From an uncultured Chloroflexia bacterium (GTDB taxonomy: Bacteria > Chloroflexota > Limnocylindria > Limnocylindrales > CSP1-4), in contig CAVSWB010000004.1 of the NCBI GenBank assembly GCA_963731635.1, positions 240,780 to 304,779 of the forward strand: a stretch of DNA of 64,000 nucleotides, given 5' to 3'. The notes beneath the pieces were generated by a model that worked only from the letters and a program-made list of their open reading frames with translations, had not been told where the DNA came from and searched no databases. A program made the position numbers and the translations under genes. Below are positions 1 through 64,000 of the stretch, in pieces. Positions within the stretch are counted from its first letter, which is position 1. Each line of letters opens with the position of its first letter.

Positions 1-93
1 CCTATCTCTTTCGGGCGCCGCCGGCAGAGGTCGCCGGAGTATGCTCCTGACCACGCGGACGGCCCCTTCGGCGATGGAGATTCGGTCCGCGCT

Positions 94-2938
<2,845 letters not shown>

Positions 2939-2953
2939 GAGGAACATTTTCGG

Positions 2954-3653
2954 ATGGCTCGAACGATCCTGGTCGTCGACGACGAACGGACGCTTCGCGA
3001 AACGCTGGCCGAGAGCCTCGAGACCGAGGGGTTCACAGTGGTGCAGGCGGCCGACGGGCGAGAGGCCGTCGACGCCTTCCGGCGCAGCCATCCCGACCTG
3101 ATCCTGCTCGATCTCATGCTGCCCGAGCTGTCCGGCACCGAGGTCTGCCGGATCATCCGATCTGAATCGGGCGTGCCGATCCTGATGCTCACCGCCAAGA
3201 GCGCCGAGGTGGACAAGGTCGTGGGCCTGGAGCTCGGGGCGGACGACTACGTCACGAAGCCGTTCAGCTTCCGCGAGCTGCTCGCCCGGATCCGTGCCCT
3301 GCTGCGCCGCTCCGAGCAGCAATCACAGGCCGCCGAAACCGACACCGTGGAACTGGGCGCGGTCAAGGTGGACCTGGCCGGCCGGCGGCTGCTGCGCGGC
3401 GTCGGAAGTGCTGCCGGTCAAGCCGAAGGCGTTCGAGCTGCTCGCATTCCTGCTCCGCAACGCCGGCCACGTCTTCACCCGCGACCAGCTTCTGGAACGC
3501 GTCTGGGGCTACGACTACGCCGGCGAAACCCGCACCGTGGACGTCCACGTCCACTGGCTGCGAGCGCAGATCGAGGACGATCCTGCTGTGCCGGTCTACC
3601 TCGAGACCGTCCGCGGTGTGGGTTACGTGCTGCGCCGCCCCGGCATGGATTGA
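2954..3653 (+). CDS. phoP: OmpR/PhoB-family response regulator (PhoP/PhoB-like), frameshift about 3400
   Basis: Receiver ILVVDDE...LILLDLMLP...[10 protein letters not shown], then w[14 protein letters not shown]...ETVRGVGY in a second frame; phosphate gene context. Confidence 0.8.
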
Positions 3654-3666
3654 CCCCGCGGCCGTC

Positions 3667-4827
3667 CTAGACGCCGAAGAGACCGGCGAAGGCGCCAACC
3701 GGACCGGAGATCAGCTGCAGCAGGAAATAGGCCGCTGCGGCGATCAGAGCCGAACAGGGGATCGTGAGGATCCAGGCCGTGACGATGCTGCGCGCCACTC
3801 CCCAGTGAACCGCGCTGGCCCGATCGCTCGTGCCTACGCCCATGATGGCGCTGGAGATTACGTGGGTCGTCGAGACGGGCATGCCCAGATGGGCGGCGCC
3901 GAGGATCAGGGTCGCGGCGGTGGTCTCAGCGGCGAAGCCGTGAACGGGGTCGAGCTTGACGACCTTCTGGCCCATCGTCTTCATGATCCGCCAGCCGCCT
4001 GCCGCGGTCCCCAGCGACATCGCCGTAGCGGCCATCAGGATCACCCACACGGGCACGGTCTTGTCATGGATCGCCCCGGTGCTGAACAGGGCCAGCGTCA
4101 TGATGCCCATCGTCTTCTGGGCGTCGTTGGAGCCGTGGCTGAGGGCCATGTACGTGGCCGAGAGGATCTGAAGTCGCCGAAAGCGGTCGTTGATGTGGCG
4201 AGGCGCCGTGCCGCTCCAGTCCTCGGCCGGTCGGGAGCCGCCAGCGGCGCCTTCGATGGAGCTCGGCTGCACTCGAGGGGCGTCGGGCCGGTTCAGCCTG
4301 CGAAGTAGGTGGCGCGGATTGGCCCAGCCGATCGCGTTGAGCACGATCACCATGAAAGCCAGGCCGATGACAAAACCGAGTACCGGCGAACTGAACAGCG
4401 GGACCAGGACCTTGAACGCGAAGTTTCCCCACTGGACCGCGTTCACGCCGGCCTCCGCCCATGCCGCACCGATCAAGCCGCCGATGAGGGCGTGGCTGCT
4501 CGAGCTCGGAATCGCCAGCCGCCACGTGATCAGGTTCCACGCGATCGCCCCGAGTAGAGCGGCCATGAGAACGGTCGCGCCGTTTCCGAGAACTATGTTG
4601 TCCTGGACGATGCCGCTTCCGATCGTGCCCGCGACCGCCGTGCCGAACACAAGCGCACCGACGAAGTTCGCGGTCGCCGAGAGCAGGATGGCGTGCTCCG
4701 GCTTCAGGGCCCGCGTCGAGACGGACGTGGCGATCGCATTCGCGGTGTCATGGAAGCCGTTGATGTAGTCAAAAGTGACGGCCATCGCGAAGATCGCGAC
4801 CAGTGCCAGGAACGTGCTTTCGGGCAA
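3667..4827 (-). CDS. pit: PiT-family inorganic phosphate transporter
   Basis: [30 protein letters not shown] and PVSTTH motifs. Confidence 0.93.
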
Positions 4828-4942
4828 GACTCGACGACCTCGCGGTGACGGTGGGCTCGCGGCGTCGATGCGCCACGCCCCTGAGAGGCTAACAAATCGC
4901 GGACCTGCCCGCGCATTGGTCTCCCTGCTTCGTGTAGCAAGG

Positions 4943-5008
4943 GTTAACGGCCGGGGGGCGACCCGTTAACTTCGGCCGCCCACTGCGTTAATCGCCGCCC
5001 GAGAGGAT
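4943..5008 (+). promoter_or_regulatory. Pho-box-like array (GTTAAC 4943, GTTAAC 4965, GTTAAT 4987) with -10 GAGGAT 5003-5008, upstream of the ABC importer
   Basis: 22-bp (2 x 11) periodic hexamers; 10-bp gap to nAnnnT as at five other promoters. Confidence 0.7.
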
Positions 5009-5091
5009 CGGCACCGGATGAGCCGGGCGCGGCGGAGCGGGGAATGCATTGCCGCTCGGCCCGGAAACGCAGAGTGGAGGAGACCAGGAAC

Positions 5092-6219
5092 GTGATCAGA
5101 CTCCGGGTCAAGCCGAGCCTCGCGGCGGTGGCCGTCACCGTCCTCTTGGTCGGATGCTCGTCATCGGCCGCCTCACCGTCGGGCGACCCGTGGACCGCGG
5201 CTCCCGACACGACAAAGGCCGCCGACCAGGCGAAGACGTTCGAGACATACGGCGCCCCGAACTCCTGGGCCAATTACGGCGTCGAGTTCACCGACTTCTG
5301 CACGGCGAAGTTCAACTTCGACTGCAACCGCACCGACAGATCGCAGGGCGAGGACATGTCCTCCGCCGAAGAGATCGCCGCCTACGACTCCGAAAAGAAC
5401 AATCCCAAGGCCATTCTGGCCGACATCGGCATCATCTTCGCGGGTGCCGCTCAGCAGAAGGGCGTGCTCGCCGGATACGTCCCTGAGGCCGCCAAGAAGC
5501 TGCCCTCGTACCTGTACGGCGCAAATGGGGGCTGGGAAGCCACCTTCGTCGGCGTCCCGGGCTACGTGGTCAACGTCGACTACCTCACCTCCAAGAACAT
5601 CCCGGTTCCGCAGAGTTGGGCCGATCTAGCCAAGCCCATATACAAGGGCCTCGTCGGCTTCGGCAAGCCGGGCTCCTCGGGCACCGCGACGATGGCCTTC
5701 GTGGCCATGAACCTCGCCGCGGGCGGGACACTCGACGACTACACAAAGGGTGTCGCCTACGCCAAGTCGCTCCTGCCGAACATCCAGGGCGTCGCTGAAG
5801 GCAACGCCGACCAGTTCGAGAAGGGCGCGGTCCCGATCCAGATCAAGTACGACTTCAACCTGATCGCCCTGGCGAACCAGGAGAAGGCCAAGAACATCAA
5901 CGCCAAGGTCGTCATTCCGTCCGACGGCTCGATCTACGCCCCCTCGGCCATCATCATGGACAAGTACGACACGGCTCACGCCGACTTCGGCAAGATGTTC
6001 ATGGACTGGATCCTCAGCGACGCGGGGCAGGCCGACTTCGCCAAGTTCGGCGCCCGCCCCATCCGCTACGTCCTGGGCGACCTGACTCTCCCCGACAGCG
6101 CCAAGACGCTGTGGCTGCCGGACTCCCAGTACACGCAAGTCAAGACCGTCGACACTTCGAAGATCGATATCGCCACCATTGCCGATATCTGGCAGAACCA
6201 GGTCGGCGCGGGCGGCTGA
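5092..6219 (+). CDS. ABC transporter substrate-binding lipoprotein (Fe3+/polyamine/2-AEP-like SBP class)
   Basis: GTG start after GGAGGAG; lipobox LVGC; WANYG, MSSAEEI and PGSSGT motifs. Confidence 0.85.
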   Translation: MIRLRVKPSLAAVAVTVLLVGCSSSAASPSGDPWTAAPDTTKAADQAKTFETYGAPNSWANYGVEFTDFCTAKFNFDCNRTDRSQGEDMSSAEEIAAYDSEKNNPKAILADIGIIFAGAAQQKGVLAGYVPEAAKKLPSYLYGANGGWEATFVGVPGYVVNVDYLTSKNIPVPQSWADLAKPIYKGLVGFGKPGSSGTATMAFVAMNLAAGGTLDDYTKGVAYAKSLLPNIQGVAEGNADQFEKGAVPIQIKYDFNLIALANQEKAKNINAKVVIPSDGSIYAPSAIIMDKYDTAHADFGKMFMDWILSDAGQADFAKFGARPIRYVLGDLTLPDSAKTLWLPDSQYTQVKTVDTSKIDIATIADIWQNQVGAGG

Positions 6220-6225
6220 TAGAAG

Positions 6226-7158
6226 ATGGCGACCATCAGCCGGCCCTACGCGGAAGTCGGCGGACGTGAGTCCGCCGGCGGGTCGGCCCCAACCTCGCCC
6301 GTTGCTCGGATGCGTGGATGGCTGGCAGCCTGGCTGCCGGCCATCCCGCTTCTGCTGCTGGTCACGAGCTGCCTGATCGCGCCGGTCATCGTGCTCGTGG
6401 TCCAGTCGTTCACCGGGATGGGGGAGTCGGGGCTGTCCCTCGACCTGTGGTTCAAGGTGCTCGGCCAGCACGTGAACCAGACCGCGATCATCACCAGCGT
6501 GACTCTGGCCACCGTCTGCGCCACCGTCACGACGCTCGTGGGCGCGCCGCTGGCCTGGCTGATCAGCCGCATGCTGCGGGGCTCGCGGGCTTTCTGGCTC
6601 GGCCTGCTCAACGTCGCCGGCAACTTTGGCGGCATCGGCCTTGCTTTCGCCTACATGGCCACCGTCGGCAGCGTCGGCATGCTGACGCTTGTGGTCCAGG
6701 GGCTGGGCATCTCGTTCGAGGCGCCGCGCCAGGGATCGATGATCGCGCTCCTGCTCGCTTACGAGTACACCAACATTCCGCTCTTCGTGCTGCTGACGAT
6801 CCCCGCCATGGCCATTCTTCGCGACGACTGGTGGGAGGCGGCACAGACGGCGGCGGCCACGCGGCTGGTCTTCTGGCGGCGCATCGGGGCGCCGATCCTT
6901 GCGCCGTTCCTGATCGCCGGCTGGCTGCTCATATTCACCTGGACGCTCGGCATCTACGGCATCGCCTACGGTCTCGCAGGCCAATCCGGCGCCACGGCGG
7001 TGCAGCTGATCACCCTCCAGATCGGGTCCGCGCTCCAGTCCGACGTGCTGCTCGGGCCGGGCCGCGCCGCCATCCTGGCAGTGGTGCTGATGGCCTTCGC
7101 GACGACGTCGCTGCTGCTCTACCGGCGAGTCCTGCGGAGGGCCATGCGATGGCTTTAG
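6226..7158 (+). CDS. ABC transporter permease
   Basis: Multiple TM helices; EAA loop (WWEAAQTAAA). Confidence 0.88.
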   Translation: MATISRPYAEVGGRESAGGSAPTSPVARMRGWLAAWLPAIPLLLLVTSCLIAPVIVLVVQSFTGMGESGLSLDLWFKVLGQHVNQTAIITSVTLATVCATVTTLVGAPLAWLISRMLRGSRAFWLGLLNVAGNFGGIGLAFAYMATVGSVGMLTLVVQGLGISFEAPRQGSMIALLLAYEYTNIPLFVLLTIPAMAILRDDWWEAAQTAAATRLVFWRRIGAPILAPFLIAGWLLIFTWTLGIYGIAYGLAGQSGATAVQLITLQIGSALQSDVLLGPGRAAILAVVLMAFATTSLLLYRRVLRRAMRWL

Positions 7159-8072
7159 GATCCCGAACCGACCCGCTATCTGCGCCGCTCGCCACGCCCC
7201 GCGCGACCGCCCGGGCCACAGCGGAGAGCGGCATCAGCCGGGCCGGCCGACGCATACTGTTCGGCGCCGCGCTGTTCTACTTCTGCGTGCCGATGGCCGC
7301 GGTCCTGATCTACTCGTTCGCGACTCGTTGGACGGATCACATCCTGCCCGACGGATACACCCTTGACTGGTGGTCGGCAACGCTGGGCGACCCGCGGATC
7401 CGGAGTGCGTTCTCAACGTCCCTCACGCTCGCCACGCTGACCGCGATCATCGACATTCTGGTGGTCGTTCCCGCGGCGTACTGGTCGCGTGTCCGCAACG
7501 CCCGCATCCGACCCGTGATGGACGTGGCCGCGGCAATCCCATTCGCACTGCCGTACATCGTCATCGCCTTCGGGCTGATGCAGTTCTCCGGCGTCGTCGC
7601 TCCGCAATTCCAGGGCACGTTCCCGCTCCTCGTTCTGGGCCACTCCGCAATCGCCTTCCCGTTCGTGTATTGGGCTGTGGACGGGGCAATGGCCGCGGCC
7701 GGGATCGAGCGGCTGAGCGAGACCGCGGAAGCCTGCGGGGCGTCGCCGCTTCAGATCATGTGGCGCGTCGTCGTCCCGAACGTCTCACCCGGCCTTGTGA
7801 CAGGGGGCCTGCTCGCCTTCGCCGCGAGCTTCGGGGAGTTCGCCATGGCCCAGATCATCGGCCGTGGCCTGGACACCGTGCCGCTTTGGAGCGCGGAGAT
7901 GATCCGCTCCTACACCGACACCGCCGGCTCGTACAACCGGCTGGCAGTGGTGACGCTCCTGACGTTCGCGATCCTGTTCGCCATATCGGCCGTGGTCGTG
8001 TATTGGAACCGCGGCCAGACAGTCCGTATGCTGCCCGGCGCGGCCGCCCATCGAGAAGGAGATCGCTCTTGA
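7149..8072 (+). CDS. ABC transporter permease
   Basis: Multiple TM helices; EAA-like loop LSETAEACGASP; overlaps upstream stop. Confidence 0.88.
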   Translation: MALGSRTDPLSAPLATPRATARATAESGISRAGRRILFGAALFYFCVPMAAVLIYSFATRWTDHILPDGYTLDWWSATLGDPRIRSAFSTSLTLATLTAIIDILVVVPAAYWSRVRNARIRPVMDVAAAIPFALPYIVIAFGLMQFSGVVAPQFQGTFPLLVLGHSAIAFPFVYWAVDGAMAAAGIERLSETAEACGASPLQIMWRVVVPNVSPGLVTGGLLAFAASFGEFAMAQIIGRGLDTVPLWSAEMIRSYTDTAGSYNRLAVVTLLTFAILFAISAVVVYWNRGQTVRMLPGAAAHREGDRS

Positions 8073-9115
8073 GCGGCGTGAGCCTCGTCGGCGTAACCAA
8101 GACCTACGGCCAGGTAGCGGCCCTGGACCACGTCACCCTCGACGTCTGCGACGGCGAGCTGGTCGCGCTGCTCGGCCCGTCGGGCTGTGGCAAGACGACG
8201 CTGCTGCGCTGCGTCGCCGGCCTGGAGCGCCCCGATCGCGGCAGCGTGGAGATTGGCGGGGTGGACGTGACCGACACGCCGACCCGCCACCGGCCGATCG
8301 GCATGGTCTTCCAGAGCTATGCCCTGTTCCCGAACCTCACCGTTAGCCAGAACATCTCGTTCCCGCTCGAGGTCCGGCACCGGCCGGCAGGCGAGGTCCG
8401 GGAGCGCGTGGAGGAGCTGCTCGAACTAGTCCGGCTGACCGGCCAGGCGGACCGCTACCCGAAGCAGATCAGCGGCGGCCAGGCCCAGCGCTGCGCCCTC
8501 GGGCGTGCCCTGGCGCCAAACCCGGAAGTGCTGCTGCTCGACGAGCCTCTCTCCGCCCTCGACGCGGTGGTCCGGGGCCGCCTTCGTGACGAGATCCGGC
8601 TGATCCAGCAACGGGTCGGCATCACGGCGATCTACGTGACCCATGATCAGTCAGAGGCGATGGCCATCGCCGATCGCGTGGCGGTGATGAACGGCGGCAA
8701 AGTCGAGCAGATCGCGGCGCCGGCGGATCTCTACGACACGCCTTCTACCCAGTTCAGCGCGACATTCGTCGGCAGCCGTAACGCCGTCGAGCTCGAGGTC
8801 CACAACGGCCGGGTTGGTATCCCCGGAGCGTTCCAGATCGACGCGCCCGCAGGGTCGAACGGGCACGCTCTGGCCTTCTTTCGGCCGGAGGACGTTCGCG
8901 TGGCTCGTTCGAGCGACGGTCCCGGTCTGGCGGCGCGCGTCGAGCTCAAGATCTTCCTGGGGCCGACCACGCGGTTGCACATGGTCGGTGAGGCCGACGG
9001 GCGGCCGATCGCGATCTTCGGCGACCTGCCGAGCCGCCAGGCCCGACTTATCGAAGAAGGCGAAACGGTCCGGGTCGACGTCGATCCGGACCACGTGCAG
9101 GCATTCCCGGCCTGA
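8069..9115 (+). CDS. ABC transporter ATP-binding protein (PotA/PhnT-like, TOBE domain)
   Basis: Walker A GPSGCGKT, ISGGQAQR, LLLDEP, VTHDQ; TTGA overlap and AAGGAG RBS. Confidence 0.92.
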   Translation: MSGVSLVGVTKTYGQVAALDHVTLDVCDGELVALLGPSGCGKTTLLRCVAGLERPDRGSVEIGGVDVTDTPTRHRPIGMVFQSYALFPNLTVSQNISFPLEVRHRPAGEVRERVEELLELVRLTGQADRYPKQISGGQAQRCALGRALAPNPEVLLLDEPLSALDAVVRGRLRDEIRLIQQRVGITAIYVTHDQSEAMAIADRVAVMNGGKVEQIAAPADLYDTPSTQFSATFVGSRNAVELEVHNGRVGIPGAFQIDAPAGSNGHALAFFRPEDVRVARSSDGPGLAARVELKIFLGPTTRLHMVGEADGRPIAIFGDLPSRQARLIEEGETVRVDVDPDHVQAFPA

Positions 9116-9142
9116 CCGGCCGGCCAAAGCGGAGGTGGCGCT

Positions 9143-9355
9143 ATGAACGTCTGGGTACTAGAGAGGGCCGCCACATTTGCCGAGCTGCGGGTTCAGCGCG
9201 AGCCCGGCCTCGACCCGGTCGGCCACGCCAGTGAGTGGATCGACCCCGAATTGGCCGACTGGTTCGCGACCTCCAGCCTGTCGACGTCCCACGATACCGA
9301 GTCGGTCGAGCCCGCAGATGCTCAAGCGCCCGCTGCGGATTACTGGTTCGGCTAG
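9143..9355 (+). CDS. Small hypothetical protein (70 aa)
   Basis: GGAGGT RBS before ATG; directly follows the ABC operon. Confidence 0.5.
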   Translation: MNVWVLERAATFAELRVQREPGLDPVGHASEWIDPELADWFATSSLSTSHDTESVEPADAQAPAADYWFG

Positions 9356-9402
9356 CCGAGACACCGCGCCGAGGAGGCAGCACCGATATCCGGAGTCGCC
9401 GG

Positions 9403-10458
9403 CTAGCCGTCGTCTGGACGAAGATCCGCCTGTTGCTGGACCCGGCGCGTCTTGGCTTCGAGCAGGGACGCATCGGCTCGAGCCGTGAGCTGGTCGAGCG
9501 TGTCATTCGGCCCAAGCTCGGCTACCCCAACACTGATGCCGACGCCCACCTCCCGCTTCACCGACAGATCGATCACCGCGAATCGCCTGCCGACCTCATC
9601 GAGATTGACTCCACCCACTCCCGCGATGAACTCGTCGCCGCCGTAGCGGACTATCGGGTCGAAGGACCGAAGGTTCGATCGCATGTGCGCTACGAGCGCC
9701 TTCAGCACCTCGTCACCGGCCGCGTGGCCCTGTCGATCGTTGACCTGCTTCATTCCGTCGACATCGACGAATGCAATCACGAAGTTCCCGTCGCCCCGCC
9801 TGGCGCGCTCCATCTCGTGCGTGAGAGCCATCGTTCCCGTCTCGCGCCGATAGGCGCCAGTGAGATCGTCGAGGTGCGCGCTGTTCAACTCGGCCTCGAG
9901 GCGGGCTCGGTCGAGGGCTGCAGCGGCCCGATCCTGGGCGGCCCGGCGTCGATCGGCGGCGGCCCTGGCGCGGAGCCGCTCGAACTTCTCGGCCAGCGGC
10001 TCGTCCGAGGCGGCGATTCTCTCGTCAATCGCTTCGGCCCGAGCATCCCGCCGCCTGGCCATCTCGTCGCGTTCGGCCGCGATCCGATCGCGTTCTCCTG
10101 CCGTCGCCGCGCGCAACCGCGCGGTAGTTGCACGTCGGATGCGGTTGGTGAGACGACTCACAGTGCCGTCTTTGCGGGTGTTGTTTGCGGCCTCGTAGGC
10201 CTGATCCTCGGAGGGATCGGACTCCAGGCTTCGGTATCTCTCGGCAATTGCCTGATCATTGTCCGAGGCCAGCTGGTCGCTCATCGCATCGGAGTCGTCC
10301 TGTTCCGAAGCATCCTGGTCGGTGTCGGACAACGTCTGGTCGGAATCCGAGGCGGTCTGGTCGGCGTTCGAGGCGGATCTATCGGCCTCGTGGGCCCGTT
10401 CTCCCGCCCATTGGGCGATGCCGCCGTCGATGGGTGTGTCTGAGCCCCTATCGTCCAT
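9403..10458 (-). CDS. Diguanylate cyclase (GGDEF) with N-terminal acidic repeats and coiled coil
   Basis: DDLTG, DVDGMKQVNDRQGHAAGD, RSFD I-site, RYGGDEF. Confidence 0.9.
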   Translation of the reverse strand: MDDRGSDTPIDGGIAQWAGERAHEADRSASNADQTASDSDQTLSDTDQDASEQDDSDAMSDQLASDNDQAIAERYRSLESDPSEDQAYEAANNTRKDGTVSRLTNRIRRATTARLRAATAGERDRIAAERDEMARRRDARAEAIDERIAASDEPLAEKFERLRARAAADRRRAAQDRAAAALDRARLEAELNSAHLDDLTGAYRRETGTMALTHEMERARRGDGNFVIAFVDVDGMKQVNDRQGHAAGDEVLKALVAHMRSNLRSFDPIVRYGGDEFIAGVGGVNLDEVGRRFAVIDLSVKREVGVGISVGVAELGPNDTLDQLTARADASLLEAKTRRVQQQADLRPDDG

Positions 10459-10594
10459 CGATTCCCCCGGCCGCCGGCGGTCAATCGGACGAGCTCGCCG
10501 ACGCTGGTGGCATTGTAGAACGATCGCCGGTCGAGGCAGACGGAAGCCGGCCGGCGGGAAGGTCGGCGAGCCTGAACCTCTCGGTAGGGTCGCC

Positions 10595-11977
10595 TCAGCT
10601 CGAGACTTGCTCCACTGCCGTCAGGCTGTCGTCGAGGATCGCGAGCGCCAGGCCCAGCTCTTCGCGGGTGACGATCAGCGGCGCCGAGAGATGGATCACG
10701 TTGCCCATCGTTGTCTTGAGGCTCAGGCCGCGCGACAGGCACTCGTACATGACCGCCTCGGCCTCGTCTACTGCCGGCGCGCGCGTGGCGCGGTCCAGCA
10801 CCAGCTCGACGCCCATCAGCAGGCCCAGCCCGCGGACGTCGCCGATCAGGGGGTGGCGAGCCTGCATGGTGCGCAGCTCGCCGAGCGCCCAGGCGCCCAG
10901 TTCGGCGGCTTGAGCGACAAGCCCGCGCTCCTCGATCTCGGCGATCACCGCCAGACCCGCAGCGCACGCCATGGGGTTCTTCTCGTGGGTGAAGTGGCCC
11001 AGAGCGCGGTCCGCGGCGACGTTCAAACCTTCCCGCGCGATCAGTGCCGCGAGCGGCATGATGCCTCCGCCCAGCCCTTTGCCGATGACCAGGATGTCGG
11101 GCACGATCCCGAAATGCTCGACCGTGAAGAAGCGCCCGGATCGACCGAGGGCGTGCGGGACTTCGTCGAGGATGAGCAGCGCGCCGTGGCGATCGCAGGC
11201 TGCCCGAACCGACCGCCAGTAGTCCGGCGGCGGGATCGAGGGCGTGTTCCGGACGGTCTCGGCGATGACGGCGGCCACGTCGCCTTCCTTCTCGAGGACG
11301 TATTCGAGATAGGCGGCACACGTCAGGTCGCAAGCGCCGGTGCGATGCAAACACCCGAACGGGCAGCGGTACGGCTCGGGCGGCGGGACGTGCTCGGTGC
11401 CGGTCATGAGCGGGCCGATGCCGGCCCGGAACTGCGCTTCGCCGCCGATCGAGATCGTGTCCAGCGTGCCGCCGTGGAACGCGTCCCACATCGAGATCGT
11501 CTTGTGGCGTCCTGTAGCCACCCGAGCCAGCTGGATCGCGGCGCTGTTGGCAGTGGCACCGGAAGTGGTGAACAGGACGCGGGACAAATCGCCGGGAGCC
11601 AGCTCGGCGAGCTTGCGGGCCAGGTCGATGGCGGGTCGGTTGGTGTAGCGGCGCGGCGAGAACGGCAGCTTCCCGAGCTGCTCTACGACGGCCGCGACGA
11701 CTCGCGGGTTCCCGAAGCCGACCTGGTGCACCGCGTTGCCGTGGAAGTCGAGGTAGCGGCGGCCGGCCGAATCGACGATCCAGGCGCCCTCCGCACCGTC
11801 GAGGACGTTCAGGCACGGCGTCGAGAGCGACTGATGCAGGAAGTATCGGGCGTCCTCCTCGAGCAACGCCCGAGCTTCCTCGTCAAGGTTGGCCGCCTGC
11901 CACGCCGCCCGCCGGGGGGTGGCGTTGGAGTCGCCCTCCGACAGCCCGCCGCGCGGTGCCGGCTCGTGCACGGCCAC
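10595..11977 (-). CDS. pbfA: Class-III PLP enzyme, probable (R)-1-hydroxy-2-aminoethylphosphonate ammonia-lyase
   Basis: FLHQSLSTPCL N-terminus, LILDEV, GKGLGGG, GHFTHEKNP; adjacent to phnX/phnW. Confidence 0.8.
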   Translation of the reverse strand: MAVHEPAPRGGLSEGDSNATPRRAAWQAANLDEEARALLEEDARYFLHQSLSTPCLNVLDGAEGAWIVDSAGRRYLDFHGNAVHQVGFGNPRVVAAVVEQLGKLPFSPRRYTNRPAIDLARKLAELAPGDLSRVLFTTSGATANSAAIQLARVATGRHKTISMWDAFHGGTLDTISIGGEAQFRAGIGPLMTGTEHVPPPEPYRCPFGCLHRTGACDLTCAAYLEYVLEKEGDVAAVIAETVRNTPSIPPPDYWRSVRAACDRHGALLILDEVPHALGRSGRFFTVEHFGIVPDILVIGKGLGGGIMPLAALIAREGLNVAADRALGHFTHEKNPMACAAGLAVIAEIEERGLVAQAAELGAWALGELRTMQARHPLIGDVRGLGLLMGVELVLDRATRAPAVDEAEAVMYECLSRGLSLKTTMGNVIHLSAPLIVTREELGLALAILDDSLTAVEQVSS

Positions 11978-11978
11978 G

Positions 11979-12830
11979 CTACGGATGTTCGCCGAGGGCC
12001 AGGCAGATCTCGATCTCGTCCAGCACCGGCGGCAGCTCGGCGATGGAGCTGATCAGATAGTGGGCGCCGGCGTGGCGGAGCGTCTCTGCAGCGTCGTGGA
12101 CGAGCACGGCACGCTCATCGGCGGGAAGCTTTCCGAACCCATTCCGGTCGAGCCCGACGTAGTTGCCTGTGCTTGTGACTCCGACCGTCCAGGCGCCGGC
12201 GTTGAGCCCTTCCTGGACATCCGCCACGGTGTCGCCGACCTTCACCACCGCGCGCGGCGGGAAGACACGCAGCCGCTCCATGGCTCGCAGCAGCATCCAG
12301 GGTTCGGGGCGCCCGGCCGGAACCTCGTCGGCGCAGACCATGACATCGGGTTCGTAGCCCTGTTGTGCAGCGCCACGGGCGGCAATCTCGCCGACGGAGC
12401 GCGGGTAGCCGGTCGTAGAGCCGATCCTGTAGCCGCGCGCGCGGATCTCGGCCACGGCATCCAGAGTTCCGGGAATTAGCTCGCAGAACCGCGGCAGCAC
12501 GGCCTCCTGGATCGGGACCAGCTCGCGGTACATGGCCAGGACGTCGTCCTCGGTGCAATCCGACCCATGGGCGGTCCGCCAGAGCTTCGCCACTTCCGGC
12601 ACCGCCGCGATGGCGCGGATGTGGTCGAGCTTGTAGATGCCCATCGGGCCGCGCGCCTGGGCTGTGGTGATCGGCACGCCAAAGCGGCTGAAAGCCTCGA
12701 CGAAGGCTCCGACCGGAGCCAGCGAGCCGAAGTCCTGCGTCGTGCCGGCCCAATCGAGGACGACGGCCCGTAGGCACCGGCCGGAGGCGCAGCTACCGGT
12801 GGGCGGAGAGCTCTCCGTCGGCGCGATCAT
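11979..12830 (-). CDS. phnX: Phosphonoacetaldehyde hydrolase (phosphonatase)
   Basis: DWAGTTQDFGS, PMGIYKLDHI (Schiff-base Lys), STTGY, GRPEPWM, VKVGDT. Confidence 0.95.
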   Translation of the reverse strand: MIAPTESSPPTGSCASGRCLRAVVLDWAGTTQDFGSLAPVGAFVEAFSRFGVPITTAQARGPMGIYKLDHIRAIAAVPEVAKLWRTAHGSDCTEDDVLAMYRELVPIQEAVLPRFCELIPGTLDAVAEIRARGYRIGSTTGYPRSVGEIAARGAAQQGYEPDVMVCADEVPAGRPEPWMLLRAMERLRVFPPRAVVKVGDTVADVQEGLNAGAWTVGVTSTGNYVGLDRNGFGKLPADERAVLVHDAAETLRHAGAHYLISSIAELPPVLDEIEICLALGEHP

Positions 12831-14473
12831 CGCCGCGCACCGATGGTTGTCGCGGTGCGGTCGAGAGCGTCCCCGCTGAGTCGCGCCGCTGTATTGGCGA
12901 GTTTCGCTTCGAGAAGCGCCCGATCGAGCGACTCCGTGAAGCCGGTGAGCACCTCCAGTTCAAGGGCACCGAGCGTGCACACTCGGAACGTGGTCTTCGC
13001 GGCGTCGCCGAGCCCGGCGTAGATGACGTAGCCGTCGCGCTTGACGGCGTCGTGGAGGTTCTCGTAGCTCACGCCGGGCGGCAGCCTGAGGCTCCGGGCC
13101 GACGACGATCGATCCTTCACGGCGACCGTCGGCTCGAGCCCGAGGCGGGCGAAGACTCTGTCGAGCAGAGCCACTCGCGCTCGGTAAGACTCGCGTCGAT
13201 GCTCGAGACCCTCGTCCAGAAGCTCGTCCAGCGCCGCTTCCAGGCCGTAGACGGCCGGCACGGCAGGCGTGAACGGCACCGAACTCTTCTTCTGGGCCGC
13301 GAGATACCCGGCGATGTCCAGGTAGAGGGATCGGCGGGGCGCTTCCAGAGCGCGGGCGACGCCGGCGGGGGAGAGGAGCACGAACGACGTTCCGGGCAGG
13401 CCGTGGAGGCACTTGTTCGAGGTGCAGGCGACCATGTCGATGCCGGAGTCGGCCAGCATCAGCTCCTCGGCGCCGAGGGAGCTGATCGCGTCCACGACGA
13501 CGCGCACGTCTCTCTTGCTCGCCACGGCTGCGATCTCCCCGACCGGGTTCAGCAGGCCGGTCGTGGTCTCGTGGTGGACCACGGCCACGGCATCGATCGT
13601 CGGGTCGGCGGCGAGAGCGGCTGCCACCTTGCCCGGATCGATGGGCTCCGTCTGGGAAGCGGAGACGGCCACGGTCTCGATTCCCAGCCGCTCGGCGATA
13701 GTGGCGAGGCGATCCCCGTAGACGCCGTTGCGGCAGACCAGCAAGCGCCGTCCCGGGCGAACGGAGGCACCCGTCATGGCCTCCATCGCGGCGGTGCCCG
13801 ATCCGGCGATCAGGGCCAGCTCCCAATCGCGGCCGCTCACCCCCGCCACGTGGAAGAGCTTCTCCCGGATGCGGCCGAACATCTCGGAGTATTCCGGCTC
13901 GCGATGGCACAGGTCGGGGCCGGCCACGGCGCGGTGAACGCGGTCGCTCACCACGGCGGGACCGGGATTGAGCAGCACCCGCTGTCGATGCGGACGCGAT
14001 CGGCCGTAGAGGAACGCATCGGCCGTCGCGAAGTCGGCCGGCTCGAGGATGCGATCGGGCTGGCCGGGCAGCAGATCGAGCCTGCCTGCGTGGCCGTGGC
14101 TGGCCAGACCGACGACCGCCCCTGCGCCGGCCCGGTGTCCGGCAATCAGGGCTTCGACTGAACCGCCGATGACGCCCATCCTGCGCACGTCGGGAACGTC
14201 GGCCGCCGCGAGGGCAACCAGCAGCCCGAAGGGTGACGGCGGGAGCGGTCCACGGACGACCAGATCGGCCAGTCGGCGCTCCGTGGGGCTGGGCGTGACG
14301 TCGTCGGGCGCCACCAGGACGACGACGGCCCCGTCGTTGCGAACCTGCTCGAGCCCGATAGCCAGCGCGGCCTGGGCGGTCGCGGGTAGATCGCCCGCGA
14401 AGAGCGTCCAGACCGATATCGACCGGTCTTCGGCCCAGGAGCGTACTGTCGCGACGGTATCGGCGTAAGGCAT
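12827..14473 (-). CDS. phnW: 2-aminoethylphosphonate--pyruvate transaminase with a fused N-terminal degenerate HAD-like domain
   Basis: LLNPGP, GSGTAAME, NGVYGDR, VHHETTTG, DAISS, SNKCLHGLPG, PFTP; about 165-aa extra N-terminus; RBS GAGGAGG before ATG 14473. Confidence 0.85.
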   Translation of the reverse strand: MPYADTVATVRSWAEDRSISVWTLFAGDLPATAQAALAIGLEQVRNDGAVVVLVAPDDVTPSPTERRLADLVVRGPLPPSPFGLLVALAAADVPDVRRMGVIGGSVEALIAGHRAGAGAVVGLASHGHAGRLDLLPGQPDRILEPADFATADAFLYGRSRPHRQRVLLNPGPAVVSDRVHRAVAGPDLCHREPEYSEMFGRIREKLFHVAGVSGRDWELALIAGSGTAAMEAMTGASVRPGRRLLVCRNGVYGDRLATIAERLGIETVAVSASQTEPIDPGKVAAALAADPTIDAVAVVHHETTTGLLNPVGEIAAVASKRDVRVVVDAISSLGAEELMLADSGIDMVACTSNKCLHGLPGTSFVLLSPAGVARALEAPRRSLYLDIAGYLAAQKKSSVPFTPAVPAVYGLEAALDELLDEGLEHRRESYRARVALLDRVFARLGLEPTVAVKDRSSSARSLRLPPGVSYENLHDAVKRDGYVIYAGLGDAAKTTFRVCTLGALELEVLTGFTESLDRALLEAKLANTAARLSGDALDRTATTIGARR

Positions 14474-14527
14474 TGCTGCGGAACCTCCTCGGCCTGCCCC
14501 CTCGTTTCCGGGCTCGCCGTTGCTTGG

Positions 14528-14587
14528 AGGGTCGGCGAGCAGCATTAACGCGTCACGAACGCCTCGTTAATTGCCCGCGCCCACTCT
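14528..14587. promoter_or_regulatory. Bidirectional Pho-box-like array (ATTAAC 14544, ACGAAC 14555, GTTAAT 14566) between phnW and the phosphodiesterase gene
   Basis: 11-bp period; -10 CACTCT (+, 14582) and GACCCT (-, 14533-14528), each 10 bp from the outer hexamer. Confidence 0.7.
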
Positions 14588-14593
14588 CATCCA

Positions 14594-15715
14594 ATGACCA
14601 ACCGACCGCGCATCGTCCTCCTCGCCTTCGATGGATTTCCTCTTCATGCGCTGCGGCGCACCGTCACGCCGAACTTGTGGCGGCTCTGCCAGATGGCGGA
14701 CGTTGCCGGCGATGGCGGCCATTGCGACCTGCCGTCGACTACGTACCCGGGCTTCAGCTCGCTGCTTACCGGCGCGGGCCAGTGGAAGACGGGCGTGCGC
14801 ACCACGGCCCAACGCCCCGGGGCGGTTCCCGGCTGGGCGGGCACTGACCGGACGCTGATGCCGACTCTCGGCCACGCGGCACAGTCGGCGGGCTTGGAAA
14901 CCGACGTCGTGATGGGAGATCAGAAGCTCCTGAAGGTGCTGCGCTTCGACGAGCTTGATCGAGTCTGGCCGTCCGGCGCGATCGTGCCCGACGGCACCGA
15001 ACTGGACGCCCACGGCTACCCGACCAACGCGGCGGTCCGGCCGTTCCTGCTGGCCGCGGCCGAGGATCCCGAGGTCGACTTTCTCTTCGCCCACCTCAAC
15101 GAGACCGACACGCTCGGCCACGATCTGGGCCCGAGCGCACCCGAAACGTTCGAATGCGCCAACGAGGCCGATGCCATCGTCGGCGAATTACTCCAGCGGC
15201 TCGCTCCGGACTGGAACCGCACCGTCCTGGTGGCTGTCTCCGATCACGATATGGCCAGGCGAATCCCGTTTCCGGCGATCGACCCGACCGCGTCCGCCGA
15301 TTGCACGGGCCTGGCAGCCGAGTGGATCGCCGACGGCTGCGCGGCGTGGCTCCGCCTGGCCCCGGGGGTGGACACTCATCTGGCGATAGATCGTTTCGCT
15401 GCCCTTGACGGTATCGAAACCTGGCGCTGGCGCGATCCCGACGTCCTGCTGCTCGCCGCCGCGCCGGGGCGTGTTTTTGACGCTCCCTGGATACCGGCGC
15501 GCGGCATCCACGGTTCCGTGGCCACGGCCCGGACCATGGCGGTGGTCGGCGGGGGCCACCCCGCTGTTGCGGAGCTGGCCGCGGCAATTCGCAGCCGCGC
15601 ACCATGCCTCCGGGACTGGGCGCCTACGCTGGCCCGCCTCCTGGACGTGGATCTGCCGGACGCCGATGGACTCGATCTCCTCGAGAACGCGCGGCTGGAA
15701 CCCGCTAAGGGTTGA
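14594..15715 (+). CDS. Alkaline phosphatase superfamily / nucleotide pyrophosphatase-phosphodiesterase (NPP-like)
   Basis: LLAFDG, PSTTYPG (Thr nucleophile), DTLGHDLGP, VSDHDM, GIHG metal-binding motifs. Confidence 0.85.
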   Translation: MTNRPRIVLLAFDGFPLHALRRTVTPNLWRLCQMADVAGDGGHCDLPSTTYPGFSSLLTGAGQWKTGVRTTAQRPGAVPGWAGTDRTLMPTLGHAAQSAGLETDVVMGDQKLLKVLRFDELDRVWPSGAIVPDGTELDAHGYPTNAAVRPFLLAAAEDPEVDFLFAHLNETDTLGHDLGPSAPETFECANEADAIVGELLQRLAPDWNRTVLVAVSDHDMARRIPFPAIDPTASADCTGLAAEWIADGCAAWLRLAPGVDTHLAIDRFAALDGIETWRWRDPDVLLLAAAPGRVFDAPWIPARGIHGSVATARTMAVVGGGHPAVAELAAAIRSRAPCLRDWAPTLARLLDVDLPDADGLDLLENARLEPAKG

Positions 15716-16503
15716 GGTCTTCGACCTCGCCCGTCGCCAGGAAGACCACGTCCTCGGCGATGTTCGTCACGCGATCCCCGATCCGCTCGAGGTAGTGCGC
15801 GGCGAACAGGATGCGAGTTCCGGGATCGACCTTGGACGGGTCGGTCCGCATCTCGCGCGAGGACGTCGTCGAAGACCTGGTGGTACAGGCGATCGATCTC
15901 GTCGTCGCGGGTGGCGACTTCGCGGGCGCGGGCCTGATCGATGTCGACGAGGGCCATGACAACGTCGCGGACCTGGCGTGCGGCAAGCTGCGCCATCGGG
16001 GTCAGCTCGTCGTAGGTGACCATGCTCGTGTTGCCCGCGAGCTTGCGGGCCTGCTTGGCCACCGAGCCGGCGTGGTCGCCCATGCGCTCCAGTTCGTAGG
16101 TGACGCGGTCCAGGGCCAGGAGGAAGCGCAGGTCGCGTGCGACCGGAGCTTGCGTTGCGATCGTCATTGCCACCAGGGCCGTGACCGCACGCTGGACCTC
16201 GTTGATTTGCCCGTCCGAGGCGATCACCTTCTGGGCCAGGGCTGCGTCGCGGTTCATGAGGGCGTCGTGAGCGGCCAGGATCTGCTCCTCAACCAGCGAG
16301 CCCATGCGCAGGACGCCGTCCTTGACGCCGAGCATCTCGGTGTCGAGGCTCTCGCGCATGCGGATCACCTGCTGATCCGCCCTGGCGATCGGATCCGTTC
16401 CGTTTGCGTCGACAGGCTTCGGCTCGGGCGTCGCCATCATCGGCATCATCGAGCCTTCGTCCGGTGAAGCCATCGGGCTCTCCTCGTGCAGTGGGGCGCT
16501 CAT
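15705..16503 (-). CDS. phoU: Phosphate signalling protein PhoU (copy 1), frameshift about 15860
   Basis: [40 protein letters not shown]; follows pstB. Confidence 0.9.
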
Positions 16504-17390
16504 CCGAACCGACCGGAGATGTAGTCCTCGGTCAGGCGCTCGTTCGGCCGGGTGAATATCTGGCCTGTCGGGCCGACCTCGACGAGGTAACCGGCCCGGT
16601 CTTCCGCCATCGTGAAGAAGGCAGTGACGTCGCTCACACGCGCCGCCTGCTGCATGTTATGGGTCACGATCACGATCGTGTAGGCCTGCCGCAGCTCCCG
16701 CATCAACTCCTCGATGCGGAGCGTGGACACCGGATCCAGGGCGGATGCCGGCTCGTCCATCAGGATCACTTCGGGATCGGTGGCGAGGACCCGGGCGATG
16801 CACAGGCGCTGCTGCTGCCCGCCCGAGAGGGCCAGGCCGGACTTGCGCTTGAGATCGTCCTTGACTTCGTCCCACAGCGCCGCGCGCTTGATGCTCGTTT
16901 CGACAAGCTCGTCGAGCTTGCGACGGTCGTTCTGGCCGCGCCGCCGCGGACCGTAGGCGACGTTCTCGTAGATCGACATCGGAAACGGATTGGGGCGCTG
17001 GAAGACCATCCCGACGCGCCGCCGGAGCTCGACCACGCTCACATCGGAGTCCATGACGTTCTCGCCGTCGAGGTTGACGGCACCCTCAACGTGAGCGCCG
17101 GGGATCAGGTCGTTCATGCGGTTGAAGCAGCGCAGGAACGTGGATTTGCCGCTCCCCGAAGGGCCGATGAGCGCCAGGATCGAGCGATCCTGGACGGTCA
17201 GGGAGACGTCGCGCACGGCGACCTTCTCGCCGTACATGATCGAGACTTTTTCGGTCGAGATCTTGACGTCGGCCGGCCGGGCGGCGAACTCGTCGGCGGC
17301 GGCCGTCCCGGCCACGACAAGGCGAGGCGGCGCGGTTTCGGCGTAGACAGCTGCGTTGGCGGGCGTACTCATGTCTTCTCCGGTGCTCAT
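16500..17390 (-). CDS. pstB: Phosphate ABC transporter ATPase
   Basis: [54 protein letters not shown]. Confidence 0.96.
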
Positions 17391-18307
17391 GCGGCAGTCA
17401 GCCGTCGTGTCAGGACGCGGCCGATGAAGCGCGCCCCGAGGTTGAAAATCAGGACCATGGCGATGAGGATCGCTGCGGAGCCGTTGACGATCTCGTTCTT
17501 GAAGGCGCCCAGCCCTTCGGAGTTGAGCTTCCAGATGTAGACCGACAGGGTGGTCGCGGGCCGGAAGGGACTCCAGGGCGAGGCCGGATTGGTCAGGTCG
17601 AAGTTGCCGAAGTTGTAGTTCGGAGGTGTCCCGACGCCGGATGTGAAGAGCAGCACCGCGGCCTCGCCGAAGACCCTGCCGGCGGTCAGGATCACGCCGG
17701 TAATCAAGCCGGGTATGGCCAGCGGCAACACCACATGCTGGATGGTCTGCCACTTCGTGGCTCCCAGCGCCAGGCTGCCACTGCGCTCTTCCTGCGGCAC
17801 GGCCCGGAGGGCTTGCTCGGACAGCCGGGTCATGAGTGGCAGGTTGAAGAAGGTCAGGGCCAGTGCACCGCCAAGGGCGCTGAAGCCGATGTGGAGATCG
17901 TCGACGAACAGGATGAGGCCGAAGAGGCCGACGACGATCGATGGCACCGAGCTGATCGATTCCTCGGCAAAGCGGATGGTGCTGGTAACGATGTTGTCGC
18001 CGGCATACTCGGCCATATAGATGCCCGCGAGAATGCCCACCGGGACCGCCACGACCATCGTGAGCACGAGCATGTAGATCGAATTCCACAGGATGGGCAT
18101 CACCCCGCCCAGGGTGTCGCTGCTGGGGTTGCTGAGGATGAAGCTCGGCGAGACCACTCCCCAGGCCGCGAGGGCGAAGTGGACGATGATCGCCCCGAGG
18201 ATGAGCAGAACGAGCACGCCCGTGGCCCACAGGACTACCGTCGCGGCGCGATCGGCGAGGATGCTGCCTCGCGACGAATTGCGCCGCAGGCTGCGCGTAG
18301 CTGTCAC
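17387..18307 (-). CDS. pstA: Phosphate ABC transporter permease
   Basis: [31 protein letters not shown]. Confidence 0.94.
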
Positions 18308-19284
18308 GATCCCATCCTCCGTCTGTTGATGACTCGCACCAGCACAACCGACGTGACCGAGATGAGGAGCAGGACCAGGCTCATGGTCCAGAGCGCGTCC
18401 TGCCACGGTTCGCCGAAGACCGTGTTGCCCATGTCGAGGGTGATCTGGGACGTGAGCGTCGTCACAGGCTGAGTGATCGAGGCCGGCAGCGTCGGCGAGT
18501 TACCGATGACCATCTGGACCGCCAGGGCTTCGCCCGCGGCCCGGGTCATGCCCAGCACGACGGCGGTCAATACGCCTCCCAGGGCGGCCGGGAGCAGCAG
18601 GTGGCGGATCGTCTGCCAGCGCGTGGTTCCAAGGGCCAGGGAGCCCGATCGGAGCTCCTGTGGCACAGCTCGGAAGGCGTCGTAGGAAACGCTGGTGATG
18701 GTCGGCAGAACCATCACCGACAGGACGAGCGAACCCGCCAGCCAGGAAAAGCCGGTGAGGAAGCCCGGCATGCTGAAGACGCGACCCAGGATCGGTAGCG
18801 AGATGACGATGGGTCCGTTGAAGGTATCGGCCAGGAAGGGCACCAGGACGGTGATACCGAGCCAGCCCCAGACCACGCTGGGGATGCCGACGAAGATCTC
18901 GAGCGCCGGTTGGACGATCGCCTTGGCCCAACCGGGCGCAACTTCCGACAGGAACAGCGCAAGACCGACGGACAGCGGCGTGGAAATCAAGAGCGCCCCG
19001 GCTGTGACCGCGATCGTGCCCGCTATGAACGGCAGGATTCCGAACTGAGGGCCTCCGTCGGCCAGCGGATTCCAGGTCGACGAGAAGATTGTTCCGACCG
19101 AGACTCCGTCTTTGACGAAAAGCTGGATGCCCTGCCAGGCGATGAAGGCCAGCAGCAGGGCAACGATCGCGACCATCGAGGCTGCCGCCAGGAAGACTAC
19201 CCGGCGAGGGATGTCTATCCGTTCCAGCAGGCCGGGCGTGGCCCGCAGACCCGTTATCCGCTGTGCGCTTGTGAGTTGAGCCAT
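18304..19284 (-). CDS. pstC: Phosphate ABC transporter permease
   Basis: [36 protein letters not shown]. Confidence 0.94.
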
Positions 19285-19324
19285 CGGCGCTGCCTCGACA
19301 CAGATGCTGGAGAGAAACAGGAAA

Positions 19325-19359
19325 GCTCCGAGTCCCGCTGCCAGCGCGGGACTCGGAGC
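19325..19359 (-). terminator. 14-bp-stem hairpin between pstS and pstC (terminator or mRNA stabiliser)
   Basis: GCTCCGAGTCCCGC / GCGGGACTCGGAGC followed by a T-rich tract on the minus strand. Confidence 0.7.
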
Positions 19360-19372
19360 AGGCTATGAGGTG

Positions 19373-20287
19373 CTACTTGACGACGGGGCCGTAAGAGTCC
19401 TTCGGAATGATCGTTCCCTGGACTTCCGGTCCCATCATGAAGTCGAGGAAGGCCTTGGTCAGGCCTGTGGCCTCACCGTTGGTGTACAGGTTTCCATCCG
19501 CGGCGAGCTTGTACGTGCCGCTGCCGACGTTGGCGATGTTGGCATCGATGCCGTCGAGCTGGAGGCCGTTGAGGAGGGGCTTATTGGCCGGGTCGTTGTA
19601 GTAGGCGAAGCCGATAACGCTGACCGCGCCGTTGGTCTTGGTGACGGCGGTCGTGACGGCCCCGTTCGAGTCCTCGGTCAGGGTCTGCCCGCCGGTCGCC
19701 TCAGTGGCGCCGCCGAGAACGAGGGCCTTGAAGCTGGCCCGGGTGCCCGAGGACTGAGGTCGGAAGATGAGCACGATCGGGAGATCCGGTCCACCGACCT
19801 GGTTCCAGTTGGTGTCCTTGCCGGTCCAGATGTCCTTGTTCTGCTGCGTGGTCAGGTTCGTGACCCCGGTCACGTCCTTGTTGGTGACCACGATCCAACC
19901 CTGGCGGGCGACGACGTGGTCGACAAGCTTCGCGGCATCCGCGGCGGACAGCTTGGTGGCCGCCAGAACGTCCGACTCACCGATCTGGACGGCGCCCTGG
20001 GCAACCTGGCTGAGGCCTGTGCCCGACCCGCCGCCGTTGACCGTGATCGTGGAGCCGGAGCAGTGCGCTTGATACGCCGTCGCGGCGTCCTGGATCAGTG
20101 GCTGCAGGGCCGTGGAGCCGGCAGTGGTGATGCTCCCCGCGACGCAGGTCACCGAAGCGGAGGCGCTTGCCGATGCGCTATCGCTGGGCGCGATGGTCGG
20201 CGATGGCGATGCGGCAGACGAGCACGCCGTTACGAGCAGCGTCGCCGCAACCGCCAGAACGCCGAGTCGACGAGTCCCGTTTAGCAA
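19373..20287 (-). CDS. pstS: Phosphate-binding lipoprotein
   Basis: Lipobox LVTAC; GSTALQP, GGGSGTG, RPQSSGTR, SNG; TTG start after GAGGAG. Confidence 0.93.
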   Translation of the reverse strand: MLNGTRRLGVLAVAATLLVTACSSAASPSPTIAPSDSASASASASVTCVAGSITTAGSTALQPLIQDAATAYQAHCSGSTITVNGGGSGTGLSQVAQGAVQIGESDVLAATKLSAADAAKLVDHVVARQGWIVVTNKDVTGVTNLTTQQNKDIWTGKDTNWNQVGGPDLPIVLIFRPQSSGTRASFKALVLGGATEATGGQTLTEDSNGAVTTAVTKTNGAVSVIGFAYYNDPANKPLLNGLQLDGIDANIANVGSGTYKLAADGNLYTNGEATGLTKAFLDFMMGPEVQGTIIPKDSYGPVVK

Positions 20288-20349
20288 CTTGATCTCTCCT
20301 CTTCCTGTTGGGCAATCCCCGTTCCTGGTGCTTCTCAGGTTCCGGCCGG

Positions 20350-20393
20350 ATCGTCGAAGTCGGGGCTTAACGGCGCGTTGGCGGATTGTTAAC
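20350..20393 (-). promoter_or_regulatory. Pho-box-like array for pstS (hexamers at 20366, 20377, 20388) with -10 GACGAT 20355-20350
   Basis: CTTAAC/GTTGGC/GTTAAC at an 11-bp period; the distal hexamer overlaps the stop codon of the upstream regulator. Confidence 0.7.
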
Positions 20394-21192
20394 GTTCCGG
20401 CGCGCTCGAGGACCACCCGCCCTCGCTGTCGGGGTTGCCCGGCGGGTCGAACAGGTAGCCCGAACCGCGGACCGTCAGCAGGTGGACCGGATTGGCCGGA
20501 TCGCGCTCGATCTTCGAGCGCAGCCAGAAGATGTAGACGTCGACGACTCGCGGGTGGGTGGTCAGGTCGTGCCAGATGCTCTCGAGCAGCTCCGCCCGCG
20601 TGAACGCGCGACCGGGGTTCACGGCCAGGAATTCGAGGAGCGCCATCTCCTTCGGCCGAAGGGGCAGAAGTTTGCCGCGGCGCCGGACGGCATGCGCAGG
20701 CCGGTCCAGTTCGACGCCGTCCCCGACGAGGATCCGACCGTCCGAACCATAGGTCGGGACGGTGCCGCGCCGGCCGGCGATTGACAGCCGGCCCACGACT
20801 TCCATGGGATCCGACGAGAGATCGAGAGCGTCGTCGAAGCCCAGTTCGAGCGCGTGGAGGCGAGCAGCGACGGCCTGATGGGGACTCAGCAGGACAGCCC
20901 GGGAGCGATGGTGCAGGGCCCGCCAACCGGCCACTCGCTGCAAGTCTCCGGGTCCGGCGGGTGGCGTAATCAACACCACCAGGCTCGGCTCAGCGGACGA
21001 AAGTGCCTCCGAGAACGCGCTCGATGCGGACTCGACTCGAATCTGAACTCCGGGAAAGAAGCGCGCCAGATCGATCGGACCGCCCGGGTCCGCCAGCGCG
21101 AGCCAACCGGAGGGAGCGGGCTCGGACACGGACGGTGTGGTCGCACCAAAGCGGCGACCCGCAGCCGGGCCCTCGTCGCGAACCTGCGTCAT
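20389..21192 (-). CDS. Atypical OmpR-family regulator (degenerate receiver plus winged helix)
   Basis: wHTH LRPKEMALL...FTRAELLESIW...RVVDVYIFWLRSKIERDP...TVRGSGY; receiver lacks the DD pocket and phospho-Asp but keeps LELGFDD. Confidence 0.8.
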   Translation of the reverse strand: MTQVRDEGPAAGRRFGATTPSVSEPAPSGWLALADPGGPIDLARFFPGVQIRVESASSAFSEALSSAEPSLVVLITPPAGPGDLQRVAGWRALHHRSRAVLLSPHQAVAARLHALELGFDDALDLSSDPMEVVGRLSIAGRRGTVPTYGSDGRILVGDGVELDRPAHAVRRRGKLLPLRPKEMALLEFLAVNPGRAFTRAELLESIWHDLTTHPRVVDVYIFWLRSKIERDPANPVHLLTVRGSGYLFDPPGNPDSEGGWSSSAPER

Positions 21193-21199
21193 GGCGGCG

Positions 21200-21243
21200 A
21201 ATTTGGGCGCGTGGTGTTAACGCGATGTTCCGGCTGCGTGAAC
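21200..21243 (-). promoter_or_regulatory. Pho-box-like array (21216, 21227, 21238) with -10 CAAATT; leaderless start of the atypical regulator
   Basis: GTTAAC/GTTCCG/GTGAAC at an 11-bp period, 10-bp gap to CAAATT, ATG 7 nt later. Confidence 0.7.
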
Positions 21244-21251
21244 GTTGAGTG

Positions 21252-21440
21252 AAGCAGCGCGAATTACTGAGCGAGGAGCGCAGGCGACAACGAAGCGCTG
21301 GGCCGCCCGCCGAACCAGGAGCAGCGCCGCCGGCGAGCACAGAGCGAGGCGGAGCCGAGCACCGCCGCGAGCGGCCCTGGACGGCCGTGAGCGAGGAGCG
21401 CGGGCGACAACGAAGCGCTGGGCCGCCCGCGGCGCTGCTT
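21252..21440. repeat. REP/MITE-like intergenic element: 43-bp direct repeat x2 inside 9-bp terminal inverted repeats
   Basis: TGAGCGAGGAGCGC(A/G)GGCGACAACGAAGCGCTGGGCCGCCCGC at 21268 and 21388; AAGCAGCGC / GCGCTGCTT at the ends. Confidence 0.7.
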
Positions 21441-21442
21441 AC

Positions 21443-22063
21443 CTACGCGTGTTTGACCACGATGCGTTCGATCAGCTGCGCCACGTCCTCGCACTTGTCG
21501 ATCGTGGCTTCAAGGAGGGCATAAATGTCCTTCCACTTGAGGACGTCGATCGTTTTGGTGCCGTCGTCGAAGAGCGCCGCGATGGCCGATCGCTCGAGCC
21601 TGTCGCCTTCGTTCTCGAGACGGTGGATCTCGATGACGAAGCGGTCCAGATCCTTGAAACCGCGCAGGTTGCTCAAGGCCTGATGGATCTGATCGCAGCA
21701 CTGGACGATGAGGGAGGCCTGCTTCACCGACGTCTTTGTCGGCGCCGTGATGTTATAGAGCACGAAGGTGTCTGAGACCTCCTCGACCAGGTCGAGGATA
21801 TCGTCCAGCCCGCTGATCAGAGAGTGGATCTCCTCGCGGTCGAAGGGCGTCACGAATGTCGCCTCGAGGCGATGGCCGATGTTGTGGCTGATGTCGTCGC
21901 CGCGATGCTCGATGTCGCGGATCTTCTTGGCCGCCTTGTCCGGCGTGTCGAACGTGCGCAGCATCGTTTCGAGCTGGCGGGCGCCGTCGAGGACGTTCGC
22001 GGCGTCTTCGACGAACAGGTCGAAGAAGCGTTCGTCACGCGGAATCAATCGAAACGACGGCAC
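21443..22063 (-). CDS. DUF47 (PhoU-like) phosphate transport regulator
   Basis: EHRGDDI, TFVTPFDREEI, LDDILD, LENEGD, KWKDIY, DKCEDVA; GTG start with GGAGGT RBS. Confidence 0.9.
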   Translation of the reverse strand: MPSFRLIPRDERFFDLFVEDAANVLDGARQLETMLRTFDTPDKAAKKIRDIEHRGDDISHNIGHRLEATFVTPFDREEIHSLISGLDDILDLVEEVSDTFVLYNITAPTKTSVKQASLIVQCCDQIHQALSNLRGFKDLDRFVIEIHRLENEGDRLERSAIAALFDDGTKTIDVLKWKDIYALLEATIDKCEDVAQLIERIVVKHA

Positions 22064-22192
22064 ATCTACCTCCGGCGGGTCTCTGGGACCCGGGACTCGC
22101 ATTGGACTCGGCTAGCGTAACGGTCGGCGCGCCTCGCCGCCAGCCGGTCACATCGGGCTGTCGAAGTCGCGCCGGTGTGCCATGCTCGACGT

Positions 22193-23524
22193 ATGGATCC
22201 GGTCGTCGTCCTCTTCATCACCGGCCTGGTCGTCGTCATCGGCTACGCGGCGGGAATTGCCATATCGCGTGGCCGCACGATCGATCGGCTGGCCGACGCC
22301 ACCGGCGCCAGAGACGCGGACGACGTCGAACGGCGAGTCCGCGATGCCCTCGACGACGCCGCTGCGGCCCGCTGGAACGCCGAGCAGGTCGCCCACGACA
22401 CCAGTTACCTGACCGAGCTTCTCACCGCGGGAATCGTGCGCCTCCGGGACGACCTGACCGTGGAGTTCGCGAACGAAGCCGCGCACGCCATTCTCGAGCG
22501 CAGGCCGGGGAGCATGGTCGGTCGCCCGGCCCTGGAGGCCTTCGTCGATACCCGGGTCGAGGGCATCGCCCAGACCGCGATGGATTACGGCTCGGCGAAC
22601 GGCGAGCTCACGGTACGCTCGGCCGCAGGCCCGACAGTGACGGTCCGAGCGCGCCGCTCCCCGGTCAGCGGGGTCTGGCTGGTCATGGAGGACGTCTCCG
22701 AGCTGCGCCGCCTGCAGCGCATCAGGGCCGAGTTCATCGACAACCTGTCGCACGAGCTGCGGACCCCGATCACGACCATAAGCCTCCTCGCGGAGACGGC
22801 TGCTCGAGACGCCGAAGCGGCGCCGGCACGCTTGCGGGACAAGATCTCGAAGATAGAGATAGAAACCGGCCACCTCACTCAGATGGTCAACGAACTGCTC
22901 GACCTGTCGCGCATCGAGAGCGGAACGGCTCAGTTGCTGCTTGACGACGTCGACATGGTCCAGCTTGCCCAGACGACCGCCGAGCGGCTGCGGCTATTTG
23001 CCGAGCGGCAGGGCCTGCGTCTGCGGGTCGACGTTCCGCACCGCATCCTCAAGGTCCGGGGCGACGAGGATCGGCTCGGCCAGGTCCTGATCAATCTGCT
23101 TCACAACGCGGTGAAGTTCAGCCCGAACGGCGGGGAGATCGTCGTGAGCGTGGGTGAAGGTAGCGGCGAAGTCATCACATCGGTGCGCGATCCGGGCATC
23201 GGGGTTCCGGCCGCGGACCGTGCCAGGATCTTCGAGCGCTTCTACAAGGTCGACCGCGCCAGAGTCCGCGGCCGGGGTGGGACGGGCCTCGGCCTCTCCA
23301 TCGCCAGGCACGTGGTCGTGTCTCACGGCGGGCGCATCTGGGTCGAATCCGTCGAGGGCGAAGGCTCGACATTCTCGTTCACGGTGCCTCTCGCGCCCGC
23401 GACGTTGGCGCAGGGGAGGGGCGGGCTCGGCACCGCCAATGGATCCGCGCAGGTCCCCCTCGAGCAGGTGGAGCCGGCGGGCCCGGCCGGTCCGGCGCCA
23501 AGAGGCGTGACCCCCGAGGTCTAG
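22193..23524 (+). CDS. phoR: PAS-containing sensor histidine kinase (PhoR-like)
   Basis: N-terminal TM, PAS (ANEAA), SHELRTP, NLLHNAVKF, IFERFYKVDRAR, GGTGLGLSIA. Confidence 0.85.
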   Translation: MDPVVVLFITGLVVVIGYAAGIAISRGRTIDRLADATGARDADDVERRVRDALDDAAAARWNAEQVAHDTSYLTELLTAGIVRLRDDLTVEFANEAAHAILERRPGSMVGRPALEAFVDTRVEGIAQTAMDYGSANGELTVRSAAGPTVTVRARRSPVSGVWLVMEDVSELRRLQRIRAEFIDNLSHELRTPITTISLLAETAARDAEAAPARLRDKISKIEIETGHLTQMVNELLDLSRIESGTAQLLLDDVDMVQLAQTTAERLRLFAERQGLRLRVDVPHRILKVRGDEDRLGQVLINLLHNAVKFSPNGGEIVVSVGEGSGEVITSVRDPGIGVPAADRARIFERFYKVDRARVRGRGGTGLGLSIARHVVVSHGGRIWVESVEGEGSTFSFTVPLAPATLAQGRGGLGTANGSAQVPLEQVEPAGPAGPAPRGVTPEV

Positions 23525-24216
23525 GGGTTGAGGTCCTCGACCGCGCCGGTCGAAAGGAACACGACTTCCTCGGCGATATTCGTGACGCGGTCGCCGATGC
23601 GCTCGAAATCCTTGGCCGCGAACAGAAGATGCGCGCCGGCCTCGACCCAGGCCGGCTCGGTCTGCATCCGAACCAGGGTGCGCTCGAAGTAGGCGTGGTA
23701 GAGCCGATCGATCTCGTCGTCTTTCGCCGCCACCGCCCGGGCCGCATCCGCGTCGAGATCGACCAGCGCGAGCAGCACGCCGTGCAGGATGTCGCTTGCC
23801 AGCCGGCCCGTCTGGTTGAGTTGCGTCGCGGTCGAGGAGCCCAAATCGACACCGCTCCCGGCCAGGCGGGCAACCTGGCGGGCCACACCCGCGGCGTGAT
23901 CGCCGATCCGCTCCAGCTCGTAGGTGACGTGGGACAGGGAGACGAGGAACCGCAGGTCGCCCGCGACCGGGGATTGTGTGGCGATCGTGGTCGCGATGAG
24001 GGACGCCAGCTCGGCCTGGGCACGGTCGACCTTCGCGTCGCCGGCCACGACCCGCGCGGCCGCCTGCAGGTCCTGGCGGGCGAAGGCGTCCACGGCCTCG
24101 TCGATGGCGGTCGCGACCAGCTCGCCCATGCGAACGACGTCTACCCGAACCTGCTGCAGTTCACGGCCAAGCACGTAGCGGTGACCGTGAGCGGCAAATC
24201 GATTGCTGTCGTACAC
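23521..24216 (-). CDS. phoU: Phosphate signalling protein PhoU (copy 2)
   Basis: [40 protein letters not shown]; start estimated at GTG 24216. Confidence 0.88.
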   Translation of the reverse strand: MYDSNRFAAHGHRYVLGRELQQVRVDVVRMGELVATAIDEAVDAFARQDLQAAARVVAGDAKVDRAQAELASLIATTIATQSPVAGDLRFLVSLSHVTYELERIGDHAAGVARQVARLAGSGVDLGSSTATQLNQTGRLASDILHGVLLALVDLDADAARAVAAKDDEIDRLYHAYFERTLVRMQTEPAWVEAGAHLLFAAKDFERIGDRVTNIAEEVVFLSTGAVEDLNP

Positions 24217-24326
24217 GCCCGATCTCCGACCGTCCCCCAGGAGAGGTCGGTCCGTGCCAGAGGCATTTTCGGCCGGCCGCCATGGGTGACGTTCCCAGGT
24301 CGGAAGCATACCGTCGCCGCCGAGGG

Positions 24327-24554
24327 TCAGGGATCGAGAACCGGCGACTCGACCGGTTCTTCGGGGGCGCCGAGCAGCCCGAGGATGGCCTGGTAGGAGA
24401 GAACGGTGCGGCGCGAGACGAGCGCGGCTATGCGATGTGGATCGCGGCGGATTCGCCCGGGCCGGGGGGTCGAGAGGCGAGGCCAGAGGGCCAGGCCCCG
24501 GGCGTAGTAGTCCGGACCGGACTGGATCGGAGCGGCCCGTCCGGCGTTAGTCAT
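24327..24554 (-). CDS. Small hypothetical protein (75 aa)
   Basis: GAGGT RBS; overlaps the upstream ORF stop; colinear with phoU2. Confidence 0.45.
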   Translation of the reverse strand: MTNAGRAAPIQSGPDYYARGLALWPRLSTPRPGRIRRDPHRIAALVSRRTVLSYQAILGLLGAPEEPVESPVLDP

Positions 24555-24879
24555 CGACGACCTCGAGCGGGCACCCTGCCGATGGCTCAGTCGATTCGGG
24601 AGCGAGCTCCAGCCAGCGTGCGGCGTAGGCGAGCTCGAGCACCTCTGTGGCGGAACCCGATGCGAACTCGGTCGTGGCGAGCCGGCAGAGCGATTCCCGC
24701 CGATACAATTCGAGGAGGGCGACCCGGCTTCGGATCGGTTCGAGCTGAGCCCGAACGAGGGCGACCCGTTCTGCCAGCGCTGGGGGAGCCATAGGCTCCA
24801 GTGCGACTCCGGGCATCACCGATAGGCCTCCTTGCCCGCCGGGGCGCTTCATTCGAAGCGAATCCGAGCGGCGGATCAT
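24547..24879 (-). CDS. Hypothetical protein (up to 110 aa)
   Basis: Helical-looking ORF directly downstream of a Pho-box-like promoter. Confidence 0.5.
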   Translation of the reverse strand: MIRRSDSLRMKRPGGQGGLSVMPGVALEPMAPPALAERVALVRAQLEPIRSRVALLELYRRESLCRLATTEFASGSATEVLELAYAARWLELAPESTEPSAGCPLEVVDD

Positions 24880-24883
24880 GCCC

Positions 24884-24927
24884 AGCCTGGAGCCGGCAGG
24901 TCATCGGCCGATAAACCGACCGTTAAC
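24884..24927 (-). promoter_or_regulatory. Pho-box-like array (24900, 24911, 24922) with -10 CAGGCT
   Basis: GTCATC/ATAAAC/GTTAAC at an 11-bp period, 10-bp gap to nAnnnT. Confidence 0.55.
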
Positions 24928-24955
24928 GTATGAATTTGTGCGGGCCAGAACCACG

Positions 24956-24986
24956 AAGAAGCCGCGGCTCAGGACCGCGGCTTCTT
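24956..24986 (-). terminator. Intrinsic terminator after the histone-like gene
   Basis: AAGAAGCCGCGG-7nt-CCGCGGCTTCTT perfect inverted repeat. Confidence 0.75.
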
Positions 24987-25019
24987 GTTGCGAACGGGGC
25001 CAGTCGGGGGCCCGGGCGG

Positions 25020-25736
25020 TTAGCGCTCGGGCGGCGGCGTGGTGGCCGGGTTTGAGGGGAGTGCGGGTCGCGGCCTGCCGGCCGCTCCGTTAGAGCGAGT
25101 TCGGGCGGCGCGCTTGACCGGGGCGCGTTTTGCGGCAGGGCTCGGGGCAACCGGAGCCGGAGCCGCATCGGCGTCGGGCGCTTCGTGCAGAGCGGGGACC
25201 TCGGTGGCAGCCGCCCGGGTCGCCGGCTTTGCCGCCGCCCGGGCCGGCCCTGCCGCCGCCCGGGCCGCGCGGGGTTTCGCCGCCGGCTTAATCACTGGTT
25301 TCGTGGCGGCAGCCGGTTTCGCGGCGCTCGGAGCGACGGCTTTTCGAGCAGCCGGCCTCGGAGCCGCAGCCTTCGCCACGGGCTCGGAGATCGCTGTGGA
25401 CGTGGCCGCCGCTTTCGCCGCGGGCTCCGTCTTCGGCGCGGCAGGCCGGCTCGCCGACGGCCCGGTCTCGCCGGACCTGGCGGCCTGGACGGACGCCCGG
25501 GCGGTCTCGATCTGGTCTATGGCGGCCTCGATCCGCTGACGGCGCCGGAGCGCCCGCTCCAGCTTGCGCAGGCGCTTGCGTTCGAGACGAGCCGCCTCGG
25601 CCAGCCGGCTCCTCAGCTTGCTCAATCGGCGGCGCAGAGTCTTGCGGACCGCCTTGGAAGCCTTGCCCGAGGTCGCTGCGACGGGTGCCTTTTCGCGGTC
25701 CGAGTCGCGTGAGACCTTCGTTCCCTTTTTGGCCAT
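25020..25736 (-). CDS. Highly basic Ala/Lys/Arg/Pro-rich histone H1-like protein with N-terminal coiled coil
   Basis: MAKKG start after AAGGGGG; R/K-rich helix, then AAKPA-type low-complexity repeats. Confidence 0.7.
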   Translation of the reverse strand: MAKKGTKVSRDSDREKAPVAATSGKASKAVRKTLRRRLSKLRSRLAEAARLERKRLRKLERALRRRQRIEAAIDQIETARASVQAARSGETGPSASRPAAPKTEPAAKAAATSTAISEPVAKAAAPRPAARKAVAPSAAKPAAATKPVIKPAAKPRAARAAAGPARAAAKPATRAAATEVPALHEAPDADAAPAPVAPSPAAKRAPVKRAARTRSNGAAGRPRPALPSNPATTPPPER

Positions 25737-25895
25737 TGCGGCCCCCTTTGGCTGGACGTGTTCTGGTCTGCCCAGGTCGACTTCCAGGCTTTCCGTCCGG
25801 TCGGGGAGGATAGTCCAGGCGCGTCTCGACGCACAACCGGAAACCTACCCAGTGAGACTCCGGTGCCTATGCAGCCGAATGGGTTCGCTCCGGCA

Positions 25896-26396
25896 TCAAT
25901 CCTGGGAGGCCAGCAGCTCCGGCGGAAGCAGCCATCGGAGGACGCCCGAACCGGGTTCGATCGGTCGGGTCGAATTGATCCGGATGAGAGCGCCTTTTCG
26001 CATCGGCAGGTCCGCGACTCCGACCAGGGCTGCCGCCAGCTCGCTGAAATCCGGATCGTGACCGACGAGCAGCGGCCGGCTCGGGTTTCCGAGCGAGACC
26101 AGCAGCGCCTCGAGTGCGGCGACGTCGAGGGGCTCACCCAGCGCCTCGACGACCCGGACCGGGAGCCCGAGCGGCGTTGCGGCGAGCCGGGCGGTATCCA
26201 GCGCGCGAAGCTTCGGGGACGAGGCGATCGCGTCGGGTTCGAATTCCGCCTCGGCCAGCAGCAGTCCGAGCCGCGCCGCCTGAAACCGGCCCTTCTCAGA
26301 GAGCGGGCGGAGGTCGTCCGGGCCGCCCCACTTCATCGGATCGCCGGCGTGAGCGTGGCGGAGTAAGTGGAGCTGGACCTCGTTTCGTGCGCTCAT
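25896..26396 (-). CDS. sixA: Phosphohistidine phosphatase SixA family
   Basis: LLRHAHA, RPLSEKG, SSPKLRA, LVGHDP; ATGA overlap with the CHAD gene. Confidence 0.88.
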   Translation of the reverse strand: MSARNEVQLHLLRHAHAGDPMKWGGPDDLRPLSEKGRFQAARLGLLLAEAEFEPDAIASSPKLRALDTARLAATPLGLPVRVVEALGEPLDVAALEALLVSLGNPSRPLLVGHDPDFSELAAALVGVADLPMRKGALIRINSTRPIEPGSGVLRWLLPPELLASQD

Positions 26397-28159
26397 AGCG
26401 CCGCAGTTGCCCGGCCGAGCGACCTGCGGAACGTCGCACCGGCCACCGCCCGCCAGATCGGACCGATCGTCCGCCGCCGCCTGGCGAGCTCGCGCTCGTT
26501 CACCCGCATATATGCGCCGATTGCGTCTGCCTCCGACCGCGACAACTCTCCGGCCCGAGCAACAAGGACGTCGCGAGCCAGCTTGGCAGCCACATCGGCG
26601 TCGTGGAGGCAGCCGAGGTGGTCCTGCAGGGCCACGACACGCAGGAGCAGGCGCGGCGCGTCCGGCCCCAGGGTCTCGCCGAAGAACTCCAGTCCGTAGC
26701 GCAGCCACTTCGCCGCGATGCGCAGTTCGTGGAGGGTTTGCACGTCGGCCCAGGCGAGCACCAGTTCGTAGGCCCGGACCGTTTCGTATGAACTCCAGAG
26801 CAGCGAAGGCGCGCGGTCCTTCACTCGGTTGGGGCGGGAAGGCGAAGTCGCAACGGCTGCTGAGGTCGCGCCGCCGTTGAGGAAAGCTTCCATTTCTTCG
26901 CCAAAGCCGGCATAACCGGACGAATCGAGCTCGTCGAGCAGGAGAGTCCGGGCGGCTTTTCTCTCTTTCTTCCACATCGACATGAGCGGGTCCAGGCCGG
27001 CTCGATCGCCTTCGCCCAGACCCGACCGGTACTTCTCGAGGCCGTCGATCATGACGTCGAGGTCCCGAGCGGCGCCGAGCCTGTCGGCAATTTTCTCCAG
27101 GCGCCGCCTGATCTTCCTGGTTCGACCGGCGCGGAAAGAGTCGTCGAAGACGCGCCACGCCGCTCTCATCCGACGGGTGGCCACGCGCATGTCGTGGAGC
27201 GCCTCAATATCGGAGTCGCTCCTGACCGCTTCCTCCCACTTGCGCAACCGATCGAAGTTGAAGCGCAGGATCTTGCAGGCGGCTTCGGCCATCGGGTCGT
27301 CGGCCAGGACACCCAGTGCTCGCGGTCCCCCCGGCTTCGCCGGAACGTCCGCGCCCGAGGCAGTTGCCGGCTCCGGCGGACGATCCGTCGTTGCCGCGGG
27401 CCGAACCGGCTCGGCCGGGACCGGCGCCGGAGCCGACGTCGGCACCGGCTGTGCCGCCCCTCCCTCGCCGAGCACGTCCGGCGGCGCGGATTGCCACCGG
27501 CGCCGTACGTCCGGAGGGAGCTGCTCGAGCGCGCCGCGAACCGCATTGACGGCCCGATCCAGCTTCGAGCGGGAAACGCCCCTCAATCCCTCCTCGCGGT
27601 CGAGCACGTCGGCGAGGGCTTCGAGCGGCGCCTCCGAGCCGCGCTTGAGCTCGACCTCGAGCTCCTCGAAGTGATCGATCTCGCGTTCGGCGCTCTCGAC
27701 GCTGACCTCGTCGATGCTCAGCTCGACCCTCGTGCCGTCCGACTCGAAGCGTCGCACCCGGCGCAGCTGTCGGAGCGTTAGCAGTTCGATTAGCGGCGCG
27801 TCACCGCACAGTTCCAGGATTACGGACCGGGCCTGGGATGAGGGCCACGAGGCCGGCCGCTGGGTAGGGTCGGCCGGTCCCTCCAGCTCATCGCGGCGGT
27901 GGAGGCGTCCTCCGGACGGAGCGTGCGTCTTGAGGCAGATCTGCGTGCCGTGGGAGGTGCGGCGAAGTCGCGCCGCGAATCCTGCGCGGGCCAGTGCCCA
28001 ATCGGCTGAGTCGACGTAGCGGTCTTCGAGCTGGATGGAGCTGACGCGGCCCGCCGGCCTGAACGTGCCGAGCTCCGGCGCCACGAGATAGCGGTCGGCA
28101 CTGCCTGCGCCCGCGACTTCGTATTTGAGCTCGACTTCGAGCTTGCGACCCGTTGCCAA
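26393..28159 (-). CDS. CYTH-CHAD fusion protein (YgiF-like, polyphosphate binding)
   Basis: EVELK, RLRR, ELEVELK (CYTH); LHDMRVATRRMR, RDLDV, LHELRIAAKWLRY, QDHLGCLHD (CHAD). Confidence 0.9.
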   Translation of the reverse strand: MATGRKLEVELKYEVAGAGSADRYLVAPELGTFRPAGRVSSIQLEDRYVDSADWALARAGFAARLRRTSHGTQICLKTHAPSGGRLHRRDELEGPADPTQRPASWPSSQARSVILELCGDAPLIELLTLRQLRRVRRFESDGTRVELSIDEVSVESAEREIDHFEELEVELKRGSEAPLEALADVLDREEGLRGVSRSKLDRAVNAVRGALEQLPPDVRRRWQSAPPDVLGEGGAAQPVPTSAPAPVPAEPVRPAATTDRPPEPATASGADVPAKPGGPRALGVLADDPMAEAACKILRFNFDRLRKWEEAVRSDSDIEALHDMRVATRRMRAAWRVFDDSFRAGRTRKIRRRLEKIADRLGAARDLDVMIDGLEKYRSGLGEGDRAGLDPLMSMWKKERKAARTLLLDELDSSGYAGFGEEMEAFLNGGATSAAVATSPSRPNRVKDRAPSLLWSSYETVRAYELVLAWADVQTLHELRIAAKWLRYGLEFFGETLGPDAPRLLLRVVALQDHLGCLHDADVAAKLARDVLVARAGELSRSEADAIGAYMRVNERELARRRRTIGPIWRAVAGATFRRSLGRATAAL

Positions 28160-28235
28160 TCCTCGACCCGCCTTCCATCAGTCCACGATGGCAGCTCGCG
28201 GCCCGCACTGCGGCCCGTACTGCTGCCCGGTGCCG

Positions 28236-30398
28236 TTACGCCCTTGGATCGAGCGATCCCGTACCCGCGTGAGGTCGCCGCGGCTCGACCGCCTTCACGG
28301 CCGACTCTGCGGCAACCGCCTGGAGGATTTCGAACGTGTCGAGCGTGCCCGGCATCCCGTCCAATTCCTCGGTCCGGCGATAAGCGCCGTCGGCGCACAG
28401 CTGCCAGGACCGGCGGTCGTCGGCGAGCATCACTTCGATTACCCGCTTTATCCGCTCCTGGGCCTCGAGATCCTCGACGGGCACCACTGCCTCCACCCGC
28501 CGGTCCAGGTTGCGTTCCATCAGGTCGGCCGAGCCGATGTACCACTCGGGCCGTTCATCGTTGGCGAAGTGGAACACCCTGGAGTGCTCGAGGTATTGGC
28601 CCACGATCGACCGAACGCGGATGCTTCCGCTGGTGCCTTCGAGACCCGGCCAGAGCGAGCAGATGCCGCGAATGATCAGGTCCACGCTGACGCCCGCCTC
28701 GGAGGCGTCGTAGAGCGCCGCCACGCAGGCCGGGTCCACGAGCGAGTTGAGCTTGAGGATGATCCTGGCGGGTCGGCCGGCTCGCGCGTGTTCCGTTTCG
28801 CGCCGGATCATGGCCAGGATCCAAGTGCGCAGATTCATCGGCGCCACGATCAGCCGCCGGAAGTCCCTCTGGCGCGAGAGCCCCGTCAGGACGTTGAACA
28901 GATCGCTGACGTCGGCGCCCAGCTCCGGGCGGCAGGAGAGCAGACCGAAGTCCGTGTACAGCCGCGCCGTGCCCGAGTTGTAGTTGCCCGTTCCGATGTG
29001 GACATAGCGCCGCAGACTCGAACCCTCGCGCCGGACGACGAGCGACGTCTTGGAGTGCGTCTTGAGCCCGACCAGGCCGTACACGACGTGGGCACCGGCC
29101 TGCTCGAGCTTGCGTGCCCAGACGATGTTGGCCTCTTCGTCGAAGCGCGCTTTGATCTCGACCAGGACCACAACCTGCTTGCCGCGCTCCGCCGCGGCGA
29201 TGAGATCTCGCACGATCGGGGAGTCGCCGCTGGTGCGGTAGAGGGTCATCTTGATCGAGAGGACCTCGGGATCGGCCGCAGCCTGCGCGATGAACTGCTG
29301 GGTGGAGGCGGCGAAGCTCTCGTAGGGGTGGTGCACGAGCAGGTCGCCGGCGCGGATCGCGGCGAAGATGTCCGCCGGCTCGTCCTCGTCAGGCGGCAGC
29401 AACCGTGGCGGCAGCGCAGGCGTATATGGCGGTAGCTTGAGGTCCGGCCGGTCCAGCCTGGCGATTTCCCAGAGGCTGGTGTGGTCGATCATGCTGCCGA
29501 CCTCGTAGCCGTCTTCGGGGGCCACGCCGACGCCCTTTTCGAGGACCTGGCGCATTGCGGTGGGCATCGCTTCATCGACCTCGAGCCTGACGGCTTCGCC
29601 GAATCGCCGGCGGCGCAGCTCCTCCTGGATCGCCAGCAGCAAATCGTCGGCTTCGTCCTCCTCGATCTCGAGGTCGGCGTTGCGGGTCACGCGGAAGAGG
29701 TGTGTCTCGAGGATGGTCATCCCCGAGAAGAGCAGGTCCAGGTTGGCCGCGATGACCTGCTCCAGCAGCACGAAGGTGCTCGGACCGATCGGTACGAAGC
29801 GCGGCAGGATCGGCGGTACCTTGACGCGCGCGAAACGGTCGGGGCCGCCGTCCGGGTTCTCCATCCGGATGGCGATCGAAAGACTGAGCGTGCTGATATA
29901 CGGGAACGGATGGCCGGGGTCCACCGCAAGCGGCGTCAGGACCGGATACATGTCGTTGATGAACCGCTCGCGCAGCTCTGCATGGCTCTCCGGGACGTCG
30001 GCATAGTGAACGATCGAGATCCCGGCAGCGCCCAGATCCGCGCAAACGCCGTCGAAGATGCGGCGCTGCTCGATCAGCAGCTCCCGGAACCGCTGGCGGA
30101 TGTCGGTCAGCTGCTCGGCCGCCGAACGTTCACCGGGCGAATTCGGCACCGCGCCTGCCCGGGCTTGCTCCATGAGTCCCGCGACGCGGATCTGGAAGAA
30201 CTCGTCCATGTTGCTGGCGAAGATGGCCAGGAACTTGACCCGCTCCAGGAGCGGGTTACGAGCGTCGGAGCCCTCGTACAGAACGCGATGCTGGAACTCG
30301 AGCGAGCTCAGTTCGCGGTTGATGTATGGGAAATCGGGGCCCGCCTCGAACCCGGACAGGACCGGCCTGGGGGTTTCGCTCCGATCGATAGCCGTCAC
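28236..30398 (-). CDS. ppk1: Polyphosphate kinase 1
   Basis: YINRELS, PLLERVKF, PGHPFP, HHPYESF, KARFDE, KTHSK, LEHSR, SADLMERNLDRRVE. Confidence 0.97.
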   Translation of the reverse strand: MTAIDRSETPRPVLSGFEAGPDFPYINRELSSLEFQHRVLYEGSDARNPLLERVKFLAIFASNMDEFFQIRVAGLMEQARAGAVPNSPGERSAAEQLTDIRQRFRELLIEQRRIFDGVCADLGAAGISIVHYADVPESHAELRERFINDMYPVLTPLAVDPGHPFPYISTLSLSIAIRMENPDGGPDRFARVKVPPILPRFVPIGPSTFVLLEQVIAANLDLLFSGMTILETHLFRVTRNADLEIEEDEADDLLLAIQEELRRRRFGEAVRLEVDEAMPTAMRQVLEKGVGVAPEDGYEVGSMIDHTSLWEIARLDRPDLKLPPYTPALPPRLLPPDEDEPADIFAAIRAGDLLVHHPYESFAASTQQFIAQAAADPEVLSIKMTLYRTSGDSPIVRDLIAAAERGKQVVVLVEIKARFDEEANIVWARKLEQAGAHVVYGLVGLKTHSKTSLVVRREGSSLRRYVHIGTGNYNSGTARLYTDFGLLSCRPELGADVSDLFNVLTGLSRQRDFRRLIVAPMNLRTWILAMIRRETEHARAGRPARIILKLNSLVDPACVAALYDASEAGVSVDLIIRGICSLWPGLEGTSGSIRVRSIVGQYLEHSRVFHFANDERPEWYIGSADLMERNLDRRVEAVVPVEDLEAQERIKRVIEVMLADDRRSWQLCADGAYRRTEELDGMPGTLDTFEILQAVAAESAVKAVEPRRPHAGTGSLDPRA

Positions 30399-30518
30399 GT
30401 CAGTCCGGTAAGCCTCGTGCGTCAGCTGCCAGCCGCGGCATGCATCGGCCCATTCTGCCTTTCTTGCGAGTTATGGCAAGCGCGGCACCGGACGGAGGCT
30501 TGCCGCGGCCGCGCGTGG

Positions 30519-30881
30519 CTAGCGGTAGGGCGACTGGCCTTCGGCCCTGTAGCGTCGCTGGCCCGTCGCGCCGTCGACCCAGACTCGCATTACCTGGCCG
30601 CTCTCCGGGTCGGTGAACAGCTCGCCGGTCGGCCGGAACCGCGGCTCGAGCCACTCGCTTTCGCCGCCGCCGGGACCGGGGTCGAGCCCGGCCTTCTCGG
30701 CCATCTCGGATCTGTACCTGTTTCGTTGCAGGATGGACACGACCATTGCGCCTGCGCCGAGCAGGATCGCCAGGATACCCGAGCCGTCTGCATTGGCACC
30801 CGGAGACAGGGCGACGAGCCCGCCGAGACACAACAGAACCCCGATGGCGAAGGCCAGCGCCCTCACCCAGGCGTTCAGCAT
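30519..30881 (-). CDS. Small 2-TM membrane protein with C-terminal PRFxPTxExFxDP motif
   Basis: Two hydrophobic helices; C-terminal domain shared with the adjacent ORF. Confidence 0.7.
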   Translation of the reverse strand: MLNAWVRALAFAIGVLLCLGGLVALSPGANADGSGILAILLGAGAMVVSILQRNRYRSEMAEKAGLDPGPGGGESEWLEPRFRPTGELFTDPESGQVMRVWVDGATGQRRYRAEGQSPYR

Positions 30882-30891
30882 GGTGGCCTCG

Positions 30892-31179
30892 TCATCTGGA
30901 CTTGCGGTATCTCCGCTCGCCGGTCCTGGGATCGACGTGGACGCGGACCAGGCCGTCGCCGCCCGGGTCGCGGAAGACTTCGTCGGTCGGCTCGAAACGC
31001 GGGTCCACCTCCGCGTCTCGTCGACGAGTTCGGCGACCCGAAACGAAACCCAGGGCGATCAACCCGATCAATGCCAGCAGCAGAACCACGAGCAATCCGG
31101 TCACGCCGAGGACCTCGCTGCCGGCCACGAGAGCCAGCCCCGCGACAGCCCAGGCTATCCAGGTGTAAACGTCCGGCAT
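30892..31179 (-). CDS. Small 2-TM membrane protein, paralog of 30519-30881
   Basis: GGAG RBS; VDPRFEPTDEVFRDP...RVHVDPRTGERRY. Confidence 0.7.
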   Translation of the reverse strand: MPDVYTWIAWAVAGLALVAGSEVLGVTGLLVVLLLALIGLIALGFVSGRRTRRRDAEVDPRFEPTDEVFRDPGGDGLVRVHVDPRTGERRYRKSR

Positions 31180-31248
31180 CTCCGACGCTCCGGCGGCGCC
31201 GCCCCGTCTCAGGAAGGCGGCGCCGGAATCAACCTCGCCGTTCGACCG

Positions 31249-31596
31249 CTATTCGCCGACCTGTGCCCCGGCGGCGGAGTCCGGAACCACGACCACGGCC
31301 GTGCCGTAGGCAACGATCTCGGACATGGTGTTGCCGATCTCCGACGAGTCGAATCTCATCGAGAGGACGGCATTGGCCCCCATCAGGGTCGCGTTCTGCA
31401 CCATCCTGTCGAGGGCCTGCCGGCGGGTGTCCTCCAGGAGCGAGGTGTACTCGTGGATTTCGCCGCCCACGAGCGAGCGAAGGCCGGCGGCGAAATTGCC
31501 TGCAAAGCCGCGGCTCCTCACGACCAGGCCGAAGACCTGGCCCTTGGCCTCGGTGACCCGATAGCCGGCGAGGTATGGCGTTGTCGCGACGATCAT
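31249..31596 (-). CDS. ybjQ: YbjQ/UPF0145 family protein
   Basis: MIVATT, GGEIHEYT, GANAVLSMRFD, AYGTAV. Confidence 0.92.
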   Translation of the reverse strand: MIVATTPYLAGYRVTEAKGQVFGLVVRSRGFAGNFAAGLRSLVGGEIHEYTSLLEDTRRQALDRMVQNATLMGANAVLSMRFDSSEIGNTMSEIVAYGTAVVVVPDSAAGAQVGE

Positions 31597-31614
31597 CTGA
31601 TCTCCTTCGGTGGT

Positions 31615-31989
31615 CTATGCGCTGGCAGGCCGGCGAACTGCCGCTGGGTCAGCGCGACGGGCCGTGCATTCGGCGCACGGACATGAAGCGCGTAATGCCT
31701 CGAACGTGTAGTAGCCCGTGTCGTGGCCGTCAGCCCAGGTTGGGGCAATCGCATATTGCCCGATGAGCTGGGCGGTCACGAGCTGTGTCTGCTCCGGGGT
31801 GAGCGTCGGGTTCGTGTCGAGCCAGCCTGGCCGCCCGGCCTCGCCCTGGCAGAAGGCGCACGGACAGAGCAGGCGCAGCGTTGGCGTGTCGAACTCCGTG
31901 CGATGGCCGTCAGCCCACTCGATAGTCAGCCGGCCGAGGTCTCGTTCGGCTTTGATGTTCACCGGTCGATTTGCAGGGTTCAGCGTCAT
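31615..31989 (-). CDS. DUF971 / GBBH-like N-terminal domain protein
   Basis: IEWADGH, LRLLCPCAFC, GQYAI, WADGHDTGYY; leaderless TAGAAT-N5-ATG. Confidence 0.88.
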   Translation of the reverse strand: MTLNPANRPVNIKAERDLGRLTIEWADGHRTEFDTPTLRLLCPCAFCQGEAGRPGWLDTNPTLTPEQTQLVTAQLIGQYAIAPTWADGHDTGYYTFEALRASCPCAECTARRADPAAVRRPASA

Positions 31990-32074
31990 GCCTCATTCTA
32001 GGGTCGGCGCCGGGGCGGGCGCCCAGCAGCGTGACAACCGAGCAGCGGACCCGGCTCGATTTCCCGTGGTTGCC

Positions 32075-34687
32075 ATGAATAACTCCGCCCCGGAGCGCAG
32101 GCCTTCGCGCTCCAAGCCGGTTCGTCCGCATACCTCCGACCGATCGGTCGGTCTGTCCGGGTCGGCGGCTCAACTCACCGCCGGCTCGGTACTGCAGCAA
32201 CTCGGCACCGACGCGTCGGTCGGCCTCTCACCAGAACAGACCTCGGCGCGGCTCGCCGAGTTCGGTCCAAATGAGCTCGAGCCGGTTCGAAAGACGTCGC
32301 TGGCGCGACTGTTCTGGGACGGCGCCCGCGAGCCATTCGTCGTGCTGCTCTTCATCGCGGGCTGCCTGGCCATCGCGCTCAACGAGGTGCGCGACGGCCT
32401 GCTGGTCCTCGTGATCCTGGCGCCCATCGTCGGCGCGGGGGTGCTCACCGAATATCGCGGCGAGAAGGCGCTAGAGGCCCTCCGAGAAGCGGCCGCGCCC
32501 TCGGCCCGGGTCAGGAGAGCCGGCGAGGTCCAGGACATCCCGACGCAGGAGCTAGTCCCCGGGGACCTCGTCCTGCTCCGAACCGGCGACGTCGTGCCGG
32601 CGGACCTTCGCCTGGTGCGCGCCGAGGCGCTGGCATTCGATCGGAGCGTTCTCACCGGCGAGTCGCTGCCCGAACAAGGTTCGACCGAGCCCGATCCCGA
32701 TGGCGCCGCTCTTGCTGACTGCCACTCGATTGCCTATGGCGGCACGGCCGTCGTGGGCGGACGCGGCGAGGGCGTGGTCATCGCCACCGGGCTCGAGACG
32801 GAGTTTGGTCGCATCTCGGCGGCGCTCGGCAGTCGTGAGCGCCGCCGGTCGCCCCTGCAGCGCGAGCTGGACAGGCTCGTCCGAATTCTCCTGTTCGTGG
32901 CCATCGGCCTGATCGCGATAGTCGTCGGCCTCGGCTTCCTGAGGGGCAACGAAGCAGGCAAGAACGTCCTGGCCGGCGTCTCGGCGGCAATCGCGGCAAT
33001 CCCCGAAGAACCCCCGGCCCTGGTGGCGGTCATCCTGGGTCTGGGCGCCTACCGGCTGCTGAAGATGAAGGTGCTGGTCAGGCGCCTCTCGGCGCAGGAG
33101 ACGCTGGGTTCCGTGGACCTGATCGTCACCGACAAGACGGGCACGCTGACAGAGAACCGTCTGGCCCTGGCGGCGATCCGGACGCCGGCGGGCGTTGTGG
33201 AGGACCCCGCGCGTCTGGCCGAGCTGGCGACACTGGCCATTCGAGCGGAGGAGGACGCCTGGAGCGTTGCCACGGGCAGCAAGCTCGGGTCCTTCAGCCG
33301 ATCGCTGTTCAGCTTCCTGTCGGAGCAGTCGATCGTGCTCGAGCTCGACCCGGCCGACCTGCTCGACGCCGATCCGGTCAGCGACGAAAGGCCCTATTCA
33401 CGGACGCGCGCCAGAACGAATGGTCCCGCCGGGACGCCCGCGATCGAGGAATTGGCGCTGGGAGCCCCCGAAGCAATTCTGGCGCTGTGCGAGTCACTGC
33501 CGGCAGGGGAGAGGGAAGCCTGGCGCGTCCTCGTCGAGAGCGGCGCCGAAGCCGGAGAGAGGCTGCTTGTGCTGGGTCGGTGTGTCGACGGGGAGGGCTG
33601 GCTCCCGCTCGGAGTGCTGGCGTTCGCCGACCGGATCCGAGCCGGAATCCGCGAGGCGATGGCTCTGGCGGTTGCGGCCGGGATTCAGCCGCTCGTCGTC
33701 ACCGGCGACCACCCGACCACTGCCGCGGCGATTGCCGCCGAGGCGGGTCTGCCCAACGAGCGGGTCGTGACCGGCCCCGAGCTGGCCACCTGGGACGAAG
33801 CCCGGCTCCAGGCGGAGCTGCCGACGCTCAACATAGTCGCCCGTGCGATTCCCGAACAGAAGCTGCGCATCGTGGACGCGGCCCGTCGGTCTGGTCGGAC
33901 GGTTGCGGTCACCGGCGACGGCGTCAACGACGCCCCGGCCCTGCACCACGCCGACGTCGCCGTCGCGATGGGGAGCGGCACGGCCGTGGCGCGCGAGACC
34001 TCCGACCTGGTTCTCGGCGACGACTCTTTCGTTACTTTGATGCACGGCCTGCGCGAGGGACGCCGCCTCGTCGCGAATGTCCAGAAGGGTCTCGTCTTCC
34101 TTATCTCGACGCACGTGGCGATGCTGGGCTTCATCCTCATCGCCACGATCGCAGGTTTCAGCCAGCCCCTTTTGCCGATCCAGATCCTCTGGCTCGAAGT
34201 GTTCATCGACATGTTGACGGCGGTCTCCTTCGAGGGCGAGGCTGAAGAGCCAGGCGCGATGCAGCGCCCGCCGAGACCCCGGTCTAGGCCGCTCCTCGAC
34301 ACGGGCATGCTTCTGCGGATATGCCTGGCCGGCGGGTTCAGTGCGTTCGCCGCGCTGGCCCTCATCGAGCAGCACAGCCCGGACTTCGAGCATGCCCGCT
34401 GGCTGGCGTATACGGCGCTCGTGGTGGGCCAGGTGGTTCGGGCCAATGCCAACCGCAGCCTCGCCTTCCCGGTCCTGTTGCGGCGGCCCAACCCTCTGCT
34501 CCTGCTCGGCGGCGTCGTCTGCATCGCGTTTCAGATTGCCATGCCCTTCATCCCGGGAGTGGCGGATGCTTTCCAGGCCACGCCTCTCGATGCTGTCGAT
34601 TGGCTTCTGGTTCTGGTTATCGCGCTCGCCCCGGCGCTCGTGGCCGAGGTCTATCGTGCCGTCCGCCATCGGCCCTGGGTCGCCTGA
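32075..34687 (+). CDS. Cation-transporting P-type ATPase (P2-like); start uncertain
   Basis: GPNEL, LTGES, DKTGTLT, VTGDH, TGDGVNDAPAL; atypical IPEEPP in M4. Confidence 0.92.
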   Translation: MNNSAPERRPSRSKPVRPHTSDRSVGLSGSAAQLTAGSVLQQLGTDASVGLSPEQTSARLAEFGPNELEPVRKTSLARLFWDGAREPFVVLLFIAGCLAIALNEVRDGLLVLVILAPIVGAGVLTEYRGEKALEALREAAAPSARVRRAGEVQDIPTQELVPGDLVLLRTGDVVPADLRLVRAEALAFDRSVLTGESLPEQGSTEPDPDGAALADCHSIAYGGTAVVGGRGEGVVIATGLETEFGRISAALGSRERRRSPLQRELDRLVRILLFVAIGLIAIVVGLGFLRGNEAGKNVLAGVSAAIAAIPEEPPALVAVILGLGAYRLLKMKVLVRRLSAQETLGSVDLIVTDKTGTLTENRLALAAIRTPAGVVEDPARLAELATLAIRAEEDAWSVATGSKLGSFSRSLFSFLSEQSIVLELDPADLLDADPVSDERPYSRTRARTNGPAGTPAIEELALGAPEAILALCESLPAGEREAWRVLVESGAEAGERLLVLGRCVDGEGWLPLGVLAFADRIRAGIREAMALAVAAGIQPLVVTGDHPTTAAAIAAEAGLPNERVVTGPELATWDEARLQAELPTLNIVARAIPEQKLRIVDAARRSGRTVAVTGDGVNDAPALHHADVAVAMGSGTAVARETSDLVLGDDSFVTLMHGLREGRRLVANVQKGLVFLISTHVAMLGFILIATIAGFSQPLLPIQILWLEVFIDMLTAVSFEGEAEEPGAMQRPPRPRSRPLLDTGMLLRICLAGGFSAFAALALIEQHSPDFEHARWLAYTALVVGQVVRANANRSLAFPVLLRRPNPLLLLGGVVCIAFQIAMPFIPGVADAFQATPLDAVDWLLVLVIALAPALVAEVYRAVRHRPWVA

Positions 34688-34817
34688 CCGCCGCCGGCCG
34701 GAGGACCACCACCTCGTCCGCTTGGTGGACGGCAAGGGCGGAAAACCGTCGATAATCGAACAGGTCGGCCCAGGAACGAGTCCTAATAGGTGTCAGGCAG
34801 AAATTCCCGGAGAGCTC

Positions 34818-35762
34818 ATGTCGCTGATCATCGACTCGATGTCCAAGAGCTTCGGCGAAGTCCGGGCGCTGGACGATGTCTCGCTCGAAGTTCGCCCCGG
34901 AGAAGTGTTCGGCTTCCTGGGCGCCAACGGGGCCGGCAAGACGACGGCAATGCGCATCGTGCTCGACATCCTCCGCCCCGACAGCGGCACGATCAGATGG
35001 GACGGCCGCCCGAACACCGAGCTTCCACGCGAAACCTGGGGCTACCTGCCGGAAGAGCGCGGCCTGTACGCCAAGATGAAGGTCCTCGACCAGCTCGTGT
35101 TCTTTGCCAAGCTGCACGGCGTAAAGCCGAGAGCGGCCGAGGAGGAAGCGCGCTGCTGGCTCGATCGTTTCCGCATTCCCGAGTACGCCGACCGACGTGC
35201 CGAGCAGCTCTCCAAGGGCAATCAGCAAAAGATCCAGTTCATCGCCGCGATCCTGCACGATCCGCAGGTGCTGCTGATGGATGAGCCGTTTACGGGGCTC
35301 GACCCGGTCAACGTGGCGCTGCTCAAGGAGGCCTTCCTCGAGATGCGCGACCGGGGCAAGACGCTGGTCTTTTCGACTCACCAGATGGAGCAGGTCGAGG
35401 AGCTGTGCGAGTCGATCGCCATCCTCGACCGGGGCAGGGTCGTCGTCAGCGGCACGGTCCGCGAAGTTCGTCGCTCGACCGGCCGGCAGGTCGTGCGGGT
35501 GGCCGTGGAAGGCGATTCGGAGATGTCCTGGCTCGGCACCCTCGATGGCGTCGTCGTCACCCGTCGTGGGCAGGATTACGTGGAGGCGGACGTGGCCCAC
35601 AGCAGCAACGCGGAGGCCGTCCTCCAGGCCGCGCTCGAGCGCGGTTGCCGGGTAAGGCATTTCGAGATTACGGACCCCTCTCTCGAGCAGATCTTCATCG
35701 AACATGTCGGCCAGATGGACACGAGCGAACGGACGCTCGCGCCGAGGGCGGTGCCCGCATGA
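34818..35762 (+). CDS. ABC-2 exporter ATP-binding protein (YhaQ/NatA-like)
   Basis: GANGAGKTT, GYLPEERGLY, LSKGNQQK, DEPFTGLDPVN. Confidence 0.92.
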   Translation: MSLIIDSMSKSFGEVRALDDVSLEVRPGEVFGFLGANGAGKTTAMRIVLDILRPDSGTIRWDGRPNTELPRETWGYLPEERGLYAKMKVLDQLVFFAKLHGVKPRAAEEEARCWLDRFRIPEYADRRAEQLSKGNQQKIQFIAAILHDPQVLLMDEPFTGLDPVNVALLKEAFLEMRDRGKTLVFSTHQMEQVEELCESIAILDRGRVVVSGTVREVRRSTGRQVVRVAVEGDSEMSWLGTLDGVVVTRRGQDYVEADVAHSSNAEAVLQAALERGCRVRHFEITDPSLEQIFIEHVGQMDTSERTLAPRAVPA

Positions 35763-37093
35763 ACGGCTGGCGGACGCTCTTCCCTAACGCGTGGTACATC
35801 GCGGCCCGTGAGTACCGGGGCCGCATCGCCAGCCGGAGCTTCCTCCTTGGAACGATCCTGCTGGCCGTGATCGCCTTCGCCGCGACCGAGTCGCCGGTCC
35901 TGATCGACTACCTGCAGGGCACGAGCCAGACGAGCGTGGCGGTCTACACGACCGTGACGAACCTGCCGGCGGACGCACAGCAGGTGCTGGATTCGCAGCT
36001 CAACCCACAGACCGAAACGTCGAGCGGGCACAAGGAATTCGCGATCAGCTGGTTCGTTGGGTCCGGCGACAACGAGTCGAACGTCCAGAAGGACCTCGAC
36101 GAAGGCCGGTACGCGGCCTTGCTCGCGATCGATCGCAACGCGCAGACCGGAGACCTGGCATTCACTCTCCGAACCGACATGCCGTCCGACGGGCGACAGG
36201 CCGGGATGCTTCAGAACGCCGTCACGTATCTCGCCCTCGACGACCGCCTGGCCCGGGCCGGCGTCTCGATCTCCGCCCTCCAGACGCCGCCCGCCTGGTC
36301 CGTGGTCCCCCTGAAATCAGGATCCGCGGACGAGGGACCCGCAAGCACCACCAGCGTGAGCAGCGAGATCACATCGTCGGTCCTCTCGACGGTGCTGATC
36401 GTGCTGATGCTGATGGCCATCATCACTTACGGGACGTGGGTGGCCATGAGCGTCGGCGAGGAGAAGGGCAGCCGGGTGATGGAGCTCATGCTCAACGCCG
36501 CGACGCCTATCCAGATGCTCGCCGGCAAGGTCGTGGGCAACGGCGCGGCCGGACTCACCCAATACGGGATCACCATCCTGGCGGCAGTAGGCGGCATTCT
36601 GGCCCAGGCTCCGATCCGGAGGGCAGTGCTTGGAGAGTCGGCGGGAGCTGCCGGGCCGCCTGCCGGGCTGAGCCCCGTAGTCTTCGCCGCGTTCATCGTC
36701 CTGTTCCTGCTGGGCTTCATCCTCTACGCCCTGCTCTACGCGGCACTCGGTTCGCTGGTCAGCCGCCAGGAGGACATCCAGAGCGCGACCTCGCCCCTCA
36801 TGATGGTCATCATGTCGGGCTACTTCATCGCGATCTTCGCCCTCTCCGCGATCAACGAGACGTGGGTCGCCGTGCTCTCGTACGTTCCCTTCTTCACTCC
36901 GTACCTGATGCTCGCCCGCGTGGCCATCGGTCATGTCGAGTGGTGGGAGTTCACGCTGGCGATCGGGATCATGCTCGCGACCATCGGGGTCGCGCTCTTC
37001 CTGGCCGCCCGCATCTACAGCGCCGGGGTCCTGCTCTACGGGCAACGGGTCGGCCTGCGCCAGGTGCTCAAGGCTGCCCGCGTCTCGCGCTAG
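35759..37093 (+). CDS. ABC-2 exporter permease (YhaP/NatB-like)
   Basis: EEKGSRVMEL, GKVVG, YVPFFTP, IYSAGVL. Confidence 0.9.
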   Translation: MNGWRTLFPNAWYIAAREYRGRIASRSFLLGTILLAVIAFAATESPVLIDYLQGTSQTSVAVYTTVTNLPADAQQVLDSQLNPQTETSSGHKEFAISWFVGSGDNESNVQKDLDEGRYAALLAIDRNAQTGDLAFTLRTDMPSDGRQAGMLQNAVTYLALDDRLARAGVSISALQTPPAWSVVPLKSGSADEGPASTTSVSSEITSSVLSTVLIVLMLMAIITYGTWVAMSVGEEKGSRVMELMLNAATPIQMLAGKVVGNGAAGLTQYGITILAAVGGILAQAPIRRAVLGESAGAAGPPAGLSPVVFAAFIVLFLLGFILYALLYAALGSLVSRQEDIQSATSPLMMVIMSGYFIAIFALSAINETWVAVLSYVPFFTPYLMLARVAIGHVEWWEFTLAIGIMLATIGVALFLAARIYSAGVLLYGQRVGLRQVLKAARVSR

Positions 37094-37845
37094 TCCTCGA
37101 GCGGCAATCGCTGAATGAGGGCCAGGACCGGGCGGGAGGCCGGTTCGTCGGGAACGTCGGGCACGATGTGCAGTGGGATCCCGCCCGGTTGTGCGGCTAT
37201 CCAGCGCCACAGGTCGCTGCGCCGACCCGGCAGGTAGGGGCTGCGCAGGTGGCGGGCCGTCACTCCCCGCAGGCCCTGCTGGGCGACGGCGAAGTAGAGG
37301 TCCATGCCGTCGCCGACGACCCCCGGCAATACGACCAGCTCGGCGCCGGGCGTGACGATCCGGGCCAGGTGCTCCCGGCGCCGCAGCAAAGGTTGAGCTA
37401 TGACCGGCATTCCGGCGGCCCAGAGCAGGTCAAAGACCAGGAATACGGGACTAAGCCCGGGCGTATCGCGACCTGCCAGGCGCGCCGCCAGCGCCTCGGG
37501 GTTCATCCGCCCGTCTCGATCGGGCAGGACGATCTCGCCGTCCAGGATCGCGGGAAGGTCGCCGACGAGATCCGGAAGCGTTGCGGTCAGTTCGGGGAGG
37601 TAAGCGGCCATGTCGCGGCCCGTCGCGTCGAGCAGCCGGACTCGGGGCAGTTGCTCAAATCGGTCGGGCTCGATGAACGCCAGGGCCCGCTGACCGCCCC
37701 AGCTCGGCTCGAAGACGTGCTCGTCCGAATCGAACGGGGCATGGGCGGGCCGCGCCAGCATCGGCCGAAGAGATCGCGGCAGGCGCGAGACGTCGCCGCT
37801 GAGGCTCAGCGACAGCTGGTCGTCCCCGCCTTCGGGCCCGTTCAG
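37090..37845 (-). CDS. ATP-dependent DNA ligase adenylation-domain homolog lacking catalytic residues; probable CTG start overlapping the ppk2 stop
   Basis: LRPMLA, ILDGEIV, VFDLLW, SPYLPGRRS motifs of the LigD ligase domain; motif I reads EPSWGGQR. Confidence 0.75.
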   Translation of the reverse strand: MNGPEGGDDQLSLSLSGDVSRLPRSLRPMLARPAHAPFDSDEHVFEPSWGGQRALAFIEPDRFEQLPRVRLLDATGRDMAAYLPELTATLPDLVGDLPAILDGEIVLPDRDGRMNPEALAARLAGRDTPGLSPVFLVFDLLWAAGMPVIAQPLLRRREHLARIVTPGAELVVLPGVVGDGMDLYFAVAQQGLRGVTARHLRSPYLPGRRSDLWRWIAAQPGGIPLHIVPDVPDEPASRPVLALIQRLPLED

Positions 37846-38861
37846 TACTTCTCCGGCACGAACCGTTGGCTCTCGATGGGCGGTCGAACGTAGCCGTCGT
37901 CGACCTGGCGCGTCGGCAGGACGATCTGCTCGGGCGTCGTGTCGTCGTAAGGAAGCAGGCTCAGAAGGTGGCTGATGCAGTTCAGGCGGGCGCGCTCCTT
38001 GTTGTCGGCCTCAACGACCCACCAGGGCGTCTCGGGCTTGTCGGTGGCGGCGAACATGGCGTCCTTGGCCTTGGAGTACTCGACCCACTTCGAGCGCGCG
38101 GTCACGTCCATCGGCGAGATCTTCCAGCGCTTGGTGGGGTTGTTGATCCGATCCTGGAAGCGACGTTCCTGCTCGTCGTCGCTGACCGAGAACCAGTACT
38201 TGATCAGGATGATCCCCGAGCGCAGCAGCATCCTCTCGAATTCGGGCGCGGTCTCGAGATACTCGCGGTATTCCTCGTCGCTGCAGAAGCCCATGACGTG
38301 TTCGACGCCGGCCCGGTTGTACCAGCTGCGATCGAACAGGACCCACTCGCCGGCCGCGGGAAGCTGGGCCACGTAGCGCTGGAAATACCACTGCGTCTTC
38401 TCGCGGTCCGTGGGTATGCCCAAAGCGCAGATGCGGCAGACGCGCGGGTTGAGCGTCTCGGTGATGCGCTTGATAACTCCGCCCTTGCCGGCCGCGTCGC
38501 GGCCCTCGAACAGGCATACGACCTTGAGGCCGCGGGCCTTGATCCACTCCTGAAGTTTGACCAGCTCGACCTGGAGCCGTGCCAGCTCGGCAGCGTAGAC
38601 CTTTGGGTCGAGGTTCTTGCGCGCTTTCTGCTCGAGGTCGCCGCTCGACGCATCGAAACGATCGGTCTTCGAAATGTGCTTGCCTTCGCGCTTCGCGGCC
38701 TTCGAGCGTGCGATCTTCTTCTGCCGCCGGATCGACTCGGCGGCTACGGCCCTTGCGGCCGCGTTCTCGGCTTCGGGCTCCGGCGGCGAGTCGATGGCGG
38801 CCTTCGCGGCCCTGGCATCCAGCTTCCGTGCGCTCGTCCGGTTGTCGTGGTCTTTCGGCAA
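37842..38861 (-). CDS. ppk2: Polyphosphate kinase 2 (class I-like)
   Basis: FEGRDAAGKGG, QWYFQRY, FDRSWYNRAGVE, WKISPMD; TTG start after AAGGAGG. Confidence 0.95.
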   Translation of the reverse strand: MPKDHDNRTSARKLDARAAKAAIDSPPEPEAENAAARAVAAESIRRQKKIARSKAAKREGKHISKTDRFDASSGDLEQKARKNLDPKVYAAELARLQVELVKLQEWIKARGLKVVCLFEGRDAAGKGGVIKRITETLNPRVCRICALGIPTDREKTQWYFQRYVAQLPAAGEWVLFDRSWYNRAGVEHVMGFCSDEEYREYLETAPEFERMLLRSGIILIKYWFSVSDDEQERRFQDRINNPTKRWKISPMDVTARSKWVEYSKAKDAMFAATDKPETPWWVVEADNKERARLNCISHLLSLLPYDDTTPEQIVLPTRQVDDGYVRPPIESQRFVPEKY

Positions 38862-38989
38862 GGTCGACCTCCTTGTGCTCAAAGTAGGCCATGTTCGGGC
38901 AGGCCACAAGGGCCCACACGAGCCACGGTCCCACGCGCGACGCGGCGGGCCGGTACCATGCTCGCCAGGAGCGAAAGCGGAGGAGATCG

Positions 38990-40405
38990 ATGCAGCTCTG
39001 GGGCGGTCAATTCAGCGGGACCACGGACGAGCGAGTGGCCGATTTCACGAGGTCGGTCGAACTCGATCGCGCCCTGGCGCTTGACGATATCGCGGGTTCG
39101 ATCGCCCATGTGCACGGCCTGGGTCGGGCCGGCCTGCTCGCCGATGAGGAAGTGGCGGCCCTCGTCGCGGGTCTCGACGCCCTCAGGGCCGAGGTCGTGA
39201 CCGGCGCCATCCGCTGGGATCCGGCGCTCGAAGACGTCCACATGAACCTGGAGTCGGCGCTGCAGGCCCGAATCGGGCCGCTCGCGGGGCGCCTCCACAC
39301 CGGCCGTTCGCGCAACGACCAGGTCGCCACAGATCTGCGGTTATGGCTGCGGCGCACGATCGACGAGCTGGACGCAGCTGTCCTGGAGATGGAACGGGCG
39401 CTGGTCCGGCTGGCCGACCGCGACGGGGAAGCGATCCTGCCGGGCACGACCCACATCCAGCCGGCGCAACCGGTGCTGCTTGCCCACCACCTGCTGGCCT
39501 ACGTCGAGATGCTCGAACGCGATCGAGGCCGCCTGGCGGACTGCCGGCGGCGGGCGAACGTCAGCCCGCTGGGCGCGGGGGCCCTGGCCGGAGCCGGTTA
39601 CCCGCTCGACCGTGAGGCGACCGCGGTCGAGCTCGGCTTCGACGGCGTCACCGCCAACTCGCTCGATGCCGTCAGCGACCGCGACTTCGTGGCCGAAGCC
39701 CTGTCCGCATTCGCCCTGTGCATGGTCCATCTCAGCCGGCTGGCCGAGGAGATTACCTGGTGGTCGAACCCGCGCTTCGGCTTCGTCCGCGCCGCCGACG
39801 CATTCTCGACCGGTTCCTCGATGATGCCGAACAAGAAGAACCCGGATCCCGCCGAGCTGGTGCGCGGCCGCGCGGCTCGGGTCATCGGTTCGCTGACCGG
39901 CTTCCTGGCGCTGATGAAGGGCCTGCCGCTGGCCTACCAGCGCGACCTCCAGGAGGACAAGCCGCCGCTCTTCGAGGCTGCCGCCACGCTCGAGGCATCG
40001 CTCGGCGTGATGGCGGGCATGGTGGCGACGCTGAGCGTCGATCGTGCCCGGATGCTGGCCGCGGCCAGCGAGGGTTACATAACCGCCACGGCCGTGGCCG
40101 ACGCGCTCGTCCGCCGGGGAGTGGCGTTCCGCGCCGCTCACCACATCGTCGGCGCGCTGGTCGCGGCGGCGGAGCGCGGCGGGGTCGGGCTGGACGTCGT
40201 CGACGACGCCGCGATATCCACCGCTCTGGCCGAATCCGAGGACGATGTCGCGCGTCGGCTGGGCGAAGATGCCTCGATCGGCGGCGAGCTGCGGGCCGCC
40301 GCGGCCCTGGACGGCGCACTGGCCAGCTGCGATGTGATCGGCGGGACGGCGCCACGCCGCGTCGCGGCGGCGCTCGCGGCAGCAAAGGCGCGCCTGGGAC
40401 TCTGA
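38990..40405 (+). CDS. argH: Argininosuccinate lyase
   Basis: LWGGQF, EDVH, HTGRSRNDQ, TGSSMMPNKKNPD, DLQEDK. Confidence 0.96.
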   Translation: MQLWGGQFSGTTDERVADFTRSVELDRALALDDIAGSIAHVHGLGRAGLLADEEVAALVAGLDALRAEVVTGAIRWDPALEDVHMNLESALQARIGPLAGRLHTGRSRNDQVATDLRLWLRRTIDELDAAVLEMERALVRLADRDGEAILPGTTHIQPAQPVLLAHHLLAYVEMLERDRGRLADCRRRANVSPLGAGALAGAGYPLDREATAVELGFDGVTANSLDAVSDRDFVAEALSAFALCMVHLSRLAEEITWWSNPRFGFVRAADAFSTGSSMMPNKKNPDPAELVRGRAARVIGSLTGFLALMKGLPLAYQRDLQEDKPPLFEAAATLEASLGVMAGMVATLSVDRARMLAAASEGYITATAVADALVRRGVAFRAAHHIVGALVAAAERGGVGLDVVDDAAISTALAESEDDVARRLGEDASIGGELRAAAALDGALASCDVIGGTAPRRVAAALAAAKARLGL

Positions 40406-40514
40406 GCCGCGAGGCCGTGCCCGGGCGAATGGCGCACGCGGAGGCCCGCGGGGCCTTGCTCCGAGCGAGTGGCGCGCGATGCATGAAGCCGCCTCCGCGC
40501 CCACTTTCTGAACC

Positions 40515-40591
40515 GCAACCAGCCCGGAACCAGAGCGCGACCCGAGGTCCACCCCGTCGCTACTGAACACCGCCTCACGCAACCCTACGCT
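40515..40591 (+). promoter_or_regulatory. amtB1 promoter: five 11-bp-periodic boxes plus -10 TACGCT
   Basis: GCAACC 40515, GGAACC 40526, GCGACC 40537, TCCACC 40548, GCTACT 40559; TACGCT 40586. Confidence 0.78.
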
Positions 40592-40652
40592 TTCGCGAGC
40601 CGGCGGAGAGCTTTCCGTTCGGTTGCGGCAATGGGACGAAGGAGAAACGCGC

Positions 40653-41876
40653 GTGATCAACTCCGGCGATACCGCCTGGGTACTTACCTCGACGGCGCTC
40701 GTCATGTTGATGACGCCCGGTCTGGCCCTCTTCTACGGCGGCCTCGTACGCCGCAAGAACGTGCTCAGCACGATCATGCACAGCGTCTTCATCCTGGCGC
40801 TCGTGAGCGTCACGTGGGTCCTGTTCGGGTTCACCCTGGCCTTCGGCAAGGACGTCAACGGCTGGGGGATCATCGGCGGAATCGATTACATCGGTCTGCA
40901 CGGCGTGGGCAAGGAGCCTTTGACCCAGTACGCACCGACGATCCCCGGGTCGGCCTTCATGGCCTTCCAGATGATGTTCGCCGTCATCACTCCGGCCCTG
41001 ATCACCGGTGCTTTCGCCGAACGCAAGCGCTTCAAGGCCTTCGTCCTGTTCTCGCTCCTGTGGACGCTGGTCGTCTACTCGCCGATCGCCCATTGGGTCT
41101 GGGGCGATGGCGGCTGGCTGCGCAATCTCGGCGTGCTGGACTTCGCGGGCGGCACGGTCGTCCACATCAGCTCCGGCGTTGCGGCGCTGGTCGCCGCCCT
41201 CGTCCTCGGCCCGCGTGTCAAGCGGGAGTCGGAGCGCTTCGAGCCGCACGACGTCCGACTGACCGTGATCGGAGCGGCGCTGTTGTGGTTTGGCTGGTTC
41301 GGCTTCAACGGCGGATCCGCTCTGGCGGCCAACGGCACGGCCGCGAACGCGTTCGTGGTCACGAACACGGCGGCGGGCATGGCGGCGCTGACCTGGGTCA
41401 CCGTCTCGTGGCTGCACAAGGGCACTCCCAGCGTGACCGGAGCCGTGGCGGGCGGTGTGGCCGGGCTGGTGGCCATCACGCCGGCCTCGGGTTTCGTGGA
41501 CGCCAGCTCGGCCATCATCATCGGCCTTGCCGCCGGCATCACCTGTTACGCCGCCATCCTCCTGCGTGAGCGGCTCAAGGTCGACGACGCGCTCGACGTC
41601 TGGGCCGTCCACGGCGTGGGCGGGACTCTCGGCGCGATCCTGACCGGCGTCTTTGCGGTGGCTGCCGTCGGTGGCGCATCGGGCCTCGTCGACGGCAATG
41701 CCGGCCAGGTCGGCAAGCAGCTGGTCGCGGTGGCGGCGACCTGGATCTACAGCGGTATCGCCACCTTTGCGATTCTCAAGATCGTCGACTTCTTCGTCGG
41801 GCTCCGAGTGGAGGAGGCCGAAGAAGAGGCGGGCCTGGACTCCTCCCAGCACGGCGAGGTTGCATGGCAGAGCTAG
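40653..41876 (+). CDS. amtB: Ammonium transporter (copy 1)
   Basis: GDTAW, TPGLALFYGG, FQMMFA, DFAGGTVVH, WFGWFGFNGGS, DDALDV, HGVGG, GLD..QHGE. Confidence 0.97.
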   Translation: MINSGDTAWVLTSTALVMLMTPGLALFYGGLVRRKNVLSTIMHSVFILALVSVTWVLFGFTLAFGKDVNGWGIIGGIDYIGLHGVGKEPLTQYAPTIPGSAFMAFQMMFAVITPALITGAFAERKRFKAFVLFSLLWTLVVYSPIAHWVWGDGGWLRNLGVLDFAGGTVVHISSGVAALVAALVLGPRVKRESERFEPHDVRLTVIGAALLWFGWFGFNGGSALAANGTAANAFVVTNTAAGMAALTWVTVSWLHKGTPSVTGAVAGGVAGLVAITPASGFVDASSAIIIGLAAGITCYAAILLRERLKVDDALDVWAVHGVGGTLGAILTGVFAVAAVGGASGLVDGNAGQVGKQLVAVAATWIYSGIATFAILKIVDFFVGLRVEEAEEEAGLDSSQHGEVAWQS

Positions 41877-41979
41877 GAGCTTCTCCGGCCGCCTGACGAG
41901 ACTCCGGCCCCCGGATCGCCCAACCGCCGGATTCCGAAACGGTTCGCCCGAACCGGTCGCTGAGACGTGTCCCCCAACG

Positions 41980-42056
41980 GCAACCGCCGCGCCACCAGAG
42001 CGCTACCCGAGGGTTACTCGGCCGCTACTGAAACGCGCTTCCGGCCTCCCTACGCT
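41980..42056 (+). promoter_or_regulatory. amtB2 promoter: five 11-bp-periodic boxes plus -10 TACGCT
   Basis: GCAACC 41980, GCCACC 41991, GCTACC 42002, GTTACT 42013, GCTACT 42024; TACGCT 42051. Confidence 0.8.
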
Positions 42057-42117
42057 TCCCAGGCCGAAACCTTTGCCTGCGTTTCGTTGCGAGTGGGGAA
42101 CCTGAGGAGTCTCGATT

Positions 42118-43338
<1,221 letters not shown>

Positions 43339-43399
43339 CGCAACCTCGGTTGCATTCGGCGAGCGGGCCGGGGATCGAAACAGGCGTTCGTACCGAACG

Positions 43400-43476
43400 G
43401 CAACCCCCGCGCCACCCCGGCGCTACCGACCGGCCACCGCCGCGCTACTGATATCGGCCGGCTCCCTCAATAGACT
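43400..43476 (+). promoter_or_regulatory. Third copy of the amt-type promoter, upstream of a microprotein ORF
   Basis: GCAACC 43400, GCCACC 43411, GCTACC 43422, GCCACC 43433, GCTACT 43444; TAGACT 43471. Confidence 0.78.
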
Positions 43477-43526
43477 TCAGGTCAGTGAAGGGACGGGGTC
43501 CCTGGTTCAGCCGAAGGAGCCGAGAC

Positions 43527-43610
43527 GTGATCGCAGCCGCTTTCATCAGCTTCGCAATCCTGGTCGTGGCCTGGTTCGTGGCCCCGTCTCGCGCCCACGA
43601 GGCCGAATAA
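43527..43610 (+). CDS. 27-aa single-TM microprotein MIAAAFISFAILVVAWFVAPSRAHEAE (not in the ORF track)
   Basis: AAGGAG RBS at 43514-43519, GTG start, TAA stop, its own conserved promoter, hydrophobic helix. Confidence 0.7.
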   Translation: MIAAAFISFAILVVAWFVAPSRAHEAE

Positions 43611-43727
43611 CCTCAAACGCTCCAAGCGCGGTCGTCCGGATCGCGCCGCTCAGTTCGAACACCGACCCGCGCACCTTTCGGCAGGCAGCGCGGGTTCGTT
43701 GTTTCTCGGCCTGGGCCTCGCCGTGGC

Positions 43728-44441
43728 CTAACCCGCGTCGCCCAGCCGGTAGCCCACGCCGCGCACCGAGGCCGGCACCGGAGCACCCGATTCCTCGAGC
43801 TTCGTTCGCAGGCGAGCCAGGTGTGGCTTGAGCCATTGCGGGTCCGGGTTCGGCTCGCCCGGCCAGCCGGCCGAGAGCAGGCTGCTGTGCGAGACCACGT
43901 GACCTCCCGCCGCGACCAGTGAGGCCAGCAGGCTGTATTCGGTGCGGGTCAGGACGAGCTCGTTGCCCGAGACCGCGGCGGTGTGGCGGCCGCGGTCGAG
44001 GACGATCGGTCCCCAGCGCAACTCGCCGACGCCACGCGGCTCGGCCTCGTTGCCGCGGCGGCGCATGACCGCGCGTATCCGCGCCAGCAGCTCTTGCTTG
44101 CCGAACGGCTTCACCACGTAGTCGTCCGCGCCGGTGTCGAGCGCCTCCACCTTGGCCCGCTCGTCGGCCTCGCCGGTCAGGACGATAATCGGCGTCTGGG
44201 ACATGCGGCGGATGGCCCGGCACACTTCCACGCCGTCCAGGCCCGGCATCGCCAGGTCGAGCAGCACCAGGTCCGGACGCTCCTCGGAGAATCGCCGCAG
44301 GGCCGTGTTGCCGTCGTACGCGGTCACGACACGGTGGCCTGCGCGACCGACGAGGGCCGAGACGGCTCCGACCATCGCGGGCTCGTCGTCCACGACGAGG
44401 ATGAGCAGGCCGGTATCTCCTGCGGAATCCATCTGGCTCAA
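43728..44441 (-). CDS. OmpR-family response regulator (KdpE-like)
   Basis: ILVVDDE, LVLLDLAMP, GADDYVVKPF, wHTH LTRTEY...VRGVGY. Confidence 0.92.
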   Translation of the reverse strand: MSQMDSAGDTGLLILVVDDEPAMVGAVSALVGRAGHRVVTAYDGNTALRRFSEERPDLVLLDLAMPGLDGVEVCRAIRRMSQTPIIVLTGEADERAKVEALDTGADDYVVKPFGKQELLARIRAVMRRRGNEAEPRGVGELRWGPIVLDRGRHTAAVSGNELVLTRTEYSLLASLVAAGGHVVSHSSLLSAGWPGEPNPDPQWLKPHLARLRTKLEESGAPVPASVRGVGYRLGDAG

Positions 44442-44469
44442 CTCGCCTCCTGTGGTCCAAGCCGGCGGC

Positions 44470-45864
44470 TCAGGCCCCGTCCTCCGACATCACCCCGGCC
44501 TCGGGAGCATTATCGCCGTCTGAAGTTTGGCGCATCTGGGGCACGGCCACCATGAACCGGCTGCCACCGTATCCGTTGGACTCCAACCAGACTCGCCCGC
44601 CCATGGCGGTCATGAGCTGGCGGGCCGCATACAGGCCGATCCCGGAGCCGCGGGGCCGGTTGGCCGTCCGGACATAGGCCTCGAAGACGGAAGCCCACTC
44701 CGGCTCCGGAATTCCGGAGCCGTCGTCGGTGACGTAGACCTGGACCTCGCCGTCGGCCGCCCAGGCTCCGATGCTCACCGCTCCGCCCTCCGGCGAATAC
44801 TTCACTTCGTTCTCGAGGAGATGTTCGAGAACCTGCCGGAAACGACCCTCGTCTCCGAGGCCGATCAGCGGCGCTTCGGTTCCGGAGCGTCGCAGGGGAT
44901 GGCTGCGCAGCAGCGGGATCATCTCGTCGACCGTGTCATTGATGGCGCGGGCGAGATCGAAGGGATCGCGCGACAGGCCCGCGGCCAGGCCTTCGCCCCG
45001 CACGGAGGCCAGGATCGAGTCGACGAGCCGGTCCAGCCGCGTGACCTGGGCTATCGCCTGGTCGCGCCAGTCGGCCACGACCGCCGGCTTGGGGAGAGGG
45101 CCCGCCGCCCTGGTCTTGCGGTTGTCGCTGGCGGCCCTGGCCGCGTCTACGGCCGCATCCGCGAGCAGATCGAGATAGGCCCGGACGATTGCGAGTGGCG
45201 TCCGCAGCTCATGGGTCACGACGGCAAGAAGCTCCGCGCGGGCGCCGTCCAGTGCGGTGAGGGTTTCGAGCTGCGCTTCGGCCTCCGCCTGTAACCGGCC
45301 CTTCTCGACGATGCCGCCGAGGAGCGCACTGATCGTGACCAGGAACTCGACTTCTTCGGGCGAGAACGTCCGGGCCTCGATCGTCTGGACGTTCAGAACG
45401 CCGATGATCAGATCGTTCCACGGCAGCGGAACCGAGAGCATCGAGGTGAACTGCGACTGGTCGAAGCCGGGCACCCACTTGAAGCGGGGGTCGACCCGCA
45501 CGTCCGGCGACGCCACCGGGAGACCGATCTCGGCGGCGCGACCGGTCAGGCCCTCGCCGAGAGCCATCGTTACGCGTCCGATCTGGTCGCGGTCGAGGCC
45601 GTTGGTCGCCACCAGCCGCAGCCGGGCCTCGTCACGCTCTCTGAGATACAAGGAGCAGACTTCCACGTCGAGGGCGCTGGTTGTGCGGTCCACGATGGTC
45701 CGCATCAGCTCATCCCAGTCGCGTGCCGTGGTCAGCAGCTTCGCGAACTCATGCAGGACGGACAGCTCGCGCAGCTTGCGCTCGGCGTCGACACGGCGCG
45801 GCCGCGCCGAAACGGCACCCGGCGTCGTCGGGCCTGGGGGGGCGTTCCGGTGCGGGGCGGTCAA
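44470..45864 (-). CDS. Cytoplasmic GAF-domain sensor histidine kinase
   Basis: GAF (VCSLYL...LVATNGL...GEGLTG...SMLSVPL...GVLNVQ), THELRTPL, DDGSGI, GSGIGL; no TM segment. Confidence 0.9.
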   Translation of the reverse strand: MTAPHRNAPPGPTTPGAVSARPRRVDAERKLRELSVLHEFAKLLTTARDWDELMRTIVDRTTSALDVEVCSLYLRERDEARLRLVATNGLDRDQIGRVTMALGEGLTGRAAEIGLPVASPDVRVDPRFKWVPGFDQSQFTSMLSVPLPWNDLIIGVLNVQTIEARTFSPEEVEFLVTISALLGGIVEKGRLQAEAEAQLETLTALDGARAELLAVVTHELRTPLAIVRAYLDLLADAAVDAARAASDNRKTRAAGPLPKPAVVADWRDQAIAQVTRLDRLVDSILASVRGEGLAAGLSRDPFDLARAINDTVDEMIPLLRSHPLRRSGTEAPLIGLGDEGRFRQVLEHLLENEVKYSPEGGAVSIGAWAADGEVQVYVTDDGSGIPEPEWASVFEAYVRTANRPRGSGIGLYAARQLMTAMGGRVWLESNGYGGSRFMVAVPQMRQTSDGDNAPEAGVMSEDGA

Positions 45865-45877
45865 GTGGTCGCTCGCT

Positions 45878-47164
45878 CTACTTCACGGCGCTGCCGGGCG
45901 CGTCGTAGACCTTCGTCGGCAGATCCTCGAGGAGCGGGTCCGTCCACGTCCAGGCCGCACCGTGGTGCCGCCCCACGGCGCCGTGGCGGGCCGCCTCGGT
46001 TCGGAGCGGCAGCCCGAAGATCTCGATGAACCCGACCGCGCTGGCGTGGTCGAAGGTATCGTCGGCTTCGTACGTGGCCAGCCCCTTGTCGTAGAGCGAT
46101 AGCGGGCTGCGCCGGCCAACCACAACGGCGTTGCCGTGGTCGAGTCGGACCCGGACGTCGCCGCTCACCACTCGCTGGCTGCTGGCGGCGTAGCCGCGAA
46201 GGTCGCGGTGCAGGGCGCTGAACCACAGACCGTCATAGGTGAGCTGGGCCAGCTCGTCGGCGACGACCCGATTGAACCGCAGAGTGTCCTTGGAGAGCGT
46301 CAGGCCCTCGAGCGCACGGTGGGCGCGGTGGATCACGACGGCCGCCGGCGCTTCGTAGATCTCGCGGCTCTTGATCCCGACCAGGCGGTCCTCGACGTGG
46401 TCGACGCGGCCGATGCCGTGCGCCGCCGCGAGGTCGTGCAGCCGCTCAACGAGCGTGACAGCCTCCAGGCGCTCACCATCGAGCGACACCGGGACACCGC
46501 CCTCGAAGCCGATCACGATCTCGACGGCCGCCGGGGCCTTGTCGGGATCGACGGTCCATTTGTAGACATCTTCGCGCGGCGCGGCCCACGGATCTTCGAG
46601 GATGCCCGCTTCGATGGAGCGGCCCCAGAGGTTCACGTCGGTCGAGTAGATCGATTCCTTGGTGATCGTGATCTCGATGTTGCGGGCCTTCGCGTATTCG
46701 ATCTCCTGCTCGCGCGACAGCCCCATGCCGACGCGCATCGGGGCGATGACGGCCAGAGATGGATCGAGGGCGTGAGTCGCGACGTCGAACCGCACCTGGT
46801 CGTTGCCCTTGCCGGTGCAGCCGTGGGCGACCGCGTCGGCGCCTTCCTTGTGCGCAACCTCGACGAGCAGCTGGGCGATGAGAGGGCGCGCCATCGCCGT
46901 CGCCAGCGGGTAGACGCCCTGGTAGAGCGCACCGGCCTGGACATGGGGCCAGCAGAAGTCGCGCACGAAGCGATCCCGGCCGTCGACGACGTAGGCTCGC
47001 GCCGCACCCGCGCTGATCGCTCGACGATCCACGTCTTCCTTGAGCACGCCGCCGCCGAGATCGACCGTCAAAGTCACGACCTCGACGTCGTACTGCTCGC
47101 GCAGCCAGGCCACTGCCACCGACGTGTCGAGCCCACCGGAGTAGGCGAGGACCACCTTCTTCAT
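45878..47164 (-). CDS. argG: Argininosuccinate synthase
   Basis: VVLAYSGGLDTS, HGCTGKGNDQVRF, NLWGRSIE, GIKSREIYE. Confidence 0.97.
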   Translation of the reverse strand: MKKVVLAYSGGLDTSVAVAWLREQYDVEVVTLTVDLGGGVLKEDVDRRAISAGAARAYVVDGRDRFVRDFCWPHVQAGALYQGVYPLATAMARPLIAQLLVEVAHKEGADAVAHGCTGKGNDQVRFDVATHALDPSLAVIAPMRVGMGLSREQEIEYAKARNIEITITKESIYSTDVNLWGRSIEAGILEDPWAAPREDVYKWTVDPDKAPAAVEIVIGFEGGVPVSLDGERLEAVTLVERLHDLAAAHGIGRVDHVEDRLVGIKSREIYEAPAAVVIHRAHRALEGLTLSKDTLRFNRVVADELAQLTYDGLWFSALHRDLRGYAASSQRVVSGDVRVRLDHGNAVVVGRRSPLSLYDKGLATYEADDTFDHASAVGFIEIFGLPLRTEAARHGAVGRHHGAAWTWTDPLLEDLPTKVYDAPGSAVK

Positions 47165-47704
47165 CTGGGAGCCTCCGAATGCGCGAATGATCGGCCGGTC
47201 GGCAAGCCTGTCGGACCGGCCGGCTGGTATGACTGGAAGCGGACGAGCCACCGTTCGAGGGCGGCTTCGCTTTCGAAAAGTACGAGCAGCGTGTTGTCGC
47301 CGGCCAGCGTGCCGATCTGTTCGGTGAGGCTCGACTGGTCGATGGCCTGGGCGATCGCTCCCGCCGAACCCGGCGTGGCGAGGAGAACGATGCTGAGCCC
47401 GCTGCGGCCGAACCTGCACCGGGATGTCCTCGAGCAGCCGGGCCAGCCTGGCGTCGTAGGCGTCACCCGTGGCGGCGCTCTCGGGCGTGGCGTAGACGTG
47501 GCGGTCGCCGCGCGGTGCTTTCACAAGCCCGAGCTCGGCGGCGTCGCGGCTGACGGTCGCCTGAGTCACCTCGAAGCCTCGCTCACGGAGCAGCTCGACG
47601 AGCTCCTCCTGGCTGCCCACCGGCAGCAGCGAGATCAGCTCGAGCAGCGTCCTCTGGCGGCGTTGCTTGGAGCTCGGGAGATTGCCGTTGACGGCCATGG
47701 TCAT
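47161..47704 (-). CDS. argR: Arginine repressor, frameshift about 47415
   Basis: SQEELV..L, VTQATVSRD, LGLVK; C-terminal TPGSA, GTLAGDNT in a second frame. Confidence 0.9.
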
Positions 47705-47711
47705 TTCGATC

Positions 47712-48510
47712 TCAGCTTCTGCCGGCGGAGACTTCGCCGGCCTCGCGGGCGGCGGTGATACGCGTACCGAATTTCGGGTCTCCCAGCGCGCGCGACAGGG
47801 CGTGCGCGTCCGCCGGAATCGCAGATGACCGCCTGGGCGCCCGCCCAATTCAGAGCCTGCAGAGCGGCCCTGATCTTGGGCACCATCCCGCCTTTGATGA
47901 CCCCGCCGTCGATCAGTTGCTCAGCCTCGCCGGCGGTCATGGTGTCGAGCTTCTCGCCGGCCGCGTTACGGACGCCGTCGACGTCGGTCATCAGGACGAG
48001 CTGGCGGGCGCCCAGCCCGGCGGCGATGCCGGCCGCAGCGTCGTCGGCGTTGACGTTGCAGACGATGCCGTGCTCGTCCCTGGCGAGCGGCGCGACGACG
48101 GCCACCTGGCCGGCCACGAGGAGCTGATCGAGGAAGTTGCGGCGCACCCCAACCACGTGAGCCACGAGACCCAGATCGGGCACGCGCTCCGCGATCATGA
48201 AGCCGCCGTCGACGCCGGAGAGGCCGACGGCATCCACGCCGCGGTCCCGCAGGTCGGAGACGAGCTCGGAGTTGACCACTCCCCGCAGGACGGCCGCGGC
48301 CACGTCCAGGGCGGCCTGGTCGGTCACCCGGAGTCCGCCCTCGAAGCGGCTCTGCACGCCGAGGCGCTCCAGCCACTCGGTGATCCGCTTGCCGCCGCCG
48401 TGGACCAGCACCACCGGACGCTCGCGCGCCACGCCGGCGACCTCGTCGAGCACATGGGCCTGGTCGGCGAGTGTTGTCCCGCCGAGCTTGAGGACGAGAA
48501 CTTCGCTCAC
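47712..48510 (-). CDS. argB: Acetylglutamate kinase (C-terminal frameshift about 47810 likely)
   Basis: VLKLGG, LVHGGG, GLRVTD, NVNAD, TDVDGV, GGMVPK. Confidence 0.93.
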
Positions 48511-49874
48511 GTCGTGTACTCCGCGTTCTCGATGACGTAACCCTCGGTCAGATCACAGCCGAATGCCTCGCCGCTGCCGCCGCCCAGACCTAGATCCACG
48601 CGGATCAGCACTTCGGGGGCTTCCATGTCGGCCCGGACGGCGCCGCGGTCGAACTCCAGAGGAGCGCCGGCGAATACCGGCGTTCCGGCAATGGCGATCC
48701 TCAAGCGGTCGATCTCGAATTTCGGCGGCCGCCCGGCCCGGGTCGCCGCTTCGGCGTGGCCGAGGCCCGAGGCTTCGAGCAGCGCTTCGTCGGGGAGTCG
48801 GGTGTTGCCGGCGGCGCTGGCCACCCGGCCCCAGTTCGGGTCGCGGCCGTGGACCGCGGCCTTTAGGAGGCTGCTGCTCACGACGCTGCGGGCGATGGCC
48901 CTGGCGTCGGCGTCGTCTGCGGCGCCGCTGACCTGGCAGGTGATGAGGGTCGAGGCACCCTCGCCGTCGGCTGCCTGGGCGCGGGCGAGCGACCTGGCCA
49001 CGGCCTCGATGGCGCCGCCCAGGATGGTGGCTCCATCGCTGCCGGCCTCGACCGGACGGCTCCCCGAAACGCCCGAAGCGAGCACGTAGACCGTGTCGTT
49101 GGTGCTCGTGTCTCCGTCGACGGTGAGCTGATTCCAGGTCCGCTGGACGATCGGCGCGAGGATCTCGTGGAGCGTTGCCGGCGCGACCGCGGCGTCGGTC
49201 AGGATGACCGCCAGCATCGTCGCCATGCGCGGGTGGATCATGCCGACGCCTTTGGCGATCCCCGAGACGGTGACCGTGACCGGCCGCTCGGAGCCGGGCA
49301 GCTCGACCGAGGTGGTCGCGAGCTTCACCACGGTATCGGTCGTCATGATCGCCCGAGCCAGCGCCTCGAGGCCGTCGTCTGTCGGCGCCAGCGTCGGCAC
49401 CAGCCGACCCAGGCCCTCGACGACTTTGGCCAGCGGTAGCCGGACGCCGATGACGCCGGTGGAGAGTGCCAGAGTGCGCTCGGGGAGTGTGTTGAGCGCC
49501 GAGGCGACCGCCGCAGCGAGCTCTGCCTGGTCGTCGTCGCCGTCTGGTCCAGTGGCGGCGTTGGCCGAGCCGGAGGTCGCCACGACTGCGTCGGTCCAGC
49601 CGAAACGGCCGCCGCCGCCCAGCTCGGTGGCGGTGAGGTGCGCTCGCGACAGGCGAATCGGCGCGGCAGCCACCGCGTTCGTGGTGAAGGCGGCGGCAAC
49701 CGCGGCCGGAGACCCGTCCACGACAACCAGGCCGAGGTCGGCTCGACCCGAGGGTTTGATGCCGGCCGCCAGGGCACCGGCCCGGAAGCCCGCGGGCATC
49801 GAGGCGCGCTCCTCGACCGCAGGCAGATCGTTGGGAAGCGCCATCAGGGCGTCGGCGCCGGAAAGGGGCTTCAT
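48507..49874 (-). CDS. argJ: Bifunctional ornithine acetyltransferase / N-acetylglutamate synthase
   Basis: SGSANAATG, IMTTDT, KGVGMIHPRMATML, DGDTSTND, DGEGA, DPNWGR, INA-like ENAEYTT end. Confidence 0.95.
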   Translation of the reverse strand: MKPLSGADALMALPNDLPAVEERASMPAGFRAGALAAGIKPSGRADLGLVVVDGSPAAVAAAFTTNAVAAAPIRLSRAHLTATELGGGGRFGWTDAVVATSGSANAATGPDGDDDQAELAAAVASALNTLPERTLALSTGVIGVRLPLAKVVEGLGRLVPTLAPTDDGLEALARAIMTTDTVVKLATTSVELPGSERPVTVTVSGIAKGVGMIHPRMATMLAVILTDAAVAPATLHEILAPIVQRTWNQLTVDGDTSTNDTVYVLASGVSGSRPVEAGSDGATILGGAIEAVARSLARAQAADGEGASTLITCQVSGAADDADARAIARSVVSSSLLKAAVHGRDPNWGRVASAAGNTRLPDEALLEASGLGHAEAATRAGRPPKFEIDRLRIAIAGTPVFAGAPLEFDRGAVRADMEAPEVLIRVDLGLGGGSGEAFGCDLTEGYVIENAEYTT

Positions 49875-49887
49875 GTTCCTCCTGCGG

Positions 49888-51012
49888 CTAAGGGGCGATC
49901 GGGTATTGCTCGAGCCCGGTCGTCTCCGGCAGGTCGAACAGGACGTTGAGCGCCTGGACGGCCTGACCGGCCGCACCCTTGACGAGGTTGTCTATCGCGC
50001 CGATGGCCAGGATCTTGCCGCTGCGCGGATCGACGCGGCACCACACCCGAGCCAGGTTGCTGCCCATGACGTGCTTGGTGGCCGGCGGCTCGGCCATCAC
50101 CTGCACGAAGGGCTCCTCGCGATAGGCCTCGTCGTAGAGAGCGTCGATCTCGTCCTGGGTCACCGGACGGGTCGGCCGCACGTGGCAGCTCGACAGGATC
50201 CCTCGGGTCATCGGGATGAGATGCGGCAGGAAGTCGACCGTCGCAACGCCCGGGTTTGCGTCCGGACTGGCGAGCGGGCCTCGGCGGCCCTGTTCCTGCA
50301 GCTCCTGCTCCATCTCGGCGGTATGGCGGTGACCGAACATGCCGTAGGCCTTGACGCTCTCGTTGACCTCGGAGAAGAGCAGGTCCTGTTTGGCTTCGCG
50401 GCCGGCGCCGGAGACGCCGCTCTTGGCGTCGACTGCCAGATCCCCGATCAAACCGGCCCGGGCGAGCGGCGCCAGCGTCAGGATCGTGGCGGTCGGGTAG
50501 CAACCGGCCATGCCCAGGATCGTGACGGGCCGTTGCGCAGCGTCCTGCATCTCCTGTCGGTGCAGTTCCGGCAGGCCGTAGACGGCCTGGGCGAGCAGAT
50601 CGGGCGCGGGGTGGTCCAGCTTGTACCAGCGCGGATAGTCGGCCGGATCGTGGAGTCGGAAATCGGGCCCGATGTCGATCAGGGCGGAACCCCTTGCCAC
50701 GATTTCCGGCGCCATGCCCGCAGCGACGCCGTGCGGCAGAGCCGTGAAGATCGCGTCGGCCTCCGGCATGGCCTGGTCGATCACCAGCCCGCTCGCCGCA
50801 AGGTGGGGATGGGACAGCGCAATCGGCTGGTTCTCGCGGTTGCGCCCGTGCAGGCCGACCAGGCTGACATTTGGGTGGCCGAGCAGCAGCCGAATCAGCT
50901 CGCCGCCCGCATAGCCGGCGGCCCCGACGATGCCGACGCTGATGGTCGGCGAGCCGCCTCGGGCGCGAACAGCCGCGGGACCGAAGGCGGGCTTGGACTC
51001 GATGGCGCTCAT
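49888..51012 (-). CDS. argC: N-acetyl-gamma-glutamyl-phosphate reductase
   Basis: GAAGYAG, ALPHG, YGLPE, GCYPT, SGVSGAG, HRHTAE, DNLVKGAAGQA. Confidence 0.96.
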   Translation of the reverse strand: MSAIESKPAFGPAAVRARGGSPTISVGIVGAAGYAGGELIRLLLGHPNVSLVGLHGRNRENQPIALSHPHLAASGLVIDQAMPEADAIFTALPHGVAAGMAPEIVARGSALIDIGPDFRLHDPADYPRWYKLDHPAPDLLAQAVYGLPELHRQEMQDAAQRPVTILGMAGCYPTATILTLAPLARAGLIGDLAVDAKSGVSGAGREAKQDLLFSEVNESVKAYGMFGHRHTAEMEQELQEQGRRGPLASPDANPGVATVDFLPHLIPMTRGILSSCHVRPTRPVTQDEIDALYDEAYREEPFVQVMAEPPATKHVMGSNLARVWCRVDPRSGKILAIGAIDNLVKGAAGQAVQALNVLFDLPETTGLEQYPIAP

Positions 51013-51020
51013 GGTCGCGA

Positions 51021-51048
51021 AGTATACAGGTTCGTGAATAGTCATGCG
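51021..51048 (-). promoter_or_regulatory. argC promoter: ARG box plus near-leaderless -10 TATACT
   Basis: TGAATAGTCATGC imperfect palindrome (51035-51047) matching ArgR operators; TATACT 8 nt before ATG. Confidence 0.7.
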
Positions 51049-51129
51049 TGGCAGGCGCCGGGCGTGCTTGGGAGACCTTCCAACGTTACGCCGCGCCTGC
51101 ATAAGGGAGCGCGCGACGCTACCCGGCCG

Positions 51130-52662
51130 TCACGGGACGTGGAAGAGGCACTCTCTGACGCCGCCGTATTGGCCGCACATGGCGCTCTCTCTGGACGCCC
51201 AGATCGCGGCCGGCACGCCCGGAGGCGGCGGGTCGTCGGCGGGCAGTACGTACCAGTGCACGCCCTGGGCGTAGAGGTCACCGTGATTTGCCGGACCACC
51301 GCCCGGCTGCGTGATCAGCGTCACGGCATCGGAGCGCATGAGAAACAGGGCAGACTCGCGGCCGGCCACTCGCTCGCCGGCCGGCACGGCCGAAGCAAAG
51401 CGTGCCTGGATGTCCGGCAGGTTGTAGGTGGCGCCGCGAGCCCATGAGCCGTACCAGGCGATGCCCGGAGCGGCGGCAGCCAGCGTCACGACCAGCACCA
51501 GGGCGCCGGCCATCCGAGGCCCGCTGCCCGCGCCCGTTCCGGACCGCCGTTCCACGAGCCAGCCGCTCGCCAGCTGGATTCCGAGCGCGGCCAGGATCGC
51601 AAGCGCGGGCACGAGGGGAACGACGTATCGGTTCGGGCGGTAGGAAGCAATCAGGAGAATGCCGAAGCCGGCCGCGAGCCAGCCGATGGCAACCAGGGCC
51701 AGCCGCGCCTGCGACCGAGTCAGGCGCCGCCTCAGCAACACGATGGTGAGGAAGCCGGCCGCGCCCAGCCCGATGAGCGGACCGAGGAGAGTGCCGAAGA
51801 TATGGTCGTTGTCGCCGGTGAAGTAGTGCCAGGCCGATTTGAGCATTCCGAGCGGTGCGAGGTTCAAGTTTTCGGGCGCCCAGATCTTGAGGTCGAGCGC
51901 GACAACGTCGCGGCTGGGAAGCCAGACGATTGCGGCCCACAAGAGGCCGGCGACGACGATGGTCCCCAGCGCGCCCGCGACCCAACGCCGGGCGGCGCGA
52001 TCACGGAGGCCCAGGACGGCCACGGCAACTAGAATCCCCGCGACCGCAAAGGCGGCGGATGGCTTGGCGCCGATCGCGATGGCGTAGCAAACGCCCGAGA
52101 CTGCGCCCCAGCGCAGACTCAAACGTTCGTCGCGCACCAGGACGACGCTCCCAAGTACCAATCCCAGGACGACCATGTCTTCGAGGAACGCCAGCCGCCC
52201 GTAGACGAGGATCAGGCCGCTGGCAGCGAAGGCGACACCGGCGAAGGCCGCGGAGCGGCGATCCACTGCTCCTCGAAGCCCCCAGACCAGGGCCACGGCC
52301 GAGAGCGAGACGCAGGCGATCGCCACCAGGCGCGCCTGGACGATGCCGACTCCGACCAGGTGGAACCACAAGGCTTCGACCAGGCTGAAGGGCAGGTTCA
52401 CCAGGTAGAGGTTCCACTCGTCGGTGCTCCAGCGCCCCAACTGGACGAAGTTGCGAGCGTTGACCGTGTTGAACGCCTCATCCGTGAAGGGCGAGCTGCT
52501 GAAGGTCACGTGGCTCGGGGGATCGGCAGCCACGAAAACCGCCAGCACAAGGAACAGGCCCAGCCCAACGAGGATGGCTTCGACTGGGACCCTGCGGAGC
52601 AGGTCCGCCGCCGCGGACAGACGGCCTCGAGCCGCGTGGTCTGGCGTCCCGGGATGGCTCAT
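51130..52662 (-). CDS. GT-C / glycosyltransferase family 39-like integral membrane protein
   Basis: DE motif after TM1 (FTDEAFN), ARL, LAFLE, AKP, RY motifs; more than 10 TM helices. Confidence 0.7.
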   Translation of the reverse strand: MSHPGTPDHAARGRLSAAADLLRRVPVEAILVGLGLFLVLAVFVAADPPSHVTFSSSPFTDEAFNTVNARNFVQLGRWSTDEWNLYLVNLPFSLVEALWFHLVGVGIVQARLVAIACVSLSAVALVWGLRGAVDRRSAAFAGVAFAASGLILVYGRLAFLEDMVVLGLVLGSVVLVRDERLSLRWGAVSGVCYAIAIGAKPSAAFAVAGILVAVAVLGLRDRAARRWVAGALGTIVVAGLLWAAIVWLPSRDVVALDLKIWAPENLNLAPLGMLKSAWHYFTGDNDHIFGTLLGPLIGLGAAGFLTIVLLRRRLTRSQARLALVAIGWLAAGFGILLIASYRPNRYVVPLVPALAILAALGIQLASGWLVERRSGTGAGSGPRMAGALVLVVTLAAAAPGIAWYGSWARGATYNLPDIQARFASAVPAGERVAGRESALFLMRSDAVTLITQPGGGPANHGDLYAQGVHWYVLPADDPPPPGVPAAIWASRESAMCGQYGGVRECLFHVP

Positions 52663-53877
52663 TTCTGGAGCTGCGGGATGCTGTGCCAGAGGACTCCGTA
52701 GGTGACGGAGGCGATGCTGGCCACGATCAGGAACCGTTCCAGGCCGCCCTTCCAGCGGCCCGACCCCATCGCTACGAGCGCCACGAGGAAGGGCGTGAAG
52801 TCGAGCGAATAGCGGAAGCCGTACTGGATGTAGCCGCCGCCGTAGTACAGGAAGACCGGTATCGCCACCAGCCCCGCGGCGATCCACATCAGCTGTGCGC
52901 TGCGGGTGCGGAACCCGGCCCACAGCGCGGTCAGCAGCGCGGGCGAGACCAGCAGCATAGACAGACCGTACGGGTTGGCGGTGAAGTAGGGGAATTTCGA
53001 CATCGTGTCGAAGGGCGCCAGCACGGCCAGGCGGAAGTTCTCGGGGACCTGCAGGATCGAGAACAGACCGATGGCCCGGCGTGCGTCGAGGCCGGGCTGG
53101 GGGAGGTAGGAAATGGCGTAGCCGGTCTGGAGCGGCGAACCGAAGCGGAGCCAGTTGAACCAGCCGTAGACCGCGACCGCGACGACCAGTGGGATCGCGA
53201 ACGCGACCGCCGTGCGGACGAGCGGCCGGAACGCATGGCGTTCATTCCAGAGCAAGGCGATGCCGAACGGGATCGCCGCCAGGCCGGTCGTGGGCCGGGC
53301 CAGGAACGAGAAGGCCATACACACGCCCAGGATCGCCGGGCGGCGTCTACCGGCCCACTCGATCAGGCAGAGCGTGAGCGCGAGAAAAGACTCGGCGTGG
53401 GCCAGGAAGTAGAAATTGCCGGCCGCCGTTATGTAGAAGAGCAGCGTTCCGAAGGCGATGAAGGCGGCAACCCAGTAAGTGGTGGAGCCGCGCGTGCCGT
53501 AGGCCCGCGCCAGCGGCAGGGCGAGGACGGCGGCAGCGATCCCGACCGTCAGCTCGATGATGGTGCCGGCCAGGATTTGCAGCACGCCGAGCACCGCAAA
53601 GGGGAGATAGGGCAGCAGCTGGAGCGGTCCGACGGCCACGTAATAGCGGCCGGCGACATCGACCGAGTCGACGGTGCCCTTGAAGGTCGCGGAAGTCGAG
53701 GCGGCCGTTGAGCGCCTGCTCGGCCAGGGTCATCATCCGGTCGGTCGGGATATGGTGGCCGTGGATCGAGGCGTAGACCGCGCCGGCATAGACCGCCGCG
53801 ACTCCGGCGCTGAACAGGAGATCGCCGCGGGACAGGGGATCCCAGGGACGGGGGGCGGAGGCTTGGGCGAGCGGCAT
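52659..53877 (-). CDS. Polytopic membrane protein (GT-C-like), frameshift about 53690
   Basis: Many TM helices; FLARPT, FNWLRFGSP, QYGFRYSLDF; TATACT upstream of ATG 53877. Confidence 0.6.
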
Positions 53878-53939
53878 TTCGGCGAAGTATAGGCATGCGG
53901 GTTGGGAGCTCGACGGCTCGCTCGGGGCGTCGGCGACGG

Positions 53940-54437
53940 CTACTCGCTCAGGAAGTCTCGCATCGGCCCGGTCACGACGACCTCGCCCGATTCCTCCGCA
54001 CGTTGCGTCCCGCCGTCGCCCGCACCCGGCCGGCGGATGACATAGCGGTGGCTCACGCGGGCCGCGCCGGAGGCGACCTGGGCGCTGACGGTGCAGTACT
54101 TCGTCGCCGAGAGCTCTATCGACCGCCGGACGGCCTCGGTCTCGACATTGCCCTCGACGACGTGGACGACGGTGATGTCGGTGAACACGTTGGGCGGTTT
54201 GTCGCGTTGGGTCCCGGAAACCTCGGTCGAGTAGCGATCGACGGCCTGGCGCTTCTTGGCCAGGATCTCGACCACGTCCATGGCCGTGCAGGCAGCCAGC
54301 GCGACCAGCTGGAGTTCGGTCGGCCGAGGTCCGGTGTTGCCTTTGCCGTTGTCGACCGCCACCTCATGGCCGGAAGTGGTGGTGCCCACGAACCGCATAC
54401 CGCCTTCGTGGCGAAGGGAAACGTGCTTCTCGCCCAT
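53940..54437 (-). CDS. OsmC/YhfA family protein
   Basis: GPRPTEL, ACTAMDV, LSATKYCTVS. Confidence 0.9.
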   Translation of the reverse strand: MGEKHVSLRHEGGMRFVGTTTSGHEVAVDNGKGNTGPRPTELQLVALAACTAMDVVEILAKKRQAVDRYSTEVSGTQRDKPPNVFTDITVVHVVEGNVETEAVRRSIELSATKYCTVSAQVASGAARVSHRYVIRRPGAGDGGTQRAEESGEVVVTGPMRDFLSE

Positions 54438-54448
54438 GCTTTCTCCGT

Positions 54449-54980
54449 TCAGCGCCCGCTCGGCGCGGCGGCCGCGATAGAGGTTACGTCGTCCGAGCCG
54501 TTTGCGCGCTCGTCGCCCTCGAGAGCGGCCAGGAATTGCTCGTGATATAGCCGGGCGAACGCAAAGACCGTAGGATCGCCAGCGAGAGCACCGTCAGGCG
54601 CTTGTCGATGAAGAGCATGGCCACGATCGTGCTGAGGACGACCGCCACGTTGTTGGTGACACTGGCCGCCGTGTTGGTGACCACCGACTGGATCCCGCCG
54701 ACGTCGTTGGACAGGCGGCTCTGGATCTCGCCGGTCCGCGTCTCGGTGAAGAAGCGCAGCGGCATCGACTGCAGATGGCTGTAGAGCGCGGCGCGGAGGT
54801 CGCGCATGACGCTCTGGCCGACCTGGTTGCTCAGACAGGTCTGGCCGATGCCGATCAGGCTCGAGATGATCGGTACGACGATCATCAGCGCCACGAACAG
54901 GTTGAGCAGCCCGAACTTGCGCTGGTCGATGCGGCGAAACGGCGCCGGCCGCCGCCGGACGACCCACCGGCAAAGGACAT
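54449..54980 (-). pseudogene. Internally deleted ABC exporter (MsbA/MdlB-like) remnant
   Basis: AGGAGG RBS plus ATG 54980; TMD piece DLRAALYSHLQSMPLRFF...GEIQSRLSNDV joined directly to the C-terminal tail ARLYHEQF; no NBD. Confidence 0.7.
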
Positions 54981-55055
54981 CAGGCCTCCTGCAGTGTGGA
55001 CACTGACGCTACCAGGAGACTCCCTCGACCCTCCATGGGCGGCCGGTCGCGCTGG

Positions 55056-55805
55056 CTAGTGGCCCTGCGCGGCCGCGGCCGGCATGCGTGCCGACACGAG
55101 TAAGGTCGAGCGTCGCGAAGGCAGGTCGCGTGACAGCAGATCGCCCGCCAGGCCGACCAGGAACGTGGGCCAGGTACGCCCCCAGGCTCGTGCCAGGTGC
55201 CCAATGGGCATAACGCTGATGTCGACGAAACCGGCGGCCTCGAGCGCCGACCGCAGCGACATCGGGTCGTTGCAGACACCCACTATCGGATGCGCGTCCG
55301 CCGCGGTGGCTTTCACCAGCCGCTGAAGCCGGTGACGCAATCCCGCCGGGACGTCCAGGTACGCGGCCACGAACGGGTGCCGGCGGTTGACTGTGGTGAT
55401 CACCAGCGTGCCGCCGGGACGCAGCCATCGCCCGACGTTCGCGAAGGCATCGACCGGCCGGGCGAAATGCTCGACGGTGAACGAGCTGAGGGCAACGTCG
55501 AAGGTCGCCGGGGCGAATGCGGCCGTGTCCGCACAAACGTCGACGACCGCGAACTCGTCGAGATACGGCATGGAGCCTGGCGACGGGTCGTGGATGTCGA
55601 TGCCGACGAAGCGGCCGATCCGGGCCCTGAACGGTTCCAGGGCGGAGGATCGTCCGCAGCCGGCGTCAAGGACGGTCAGACCAGCCGAAGGATCCGGCGC
55701 CGTGGCGCTGGCCTTTTCGACCGCGATTCTCAAGGCAGCTTCCAACTCCGTCGAAACGCTGGGCGTGATTCCGCAGCGTGCCAGGATCCCCTCGCGAGTC
55801 GGCAT
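55056..55805 (-). CDS. Class I SAM-dependent methyltransferase
   Basis: VLDAGCG, GID, FDV...VEH, LRPGG. Confidence 0.88.
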   Translation of the reverse strand: MPTREGILARCGITPSVSTELEAALRIAVEKASATAPDPSAGLTVLDAGCGRSSALEPFRARIGRFVGIDIHDPSPGSMPYLDEFAVVDVCADTAAFAPATFDVALSSFTVEHFARPVDAFANVGRWLRPGGTLVITTVNRRHPFVAAYLDVPAGLRHRLQRLVKATAADAHPIVGVCNDPMSLRSALEAAGFVDISVMPIGHLARAWGRTWPTFLVGLAGDLLSRDLPSRRSTLLVSARMPAAAAQGH

Positions 55806-56917
55806 CAGCTATTCGAGGCCGCGGCGGCGGATACGGCTGCGGTGGCAGTCCGTTCGGCGGCCTCCTGGGCTTCGAGCCAGCGCTCCGCGTCGATCGCCGC
55901 GCGGCAGCCCTCGCCGGCCGCCGTCACGGCCTGGCGGTAGCGGTGGTCGTCGACGTCGCCGGCCACGAATACGCCCTCGATCGAGGAGAAGGTCGTCTTG
56001 CTCTCGACCGCCAGGTAGCCCTTGTCGTCGGTGCCAAGCCACTCGCGGAAGACCTCGACGTTCGGCCTGTGCCCGATGGCCACGAAAAGGCCCTCGACCG
56101 GGAGGATCTCCTGGCCGGGCTCGTCGGTCTTGTCCAGCCGGACCGCTTCGACCTTGTCGGCGCCGAGCACTTCGCCGATCGTGCGATTGAGATGCAGCAC
56201 GATCTTCGGATGCTCGATGGCGCGGTTCTCCATGATCTTGCTGCACCGGAACGCTTCGCGGCGGTGGATGAGATGGACCTTGCTGGCGAACCTGGTCAGG
56301 AAGAGCGCTTCCTCCAGGGCGGTGTCCCCACCGCCGACGACGGCGACTTCCTTGCCGCGGTAGAAGAAGCCGTCGCAGGTGGCGCAGGCGCTGACGCCGC
56401 GGCCGCGCAGTCGGGTTTCGCTCTCGAGGCCGAGCCACAGCGCGGACGCGCCGGTTGCGACTATCACGGACTCGGCGCGGTATTCGACGCCGGCCGCCCA
56501 CAGCCGGAAGGGCCTCCGGGCGAGATCCACCTTGTCCACGTCGACGTCCACGATCCGCGCACCGAAACGCTCGGCTTGCTTGCGGAAGAGCGCCATCAGC
56601 TCCGGGCCGCCGATCGCTTCGGGGAAACCGGGGTAGTTCTCGACCTCGCTCGTGATCATGAGTTGGCCTCCTGTTTCGAGGCCGCCGATGACCACCGGAG
56701 CCAGGTTGGCGCGAGCCGCGTAGATGGCCGCGGTCAGACCTGCCGGACCCGAGCCGACGATGACGACCCTGGCCTCGACCGGCTCACCCGCCGATTCCGT
56801 TGGGGCCATCCCCTGGACCATCGGCGTGCCGTTCTCGGTAGGTGCAGGACCCGCCAGGGAGAACTTCAGGTCGTTCAGCTTCAGAGCCGGTTTCTTGCTT
56901 GTCGCGTCGTCGTTCAT
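55805..56917 (-). CDS. trxB: Thioredoxin reductase
   Basis: GSGPAG, VENYPGF, CATCDG, GGGDTALEE, HRR, YRQAVTAAG; leaderless TAGGAT-N6-ATG. Confidence 0.96.
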   Translation of the reverse strand: MNDDATSKKPALKLNDLKFSLAGPAPTENGTPMVQGMAPTESAGEPVEARVVIVGSGPAGLTAAIYAARANLAPVVIGGLETGGQLMITSEVENYPGFPEAIGGPELMALFRKQAERFGARIVDVDVDKVDLARRPFRLWAAGVEYRAESVIVATGASALWLGLESETRLRGRGVSACATCDGFFYRGKEVAVVGGGDTALEEALFLTRFASKVHLIHRREAFRCSKIMENRAIEHPKIVLHLNRTIGEVLGADKVEAVRLDKTDEPGQEILPVEGLFVAIGHRPNVEVFREWLGTDDKGYLAVESKTTFSSIEGVFVAGDVDDHRYRQAVTAAGEGCRAAIDAERWLEAQEAAERTATAAVSAAAASNS

Positions 56918-56963
56918 GCGCTCATCCTAGCACGAGGCGAATACTCCTGGGGAGTATCCTCCG

Positions 56964-58008
56964 CTACCCGGCGTCGGACTCTCGGCGGGCGCGGAAGACC
57001 ACGCTCGTGAACGGGATCCGGAAATCGGCGAACACTTCGATCGAGGCCAGGAACCCCGCCAGCAGGAATGCCACCCCGAGCAACTCGCCCACGAAGAAGG
57101 CGCTCGTGTTGCCGAAGCGACTCAGGCCGCTGGTGACGGCCGGAATGAAGCCGCCGATAGCGATCAGGATCGTGGCCGGGACGCGGCTATTGAGCCGGCC
57201 CGTGAAGAGGGCGACCGTCGCCCCGGGAAGCGAAGCCGCCAGGTTCACGGTGAAAGCCACGGGCGCTCGCAACAGGTTTGCCAGGAACGCCGGCCAGGGC
57301 TGGTTCCTATCGAGTGAATAGCCGATCACCCGCCGTTTCGGCATGAAGATGTAGGCGCTGAATATTGCCCCGAGCGATAGCGCGAACGCCCCGGTGATGT
57401 TGAACAGAGGCGTCAGGAGCCGCAGGTATCCGGGGATCAGGTCGCCGGTCGGGATCTGGGTAACCGGATCCACGACCCAGCCCGGAGCGGCCAGCGGCGC
57501 GACGGCCATCATCGCCGCCGAACAGACGGTGCCGGCAACGATCGCCGCAGCCACGATCCGTGGCCAGGCGACGCCCCCTCGCAGCGTGTCGATCGCAACC
57601 ACGACGGCGAGCAAGGTGGCTATCGCAAAGTAGAGGCCGGGGGCGATGCCGCTGTCGGCGTAGTGGTACTTGGCCTCGGTCAGGGCCGTGAACAGCCCGG
57701 CCAGGAAGAGCGACGCCGCAAGGGCGTAGCCGAAGTTGGGTCCGCCCCAGGAGCAAGACGGTGCCGAGGCCGAGCCAACCGGCAACCCAGATCGCGCCGA
57801 TCAGGTACCAGGCGCGGTACAGCGGCTCGGACCAGCCCAGAGCGCCGCCGAGGAATTCGGTCCCCGCGCTCAATCCATACCACAGCATCCCCAACGCCCA
57901 GACGGCCTGATAGGCGCGCCGGCGCTCCCGCCACTGATCGACCAGCAGGGCGAAGAACACGAAACTCAGCAGGGAAGAACAGAGAGGCAGGACGACGTTG
58001 AAGTTCAT
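56964..58008 (-). CDS. Uncharacterised polytopic membrane protein, frameshift about 57740
   Basis: Two overlapping hydrophobic ORFs (57307-58008 and 56964-57785) join into one multi-TM protein. Confidence 0.7.
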
Positions 58009-58099
58009 GCTGTCTCCGATCCAGAGCGGTGCCCGGTCAGGGCAAGATAACTCCGGCCGAGTCGTGCCGCAGCCGGGTCGCGAGCCGCAGGACCGCCCA

Positions 58100-58275
58100 A
58101 ATTGTCAGTCTTGCGGCCGACTGCAAGACTGGCCGAATTGTCAGTCTTGCGGCGGACCGCAAGACTGGCCGAATTGTCAGTCTTGCGGCGGACCGCAAGA
58201 CTGGCCGAATTGTCAGTCTTGCGGCGGACCGCAAGACTGGCCGAATTGTCAGTCTTGCGGCGGACCGCAAGACTG
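58100..58275. repeat. Tandem array of five 36-bp units, each containing an 11-bp-stem hairpin
   Basis: AATTGTCAGTCTTGCGGCGGACCGCAAGACTGGCCG at 58100, 58136, 58172, 58208, 58244. Confidence 0.95.
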
Positions 58276-58284
58276 TCGTGATCG

Positions 58285-58848
58285 TTAGGCGGTTTGCGGG
58301 GTGGTGGGCCACAGGCGCGCCGCCAGCAACGCGGCCGCCGCGAGGGCCGCGAGTGAGACGATCCAGGCCAGCCCGGCGATGAGTTCGGCGTTGGTTTCGC
58401 GATCCTCCGCGAGCCGAAGCGAGCGCCCGGACACCACCGTCCCGCCGTTCCAGGCGACGGCCACCGCCGCGATCCTGACGCCGGCCCGGGGCTGCCACGT
58501 GACCGTGTCCGGTCCGGACGAAGCCGCGTCCAGCACCCCGTCGGGTGGCGCCGGCCGCCCGCCATCGAGAGTCCCGTTCGTGGCGAGTATCGAATGGTTG
58601 CGGTCGAACACGATCACGAAAGGTGCCAGGCCGGTGGCGAGGTCTACCTTCGATGGACCGACCACCGAAGCGGGCGAGGCCCCCGCGTCCAGCCTCGCAG
58701 CCGCATCCGTCGCCAGCTGGTACTGCGGGTCGTTGGCGCCGCTGCGCAGACTCTGCTGCACCTCGGCGTAAACCAGACCGCACGTCAGCGTCGCCAGCGC
58801 CGCTGCCGGCAGGAAGAAAGCGAGCGCCCGGCGGCTCAGCGCGCTCAA
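58285..58848 (-). CDS. Two-TM membrane protein resembling a stand-alone extracytoplasmic sensor domain
   Basis: TM - about 120-aa domain (APFVIVFD, VTWQP, VSGRSL) - TM; TTGA overlap with the LLM gene. Confidence 0.65.
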   Translation of the reverse strand: MSALSRRALAFFLPAAALATLTCGLVYAEVQQSLRSGANDPQYQLATDAAARLDAGASPASVVGPSKVDLATGLAPFVIVFDRNHSILATNGTLDGGRPAPPDGVLDAASSGPDTVTWQPRAGVRIAAVAVAWNGGTVVSGRSLRLAEDRETNAELIAGLAWIVSLAALAAAALLAARLWPTTPQTA

Positions 58849-59738
58849 ATGGCCGCCGCGTCGATGGCGTGGACCCGGGGAATGACTTCGCGACCAAGAG
58901 TCTCGATGTTCCGCACGTCCCAAACTTCCGCCATGTTGAAGATGACGTGCTGGACGCCCACCTCCGCGAGAGCGCCGAACTGGTCGACGATTTCGGAAGG
59001 CGACTGCCGGCTCAGATCCACGTTCTGCAGGTTGGTCCTTTCGATCTCGTCGAACGGCCGGCCCACTTCGGCGCAGCGCTCCCGCAGCACCGAGAATTTG
59101 TGCGTCAACTGGGCCGGCCCACCGAAAATGTTCGTGGCGTCGGCGTATTTGGCGACCAGCCGCAGGGTCTTGGTCTCGCCCCCGCCGCCGATGAGGATGC
59201 GCGGGTGCGGCTTACTCAGGGCCTGGGGCGAGTTCAGCAGGCGGGTGGCTAGATAGTGCTTGCCCTCGAAGGCCGCCTGGGAGCCGTGTTCGCCACGCCA
59301 CATCTCGTGACAGATCTGCAGGCACTCCTCGAGCATCTCGAAGCGCTGCCCGAGCGGCGGCATGGGGAACCCGAGCCCGCGGCTCTCGTCCTCGTTCCAG
59401 GCCGCACCGATGCCGAGGTAGGCTCGGCCGCCGCTCAGGACGTCGAGCGTTGTGGCCGCCTTGGCCCACAGACCCGGGAGCCGGTAATGGATGCCGCCGA
59501 CCATCAGCCCAAGCGTGGCGTGCTTGGAGTGAGCGGCCATGAACCCGAGGGCGGTCCAGCCCTCCAGCATGGGATCGTCGACGGGGCCGACGCTGCGGAT
59601 CTGGTAGTGATGGTCCATGACCCACAGCGAGTCGAAGCCGGCTGAGTCGGCGGTTTCGGCGACCCGGGCCAGCGTTTCGCCGATCGCGGCATCGCCGCCC
59701 GGCCATGTAAACGAGGGTATTTGCAGTCCGATTTTCAC
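58845..59738 (-). CDS. LLM-class F420-dependent oxidoreductase
   Basis: GFDSLWVMDH, TLDVLSGGR, GIGAAW, GGGGE.KTLRLVAKYAD. Confidence 0.9.
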   Translation of the reverse strand: MKIGLQIPSFTWPGGDAAIGETLARVAETADSAGFDSLWVMDHHYQIRSVGPVDDPMLEGWTALGFMAAHSKHATLGLMVGGIHYRLPGLWAKAATTLDVLSGGRAYLGIGAAWNEDESRGLGFPMPPLGQRFEMLEECLQICHEMWRGEHGSQAAFEGKHYLATRLLNSPQALSKPHPRILIGGGGETKTLRLVAKYADATNIFGGPAQLTHKFSVLRERCAEVGRPFDEIERTNLQNVDLSRQSPSEIVDQFGALAEVGVQHVIFNMAEVWDVRNIETLGREVIPRVHAIDAAAI

Positions 59739-60050
59739 CGAGAGCCTCCGACCAAGGACCGAGCCCGCGGGCAGCGCCGGGCGTCGTCAATCCCTGCCGG
59801 AGAGCGTAGCACTCGCGCTCAACCAATTCCTGAGGCGGTTCCGAGCCGCCCGCCCCGGGCGATAGGTTGCGATTCCCTCGTCGGCGACGTTCCCCGTTTG
59901 CGCAGGTGGGTCCGTCTCTGGTACGGTTCGGCCAACGCACCTCTGCCGGCAGGGCTTGGCCGGCCGATCCGAACGAAAGCTAATACCGAGACCCTCGGGC
60001 GGCTGCCACCACGTCCCGTCGATTGCCGTCCACCGTTGGAGGAGTCCGTA

Positions 60051-61490
60051 TTGCCTAGAGCGCCGCTCCGTGCCAGTGAGACTCTGGCCCGCCTGGCCGC
60101 CGATCCCCGGATCGCGGTCCTGGTCCGCGCTATCGTCTCGCCACTGCGCTCGATCGCGGCGCCCTTCGCCGGCTCGGCTGCCGAACTGCTCGGCGGGGCT
60201 CCGGGCAGGCTCAACCCCATCGGCGGCTCCCGCAAGCTCGTGGAGGCCTCGGCCGAGGGCCTGACCCACGCCGCCCACCTCGATCGCGCCCGCCTCGCCG
60301 CCGCGCTCCGGGCCCGCCTCGCGGTTCCCGAACGACCCGAGCGCCTGGTGCCCATCGGTGTCTGCGCCCTGCTCGTGGCCGCCGCGGTCCTGAGCTCGCT
60401 GCCGCCGGTCGGTACCGTCAACGGCGGCGCCGCTCCCACCCACGGCCCGCGCGTCGTCATCGCCGGTCTCGACAATCAGGGCTCGCTCGATCAGGCCGCA
60501 CCGGGACCGACCGCGACCTCGGGCTCGCTCGATGGCACCGCACCCAACCCCGCCACGGCCAGTCCGGCTCCGGGCGGCCTCGCCTTCTACAGCTCCGACA
60601 TCGCCATCGTCAACACCATCGCGGGTGCCGCGGCCTCCGGCAGCGCCACCGGCGGCGTCTTCAGCACCTACGTCGTGGCCTCGGGCGACACCCTGGGCGG
60701 CATCGCCCGGAAGTTCGATATCAGCCAGACCACTCTGTATTGGGCCAACAAGAGCTCGATCTCGGATCCGCAGGCGCTGCATATCGGCCAGCGTCTGGTG
60801 ATTCCTTCCGCCGACGGCCTCGCCGTGACCGTGGGCCCTTCAGATACGATCGACTCGCTGGCGGCGAAGTACCAGACCACTGCCCAGGACCTGATGGACG
60901 CGAACGCGCTTTCCGGGCCGAATATCGTGACTGGCCAGACGCTCTTCGTTCCCGGCGCCAACGGCGGCCCGCTGCCGACGCCGAAGCCGCTGCCGACGCC
61001 GAAGCCGCTGCCGGTAGCCCCTGCCCCGGTGCGCAAGAGCAGCGGCGGTGGGTCGACGAGTTGTTCGACCTGTAACGCCGGCACATACGCGGGCGGAGAT
61101 TTCGGTTGGCCGGTGGCCGGCCGCAGCTACATAAGCCAGCCCTTCTGGTCCGGGCATCACGCCATTGACATTGCCGCGACATACGGCTCCCCGGTCGTGG
61201 CGGCGGCGTCCGGCGTGGTCGTATTCGCCGGCTGGCGGTCGTACACGGGCGGCGGCAACGTAATCTGGGTCTCCGATGGATCCGGCATCTACACGACGTA
61301 CAACCACCTGTCCGCCTGGTCCGTTCACGCCGGCGAGGCAGTGGCTGCCGGCCAGCGCATCGGCTCTATCGGGACAAGCGGCATCGCAACCGGGCCGCAT
61401 CTCCACTTCGAAGTCTGGCGCGGCTATCCGTGGGCGTCCGGCACCGACGCCGCGGCGGTCAATCCGTGCATCTACCTGGCGGCCTGCTGA
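60051..61490 (+). CDS. LysM x2 + M23 peptidase (peptidoglycan DD-endopeptidase family)
   Basis: YVVASGDTL and VGPSDTIDSLA LysM repeats; HHAID, YNHL, TGPHLHFE; TTG after GGAGGAG. Confidence 0.88.
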   Translation: MPRAPLRASETLARLAADPRIAVLVRAIVSPLRSIAAPFAGSAAELLGGAPGRLNPIGGSRKLVEASAEGLTHAAHLDRARLAAALRARLAVPERPERLVPIGVCALLVAAAVLSSLPPVGTVNGGAAPTHGPRVVIAGLDNQGSLDQAAPGPTATSGSLDGTAPNPATASPAPGGLAFYSSDIAIVNTIAGAAASGSATGGVFSTYVVASGDTLGGIARKFDISQTTLYWANKSSISDPQALHIGQRLVIPSADGLAVTVGPSDTIDSLAAKYQTTAQDLMDANALSGPNIVTGQTLFVPGANGGPLPTPKPLPTPKPLPVAPAPVRKSSGGGSTSCSTCNAGTYAGGDFGWPVAGRSYISQPFWSGHHAIDIAATYGSPVVAAASGVVVFAGWRSYTGGGNVIWVSDGSGIYTTYNHLSAWSVHAGEAVAAGQRIGSIGTSGIATGPHLHFEVWRGYPWASGTDAAAVNPCIYLAAC

Positions 61491-61533
61491 GCGCTGGAGG
61501 CCGCTGATCGCCGACCCCGCCCGGGACCAGGCG

Positions 61534-62478
61534 CTAGATCGAGGTGATGCGCCCCGGCGCGAACCGCGGGCCGAACCGCGGGATCTTGATCCCTGCCACT
61601 TCCAGCAGGCGGACGACACGCGCCCGCTGACCCCTGTACGGCTCGAGTAATTCGAGCATCCGGGCGTCGTCGGCCCGGGCCTCACCGGCAAGCGCCCACG
61701 CCACCAGGTCGGGGATATGCGCGTCGCCGAGACTCACTGCGTCGGGGTCTCCGAAGGCGGTCCGCGTCGCCTCCGCTGCCGTCCACGGTCCGATGCCCGG
61801 GATCGACTGAAGGCGGTCCCTCGCCGCATCGGCCGGCAGGGCAATCAACGCTTCGATGGCCCCGGCCCGGCTCGAGATTCGCCGGATCAGATCCGCGCGC
61901 CGTCGCTCCAGGCCGAGCGGGTGGAATTCGAAGTAGGGGAGCGCCGCGAGCTGGGCCGGGGTGGGTGGCAGCAGCAGCGGCATCGGCCCCGGAGCCGGCT
62001 TTCCCAGCCGTCGGGCGAGGGCCAGGTACGCCGCGTGGGCTTCCGACCCGGTCACCTTCTGCTCGATAACAGCCGGCACGAGCGCGGGCAGCAGTTGGCC
62101 CGTCCGAGGAAGCCGCAGGCCGGGGAATTGGCGCTCCAGTTCATGTACCAGCGCGTGACAGGCGGTCAACAGTTCGGGTCGATCGTTGAGACCCGCCAGA
62201 TCGGGCACGGCCTGGAGGGCGGACTCGGCGCCCGGACCCCAGGCGGCCGCGGTGAGCGTCCGTCCATCGGTCGCGAGTCTGATCGTTGTCGGCCCGGCCG
62301 CCGTCATGCGAGCCAGCCAGACCCCGTCCGCCTCGAACCCGATCGTCGGGTCGTCGCGGCCGTGGCGGAGCGGGGCGAGCGTCAACCTCAGGTCGATCGG
62401 TTGCGGCGTGTCATGGCGCGCCGTCAGGGCCGGGTTAGCGGCTTTCGTTGTGTCGGATGCCGCCACGTTCTGACTCAC
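61534..62478 (-). CDS. alkA: DNA-3-methyladenine glycosylase II (AlkA-like, HhH-GPD)
   Basis: IEQKVT, IPGIGPWTA, GDPDAV. Confidence 0.85.
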   Translation of the reverse strand: MSQNVAASDTTKAANPALTARHDTPQPIDLRLTLAPLRHGRDDPTIGFEADGVWLARMTAAGPTTIRLATDGRTLTAAAWGPGAESALQAVPDLAGLNDRPELLTACHALVHELERQFPGLRLPRTGQLLPALVPAVIEQKVTGSEAHAAYLALARRLGKPAPGPMPLLLPPTPAQLAALPYFEFHPLGLERRRADLIRRISSRAGAIEALIALPADAARDRLQSIPGIGPWTAAEATRTAFGDPDAVSLGDAHIPDLVAWALAGEARADDARMLELLEPYRGQRARVVRLLEVAGIKIPRFGPRFAPGRITSI

Positions 62479-62483
62479 GGCTC

Positions 62484-63254
62484 CTACCGGAAGAGGTCGA
62501 ACTCGCGGGCCATGACTGCGTCGGCGATGCGACCCTCGCCCCGGGTCGGTATCGCGCCGCGCACCACTGCCGCGGGGCGGCGACCGGTCTTGCTCAGCGC
62601 GAGCTCCGCCGCCGACGCGATTTCGTCGGCCGTGGCCCGGATGGTGCTGCGCATGATCCGGCCGTCGGCGTCCGGCGAGCCCCGCAGGTCGTCGATCGGC
62701 ATCAAGCCGCTTACCCCGATCGCCACGTCCATGATGCCCCACCGCCACGGCCGACCGAAGCTGTCCGATACGATGACCGGCACATCCACTCCGAATTCGG
62801 CCCGGACGGCGCTCCTGATCCGATCCGCCGAAGCGTCGGGATCGGCCGGCAGGAGCGTCACCAGGTTCCCGCTTTCCGGCCCGACGTTGGACGCATCGAC
62901 GCCCCCGTTGGCGCAGATGAACCCGTGCGGCGTCTCGGTGATCAGCACGCCGTGCTCCATGCGCACGACTCGCCGGGCTTCGCGGAGCACGACCTCCAGC
63001 TGACGGGCGTCACGGTCCCAGAGCCGGGCGAATTCGACGGCTTCGGGCCGAGGCGTCACGGTCGTCAGGTCTACGATCGCCCCTTCGGACTTCGACACGA
63101 CCTTCTGGGTCACGACGAGGACGTCGTCCTCCGCCATCGGAAGCACGCCCGGGGTGGCCCGGATCGCCCGGGCGAGTACGGCCGCGAGATCGTCGCCGGG
63201 CAGGATCTCGGGCACGCCCTCCAGAGCGATCACTTCGATACGCCCCGAGGTCAT
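62484..63254 (-). CDS. cofE: Coenzyme F420-0:L-glutamate ligase
   Basis: GVPEILPGDDL, VVTQKVVSKSEG, ANGGVDASN, SDSFGRPWR, ADEIASAA. Confidence 0.93.
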   Translation of the reverse strand: MTSGRIEVIALEGVPEILPGDDLAAVLARAIRATPGVLPMAEDDVLVVTQKVVSKSEGAIVDLTTVTPRPEAVEFARLWDRDARQLEVVLREARRVVRMEHGVLITETPHGFICANGGVDASNVGPESGNLVTLLPADPDASADRIRSAVRAEFGVDVPVIVSDSFGRPWRWGIMDVAIGVSGLMPIDDLRGSPDADGRIMRSTIRATADEIASAAELALSKTGRRPAAVVRGAIPTRGEGRIADAVMAREFDLFR

Positions 63255-63895
63255 CGGCCGGCCTCGTGGCCCAGGCCCGCCAGATCGGCCTGCAGCAGGT
63301 CCTCGGGCGTGTCCAGGTCGAACGAAAGCGGCCCGTCCATCTCGAAATACGCCGCGCACGCATCCGCAGCGGCAGCCCGGTGAGCCGCGCGGCTGTCGTC
63401 CCCGAACTCGAACTCGATGGCGCATGCCGGAGACACGATCAGCGCGTTCGTTCCCGTTCCGTGACGGTCCGGCACGAGCCCGACGGTCGAACGACCCGGG
63501 TTGCCTTCGGCTGTGAGCCGGGCCAGGCCAAGGAAGTCGTCGATCGCGTCGGCAGTCACGCCGGGCAGGTCGGCCGGCAGTACGAGCAGCGCCGTCGCCT
63601 CGGCGCAGAAAGCCGCGCGCGCCTCCGCCAGCGCGTCGTTGAGGCCCTCGGTCTTCTGCAGGACCGCGTCCGCGCCCATGTGGCGAGCCAGGCGGAGCAG
63701 GTCCATGTCCTGCGAGACCACCGCGACGCGGGCGAGACCACCCGCCGCGAGCGCAGCCGCGACAGTGCGCCGCAGAAGGCCGAGGATCAGGTCGGCGCGC
63801 TCCTCGGCGTCGAGCGGCTCGCCCAGCCGCGATTTCGAGCCCGAAAGCGAGCGAACCGGCACCACTCCGACGACCCGCGAGAAGTCGGCTTTCAC
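63251..63895 (-). CDS. cofC: 2-phospho-L-lactate/PEP guanylyltransferase
   Basis: VPVR...SKSRL, GLNDAL, PADLP, GTGTNAL, DLDTPEDL. Confidence 0.92.
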   Translation of the reverse strand: MKADFSRVVGVVPVRSLSGSKSRLGEPLDAEERADLILGLLRRTVAAALAAGGLARVAVVSQDMDLLRLARHMGADAVLQKTEGLNDALAEARAAFCAEATALLVLPADLPGVTADAIDDFLGLARLTAEGNPGRSTVGLVPDRHGTGTNALIVSPACAIEFEFGDDSRAAHRAAAADACAAYFEMDGPLSFDLDTPEDLLQADLAGLGHEAGR

Positions 63896-64000
63896 GCCAC
63901 GACTCCGCCGGATGTGACCAGGGCGATCATCTCCCGCGCCAGCCGCGCCCGAGCCGCCACGTCCGTCATGATTGTGTCGGTAACGGCGACCCGCAGTCCG
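63892..64000 (-). CDS. cofD: 3' end of a probable 2-phospho-L-lactate transferase (partial)
   Basis: ...VAVTDTIMTDVAARARLARE... tail; GTGA overlap with cofC. Confidence 0.65.
   Translation of the reverse strand, partial: GLRVAVTDTIMTDVAARARLAREMIALVTSGGVVA

Follow-up and report, generated by a model that had tools for sequence, protein, structure and literature searches.

A candidate two-component switch for local, PII-independent control of ammonium uptake, with a predicted Amt-bound microprotein, in the Limnocylindria

In Proteobacteria, NtrB/NtrC and GlnK-AmtB together link nitrogen status to ammonium uptake, with a two-component system reading nitrogen and turning amtB on under nitrogen limitation. 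There PII steers NtrB, and NtrC belongs to the sigma-54 enhancer-binding proteins. Activators of the OmpR/PhoB type use a head-to-tail period of 11 bp that overlaps the -35 position, and in the PhoR-PhoB system each promoter has several boxes, 11-bp direct repeats that stand in for the -35 hexamer and are bound by head-to-tail dimers. In actinobacteria GlnR is described as filling four to six GTnAC-n6 sites at amtB, with six GlnR sites at the S. coelicolor amtB promoter (PMC3087709, PMC10235972). Other reports describe Ks-Amt5 and Sd-Amt1, in which Amt is fused to a histidine kinase or another transducer in a PII-independent manner (PMC5764959, PMC11152129), and the free-living SAR11 bacteria, which are reported to respond to nitrogen limitation despite lacking GlnB, GlnK, GlnD, and NtrBC (PMC3870248). 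A small protein that targets Amt is described from Methanosarcina mazei, where the soluble, 61-aa sP36 helps to control ammonium transport in response to nitrogen, moving to the membrane on ammonium upshift and bridging GlnK1 to AmtB1 (PMC10714827). The N-terminal GAF domain of PtsP (EI-Ntr) is reported to bind glutamine, which inhibits EI-Ntr autophosphorylation (PMC4848567).

The locus described here belongs to the Limnocylindria (Chloroflexota), a lineage found in wetland and soil and known solely from metagenome-assembled genomes. A stretch of 64,000 nucleotides (hereafter the window) from one such genome, 3.25 Mb in size, holds the only two amt genes of that genome (Table 1). In agreement with an earlier sequence-only reading, amt1, amt2, and a 27-aa reading frame on the plus strand converge on a kinase/regulator pair on the minus strand. 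The whole block is flanked by argG and argH, the kinase gene begins 14 bp past argG, and 28 bp separate the kinase and regulator genes. Translation of amt1 starts at a GTG 8 nt past the ribosome site GAAGGAG and that of amt2 at a TTG 8 nt past GAGGAG; the reading-frame listing also holds an alternative TTG start for amt1 at 40623. We give an even chance to the reading that this block is a two-component switch that acts locally and without PII on ammonium uptake, together with an Amt-bound microprotein.

Table 1. Positions of the features of the ammonium-channel locus in the window.
Feature	Position	Strand	Basis
amt1 six-box array, last box ending GCTACT	40499-40564	+	43.9 bits own-box matrix; 54.5 bits other-genome matrix
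amt1 core promoter, putative	40563-40591	+	read from sequence; element conserved in genus sites
amt1, Amt-family ammonium channel	40653-41876	+	PF00909 E 5.8e-130, TIGR00836 476.8 bits
amt2 six-box array	41964-42029	+	51.8 bits own-box matrix; 61.5 bits other-genome matrix
amt2 -10-like TACGCT	42051-42056	+	kept in genus as ATACGCT
amt2, second Amt-family ammonium channel	42118-43338	+	PF00909 E 1.5e-131
Microprotein six-box array	43384-43449	+	49.3 bits own-box matrix; 70.4 bits other-genome matrix
Microprotein -10-like TAGACT	43471-43476	+	kept in genus as ATAGACT
Microprotein 5' leader, short conserved hairpin GGGAC-N3-GTCCC and ribosome site	43490-43519	+	
Microprotein, 27-aa single-pass membrane, MIAAAFISFAILVVAWFVAPSRAHEAE	43527-43610	+	codon-position divergence, amt linkage, complex prediction
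Terminator-like hairpin, U-rich tail	43657-43712	+	-24.6 kcal/mol, z -2.47
OmpR/PhoB-family response regulator	43728-44441	-	PF00072 E 2.9e-32, PF00486 E 6.3e-14
Soluble GAF-HisKA-HATPase histidine kinase	44470-45864	-	profile matches; GAF vs PtsP

The absence of a PII gene (glnK) beside the amt genes had been remarked on before, and a search with PF00543 extends it to the whole genome. This profile picked up PII in 0 of 61 relatives, 1 of 151 genomes of the class, and 67 of 201 genomes of the phylum, while 13 of 14 control genomes gave a match; for GlnD, 0 of 5 genomes did. PII is thus missing from the lineage and not merely from the locus. A search for Sigma54_activat domains gave matches in 14 of 14 control genomes, while in five genus genomes all matches were weak and partial, the best at 33.6 bits. 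The proposed switch would resemble NtrB/NtrC as a two-component system that senses nitrogen status in the cytoplasm and induces amtB, but profile searches found no AAA+ domain in the regulator, and PII was not found. It would resemble SAR11 in responding to nitrogen without PII, although SAR11 belongs to another phylum and the available text on it mentions neither a kinase/regulator pair nor an Amt-linked peptide. PII-independent coupling of an Amt module to a signal transducer is likewise described for Ks-Amt5 and Sd-Amt1, but there, as far as those reports are available, a single polypeptide has Amt as its receptor, while here the kinase is separate, soluble, and equipped with its own GAF sensor.

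One promoter design is copied at amt1, amt2, and the 27-aa frame, as the sequence-only reading had held, and it is conserved in the genus. Six direct repeats with an exact 11-bp period (..CGyNACC) precede a TAnnnT -10, and the final repeat of each array overlaps the -35 position. The anchor GCTACTGA occurs at 40559, 42024, and 43444 with the boxes upstream, each ending in AC[CT]; after the last box come CTGAxx, 17 bases, and a -10-like TACGCT, TACGCT, or TAGACT. At amt1 the putative core promoter would consist of a -35-like CTGAAC (40563-40568), a 17-bp spacer, and a -10-like TACGCT (40586-40591). Five boxes per array had originally been counted; those five stand, but the number does not, since relatives reveal a sixth box, CGTcCy, upstream. 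Arrays are present in 30 of 40 genus loci, from which 57 distinct array sites show conservation position by position.

A matrix built from the window's own 15 boxes scored the three arrays at 43.9-51.8 bits, while the null did not exceed 10.9. A second matrix, of 70 columns, was made from 54 sites taken from other genus genomes; it gave the arrays 54.5, 61.5, and 70.4 bits, while no other site in the genome exceeded -13.1 and the null peaked at -9.0. This whole-genome scan found arrays only at the three promoters, with none upstream of the arg genes or the phosphate genes. Hits at glnA and at urea and amino-acid transport genes had been expected and did not appear, so the predicted regulon is local (amt1, amt2, and the peptide gene) and not a global nitrogen regulon.

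Actinobacterial GlnR, with its amtB-glnK-glnD operon, is among the closest known systems. Both regulators are OmpR/PhoB-type activators of amtB (by prediction here), pentamers recur in tandem every 11 bp at the promoters of each (GTnAC-n6 under GlnR, G-Y-n-A-C-C/T at the present locus), and in both there are four to six sites around the -35 position. GlnR, however, is an orphan with an atypical receiver, while the receiver of the regulator here is canonical and a kinase is encoded next to it, with canonical phosphotransfer residues in both proteins. GlnR also controls glnA and dozens more genes, in contrast to boxes at three promoters only, and its amtB operon holds PII and GlnD, both missing here. 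The receiver family of GlnR matched the regulator at 18.2 bits, under a cut-off of 27. The nearest solved structures to the regulator are RegX3, MtrA, and PrrA; for the DNA-binding domain alone RegX3 is nearest and GlnR next (8HIH 2.1e-8, 8HML 3.1e-7). The multi-box 11-bp direct repeats are also like those of PhoR-PhoB, and RegX3 is a mycobacterial phosphate regulator, but PhoR is a membrane-anchored PAS kinase, unlike the soluble GAF kinase here, and the predicted targets here are ammonium channels. The recognition helix, QWLKPHLARLRTKL, is atypical and unlike that of GlnR, so homology is uninformative on the DNA target.

The genome has 19 Trans_reg_C matches, and any of the 18 OmpR-type winged-helix proteins besides the regulator could bind direct repeats. 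The arrays might therefore be bound by one of these or by another factor, with the locus kept together by inherited synteny only and the kinase and regulator controlling something else, such as arginine or cytochrome bd genes. The surroundings could be read in this way because of the short distance to argG, the position of the block between argG and argH, and the cydABDC genes that lie between the regulator and the peptide gene in many relatives, on the same strand as the regulator. One genus genome (G024, 93% complete) retains both kinase and regulator with no detectable amt match, and another family includes a genus whose kinase homologue is unlinked to amt; there the palindromic operator occurs at 3 of 3 amt promoters, one of which bears both palindrome and array. 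Among 40 loci of other genera with kinases about 60% identical, the regulator adjoins the kinase in only 19 (E <= 1e-25), and outside the genus no more than 7 of 17 amt promoters with a linked kinase satisfy the array test.

The wider distribution argues against such a passive neighborhood. The kinase is found in 36 of 36 genus genomes and its family in 95 of the 151 class genomes. The synteny of amt with the kinase/regulator pair, for which a search of relatives had been suggested, does recur: among the 86 class genomes that hold both the kinase family and amt, the two lie within 20 kb in 53 (52 of 83 without three unpublished genomes), with amt always downstream of the kinase. This linkage spans three families at about 50% identity and has persisted through rearrangements. 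The type of cis-element also tracks it, since outside the genus the palindromic operator occurs in 0 of 17 upstream regions of kinase-linked amt genes versus 16 of 19 without a kinase match, the direct-repeat arrays occurring in 7 of 17 and 1 of 19, respectively. Together with the lack of further arrays, at the arg genes or elsewhere in the genome, this makes an explanation by synteny only improbable, and would fit control of the three promoters by the adjacent pair.

The kinase had been called cytoplasmic, and it has no membrane segment, its highest 19-aa Kyte-Doolittle mean being 1.28 versus 2.72 for the peptide. Its start codon is uncertain, the alignment to relatives beginning at about residues 7-27. 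In its GAF domain the kinase resembles residues 4-167 of PtsP (E 8.2e-28) and, at about 1e-18, PDB 3trc and 3ci6; the best solved match, PDB 3e0y, is an uncharacterised domain. GAF domains are versatile and bind many different ligands, and weaker matches were obtained to cGMP phosphodiesterase GAFs (E 5.7e-8) and to the haem GAF of DevS (about 2e-4). The pair could thus drive the three promoters in response to a cyclic nucleotide, to redox or oxygen through a cofactor, or to another metabolite, in which case the module would couple ammonium uptake to energy or growth state. Respiratory cyd genes adjoin the locus in relatives, and the boxes occur at no other nitrogen gene, both in keeping with a signal other than nitrogen. 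Against this, no other characterised relative comes within ten orders of magnitude of the PtsP-type GAF, which is described as a glutamine sensor, and no targets are predicted besides the ammonium channels and their partner peptide. A non-nitrogen signal therefore seems to us unlikely, and a putative nitrogen-related ligand is favored. The output differs from the PEP-dependent phosphotransferase cascade of PtsP in being a histidine kinase and a DNA-binding regulator.

The 27-aa frame is a genuine coding sequence, since divergence by codon position among 23 orthologues is 0.108/0.099/0.375. It is preceded by the ribosome site GAAGGAG (43513-43519), in a leader whose fold is weak on its own because the whole leader gives -18.8 kcal/mol with a z of -1.25. 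The hairpin that separates the convergent microprotein and regulator genes is kept in sequence in the genus; a simple terminator scan did not pick it up. No known family was found for the peptide, whose length ranges from 26 to 46 aa. Matches occur in 61 of 151 class genomes, and 62 of 64 matches share the strand of amt and lie 24-349 bp past it. The suggestion that the microprotein sits in the place of glnK is supported by other families, where it lies a median of 34.5 bp past amt on the same strand. In 20 of 20 loci fetched from two of these families a ribosome site and the frame directly follow the amt stop codon, and outside the class a match follows amt in 5 of 8 loci fetched.

The microprotein is predicted to bind Amt, with a complex score of 0.67 versus 0.00 for the best control; among solved complexes 58 of 80 attain that score, and among mismatched pairs 2 of 110. 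The model used an Amt monomer, the site that it predicts may be the interface of the trimer, and the partner pLDDT is at least 63. Its three runs have at least 0% of contacts in common, and this lack of guaranteed shared contacts leaves room for a peptide that is no Amt partner but an unrelated membrane peptide sharing the operon or a feedback element on the signaling pair, as MgrB is on PhoQ. With its own regulated promoter and its own terminator in the genus, the peptide would be co-induced with amt, as a feedback peptide would be. But the kinase is soluble, the complex model separates Amt from the controls, and the peptide directly follows amt in families where the operator differs and the kinase is absent, which argues for a partnership with amt and not with the kinase. 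We consider a role apart from Amt very unlikely. As an Amt partner the peptide would recall sP36, the likeness being that of a small protein paired with an Amt channel; as far as sP36 is described in the available text, the peptide differs in its length, its membrane helix, and its occurrence in genomes without PII.

The switch that we infer would work as follows. The soluble kinase would read a cytoplasmic metabolite through its PtsP-type GAF, the likeliest ligands being glutamine and/or 2-oxoglutarate, and under nitrogen scarcity would phosphorylate the adjacent OmpR-type regulator. The phosphorylated regulator would then occupy the six 11-bp direct repeats head to tail, probably as three dimers, reaching the -35 of the three promoters and recruiting RNA polymerase there, so that amt1, amt2, and the membrane peptide would be switched on. 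The peptide would be an old Amt partner in these bacteria, inserted beside the membrane helices of the channel and modulating or stabilising it, and encoded where other bacteria place GlnK. These findings point to a form of control over ammonium uptake that has not been described.

To our knowledge, PII proteins are regarded as gatekeepers of Amt channels and as their near-universal partners. They are absent from the genome studied here: a search with PF00543, which recovered PII from 13 of 14 well-known genomes as a control, found nothing in it (0/1), and nothing in a set made up of this genome, 36 members of its genus and 24 genomes of the sister family (0/61). The sequence-only reading had noted that no PII gene was adjacent to the ammonium channel genes; the absence extends to the entire genome, and what follows amt is instead a gene for a 27-aa membrane peptide. 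The genome is only 68.8% complete, and genus members at 93-95% completeness agree with its results. GlnD was found in none of 5 genus genomes. PF00543 matched 1 of 151 genomes of the class Limnocylindria (those at least 85% complete) and 67 of 201 genomes of the phylum. The close relatives are Chloroflexota of Candidatus Limnocylindria/Limnocylindrales out of fen, peat and soil metagenomes.

The sole PII gene of the class sample (G150:C2:153102-154638, locus L131) lies immediately 3' of amt on the same strand, forming a canonical amtB-glnK pair that was possibly acquired by transfer. It occupies the same place after amt as the peptide gene does in other genomes, and this genome has no match to the microprotein. 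The sister family (G037-G060; small, freshwater-type genomes of 1.0-1.4 Mb) has amt in 0 of 7 and PII in 0 of 24 genomes, and a 246-aa kinase-core match without a GAF domain in 7 of 24; these organisms seem to have lost the entire module.

Arginine genes surround the locus as a cluster: argH lies upstream, and argG, argB, argJ and argC lie beyond. Amt1 and Amt2 are full-length members of the Amt/Mep/Rh ammonium transporters, scoring over the curated cut-offs (23.2 bits for PF00909, 343.3 bits for TIGR00836), and no amt genes other than theirs occur in the 3.25 Mb, four-contig genome. Converging on amt1, amt2 and the peptide gene are a kinase gene and, downstream of it on the same strand after a gap of 28 bp, a response regulator gene. 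Only 14 bp separate argG from the kinase start, which counts against the proposed module. Rfam gave no match with E <= 1 across 40300-44000. A scan for consensus promoters and terminators returned zero of either; the amt and peptide promoters are non-consensus, and the tail of the hairpin beyond the peptide gene breaks the T rule of the scan.

Features of the ammonium channel locus, with positions in the window
Feature	Coordinates	Strand	Details
Array before amt1	40499-40564		
amt1	40653-41876	+	PF00909 E 5.8e-130, 434 bits; TIGR00836 476.8 bits
Array before amt2	41964-42029		
amt2	42118-43338	+	PF00909 E 1.5e-131, 439.3 bits; TIGR00836 475.2 bits
Array before microprotein gene	43384-43449		
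Microprotein ORF, 27 codons	43527-43610	+	Starts 7 nt behind GAAGGAG ribosome site
Hairpin with U-rich tail, 3' of microprotein gene			-24.6 kcal/mol, z -2.47
Regulator, OmpR/PhoB-type	43728-44441	-	PF00072 111.6 bits, PF00486 52.3 bits, both above cut-off
Kinase, GAF-HisKA-HATPase	44470-45864	-	PF00512 40.5 bits, PF02518 76.1 bits

The neighboring argR is apparently split by a frameshift (47161-47848, minus strand): its N-terminal winged-helix part runs in frame into argG as a 656-aa ORF (45878-47848), and the ArgR C-terminal domain lies in a different frame (ORF 47161-47466). The split probably stems from an indel in a long-read assembly, and such errors are probably also the reason for the low completeness score.

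The three regions upstream of amt1, amt2 and the peptide gene align with 70% mean column identity. Each contains the anchor GCTACTGA (at 40559, 42024 and 43444) and boxes at an exact 11-bp period, every one ending in AC[CT], followed after the last box by CTGAxx and, seventeen bases further on, by a TAnnnT hexamer. Relatives show the unit to be six boxes, with the genus consensus CGTcCy, GAACgGCAACC, ...CGyCACC,.gaGCGy.ACC, ....g..yACy, cG..cGCTACT and then GATT. The repeat promoters that the sequence-only reading had noted before both channel genes and the 27-aa ORF are real, standing far above the null with two matrices. A matrix built from the window's own 15 boxes gives the arrays 43.9-51.8 bits, against a maximum of 10.9 in a 1-Mb Markov sequence read on both strands. 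A 70-column matrix built from 54 sites in other genus genomes only gives them 54.5, 61.5 and 70.4, while no other position in the genome exceeds -13.1 and the null peaks at -9.0.

That reading had also expected a wider regulon including glnA, and here the genome scan found otherwise. No boxes precede either of the full-length glutamine synthetase genes, the genome holds no further array outside the three promoters, and shorter arrays of 2, 3 and 4 boxes are not enriched genome-wide (28, 11 and 24 hits above the 20th-best null score, against 20 expected). The boxes could in principle be a mobile repeat, which is ruled out by their presence at these three promoters only.

Association of the kinase with amt is a property of much of the class. 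Every one of 36 genus genomes has the kinase, and kinase and regulator are neighbors in 20/20 genus loci, 12 of which have amt within reach of the 8 kb covered; in two of the remaining genus genomes examined, amt is found at distances of 8 and 22 kb. Arrays were found at 14/20 genus loci in one set and 30/40 in another, all of them preceding amt or the peptide gene save for one spurious GC-repeat site, and the ten array-less loci of the 40 also have no amt. Class-wide, the kinase family (E <= 1e-40) is present in 95 of 151 genomes (46/49, 2/7, 36/38, 9/55 and 1/1 by family) and amt in 113. Synteny with amt, an expectation of the original reading, is seen in 53 of the 86 class genomes that have both genes: in these the two lie within 20 kb of each other, with amt invariably downstream of the kinase. 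Of the others, two carry both on one contig at a greater distance and 31 carry them on different contigs. Beyond the class the kinase family is near-absent, with 4 weak partial matches among the sampled phylum genomes.

Several observations count against so tight a module. Only 7 of 17 kinase-linked promoters outside the genus pass the array test; one genus genome, 93% complete, retains the pair and has no amt match; and in other genera, kinases of about 60% identity have this regulator adjoining them in only 19 of 40 loci at E <= 1e-25, so that the kinase family must include differently arranged paralogues. In addition, cydABDC lies between regulator and peptide gene in many relatives. This block, comprising cydA, cydB and a cydDC-like ABC transporter, runs for about 6.5 kb on the same strand after the regulator in many genus genomes (e.g., locus L044, 954-7068, minus strand), so that the regulator gene stands apart from amt and the peptide gene; it is not in the window. 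One metatranscriptome run contained a fraction of 0.07 of the sampled words, which is taken as no evidence on expression.

In another Limnocylindria family, a 15-bp palindrome, TTGTGCA-N3-TGCACAA, stands about 100 nt before amt (loci L144-L158, L160, L161 and L181-L183), with an extra TGCACAA half-site just past the -10. It looks like the operator of a dimeric regulator in place of the direct-repeat system. Two of these promoters (L151, L183) have two to four CGCAACC-type repeats as well. The core TGTGCA-N3-TGCACA has no exact match in the window's genome and one match with one mismatch. Among amt upstream regions, with arrays called above the 99th percentile of shuffles, the palindrome occurs in 16/19 and the direct-repeat array in 1/19 where there is no kinase match, in 3/3 and 1/3 in the genus with an unlinked kinase, and in 0/17 and 7/17 where the kinase is linked to amt, a pattern that counts as a correlation rather than a test, since relatives are non-independent samples.

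The receiver of the regulator is canonical, with a DD acidic pocket, a phospho-acceptor Asp within LVLLDL and both conserved residues, Thr and Lys. Among solved structures the regulator comes closest to RegX3, MtrA and PrrA. For the DNA-binding domain alone, RegX3 (6.3e-11) is followed by Mycobacterium tuberculosis GlnR 8HIH (2.1e-8), and the S. erythraea GlnR domain 8HML ranks fifth (3.1e-7); both entries are identified as GlnR in PMC10235972. The recognition helix, QWLKPHLARLRTKL, is unlike those of RegX3 and GlnR, and therefore homology does not predict the DNA target of the regulator. The genome encodes 18 other OmpR-type proteins, which counts against the link between this pair and the arrays.

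The cis element nevertheless bears a striking resemblance to GlnR sites. These consist of GTnAC-n6 pentamers, of which amtB has four to six in tandem, bound head-to-tail about the -35 (PMC3087709, PMC10235972). The boxes here, G-Y-n-A-C-C/T with an 11-bp period and six per promoter, are similar, and binding by the regulator is predicted. Unlike GlnR, which is an orphan with a global regulon that includes glnA, this regulator has an adjoining kinase gene and the boxes are confined to three promoters. Identity with actinobacterial GlnR was rejected on these grounds and on the score of the PF21695 receiver model (18.2 bits, below its cut-off of 27). The regulator is not NtrC either: it has no AAA+ domain, and PII was not found in the genome or its relatives. 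A Sigma54_activat search gave matches of about 33 bits here yet also matched 14/14 control genomes, and does not discriminate.

The kinase has no membrane segment (highest 19-aa hydropathy mean 1.28, versus 2.72 for the peptide) and contains HisKA, with the canonical H-box THELRTPL, and HATPase_c. Its GAF domain, spanning about residues 36-199, aligns with positions 4-167 of NF008283, the model for PtsP (EI-Ntr), at E 8.2e-28. The best-matching solved structure is 3e0y (5e-23), then the PtsP GAF domains 3trc (8.6e-19) and 3ci6 (4.5e-18), with the GAF domains of phosphodiesterases, Nlh and DevS far weaker. The PtsP GAF domain binds glutamine, inhibiting EI-Ntr autophosphorylation, in three species (PMC4848567). 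The likeness of the kinase to PtsP is one of sequence, and binding of glutamine or 2-oxoglutarate is predicted. A homologue search was uninformative on function, as the best 120 matches were all close relatives with generic names. KdpD/KdpE was considered and rejected, since the KdpD model gives 79.1 bits against a cut-off of 1123, in the kinase core only, and no kdp genes are nearby; PhoRB is excluded by scores and gene context. The module resembles GlnR or PhoB at the promoter and PtsP at the sensor, yet it belongs neither to GlnR nor to NtrBC.

The peptide gene is protein-coding. Pairwise divergence among 23 orthologues in the same register is 0.108 at the first, 0.099 at the second and 0.375 at the third codon position, codon differences comprise 1583 synonymous and 1040 non-synonymous changes, and all of 30 sequences share A5, F6, F9, L12, V13, W16, A19, P20 and S21. 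This codon-position signature, together with conservation across the class, rules out a non-coding or leader element. The peptide profile matches 61 of 151 class genomes, namely the window's genome, all 9 other genus genomes, and 30/38 and 21/55 in two other families. The proposal that the microprotein sits in the position of glnK holds across the class: 62 of 64 matches lie directly 3' of amt on the same strand, at 24-349 bp (median 34.5), with one of the others at 591 bp and one without a listed amt nearby. At 20/20 loci of two other families, an ORF of 36-46 aa with its own ribosome site and the motif AFxSFAxLVVAW[LFI][VI]AP[ST] begins 10-40 nt past the amt stop codon. The amt-peptide operon is therefore ancestral and, judging by the sequence, the peptide gene of the window's genus has gained its own promoter copy.

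One genus genome (G023; locus L048, 4572, plus strand) has a second, divergent copy of 32 aa directly after amt1 and before amt2, which fits an ancestral amt-peptide operon duplicated along with amt. The profile has no match (0/40) in other genera of the window's own family, among them those in which Amt (L175, L177, L180) has a signal-peptide-like extension of about 30 aa before GDTAW. Outside the class there are 9 weaker matches; at 5 of 8 loci there the peptide directly follows amt, and all 5 genomes are PII-negative. The sole genome with both PII and a peptide-profile match (G361) has a weak match that is not beside amt. At another locus outside the class (L217, 1465-1720, genome G278), two tandem small hydrophobic ORFs behind amt may be a duplicated microprotein.

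The family is without annotation in the resources searched. The window peptide has no match in Pfam or NCBIfam, 24 members reach only chance-level Pfam matches (best E 0.011), and in the protein atlas the peptide falls in 'hypothetical protein' clusters only. A database search gave 757 relatives at E <= 0.001, and the 120 listed are all named 'hypothetical protein' and carry no Pfam domain.

Complex prediction with alignments for an Amt monomer (408 aa) and its own 38-aa peptide scored 0.67 (runs 0.58-0.75), compared with 0.00 for the best of three controls; 58 of 80 solved complexes attain this mark, as do 2 of 110 mismatched pairs. Contact agreement between the runs is at least 0%, with partner pLDDT of at least 63. 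In the best run, peptide residues 1-20 lie against Amt 242-258, 282-291 and 347, a predicted site that may be the Amt trimer interface because Amt was modeled as a monomer.

From ligand through binding to response, we infer every step of the following mechanism. Low glutamine, high 2-oxoglutarate or both would cause the GAF domain to release kinase activity, and the phosphorylated regulator would bind the six repeats, probably as three dimers. The promoter-proximal dimer would touch sigma region 4, and transcription of amt1, amt2 and the peptide gene would follow. The peptide would then join Amt in the membrane and tune or stabilize the channel. A bolder version, which we consider rather unlikely, is that the microprotein is a functional replacement for GlnK in PII-less Chloroflexota, sitting on Amt in the membrane and gating ammonium flux, or else reporting channel occupancy to the soluble GAF kinase, in which case Amt, peptide and kinase would jointly form an ammonium sensor. 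On this view, the kinase/regulator pair would represent a GlnR-like activator still equipped with its kinase, a living picture of actinobacterial GlnR from the time prior to its orphan state.

Two-component control of a transporter and small membrane partners of transporters are already known; what is new is the combination of sensor and output, the PII-free setting and the peptide family. Literature searches gave us no account of a GAF kinase paired with an OmpR regulator at amt, no report that Limnocylindria have lost PII, and no membrane peptide gene placed behind amt; a Geobacter paper was considered and turned out to be unrelated. Among small proteins the closest precedent is sP36, a soluble protein that acts through GlnK (PMC10714827) and from which the peptide here differs, going by the abstract, in size, solubility and PII dependence. 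It also differs from PII (GlnB/GlnK), as the gene after amt encodes a membrane peptide without PF00543.

Limnocylindria are abundant in peat, soil and lakes. Here is a whole class with Amt yet PII in a single sampled genome, in a phylum of which only a third of the sampled genomes have PII. The locus presents two testable replacements for PII: a dedicated, soluble GAF kinase and OmpR-type regulator with a very clean six-repeat operator, and a family of 26-46-aa membrane peptides that is unannotated, genetically tied to amt and predicted to bind Amt. If the proposal is true, it would bring to light a new type of microprotein bound to a transporter, explain how bacteria without PII control ammonium uptake and provide a compact, orthogonal set of nitrogen-responsive promoter and regulator.

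Follow-up and report, generated by a model that had tools for sequence, protein, structure and literature searches.

What is encoded in the short interval behind two tandem ammonium transporter genes, and why does that interval carry a further copy of the transporter promoter? Both questions arise at one locus of the window, the whole 64,000-nt stretch of DNA from an uncultured Chloroflexia bacterium analysed here. A first-pass annotation, made from the letters of this DNA, placed in the interval a gene for a membrane microprotein, here called S, and proposed that its product binds Amt or another nitrogen-related membrane protein. The locus is laid out in Table 1. The histidine kinase encoded beyond the convergent response regulator is a soluble protein in which no transmembrane segment was found.

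Table 1. Features of the amt–S locus, with positions in the window and the evidence for each
Feature	Position	Strand	Basis
argH	38891-40405	+	Pfam/NCBIfam
amt1 promoter, five boxes and TACGCT	40515..40591	+	repeats, alignment, weight matrix, box scan
amt1, tandem paralogue ~80% identical to amt2	40623..41876	+	Pfam/NCBIfam, repeats
amt2 promoter, five boxes and TACGCT	41980..42056	+	repeats, alignment, weight matrix, box scan
amt2, ammonium transporter gene directly upstream of S, presumed partner	42118..43338	+	PF00909 (E 1.5e-131); TIGR00836
Activator-box array of the S promoter (putative)	43389..43454	+	repeat families, alignment, weight matrix, phased-box scan
-10 hexamer TAGACT of the S promoter	43471..43476	+	near-invariant in 28-sequence alignment; aligns with TACGCT of amt1 and amt2
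5'-UTR hairpin AGGGAC-GGG-GTCCCT	43489..43503	+	folding of 29 distinct 5'-UTRs
Shine-Dalgarno site AAGGAG	43514..43519	+	7 nt 5' of the S start codon
S gene (27-aa single-pass membrane protein; GTG start, TAA stop)	43527..43610	+	translation, conservation, dN/dS, family profile matches
Terminator hairpin CGACCCGCGCACC-TTTCGGC-AGGCAGCGCGGGTTCG and T-rich tail	43663..43706	+	folding, consensus structure
OmpR-type response regulator, convergent	43728-44441	-	Pfam/NCBIfam
GAF-HisKA-HATPase histidine kinase, soluble	44470-45864		Pfam/NCBIfam
argR/argG frame	45878-47848		Pfam/NCBIfam

The S reading frame and its conservation

The S frame opens with a GTG codon (43527-43529), closes with TAA (43608-43610) and translates as V(M)IAAAFISFAILVVAWFVAPSRAHEAE*. 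The encoded peptide, MIAAAFISFAILVVAWFVAPSRAHEAE, consists of a single hydrophobic helix and a short tail, SRAHEAE, 27 residues in all. The AAGGAG-N7-GTG arrangement given in the first-pass annotation is present as described, but position 43514, with which that feature began, belongs to the Shine-Dalgarno site, and the ORF itself starts at 43527.

Of 24 further genus genomes, 21 keep the intergenic DNA that holds S, and an S profile finds a match in 24 of 26 genus genomes, with one copy per genome. At each of the first 20 genus loci (20/20) the start codon (ATG, GTG or TTG), the Shine-Dalgarno site and the stop codon are all retained, and an AAGGAG-type site lies 5–8 nt 5' of the start. One-codon insertions and deletions near the N-terminus of S stay in frame, and the frame is open in 29/29 distinct genus sequences. 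Substitutions among these 29 sequences are concentrated at the third codon position: the 17 core codons contain 4, 6 and 15 variable sites at positions 1, 2 and 3, with mean pairwise differences of 0.12, 0.10 and 0.41, respectively. The dN/dS of the core is 0.128, compared with 1.6–5.3 for four other frames; an antisense frame that has its wobble position in common with S gives 0.24, but is open in only 23 of the 29 sequences. Taken over the whole ORF, the dN/dS of S is ~0.3, an estimate made with a slightly misaligned N-terminus. The genomes behind all these comparisons are mostly metagenome-assembled, the window's own assembly is 68.8% complete, and the relatives are non-independent samples. 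In a metatranscriptome run, 0.06 of the sampled words were present.

S is a genuine conserved coding gene for a one-helix protein. The claim of an unannotated 27-residue single-pass microprotein gene is borne out by conservation of the coding type, both in the dN/dS values, which the first-pass annotation had named as a check, and in the ORF shared by relatives, whose absence, together with a lack of translation, it had named as grounds for rejection. The conserved residues A5, F6, F9, L12, V13, W16, F17, A19, P20 and S21 fall on one face of an alpha-helix, and the peak of the helical conservation moment lies at 100 degrees (p = 0.0015 by permutation). Such one-sided conservation would be expected of a helix in contact with a partner.

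A third copy of the amt promoter

The regions upstream of S, amt1 and amt2 align with each other, and each contains five xxxAC pentamers in 11-nt phase. At S the pentamers are GCAAC (43400), GCCAC (43411), GCTAC (43422), GCCAC (43433) and GCTAC (43444), preceded by a sixth in-phase box, CGTAC (43389), that the other two promoters do not have. The S array is followed by TGATAT, which overlaps the -35 position. In every copy the last pentamer is followed by TGA and, ~16 nt further on, by a -10 hexamer of the form TAnnnT, which is TACGCT at amt1 and amt2 and TAGACT at S. The AC of every S box is conserved in 28 distinct genus sequences, as are the GCAAC and GCTACTGA boxes. With this geometry, transcription of S would start near 43483.

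The three copies, which follow each other at a unit spacing of ~1.46 kb, are specific to this locus. An 83-nt weight matrix run over the whole 3.25-Mb assembly finds matches at the amt1, amt2 and S promoters only. A scan of the same assembly that asks for five phased AC boxes and a minimum of 3 G returns four overlapping matches, which are exactly the three promoters. Control box spacings of 8, 9, 10, 13 and 14 give 0, 2, 0, 0 and 0 matches, and a spacing of 12, a multiple of the codon length, gives 25. The proposal that S has a full copy of the amt promoter therefore stands on alignment, repeats, weight matrix and phased-box scan alike. The amt promoters of sister genera carry similar box arrays.

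The layout resembles that of actinobacterial promoters that depend on GlnR. According to the portion of a GlnR study drawn on here, the GlnR cis-element consists of 5-nt sites separated by 6 nt, arranged head to tail and reaching the -35 region, and four protomers bind such tandem sites head to tail, with three boxes at the S. coelicolor amtB promoter (PMC10235972). The promoters described here likewise have five to six pentamers in 11-nt phase that end at the -35 position, and at S at least four head-to-tail 5-nt sites, 6 nt apart, abut the -35 element in the GlnR-type architecture. The sequence of the boxes differs: they follow G-x-x-A-C (GCAAC, GCCAC, GCTAC) and not gTnAc/GaAAC as published in that portion of the study, so that agreement is confined to G..AC. 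The xxxAC boxes are best regarded as putative sites for an activator of the OmpR/GlnR type, for which the OmpR-type regulator encoded next to S is a candidate besides a GlnR orthologue. Having its own copy of the amt promoter, S would be switched on along with amt1 and amt2, presumably when nitrogen is limiting.

An unnamed family of small proteins

Searched against Pfam and NCBIfam, S itself matches 0 families, and a first profile built from genus sequences found S in no other genus of the order except for one weak match, which has no link to amt. The resulting picture of a genus-restricted orphan was overturned by an exhaustive profile search and by a class-wide search. An exhaustive HMMER search of 1.84 billion representatives yields 49 matches at E <= 1e-3, of which 47 are proteins of 27–79 residues and two are longer repeat proteins. 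The 47 small matches share the pattern M-x-x-x-A-F-x-x-F-[AG]-x-L-V-x-A-W-x-x-A-P in their N-terminal helix. A word-indexed search of 5.8 billion proteins returns 553 clusters at E <= 1e-3, all of them unnamed or labelled 'hypothetical protein' and all without a Pfam domain. When 39 family members were compared with Pfam and NCBIfam, no family emerged beyond single chance-level matches. The best match in a sequence search of the PDB has an E of 0.2, and an ESM Atlas search with a 44-residue paralogue (from genome G014, see below) retrieves unnamed clusters only.

By these searches, S belongs to a widespread unnamed family of ~27–55-residue proteins that Pfam and NCBIfam do not cover. It fits the family motif M-x-x-x-A-[FL]-x-x-F-[AG]-x-L-[VIL]-x-[AG]-W-x-x-[AL]-P throughout; F9, W16 and P20 are invariant in family alignments of 39 and 46 sequences. 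The helix is followed in the family by a variable C-terminal tail of 10–25 residues, which often ends in an acidic residue and then A-A, and most relatives outside the genus are 35–48 residues long. S is a short-tailed variant that ends six residues after APS (RAHEAE), without the long tail of the family.

Within the window's class, a broadened S profile finds a match in 132 of 401 genomes (124/393 without eight S-positive genomes that are unpublished, on which no conclusion depends). The matches are unevenly distributed over five families, f1 to f5: 20/205 in f1, 0/23 in f2, 52/61 in f3, 58/110 in f4 and 1/1 in f5, where the f3 and f4 counts become 49/58 and 53/105 without the unpublished genomes. 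In f1 the matches come from the window's genus (19 of 21 genomes) and from a single weak match among the 184 other genomes of that family.

S genes follow amt

In all 40 genus loci, with some genomes contributing twice, an S-type ORF lies directly downstream of amt on the same strand. The same order recurs far from the genus. All 15 S genes at the published f3 loci lie directly behind amt, with gaps of 16–30 nt, and so do the S genes at all 20 of the f4 and f5 loci examined, mostly with gaps of 21–37 nt. The three named Thermomicrobiales/Chloroflexota MAG loci also have S directly behind amt (3/3); these were located with a 5-sequence sub-alignment, the broad family alignment having no conserved stretch. 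In a Chloroflexota-class sample, where an S-family match is present in 30 of 166 genomes (29/165 excluding one unpublished genome), S is directly behind amt in 27 of the 29 published S-positive genomes. One of the two exceptions is cut by a contig end, and the other (G516) has no amt within 2.5 kb.

The short gaps of 16–37 nt outside the genus look operonic. Within the genus, the gap between amt and S is 167–392 nt and contains the full promoter copy, so the S of the window lacks the operon-type arrangement of a gap of tens of nucleotides and no promoter of its own. Among the lineages examined, a promoter copy dedicated to S is found only in the window's genus. The regulator gene lies downstream of S in only 20 of the 40 genus loci.

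Some genus genomes depart from the common arrangement. Three genus genomes that are 90–93% complete (G010, G018 and G024) have neither S nor amt. G014 carries a second amt 135 kb away, and 87 nt behind it is the 44-residue S paralogue, which has its own terminator and no box array and is unique among 51 genus genomes. G023 has a 32-residue S-type ORF 40 nt behind amt1 in addition to S behind amt2. In the closest of the sister genera examined, a single amt is followed by a gap of 109 nt and then by the regulator gene, with no S. This distribution would fit a tandem duplication of an amt–S unit after which most species lost the first S. Because adjacent genes are lost and moved together, linkage partly explains why S and amt are lost and translocated jointly within the genus. 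Since many relatives have amt without an S-type gene, S is not required for Amt function.

The tie between S and Amt that the first-pass annotation suggested is strongly backed by genome comparison, on three counts: family members stand directly behind amt in two phyla, the three S-less genus genomes are also without amt, and the extra amt copies of G014 and G023 each have their own S-type gene.

A likely accessory protein of Amt

The most plausible reading of these data, and one that we regard as likely, is that S is a translated membrane protein that is induced with amt1 and amt2 and serves Amt, most likely as an accessory subunit or modulator. The transmembrane helix would comprise residues ~2–20. 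Because there is no charge before the helix, and R, K or H follows APS in nearly all family members, an N-out/C-in topology is expected, in which the SRAHEAE tail is probably cytoplasmic. S would dock onto the membrane surface of Amt by the face formed by A5, F6, F9, L12, V13, W16, F17 and P20, where it might stabilise the trimer, affect gating or control turnover. In the window's genus it would be transcribed apart from amt, from its own promoter, with a structured 5'-UTR, a strong Shine-Dalgarno site and a terminator. The short tail of S in the genus points to the helix as the sole functional part here.

Structure prediction of the complex gives weak support. With alignments for both chains, an Amt2 monomer and S reach a median score of 0.44 (runs of 0.44, 0.63 and 0.07), against 0.00 for the best of three controls, in a setting where the monomer artificially exposes the trimer interface and where S, with fewer than 30 residues, is shorter than any protein in the calibration. 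Of 157 solved complexes in that calibration, 116 attain the pass mark, as do 2 of 215 mismatched pairs; scores of 0.60 or lower are found for only 18 of those 157 solved complexes and for both passing mismatches. The runs share at least 0% of contacts, and the pLDDT of the partner is at least 67. Modelling of the complex, which had been proposed together with the gene, places the median above the controls, but the three runs disagree. Little weight is given to this prediction here, and S is a putative binding partner of Amt.

Alternatively, S could be a real, amt-induced protein that acts on a different membrane component of the response to nitrogen limitation, such as another transporter, a protease of the FtsH type or the bilayer itself, and its position behind amt would then serve co-expression only. 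The tie to Amt consists of synteny and promoter sharing, the complex prediction is weak, and known small proteins, MgtS among them, have multiple targets, as described in the portion of a small-protein review used here (PMC10710835). We nevertheless consider such a target unlikely. The amt–S order is kept across two phyla with gaps down to 16–37 nt, and both G014 and G023 pair their extra amt with an S-type gene of its own; a conserved order and paired extra copies are what one would expect of a stoichiometric partner, not of a general stress peptide.

The predicted S transcript

The genus alignment of 28–29 sequences has a regular order: a 5' hairpin, the nearly invariant CAGCCGAAGGAGCC around the Shine-Dalgarno site, the ORF, a hypervariable spacer and a conserved 3' hairpin. 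Nearly all of the 29 distinct 5'-UTRs fold into a GGGAN...NTCCC stem or into another stem at that position. The fifth pair of the GGGAN...NTCCC stem alternates between C-G and U-A (GGGAC...GTCCC versus GGGAT...ATCCC). A pairing of the Shine-Dalgarno region with the codons of W16-F17 in the consensus fold has no covariation.

The 3' hairpin, CCCGCGCACC-TTTCGGC-AGGnnGCGCGGG followed by a T-rich tail, has a GC core that is invariant in 29/29 sequences; two of its pairs covary, changing from A-U to G-C in 12 of the 29. It occurs once in the genome. Of 16 other genus genomes 12 have it, as does that of the window, and among 184 further genomes of the order it occurs in 0. The possibility that it is the terminator of the regulator gene or a repeated element was considered and rejected, as the hairpin is single-copy and present at genus loci with or without the downstream regulator gene. 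Its presence at loci that lack the convergent regulator assigns it to S, as a predicted terminator that would end an RNA of ~220 nt. A simple promoter and terminator scan reports 0 sites here, the hairpin loop and the GC-rich hexamers being outside the rules of the scan, and Rfam has 0 matches for the S transcript region.

An RNA of this size raises the question of whether the RNA itself is the functional product, either as a nitrogen-regulated sRNA of ~220 nt or as an antisense RNA to the convergent regulator gene, with the ORF incidental or secondary. The 5'-UTR and 3' hairpins, including the loop, are more conserved than the flanking non-coding DNA, and the invariant GC core of the latter would suit such a role. 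However, the pattern of substitutions is that of codons in the S frame, the family in other lineages keeps the peptide and not the flanking RNA elements, and no Rfam family is matched. We therefore give a functional RNA very little credence. An sRNA or antisense RNA, which the first-pass annotation had kept in reserve, is not supported by the map either: the hairpin and T-tract lie between S and the regulator gene and would end the transcript before it, and the regulator is present downstream at only 20 of the 40 genus loci.

A peptide of 27 residues with one hydrophobic helix, a short charged tail and a structured 5'-UTR also resembles a type I toxin, and a toxin-like or pore-forming peptide whose expression is gated by nitrogen status might look much like S. 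This is highly improbable. S has neither the profile match nor the multi-copy occurrence of Hok, Ldr, TisB and Fst: it is single-copy per genome, it matches no toxin family, and only 1 of 39 family members has a chance-level match to HokA (E 0.011). Its Shine-Dalgarno site is strong, exposed and conserved, no antisense gene is evident at the locus, and the operonic slot behind a transporter gene in other lineages is unlike type I toxin loci.

That S is the decaying remnant of a third tandem amt copy, which would account for the spare promoter and the ~1.46-kb spacing of its three copies, is hardly credible and is already largely refuted by the distribution of the family: a faint likeness to TM11 of Amt1 (score 39, reached by 5 of 500 shuffles) is offset by the lack of similarity to Amt2 (score reached by 304 of 500 shuffles), by an hhalign profile–profile comparison that gives a probability of 0.6% and an E of 0.1 on a different helix, by nhmmer, which finds no match with E < 1 between the S transcript and the amt loci, by the purifying selection on S, and by homologues that stand independently behind a single-copy amt in other families and in a second phylum. 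An origin of S from amt was accordingly rejected on local alignment, hhalign and nhmmer.

S in lineages nearly devoid of PII

To our knowledge, almost all that is understood of how Amt channels are controlled concerns PII/GlnK. PII (PF00543) was not found in the window's genome assembly, nor in any of 41 genus genomes, 16 of them of high quality (0/41), nor in the three named Chloroflexota MAGs (0/3). It is present in 7 of 121 genomes of the order and in 14 of 401 genomes of the class, with 0/61 in f3 and 2/110 in f4. The GlnD/GlnE domain PF08335 was found in 0 of 5 high-quality genus genomes. The near-absence of PII implies that the classical GlnK plug cannot operate on the Amt proteins of these lineages.

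Whether S and PII avoid each other across genomes is a separate question, for which the counts are suggestive only. Of the S-positive genomes in the Chloroflexota-class sample, 3 of 30 have a clear PII; of the S-negative ones, 44 of 136 do (Fisher p 0.014, odds ratio 0.23, kinship ignored). The difference is not significant in the window's class, at 2 of 132 versus 12 of 269 (p 0.16, kinship again ignored). Five genomes have both S and PII (G511, G548, G584, G436 and G462), and many PII-less relatives have amt and no S.

In the portion of the small-protein review drawn on here, the gene of GlnK is described as classically located directly behind amt and co-expressed with it, and the protein as regulating the channel from the cytoplasmic side (PMC10710835). 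S occupies this genomic slot, but is a membrane helix of 27 residues, unlike GlnK, which is a soluble trimer of 112 residues. A bolder version of the Amt-modulator proposal, which we put forward as tentative and more doubtful than probable, is that the S family is a cross-phylum subunit of an Amt clade that replaces GlnK in PII-less lineages. S, encoded in the glnK slot, would be anchored beside the channel by its conserved helix face, and the cytoplasmic tail, long in most members and short in the genus, would tune or gate the channel or its turnover. The separate promoter copy of the genus would allow the dose of S to be set independently of amt1 and amt2.

Relation to known small proteins

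A parallel in size is KdpF, a single-helix subunit of ~29 residues of the KdpFABC K+ pump, which is made only upon induction of the transporter and probably stabilises the complex. Like KdpF, S is a single helix of less than 30 residues encoded with a transporter. The two have no sequence relation, with no NCBIfam or Pfam match at E up to 1 or 10. The partner of S would be an Amt channel and not a P-type ATPase, its neighbours are amt and a two-component system instead of kdpABC, and S lies downstream of the transporter gene, not upstream, with its own promoter in the window's genus.

A broader class is formed by AcrZ, MgtS, MgtR, MgtU, MntS and SgrT, which, in the portion of the small-protein review used here, are proteins of under 50 residues, mostly with a single helix, that are regulated together with the transporter they bind; MgtS, MgtR and MgtU control the turnover of MgtA and MgtB, and the promoters of AcrZ and MgtS are separate from those of the transporters (PMC10710835). 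S likewise has a separate promoter in the window's genus, and it shows the features of the class in being shorter than 50 residues, having a single helix and carrying a promoter array common only to amt1 and amt2. With 0 Pfam/NCBIfam families, it is homologous to none of the six. For Amt, that same portion of the review gives no small membrane protein, and the sole regulator it gives is PII/GlnK (PMC10710835).

A single small protein has been reported to act on an Amt: sP36 of Methanosarcina mazei, which is induced by nitrogen limitation and, as described in the portion of the study available here, binds AmtB1 and controls ammonium uptake; it is a cytoplasmic protein of 61 residues that reaches the membrane only upon an ammonium upshift and works by recruiting GlnK1 (PMC10714827). 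Compared by description only, S differs in being an integral membrane helix in a lineage without PII. Full-text literature searches, supplements aside, returned no membrane microprotein encoded behind amt. By this comparison S stands for a new family and, if it acts on Amt, would extend a known type of regulator to a new target.

The conclusion for the biology of these bacteria is that a whole class in which PII is nearly absent (14/401 genomes) contains a conserved gene for a micro-membrane-protein behind amt, and that the same gene arrangement occurs in a second phylum. S is a functional gene below the length usually used for ORF calling, and it recurs in hundreds of metagenomic clusters. 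Gene order across these genomes indicates that the S family is probably a so far undescribed partner of the ammonium transporter. Should S bind Amt, ammonium channels would gain their first small transmembrane partner, and ammonium uptake a PII-independent route of regulation.

Small membrane protein genes downstream of amt

The two amt genes of the window are tandem paralogues whose products share ~80% protein identity and whose DNA repeats are 82% identical; no further Amt genes were found in the assembly. Their promoters are duplicated as well, with a spacing of ~1.46 kb. The gene S, which encodes a 27-residue single-helix membrane protein behind amt2, is followed by a terminator hairpin whose loop and GC core (window 43663-43698) are invariant in the alignment of all 29 genus sequences (29/29), and the spacer preceding this hairpin is hypervariable. 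As judged from the aligned sequences, the constraint on the hairpin is greater than termination alone would require.

Some relatives carry additional members of the S-type family. In G014, a paralogue with an acidic tail is placed behind a translocated amt copy, in G023 an S-type ORF lies between amt1 and amt2, and in G511 a single amt gene has both tandem S-type ORFs downstream of it, in a genome where PII is also present. The slot behind amt can have another occupant: locus L068 of genus g28 has, instead of an S-type gene, a ~75-residue cysteine-rich ORF (CxxC plus additional Cys and His residues), which is followed by the paralogous GAF kinase.

The Amt proteins encoded beside S-type genes in Chloroflexota (loci L119-L121 and L145-L174) are 60-69% identical to the actinobacterial-type Amt of the window. 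This similarity points either to a single conserved Amt clade or to an amt-S pair that was transferred from one phylum to another.

Features of the window and additional S-type genes in relatives (G, genome; L, locus)
Feature	Location	Strand	Genome	Evidence
amt1 and amt2, tandem paralogues	window 40623-43338
Soluble GAF-histidine kinase and OmpR-type regulator	window 43728-45864	-
Open frame, 656 aa, ArgR and argininosuccinate synthase domains	window 45878-47848	-		domain search
S-type gene, 44-aa paralogue of S	L074 3516-3650		G014
S-type gene, 32-aa ORF MLIAAFASFAALVAVWVMVPSSAAGECEEALD	L144 1968-2066		G023
Two S-type ORFs in tandem	L157 about 2480-2667		G511 (Chloroflexota class)

Arginine cluster and nitrogen signalling

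The arginine cluster harbours the soluble GAF-histidine kinase across the family, with the OmpR-type regulator present or absent beside it. The gene order is argR-argG-kinase-regulator, convergent with argH. In the long open frame of the window, the ArgR DNA-binding domain occupies residues 60-123 and both argininosuccinate synthase domains residues 231-616. With tblastn, each of these parts matches sister genera as a segment of its own. The frame may be either two genes sharing one frame or a fusion.

The arrangement of the kinase relative to the arginine cluster and amt was traced in the window and in loci L053-L059 and L067-L071. Genes for Amt repeatedly face, in convergent orientation, either this kinase gene or that of a paralogue with ~50% identity (e.g. 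L067, L068). The kinase and regulator are possibly a nitrogen- or arginine-sensing system with a link to amt.

Domain searches matched PII (PF00543) in 14 of the 401 genomes of the window's class, in none of the 41 genus genomes and not in the window's own genome. The GlnD/GlnE domain (PF08335) was found in none of five high-quality genus genomes. Despite the near-absence of PII, amt genes are common in the class. Nitrogen signalling there must be PII-independent.

What the first reader, a model, noticed from the sequence alone, without database searches (positions are those of the whole stretch)
44470..45864. Histidine kinase whose GAF domain resembles the glutamine/2-oxoglutarate-sensing GAF of PtsP (EI-Ntr)
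The segment EVCSLYL...LVATNGL...VTMALGEGLTG...P+..DVRVDPRFKWVP...FTSMLSVPL...IGVLNVQ...R.FSPEEVEFLVTIS follows the pattern I recall for the PtsP N-terminal GAF, which is reported to bind glutamine and 2-oxoglutarate. Here it is joined to HisKA/HATPase with no TM segment, at the end of the arg operon and beside the amt genes. Direct metabolite sensing would bypass GlnD/PII. The resemblance is judged by eye.
Basis: partly seen in the sequence, partly recalled or inferred. Interest (0 to 1): 0.75.

Follow-up and report, generated by a model that had tools for sequence, protein, structure and literature searches.

The report
PtsP-type GAF kinase beside nitrogen genes
A soluble sensor kinase whose sensing domain is a true relative of the glutamine/2-oxoglutarate-sensing domain of PtsP sits with its regulator next to ammonium-uptake genes in a bacterial class where the usual nitrogen sensors PII and GlnD were not found, so it probably senses nitrogen status, though its ligand is untested.

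Summary
Window 44470-45864 (-) encodes a 464-aa soluble GAF-HisKA-HATPase kinase. An OmpR-type regulator follows it, at the end of argC-J-B-R-G and convergent with two amt genes.

The resemblance to the PtsP GAF holds statistically:
- NCBIfam PtsP 99 bits, against NifA 42 and NorR 16.
- PDB PtsP GAFs E 1e-18, next GAF 7e-8.
- hhalign probability 99.9%.
- A starred common clade in the tree.

PtsP is not the nearest relative. GAF-PucR regulators and GAF-GAF kinases are closer (44-48% identity).

Context supports a nitrogen role:
- amt and/or gltB flank the kinase-regulator pair in 18 of 27 loci of the class (Limnocylindria, Chloroflexota).
- The nearest GAFs in other Chloroflexota sit by glnA-amt-PII, glnA or amt in 3 of 6 loci.
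- A 58-nt array of five 11-bp-spaced repeats occurs only three times in the genome: before amt1, amt2 and a conserved 27-aa ORF.
- PII was found in 1 of 61 class genomes and GlnD in 0 of 61.

Ligand binding is inferred, not shown. No structure model could be obtained. I rate it a new variant of a known kind.

The parts
44470..45864 (-). Soluble sensor histidine kinase, 464 aa: GAF, HisKA, HATPase_c
   Evidence: Pfam hits. H218 and the N, G1, F and G2 box residues are invariant in 26 family members. No TM helix is predicted. Orthologues show 76-93% identity in more than 120 metagenome clusters.
45307..45726 (-). PtsP-type GAF domain (residues 47-186); the conserved region extends over about residues 26-200
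   Evidence: NCBIfam PtsP 99 bits against NifA 42 and NorR 16. PDB chains 3e0y, 3trc and 3ci6. hhalign probability 99.9%. Starred clade 95/99 together with PtsP GAFs.
44992..45243 (-). HisKA (DHp) domain with phospho-acceptor H218 and a variable insert of about 25 aa between its two helices
   Evidence: Pfam. Alignment to HK853 shows a 16-residue gap on the HK853 side. The insert columns vary across the family.
44536..44856 (-). HATPase_c catalytic domain
   Evidence: Pfam E 3.6e-21.
43728..44441 (-). OmpR/PhoB-family response regulator (receiver plus winged helix), 28 nt downstream of the kinase
   Evidence: Pfam Response_reg E 3e-32 and Trans_reg_C E 6e-14. Acidic pocket, aspartate in the LLDLAMPG stretch, T and K are present. 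The best NCBIfam match, MtrA, scores 188 bits, below its cut-off of 300. The regulator is adjacent to the kinase in 17 of 20 plus 7 of 7 related loci.
45878..47164 (-). argG (argininosuccinate synthase), 13 nt upstream of the kinase; last biosynthetic gene of the argC-J-B-R-G operon
   Evidence: Pfam. An argG-kinase order is seen in 12 of 20 related loci (10 directly adjacent, 2 with a gene between).
47161..47700 (-). argR, split over two reading frames in this assembly
   Evidence: The Arg_repressor DNA-binding domain is in frame with the argG ORF. The C-terminal domain is in another frame. argR is intact in three genomes of the same genus.
40623..41876 (+). amt1, ammonium transporter
   Evidence: Pfam Ammonium_transp E 6e-130.
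42118..43338 (+). amt2, ammonium transporter
   Evidence: Pfam Ammonium_transp E 2e-131.
40514..40571 (+). Array of five 11-bp-spaced direct repeats (GCnACC type, the last reading CTACTGA) upstream of amt1; a TACGCT -10-like hexamer follows after 19 nt
   Evidence: PWM score 56.2; only three genome-wide hits above 16. Sequence read.
41979..42036 (+). The same repeat array upstream of amt2; TACGCT follows after 19 nt
   Evidence: PWM score 67.9. Sequence read. Conserved in L035, L036 and L038.
43399..43456 (+). Third copy of the repeat array, upstream of a small ORF; TAGACT follows after 19 nt
   Evidence: PWM score 53.1. Copies not used to train the PWM score 42.7-58 in 5 of 5 other genomes of the genus.
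43527..43610 (+). Conserved 27-aa hydrophobic small ORF with a strong ribosome-binding site, probably co-regulated with amt
   Evidence: Present with the same start context in 6 of 6 genomes of the genus. No Pfam match. No Rfam match in its leader.
38891..40405 (+). argH (argininosuccinate lyase), upstream of amt1
   Evidence: Pfam Lyase_1 and ASL_C2.

Best explanation
This is the sensor half of a cytoplasmic nitrogen-status two-component system of Limnocylindria (Chloroflexota). Shown here: a soluble kinase with an intact catalytic core carries an N-terminal GAF that belongs to the same clade as the GAF of PtsP (EI-Ntr). It is paired with an OmpR-type regulator. The pair is genomically tied to ammonium transporters and glutamate synthase across the class. 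Inferred: the GAF binds an intracellular nitrogen-status metabolite, most likely glutamine and/or 2-oxoglutarate as in PtsP, and sets the balance of kinase and phosphatase activity. By analogy with PtsP, low glutamine and high 2-oxoglutarate would favour autophosphorylation on H218. The phosphorylated regulator would then bind the five 11-bp-spaced direct repeats that reach the -35 region. That would activate amt1, amt2 and a small membrane-peptide gene; in other genera the target would be the amt-gltB operon. In this lineage the system would take the place of the PII/GlnD/NtrBC circuit, which was not found. Co-transcription with the ArgR-controlled arg operon may additionally tie the amount of sensor to arginine supply, but this is speculative.
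For: (1) Homology of the GAF to the PtsP GAF:
- NCBIfam PtsP 99 bits, NifA 42, NorR 16.
- PDB 3trc and 3ci6 at E 1e-18 and 5e-18, next family 7e-8.
- hhalign probability 99.9%.
- tblastn against the plasmid collection found 33 records. Of the 10 with an annotated feature under the match, 8 are ptsP or PEP-utilising genes.
- In the tree, 48 of 71 rows form a starred clade (95/99) holding the kinase GAFs and the PtsP GAFs. It excludes multi-GAF repeats and this genome's other GAFs.
- 16 positions are invariant or nearly so in both groups, including the VCSxY, ATxG and GxGxxG motifs.

(2) What PtsP does: its GAF is required for glutamine (inhibitory) and 2-oxoglutarate (stimulatory) control of autophosphorylation (passages of PMC13104625 and PMC4848567). 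The second-best family, NifA, binds 2-oxoglutarate in its GAF (passages of PMC12998190).

(3) Context within the class:
- amt and/or gltB lie within the fetched flanks in 13 of 20 loci.
- The same holds in 5 of 7 loci of the two-GAF variant.

(4) Context outside the class. The six best-scoring GAF relatives in other Chloroflexota are a GAF-PucR regulator beside glnA-amt-PII, a GAF-PucR beside glnA, a GAF kinase two genes from amt, and three GAF-PucR beside amino-acid permeases, two of them also beside kynureninase.

(5) The repeat array occurs only three times in 3.25 Mb, all in this locus (scores 53-68, next best 16). Copies not used for training are conserved in the genus.

(6) Other sensors:
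- PII: 0 matches in this genome and 1 weak match in 61 class genomes.
- GlnD: 0 of 61.
- Only weak AAA+ matches (33 bits or less) to the sigma-54 activator domain.
- The genome's own Enzyme I has no GAF.
- Glutamine synthetase is present.
Against: - No ligand was tested, and no residue-level definition of the PtsP glutamine/2-oxoglutarate site was found in the papers I read. Only Caulobacter L83Q is reported, and I could not map it.
- PtsP GAFs are only 29-32% identical. Closer relatives have no known ligand.
- Positions invariant in the kinase family differ from PtsP: W50, D51, E52, N88, D121, D135, N158. Specificity may therefore differ.
- One clade member, a Mycobacterium plasmid GAF kinase, sits among Calvin-cycle genes, not nitrogen genes.
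- The tree sample was drawn from best hits and lacks NifA and 3e0y-type sequences.
- That the adjacent regulator binds the repeat arrays is inferred from proximity only.
- The array scored above 12 only in the window's genus. Three similar repeats were seen by eye in one other genus, and none in the other loci.
- No array was found at glnA or the arg operon.
- 17 of 20 genomes of one family of the class (f4) lack a close homologue and also lack PII. The system is therefore not the universal substitute.
- PII is missing in 101 of 151 sampled Chloroflexota genomes, while close GAF relatives occur in only 30 of 151. 14 of those 30 genomes also carry a PII match.
- The window's genome is rated 68.8% complete and shows frameshifts.
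Confidence: 0.5

Rival explanations
1. It is a nitrogen- or amino-acid-related two-component system, but the GAF senses a different metabolite. Candidates are arginine or a pathway intermediate (N-acetylglutamate, ornithine, citrulline, argininosuccinate), glutamate, or another amino acid.
For: The kinase gene follows argG in 12 of 20 related loci and starts 13 nt after it here. In three genomes an argG-linked copy has no adjacent regulator. Close GAF-PucR relatives sit beside amino-acid permeases and kynureninase in 3 of 6 loci. Positions invariant in the kinase family differ from PtsP.
Against: ArgR is already encoded in the operon. The arg linkage is absent from all 7 loci of the two-GAF variant, whereas amt/gltB linkage is class-wide. 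The repeat arrays are at amt, not at arg genes. The closest characterised GAFs sense glutamine/2-oxoglutarate.
Confidence: 0.22
2. The GAF binds no small molecule. It serves as a dimerisation or transmission module, and the kinase is controlled by a protein partner such as Amt, glutamine synthetase or glutamate synthase.
For: Many GAF domains have no known ligand. The strongest conservation includes core structural motifs shared by the whole clade. Protein-partner control of nitrogen kinases has a precedent in NtrB-PII (established knowledge).
Against: The GAF is more conserved across the class than the kinase core: 52-62% against 31-40% identity in the two-GAF variant. The same GAF type is fused to three unrelated outputs (Enzyme I, kinase, PucR regulator), as expected of a self-contained sensor.
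Confidence: 0.12
3. It is a generic GAF kinase that senses something unrelated to nitrogen (cyclic nucleotide, redox state, haem/NO), and its neighbourhood is coincidental.
For: GAF-HisKA kinases are very common: 9,460 representatives match the GAF at E 1e-10 or better. One clade member lies among Calvin-cycle genes.
Against: Matches to cyclic-nucleotide GAFs (36 bits) and to the haem GAFs of DevS (25 bits) are far weaker than to PtsP (69-71 bits). Linkage to amt/gltB recurs in 18 of 27 loci spread over four families of the class. It recurs again for related GAFs in other classes.
Confidence: 0.08

Closest known systems
PtsP / Enzyme I-Ntr of the nitrogen phosphotransferase system (Proteobacteria)
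   Same: The N-terminal GAF is of the same clade: 29-32% identity, a gap-free alignment over about 160 residues, hhalign probability 99.9%, and shared VCSxY, ATxG and GxGxxG motifs. The logic is also shared: a cytoplasmic GAF sitting directly on an autophosphorylating enzyme that starts a phosphorelay.
   Different: The output is a HisKA/HATPase kinase using ATP and an OmpR-type regulator, not a PEP-dependent Enzyme I feeding NPr and EIIA-Ntr. The NCBIfam PtsP model matches only positions 4-167 (97 bits, cut-off 583). The genome's own Enzyme I lacks a GAF.
NtrB-NtrC with PII/GlnD (Proteobacteria)
   Same: A soluble kinase plus response regulator that would switch on ammonium uptake and assimilation genes under nitrogen limitation.
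   Different: NtrB senses through PII, has a PAS domain and no GAF. NtrC is a sigma-54 activator, whereas the regulator here is OmpR-type. PII and GlnD were not found.
GAF-GGDEF_2-PucR-HTH regulators and GAF-GAF kinases of Chloroflexota and Actinomycetota (uncharacterised)
   Same: They carry the nearest GAF relatives (40-48% identity). Several lie beside glnA, amt, PII or glutamine-synthetase-like genes.
   Different: They are one-component DNA-binding regulators, or kinases with a second GAF. None has a known ligand.
GlnR of Actinomycetota (orphan OmpR-type nitrogen regulator)
   Same: An OmpR-family regulator acting on amt and nitrogen-assimilation promoters through direct repeats spaced about 11 bp apart. 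The GlnR box is recalled from memory and was not checked here.
   Different: GlnR has no cognate kinase. The regulator here has a canonical receiver and an adjacent kinase. The Pfam GlnR_1st match is only 18 bits, below its cut-off of 27.
NifA N-terminal GAF (binds 2-oxoglutarate)
   Same: It is the second-best characterised GAF family by NCBIfam score (42 bits, E 6e-11), and it is also a carbon/nitrogen-status sensor.
   Different: It is much more distant than PtsP, and it is fused to a sigma-54 AAA+ activator.

Membership tests
PtsP / Enzyme I-Ntr | PEP-utilising Enzyme I domains (PEP-utilisers_N, mobile, C) behind the GAF | tested here: not met
   Pfam finds HisKA and HATPase_c and no PEP-utiliser domain. 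NF008283 matches only profile positions 4-167 and scores 97 bits against a cut-off of 583.
PtsP / Enzyme I-Ntr | N-terminal GAF of the PtsP type | tested here: met
   common starred clade.
PtsP-type GAF as a glutamine/2-oxoglutarate sensor | Binding of glutamine and/or 2-oxoglutarate that changes autophosphorylation | not testable with these tools
   The papers read report only deletion data and one point mutant for PtsP. No structure model could be obtained.
HisKA-class sensor histidine kinase | H-box histidine plus N, G1, F and G2 boxes | tested here: met
   H218, N352, D380/G382/G384, F394 and G406/G408/G410 are invariant in 26 aligned members. Pfam HisKA and HATPase_c hits. HK853-type PDB matches at E 4e-24.
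HisKA-class sensor histidine kinase | Cognate response regulator encoded next to it | tested here: met
   An OmpR-type regulator lies 28 nt downstream. It is adjacent in 17 of 20 and 7 of 7 related loci. Phosphotransfer itself was not tested.
NtrB/NtrC | Sigma-54 enhancer-binding regulator and control by PII | tested here: not met
   The regulator is receiver plus Trans_reg_C. No PII was found. Only AAA+ cross-matches of 33 bits or less to Sigma54_activat.
Actinobacterial GlnR | GlnR-type atypical receiver; orphan regulator | tested here: not met
   GlnR_1st scores 18.2 bits against a cut-off of 27. A kinase is adjacent.
Cyclic-nucleotide-binding GAF (PDE/CyaB type) | Close similarity to cNMP-binding GAFs | tested here: not met
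   The best PDE GAF scores 36 bits, against 69-85 bits for PtsP and 3e0y. The NKFDE signature was not checked residue by residue.

The most novel reading that the evidence does not exclude
The PtsP-type GAF is a portable cytoplasmic glutamine/2-oxoglutarate sensor. In Chloroflexota lineages without PII it is wired directly to transcription: through a histidine kinase in Limnocylindria and through PucR-type regulators elsewhere. This would form a nitrogen-control circuit that works with neither PII, GlnD nor NtrBC. In this genus its regulon would be two amt genes and a 27-aa membrane peptide that may act on the transporters in place of GlnK.
Probability: 0.3. Interest if true: 0.8.

Novelty: new variant of a known kind. 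Interest (0 to 1): 0.62.

Why it matters
PII proteins are regarded as the near-universal integrators of nitrogen and carbon status. Here a whole class of abundant soil and freshwater bacteria keeps Amt, glutamine synthetase and glutamate synthase, yet PII and GlnD were not found in the genomes searched. About two thirds of the sampled Chloroflexota genomes also lack PII.

A kinase carrying the only other domain type reported to read glutamine and 2-oxoglutarate directly, placed beside amt/gltB, gives a concrete and testable candidate for nitrogen sensing without PII. The candidate has a small, well-defined set of parts: a GAF of about 175 aa, one kinase, one regulator and three promoter arrays.

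It would also show that the PtsP GAF is a reusable sensor module and not a peculiarity of the proteobacterial PTS-Ntr.

Three full-text searches found no paper describing such a GAF kinase or GAF-PucR nitrogen regulator. The library lacks most subscription journals.

Tried and rejected
- Structure prediction of the kinase (alignment A1) and of the GAF (A2) was asked for five times. It was never accepted by the shared queue. There is therefore no model, no fold search and no pocket analysis.
- The exhaustive representative search with the GAF ranked giant multi-GAF proteins first, because their scores add up over 6-14 domains. It was of little use for finding nearest single domains. Only 20 of its 150 listed hits were scanned with Pfam.
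- I tried to find residue-level data on the PtsP ligand site in three papers. Only Caulobacter L83Q turned up, and I had no Caulobacter sequence to map it.
- The Geobacter nitrogen-cascade paper proved irrelevant.
- The Sigma54_activat search is uninformative as a presence test, because the family matches in all 14 control genomes.
- Rfam found no known RNA in 40300-43800. The leader of the small ORF shows only a weak hairpin, with one compensatory pair among 8, so a riboswitch reading was dropped.
- The simple promoter/terminator scan found nothing in 40300-46000.
- The full repeat-array PWM found nothing above score 12 in the 15 loci of other genera. Their amt upstream regions show other repeats that I did not analyse further.
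- Earlier-findings look-ups returned nothing.
- A handle for the E. coli record could not serve as a centre for sampling Proteobacteria. PtsP sequences were therefore taken from the plasmid collection instead.
Full report
**What is there.**
- Pfam finds a GAF domain (residues 47-186), HisKA (208-291) and HATPase_c (337-443).
- The highest 19-residue hydropathy mean is 1.28, so no membrane helix is predicted.
- In an alignment of 26 family members, the phospho-acceptor H218 and the N, G1, F and G2 box residues are invariant. The kinase core therefore looks active.
- An OmpR-type response regulator (43728-44441) follows after 28 nt. It has the acidic pocket, the aspartate in the LLDLAMPG stretch, and the T and K residues.
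- Upstream on the same strand lie argC, argJ, argB, argR and argG. argG ends 13 nt before the kinase start.
- On the other strand, argH, amt1 and amt2 run towards the regulator gene.

**Organism.** The best 120 of 4,067 matches (8,000 candidates scored) are 76-93% identical kinases from metagenomes. The few that carry names are called Candidatus Limnocylindrales. The window lies on contig 4 of a 3.25-Mb, four-contig assembly rated 68.8% complete.

**Is the PtsP resemblance real?** Yes.
- With the GAF alone, NCBIfam gives PtsP (PRK11061) 99.1 bits, NifA 41.8 and NorR 15.8, and nothing else at E 0.01 or better.
- Against all PDB sequences the best GAF matches are 3e0y (an unnamed conserved domain, E 7e-23) and the PtsP GAFs 3trc and 3ci6 (E 1e-18 and 5e-18). 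The next is a phosphodiesterase GAF at 7e-8, and DevS follows at 2e-4.
- BLASTP against E. coli PtsP gives 32% identity over 160 residues with no gap.
- A profile of 8 kinase GAFs against a profile of 5 PtsP GAFs gives probability 99.9%, E 9e-33.
- tblastn of the GAF against 72,556 plasmid-collection records matched 33. Ten of these have an annotated feature under the match: 8 are ptsP or PEP-utilising genes and 2 are other GAF proteins.
- One JGI record of an orthologue is even auto-named 'PtsP'.

**Is PtsP the nearest relative?** No.
- The first GAFs of a GAF-GAF-PucR protein (P0178) and a GAF-GAF kinase (P0155) are 48% and 45% identical. PtsP GAFs are 29-32% identical.
- I built a maximum-likelihood tree of 71 GAF domains. 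The rows were picked from best hits and so are not a neutral sample; NifA and 3e0y are not included.
- In that tree the 37 Limnocylindria GAFs form one group (96/90).
- Together with P0155, P0178, six PtsP-type GAFs, two actinobacterial GAFs and P0265 they form a starred clade (95/99).
- That clade excludes the repeats of multi-GAF proteins, second GAFs, and the three other GAFs of this genome.
- Sixteen positions are conserved in both the kinase family and PtsP (V69, S71, Y73, L84, A86, T87, G89, G103, G105, G108, P146, G155, V156, V159, R165, L175).
- Other positions invariant in the kinases differ in PtsP (W50, D51, E52, N88, D121, D135, N158).
- The GAF is unique in its genome: the next best is 27% identical.
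- The genome's Enzyme I is a plain 610-aa protein without a GAF.

**What is known of the PtsP GAF.**
- I read passages of a 2026 review (PMC13104625). It states that glutamine inhibits and 2-oxoglutarate stimulates PtsP autophosphorylation, and that ligand binding requires the GAF.
- Passages of PMC4848567 report that glutamine inhibits Caulobacter EI-Ntr and that an L83Q change in the GAF abolishes this.
- A P. aeruginosa preprint adds only deletion data.
- Passages of PMC12998190 state that the NifA GAF binds 2-oxoglutarate.
- None of these gives a residue-level binding site, so conservation of the site could not be tested. I could not map L83 for want of the Caulobacter sequence.

**Genomic context across the class.** The kinase has a match at E 1e-40 or better in 40 of 61 sampled class genomes: family f1 16/17, f3 18/19, f4 3/20, f5 1/1, f2 1/3.

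I fetched the 20 best loci and compared them with the window's proteins and with GltB and GlnA.
- argG lies directly before the kinase in 10 loci and one gene away in 2.
- The regulator follows the kinase in 17.
- amt lies within the flank in 8 and gltB in 9.
- amt and/or gltB are present in 13 of 20. The seven without are L037, L039, L043-L045, L049 and L054; L049 runs into its contig's end.
- Three genomes have two copies: one argG-linked without a regulator, and one with a regulator.

In the f3 and f5 families the protein has a second GAF, and its kinase part is only 31-34% identical, while the first GAF stays 52-62% identical. Of 7 such loci, picked from 19 genomes, 7 have the regulator, 5 have amt within about 7 kb, and none has arg genes.

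The stable partner across the class is therefore nitrogen assimilation (18 of 27 loci). The arg linkage is limited to f1 and f4.

**Context of related GAFs elsewhere.** In a sample of 151 Chloroflexota genomes, 30 have a GAF match at E 1e-25 or better. I examined the six best outside the class.
- A GAF-GGDEF_2-PucR regulator beside glnA, amt and PII.
- A GAF-PucR regulator beside glnA.
- A GAF-HisKA kinase two genes from amt.
- Three GAF-PucR regulators beside amino-acid permeases, two of them also beside kynureninase.

On a Paenarthrobacter plasmid, a related 'GAF domain protein' lies between a glutamine-synthetase-like gene and alanine dehydrogenase. Against this pattern, a related kinase on a Mycobacterium plasmid lies among Calvin-cycle genes.

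**A candidate regulon.**
- Upstream of amt1, amt2 and a third site between amt2 and the regulator gene lies the same 58-nt element.
- It consists of five GCnACC-type repeats exactly 11 bp apart, the last reading CTACTGA. After 19 nt comes a TACGCT or TAGACT hexamer.
- I built a weight matrix from nine copies: three from the window and six from three genomes of the genus.
- Scanned over the whole genome, it finds only these three sites (scores 67.9, 56.2, 53.1). The next best score is 16.0.
- Copies not used for training score 42.7-58 in all five other genomes of the genus.
- No site above 12 was found in the 15 loci of other genera. One other genus shows three similar repeats before amt.
- The third array precedes a 27-aa hydrophobic ORF (43527-43610) with a strong ribosome-binding site. 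The ORF is conserved in 6 of 6 genomes of the genus and has no Pfam or Rfam match.
- Direct repeats one helical turn apart that reach the -35 region are what OmpR/PhoB-family activators bind (established knowledge).
- That the neighbouring regulator binds them is inference from proximity.

**Missing canonical sensors.**
- PII (PF00543) has no match in this genome. It has a single borderline match (25.4 bits) in 61 class genomes, 55 of which are of high quality. The same search matches in 13 of 14 control genomes.
- GlnD (PF08335) has no match in 61 of 61.
- Glutamine synthetase is present.
- Across the phylum, PII is found in only 50 of 151 genomes. Its absence is therefore widespread and not special to this class.
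- 14 of the 30 genomes with a related GAF also have a PII match. I did not test for an association.
- Absence is stated only for the genomes searched.

**Reading.** The most economical explanation is a cytoplasmic nitrogen-status two-component system whose sensor module is the PtsP-type GAF.
- Shown: the domain architecture, the homology, the pairing of the genes, the linkage to nitrogen genes, the locus-specific repeat arrays, and the failure to find PII and GlnD.
- Inferred: the identity of the ligand, the direction of control (by analogy with PtsP), the binding of the arrays by the regulator, and co-transcription with the arg operon.
- I put about 0.7 on 'controls nitrogen assimilation genes' and about 0.4-0.45 on 'the ligand is glutamine and/or 2-oxoglutarate'. 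The combined confidence is 0.5.

**Novelty.** GAF-HisKA kinases are commonplace, and PtsP GAF sensing is known. What is new is the fusion of this particular GAF type to a kinase (and, in relatives, to PucR regulators), tied to amt, gltB and glnA in lineages without PII. Full-text searches for such a system found nothing pertinent. A search on PII distribution in Chloroflexi found only a PII-independent response in Pelagibacter, seen as a listing and abstract only.

Noticed in passing
window 47161-47700 (-): argR is split over two frames. The DNA-binding domain runs in frame into the argG ORF, and the C-terminal domain is in another frame, with the break near 47440-47470. argR is intact in three genomes of the same genus. 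Because the four-contig assembly rates only 68.8% complete and gltB also appears in pieces, an assembly indel is as likely as a real pseudogene.
   Followed up: partly
window 43527-43610 (+): A 27-aa hydrophobic small ORF with a strong ribosome-binding site sits behind the third repeat array. It is conserved in 6 of 6 genomes of the genus and persists where amt is not adjacent (L037, L039). It has no family match. It may be a membrane peptide co-regulated with Amt.
   Followed up: partly
window 43664-43705: A G+C-rich hairpin followed by a broken T-run lies between the small ORF and the 3' end of the regulator gene. It is conserved in the genus and is probably a two-way terminator. The simple terminator scan did not report it.
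   Followed up: no
window 20389-30398 and 37842-38909: A cluster of phosphate genes: an OmpR-type regulator, a PhoU-like DUF47 protein, a HisKA kinase, PhoU, a CYTH-CHAD protein, polyphosphate kinase 1 and, further on, polyphosphate kinase 2.
   Followed up: no
phylum sample: PII was found in only 50 of 151 sampled Chloroflexota genomes (45 of 132 high-quality ones). Two thirds of the phylum sample therefore seems to lack this nearly universal regulator.
   Followed up: partly
L084 6087-11845 (G113) and L086 4770-8254 (G087): GAF-GGDEF_2-PucR-HTH regulators with a GAF 41-43% identical to the window's lie beside glnA. In G113 they also lie beside amt followed by PII. This may be a one-component counterpart of the kinase system.
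   Followed up: partly
window 45090-45170 (-), kinase residues about 238-262: A variable insert of about 25 residues, rich in Ala, Arg and Pro, sits between the two helices of the HisKA domain. It is absent from HK853-type kinases.
   Followed up: no
L046 5085-7958 (G041): In one genus, PEP carboxylase lies directly upstream of the kinase-regulator pair, with gltB and amt downstream. This links the locus to anaplerotic supply of 2-oxoglutarate.
   Followed up: no
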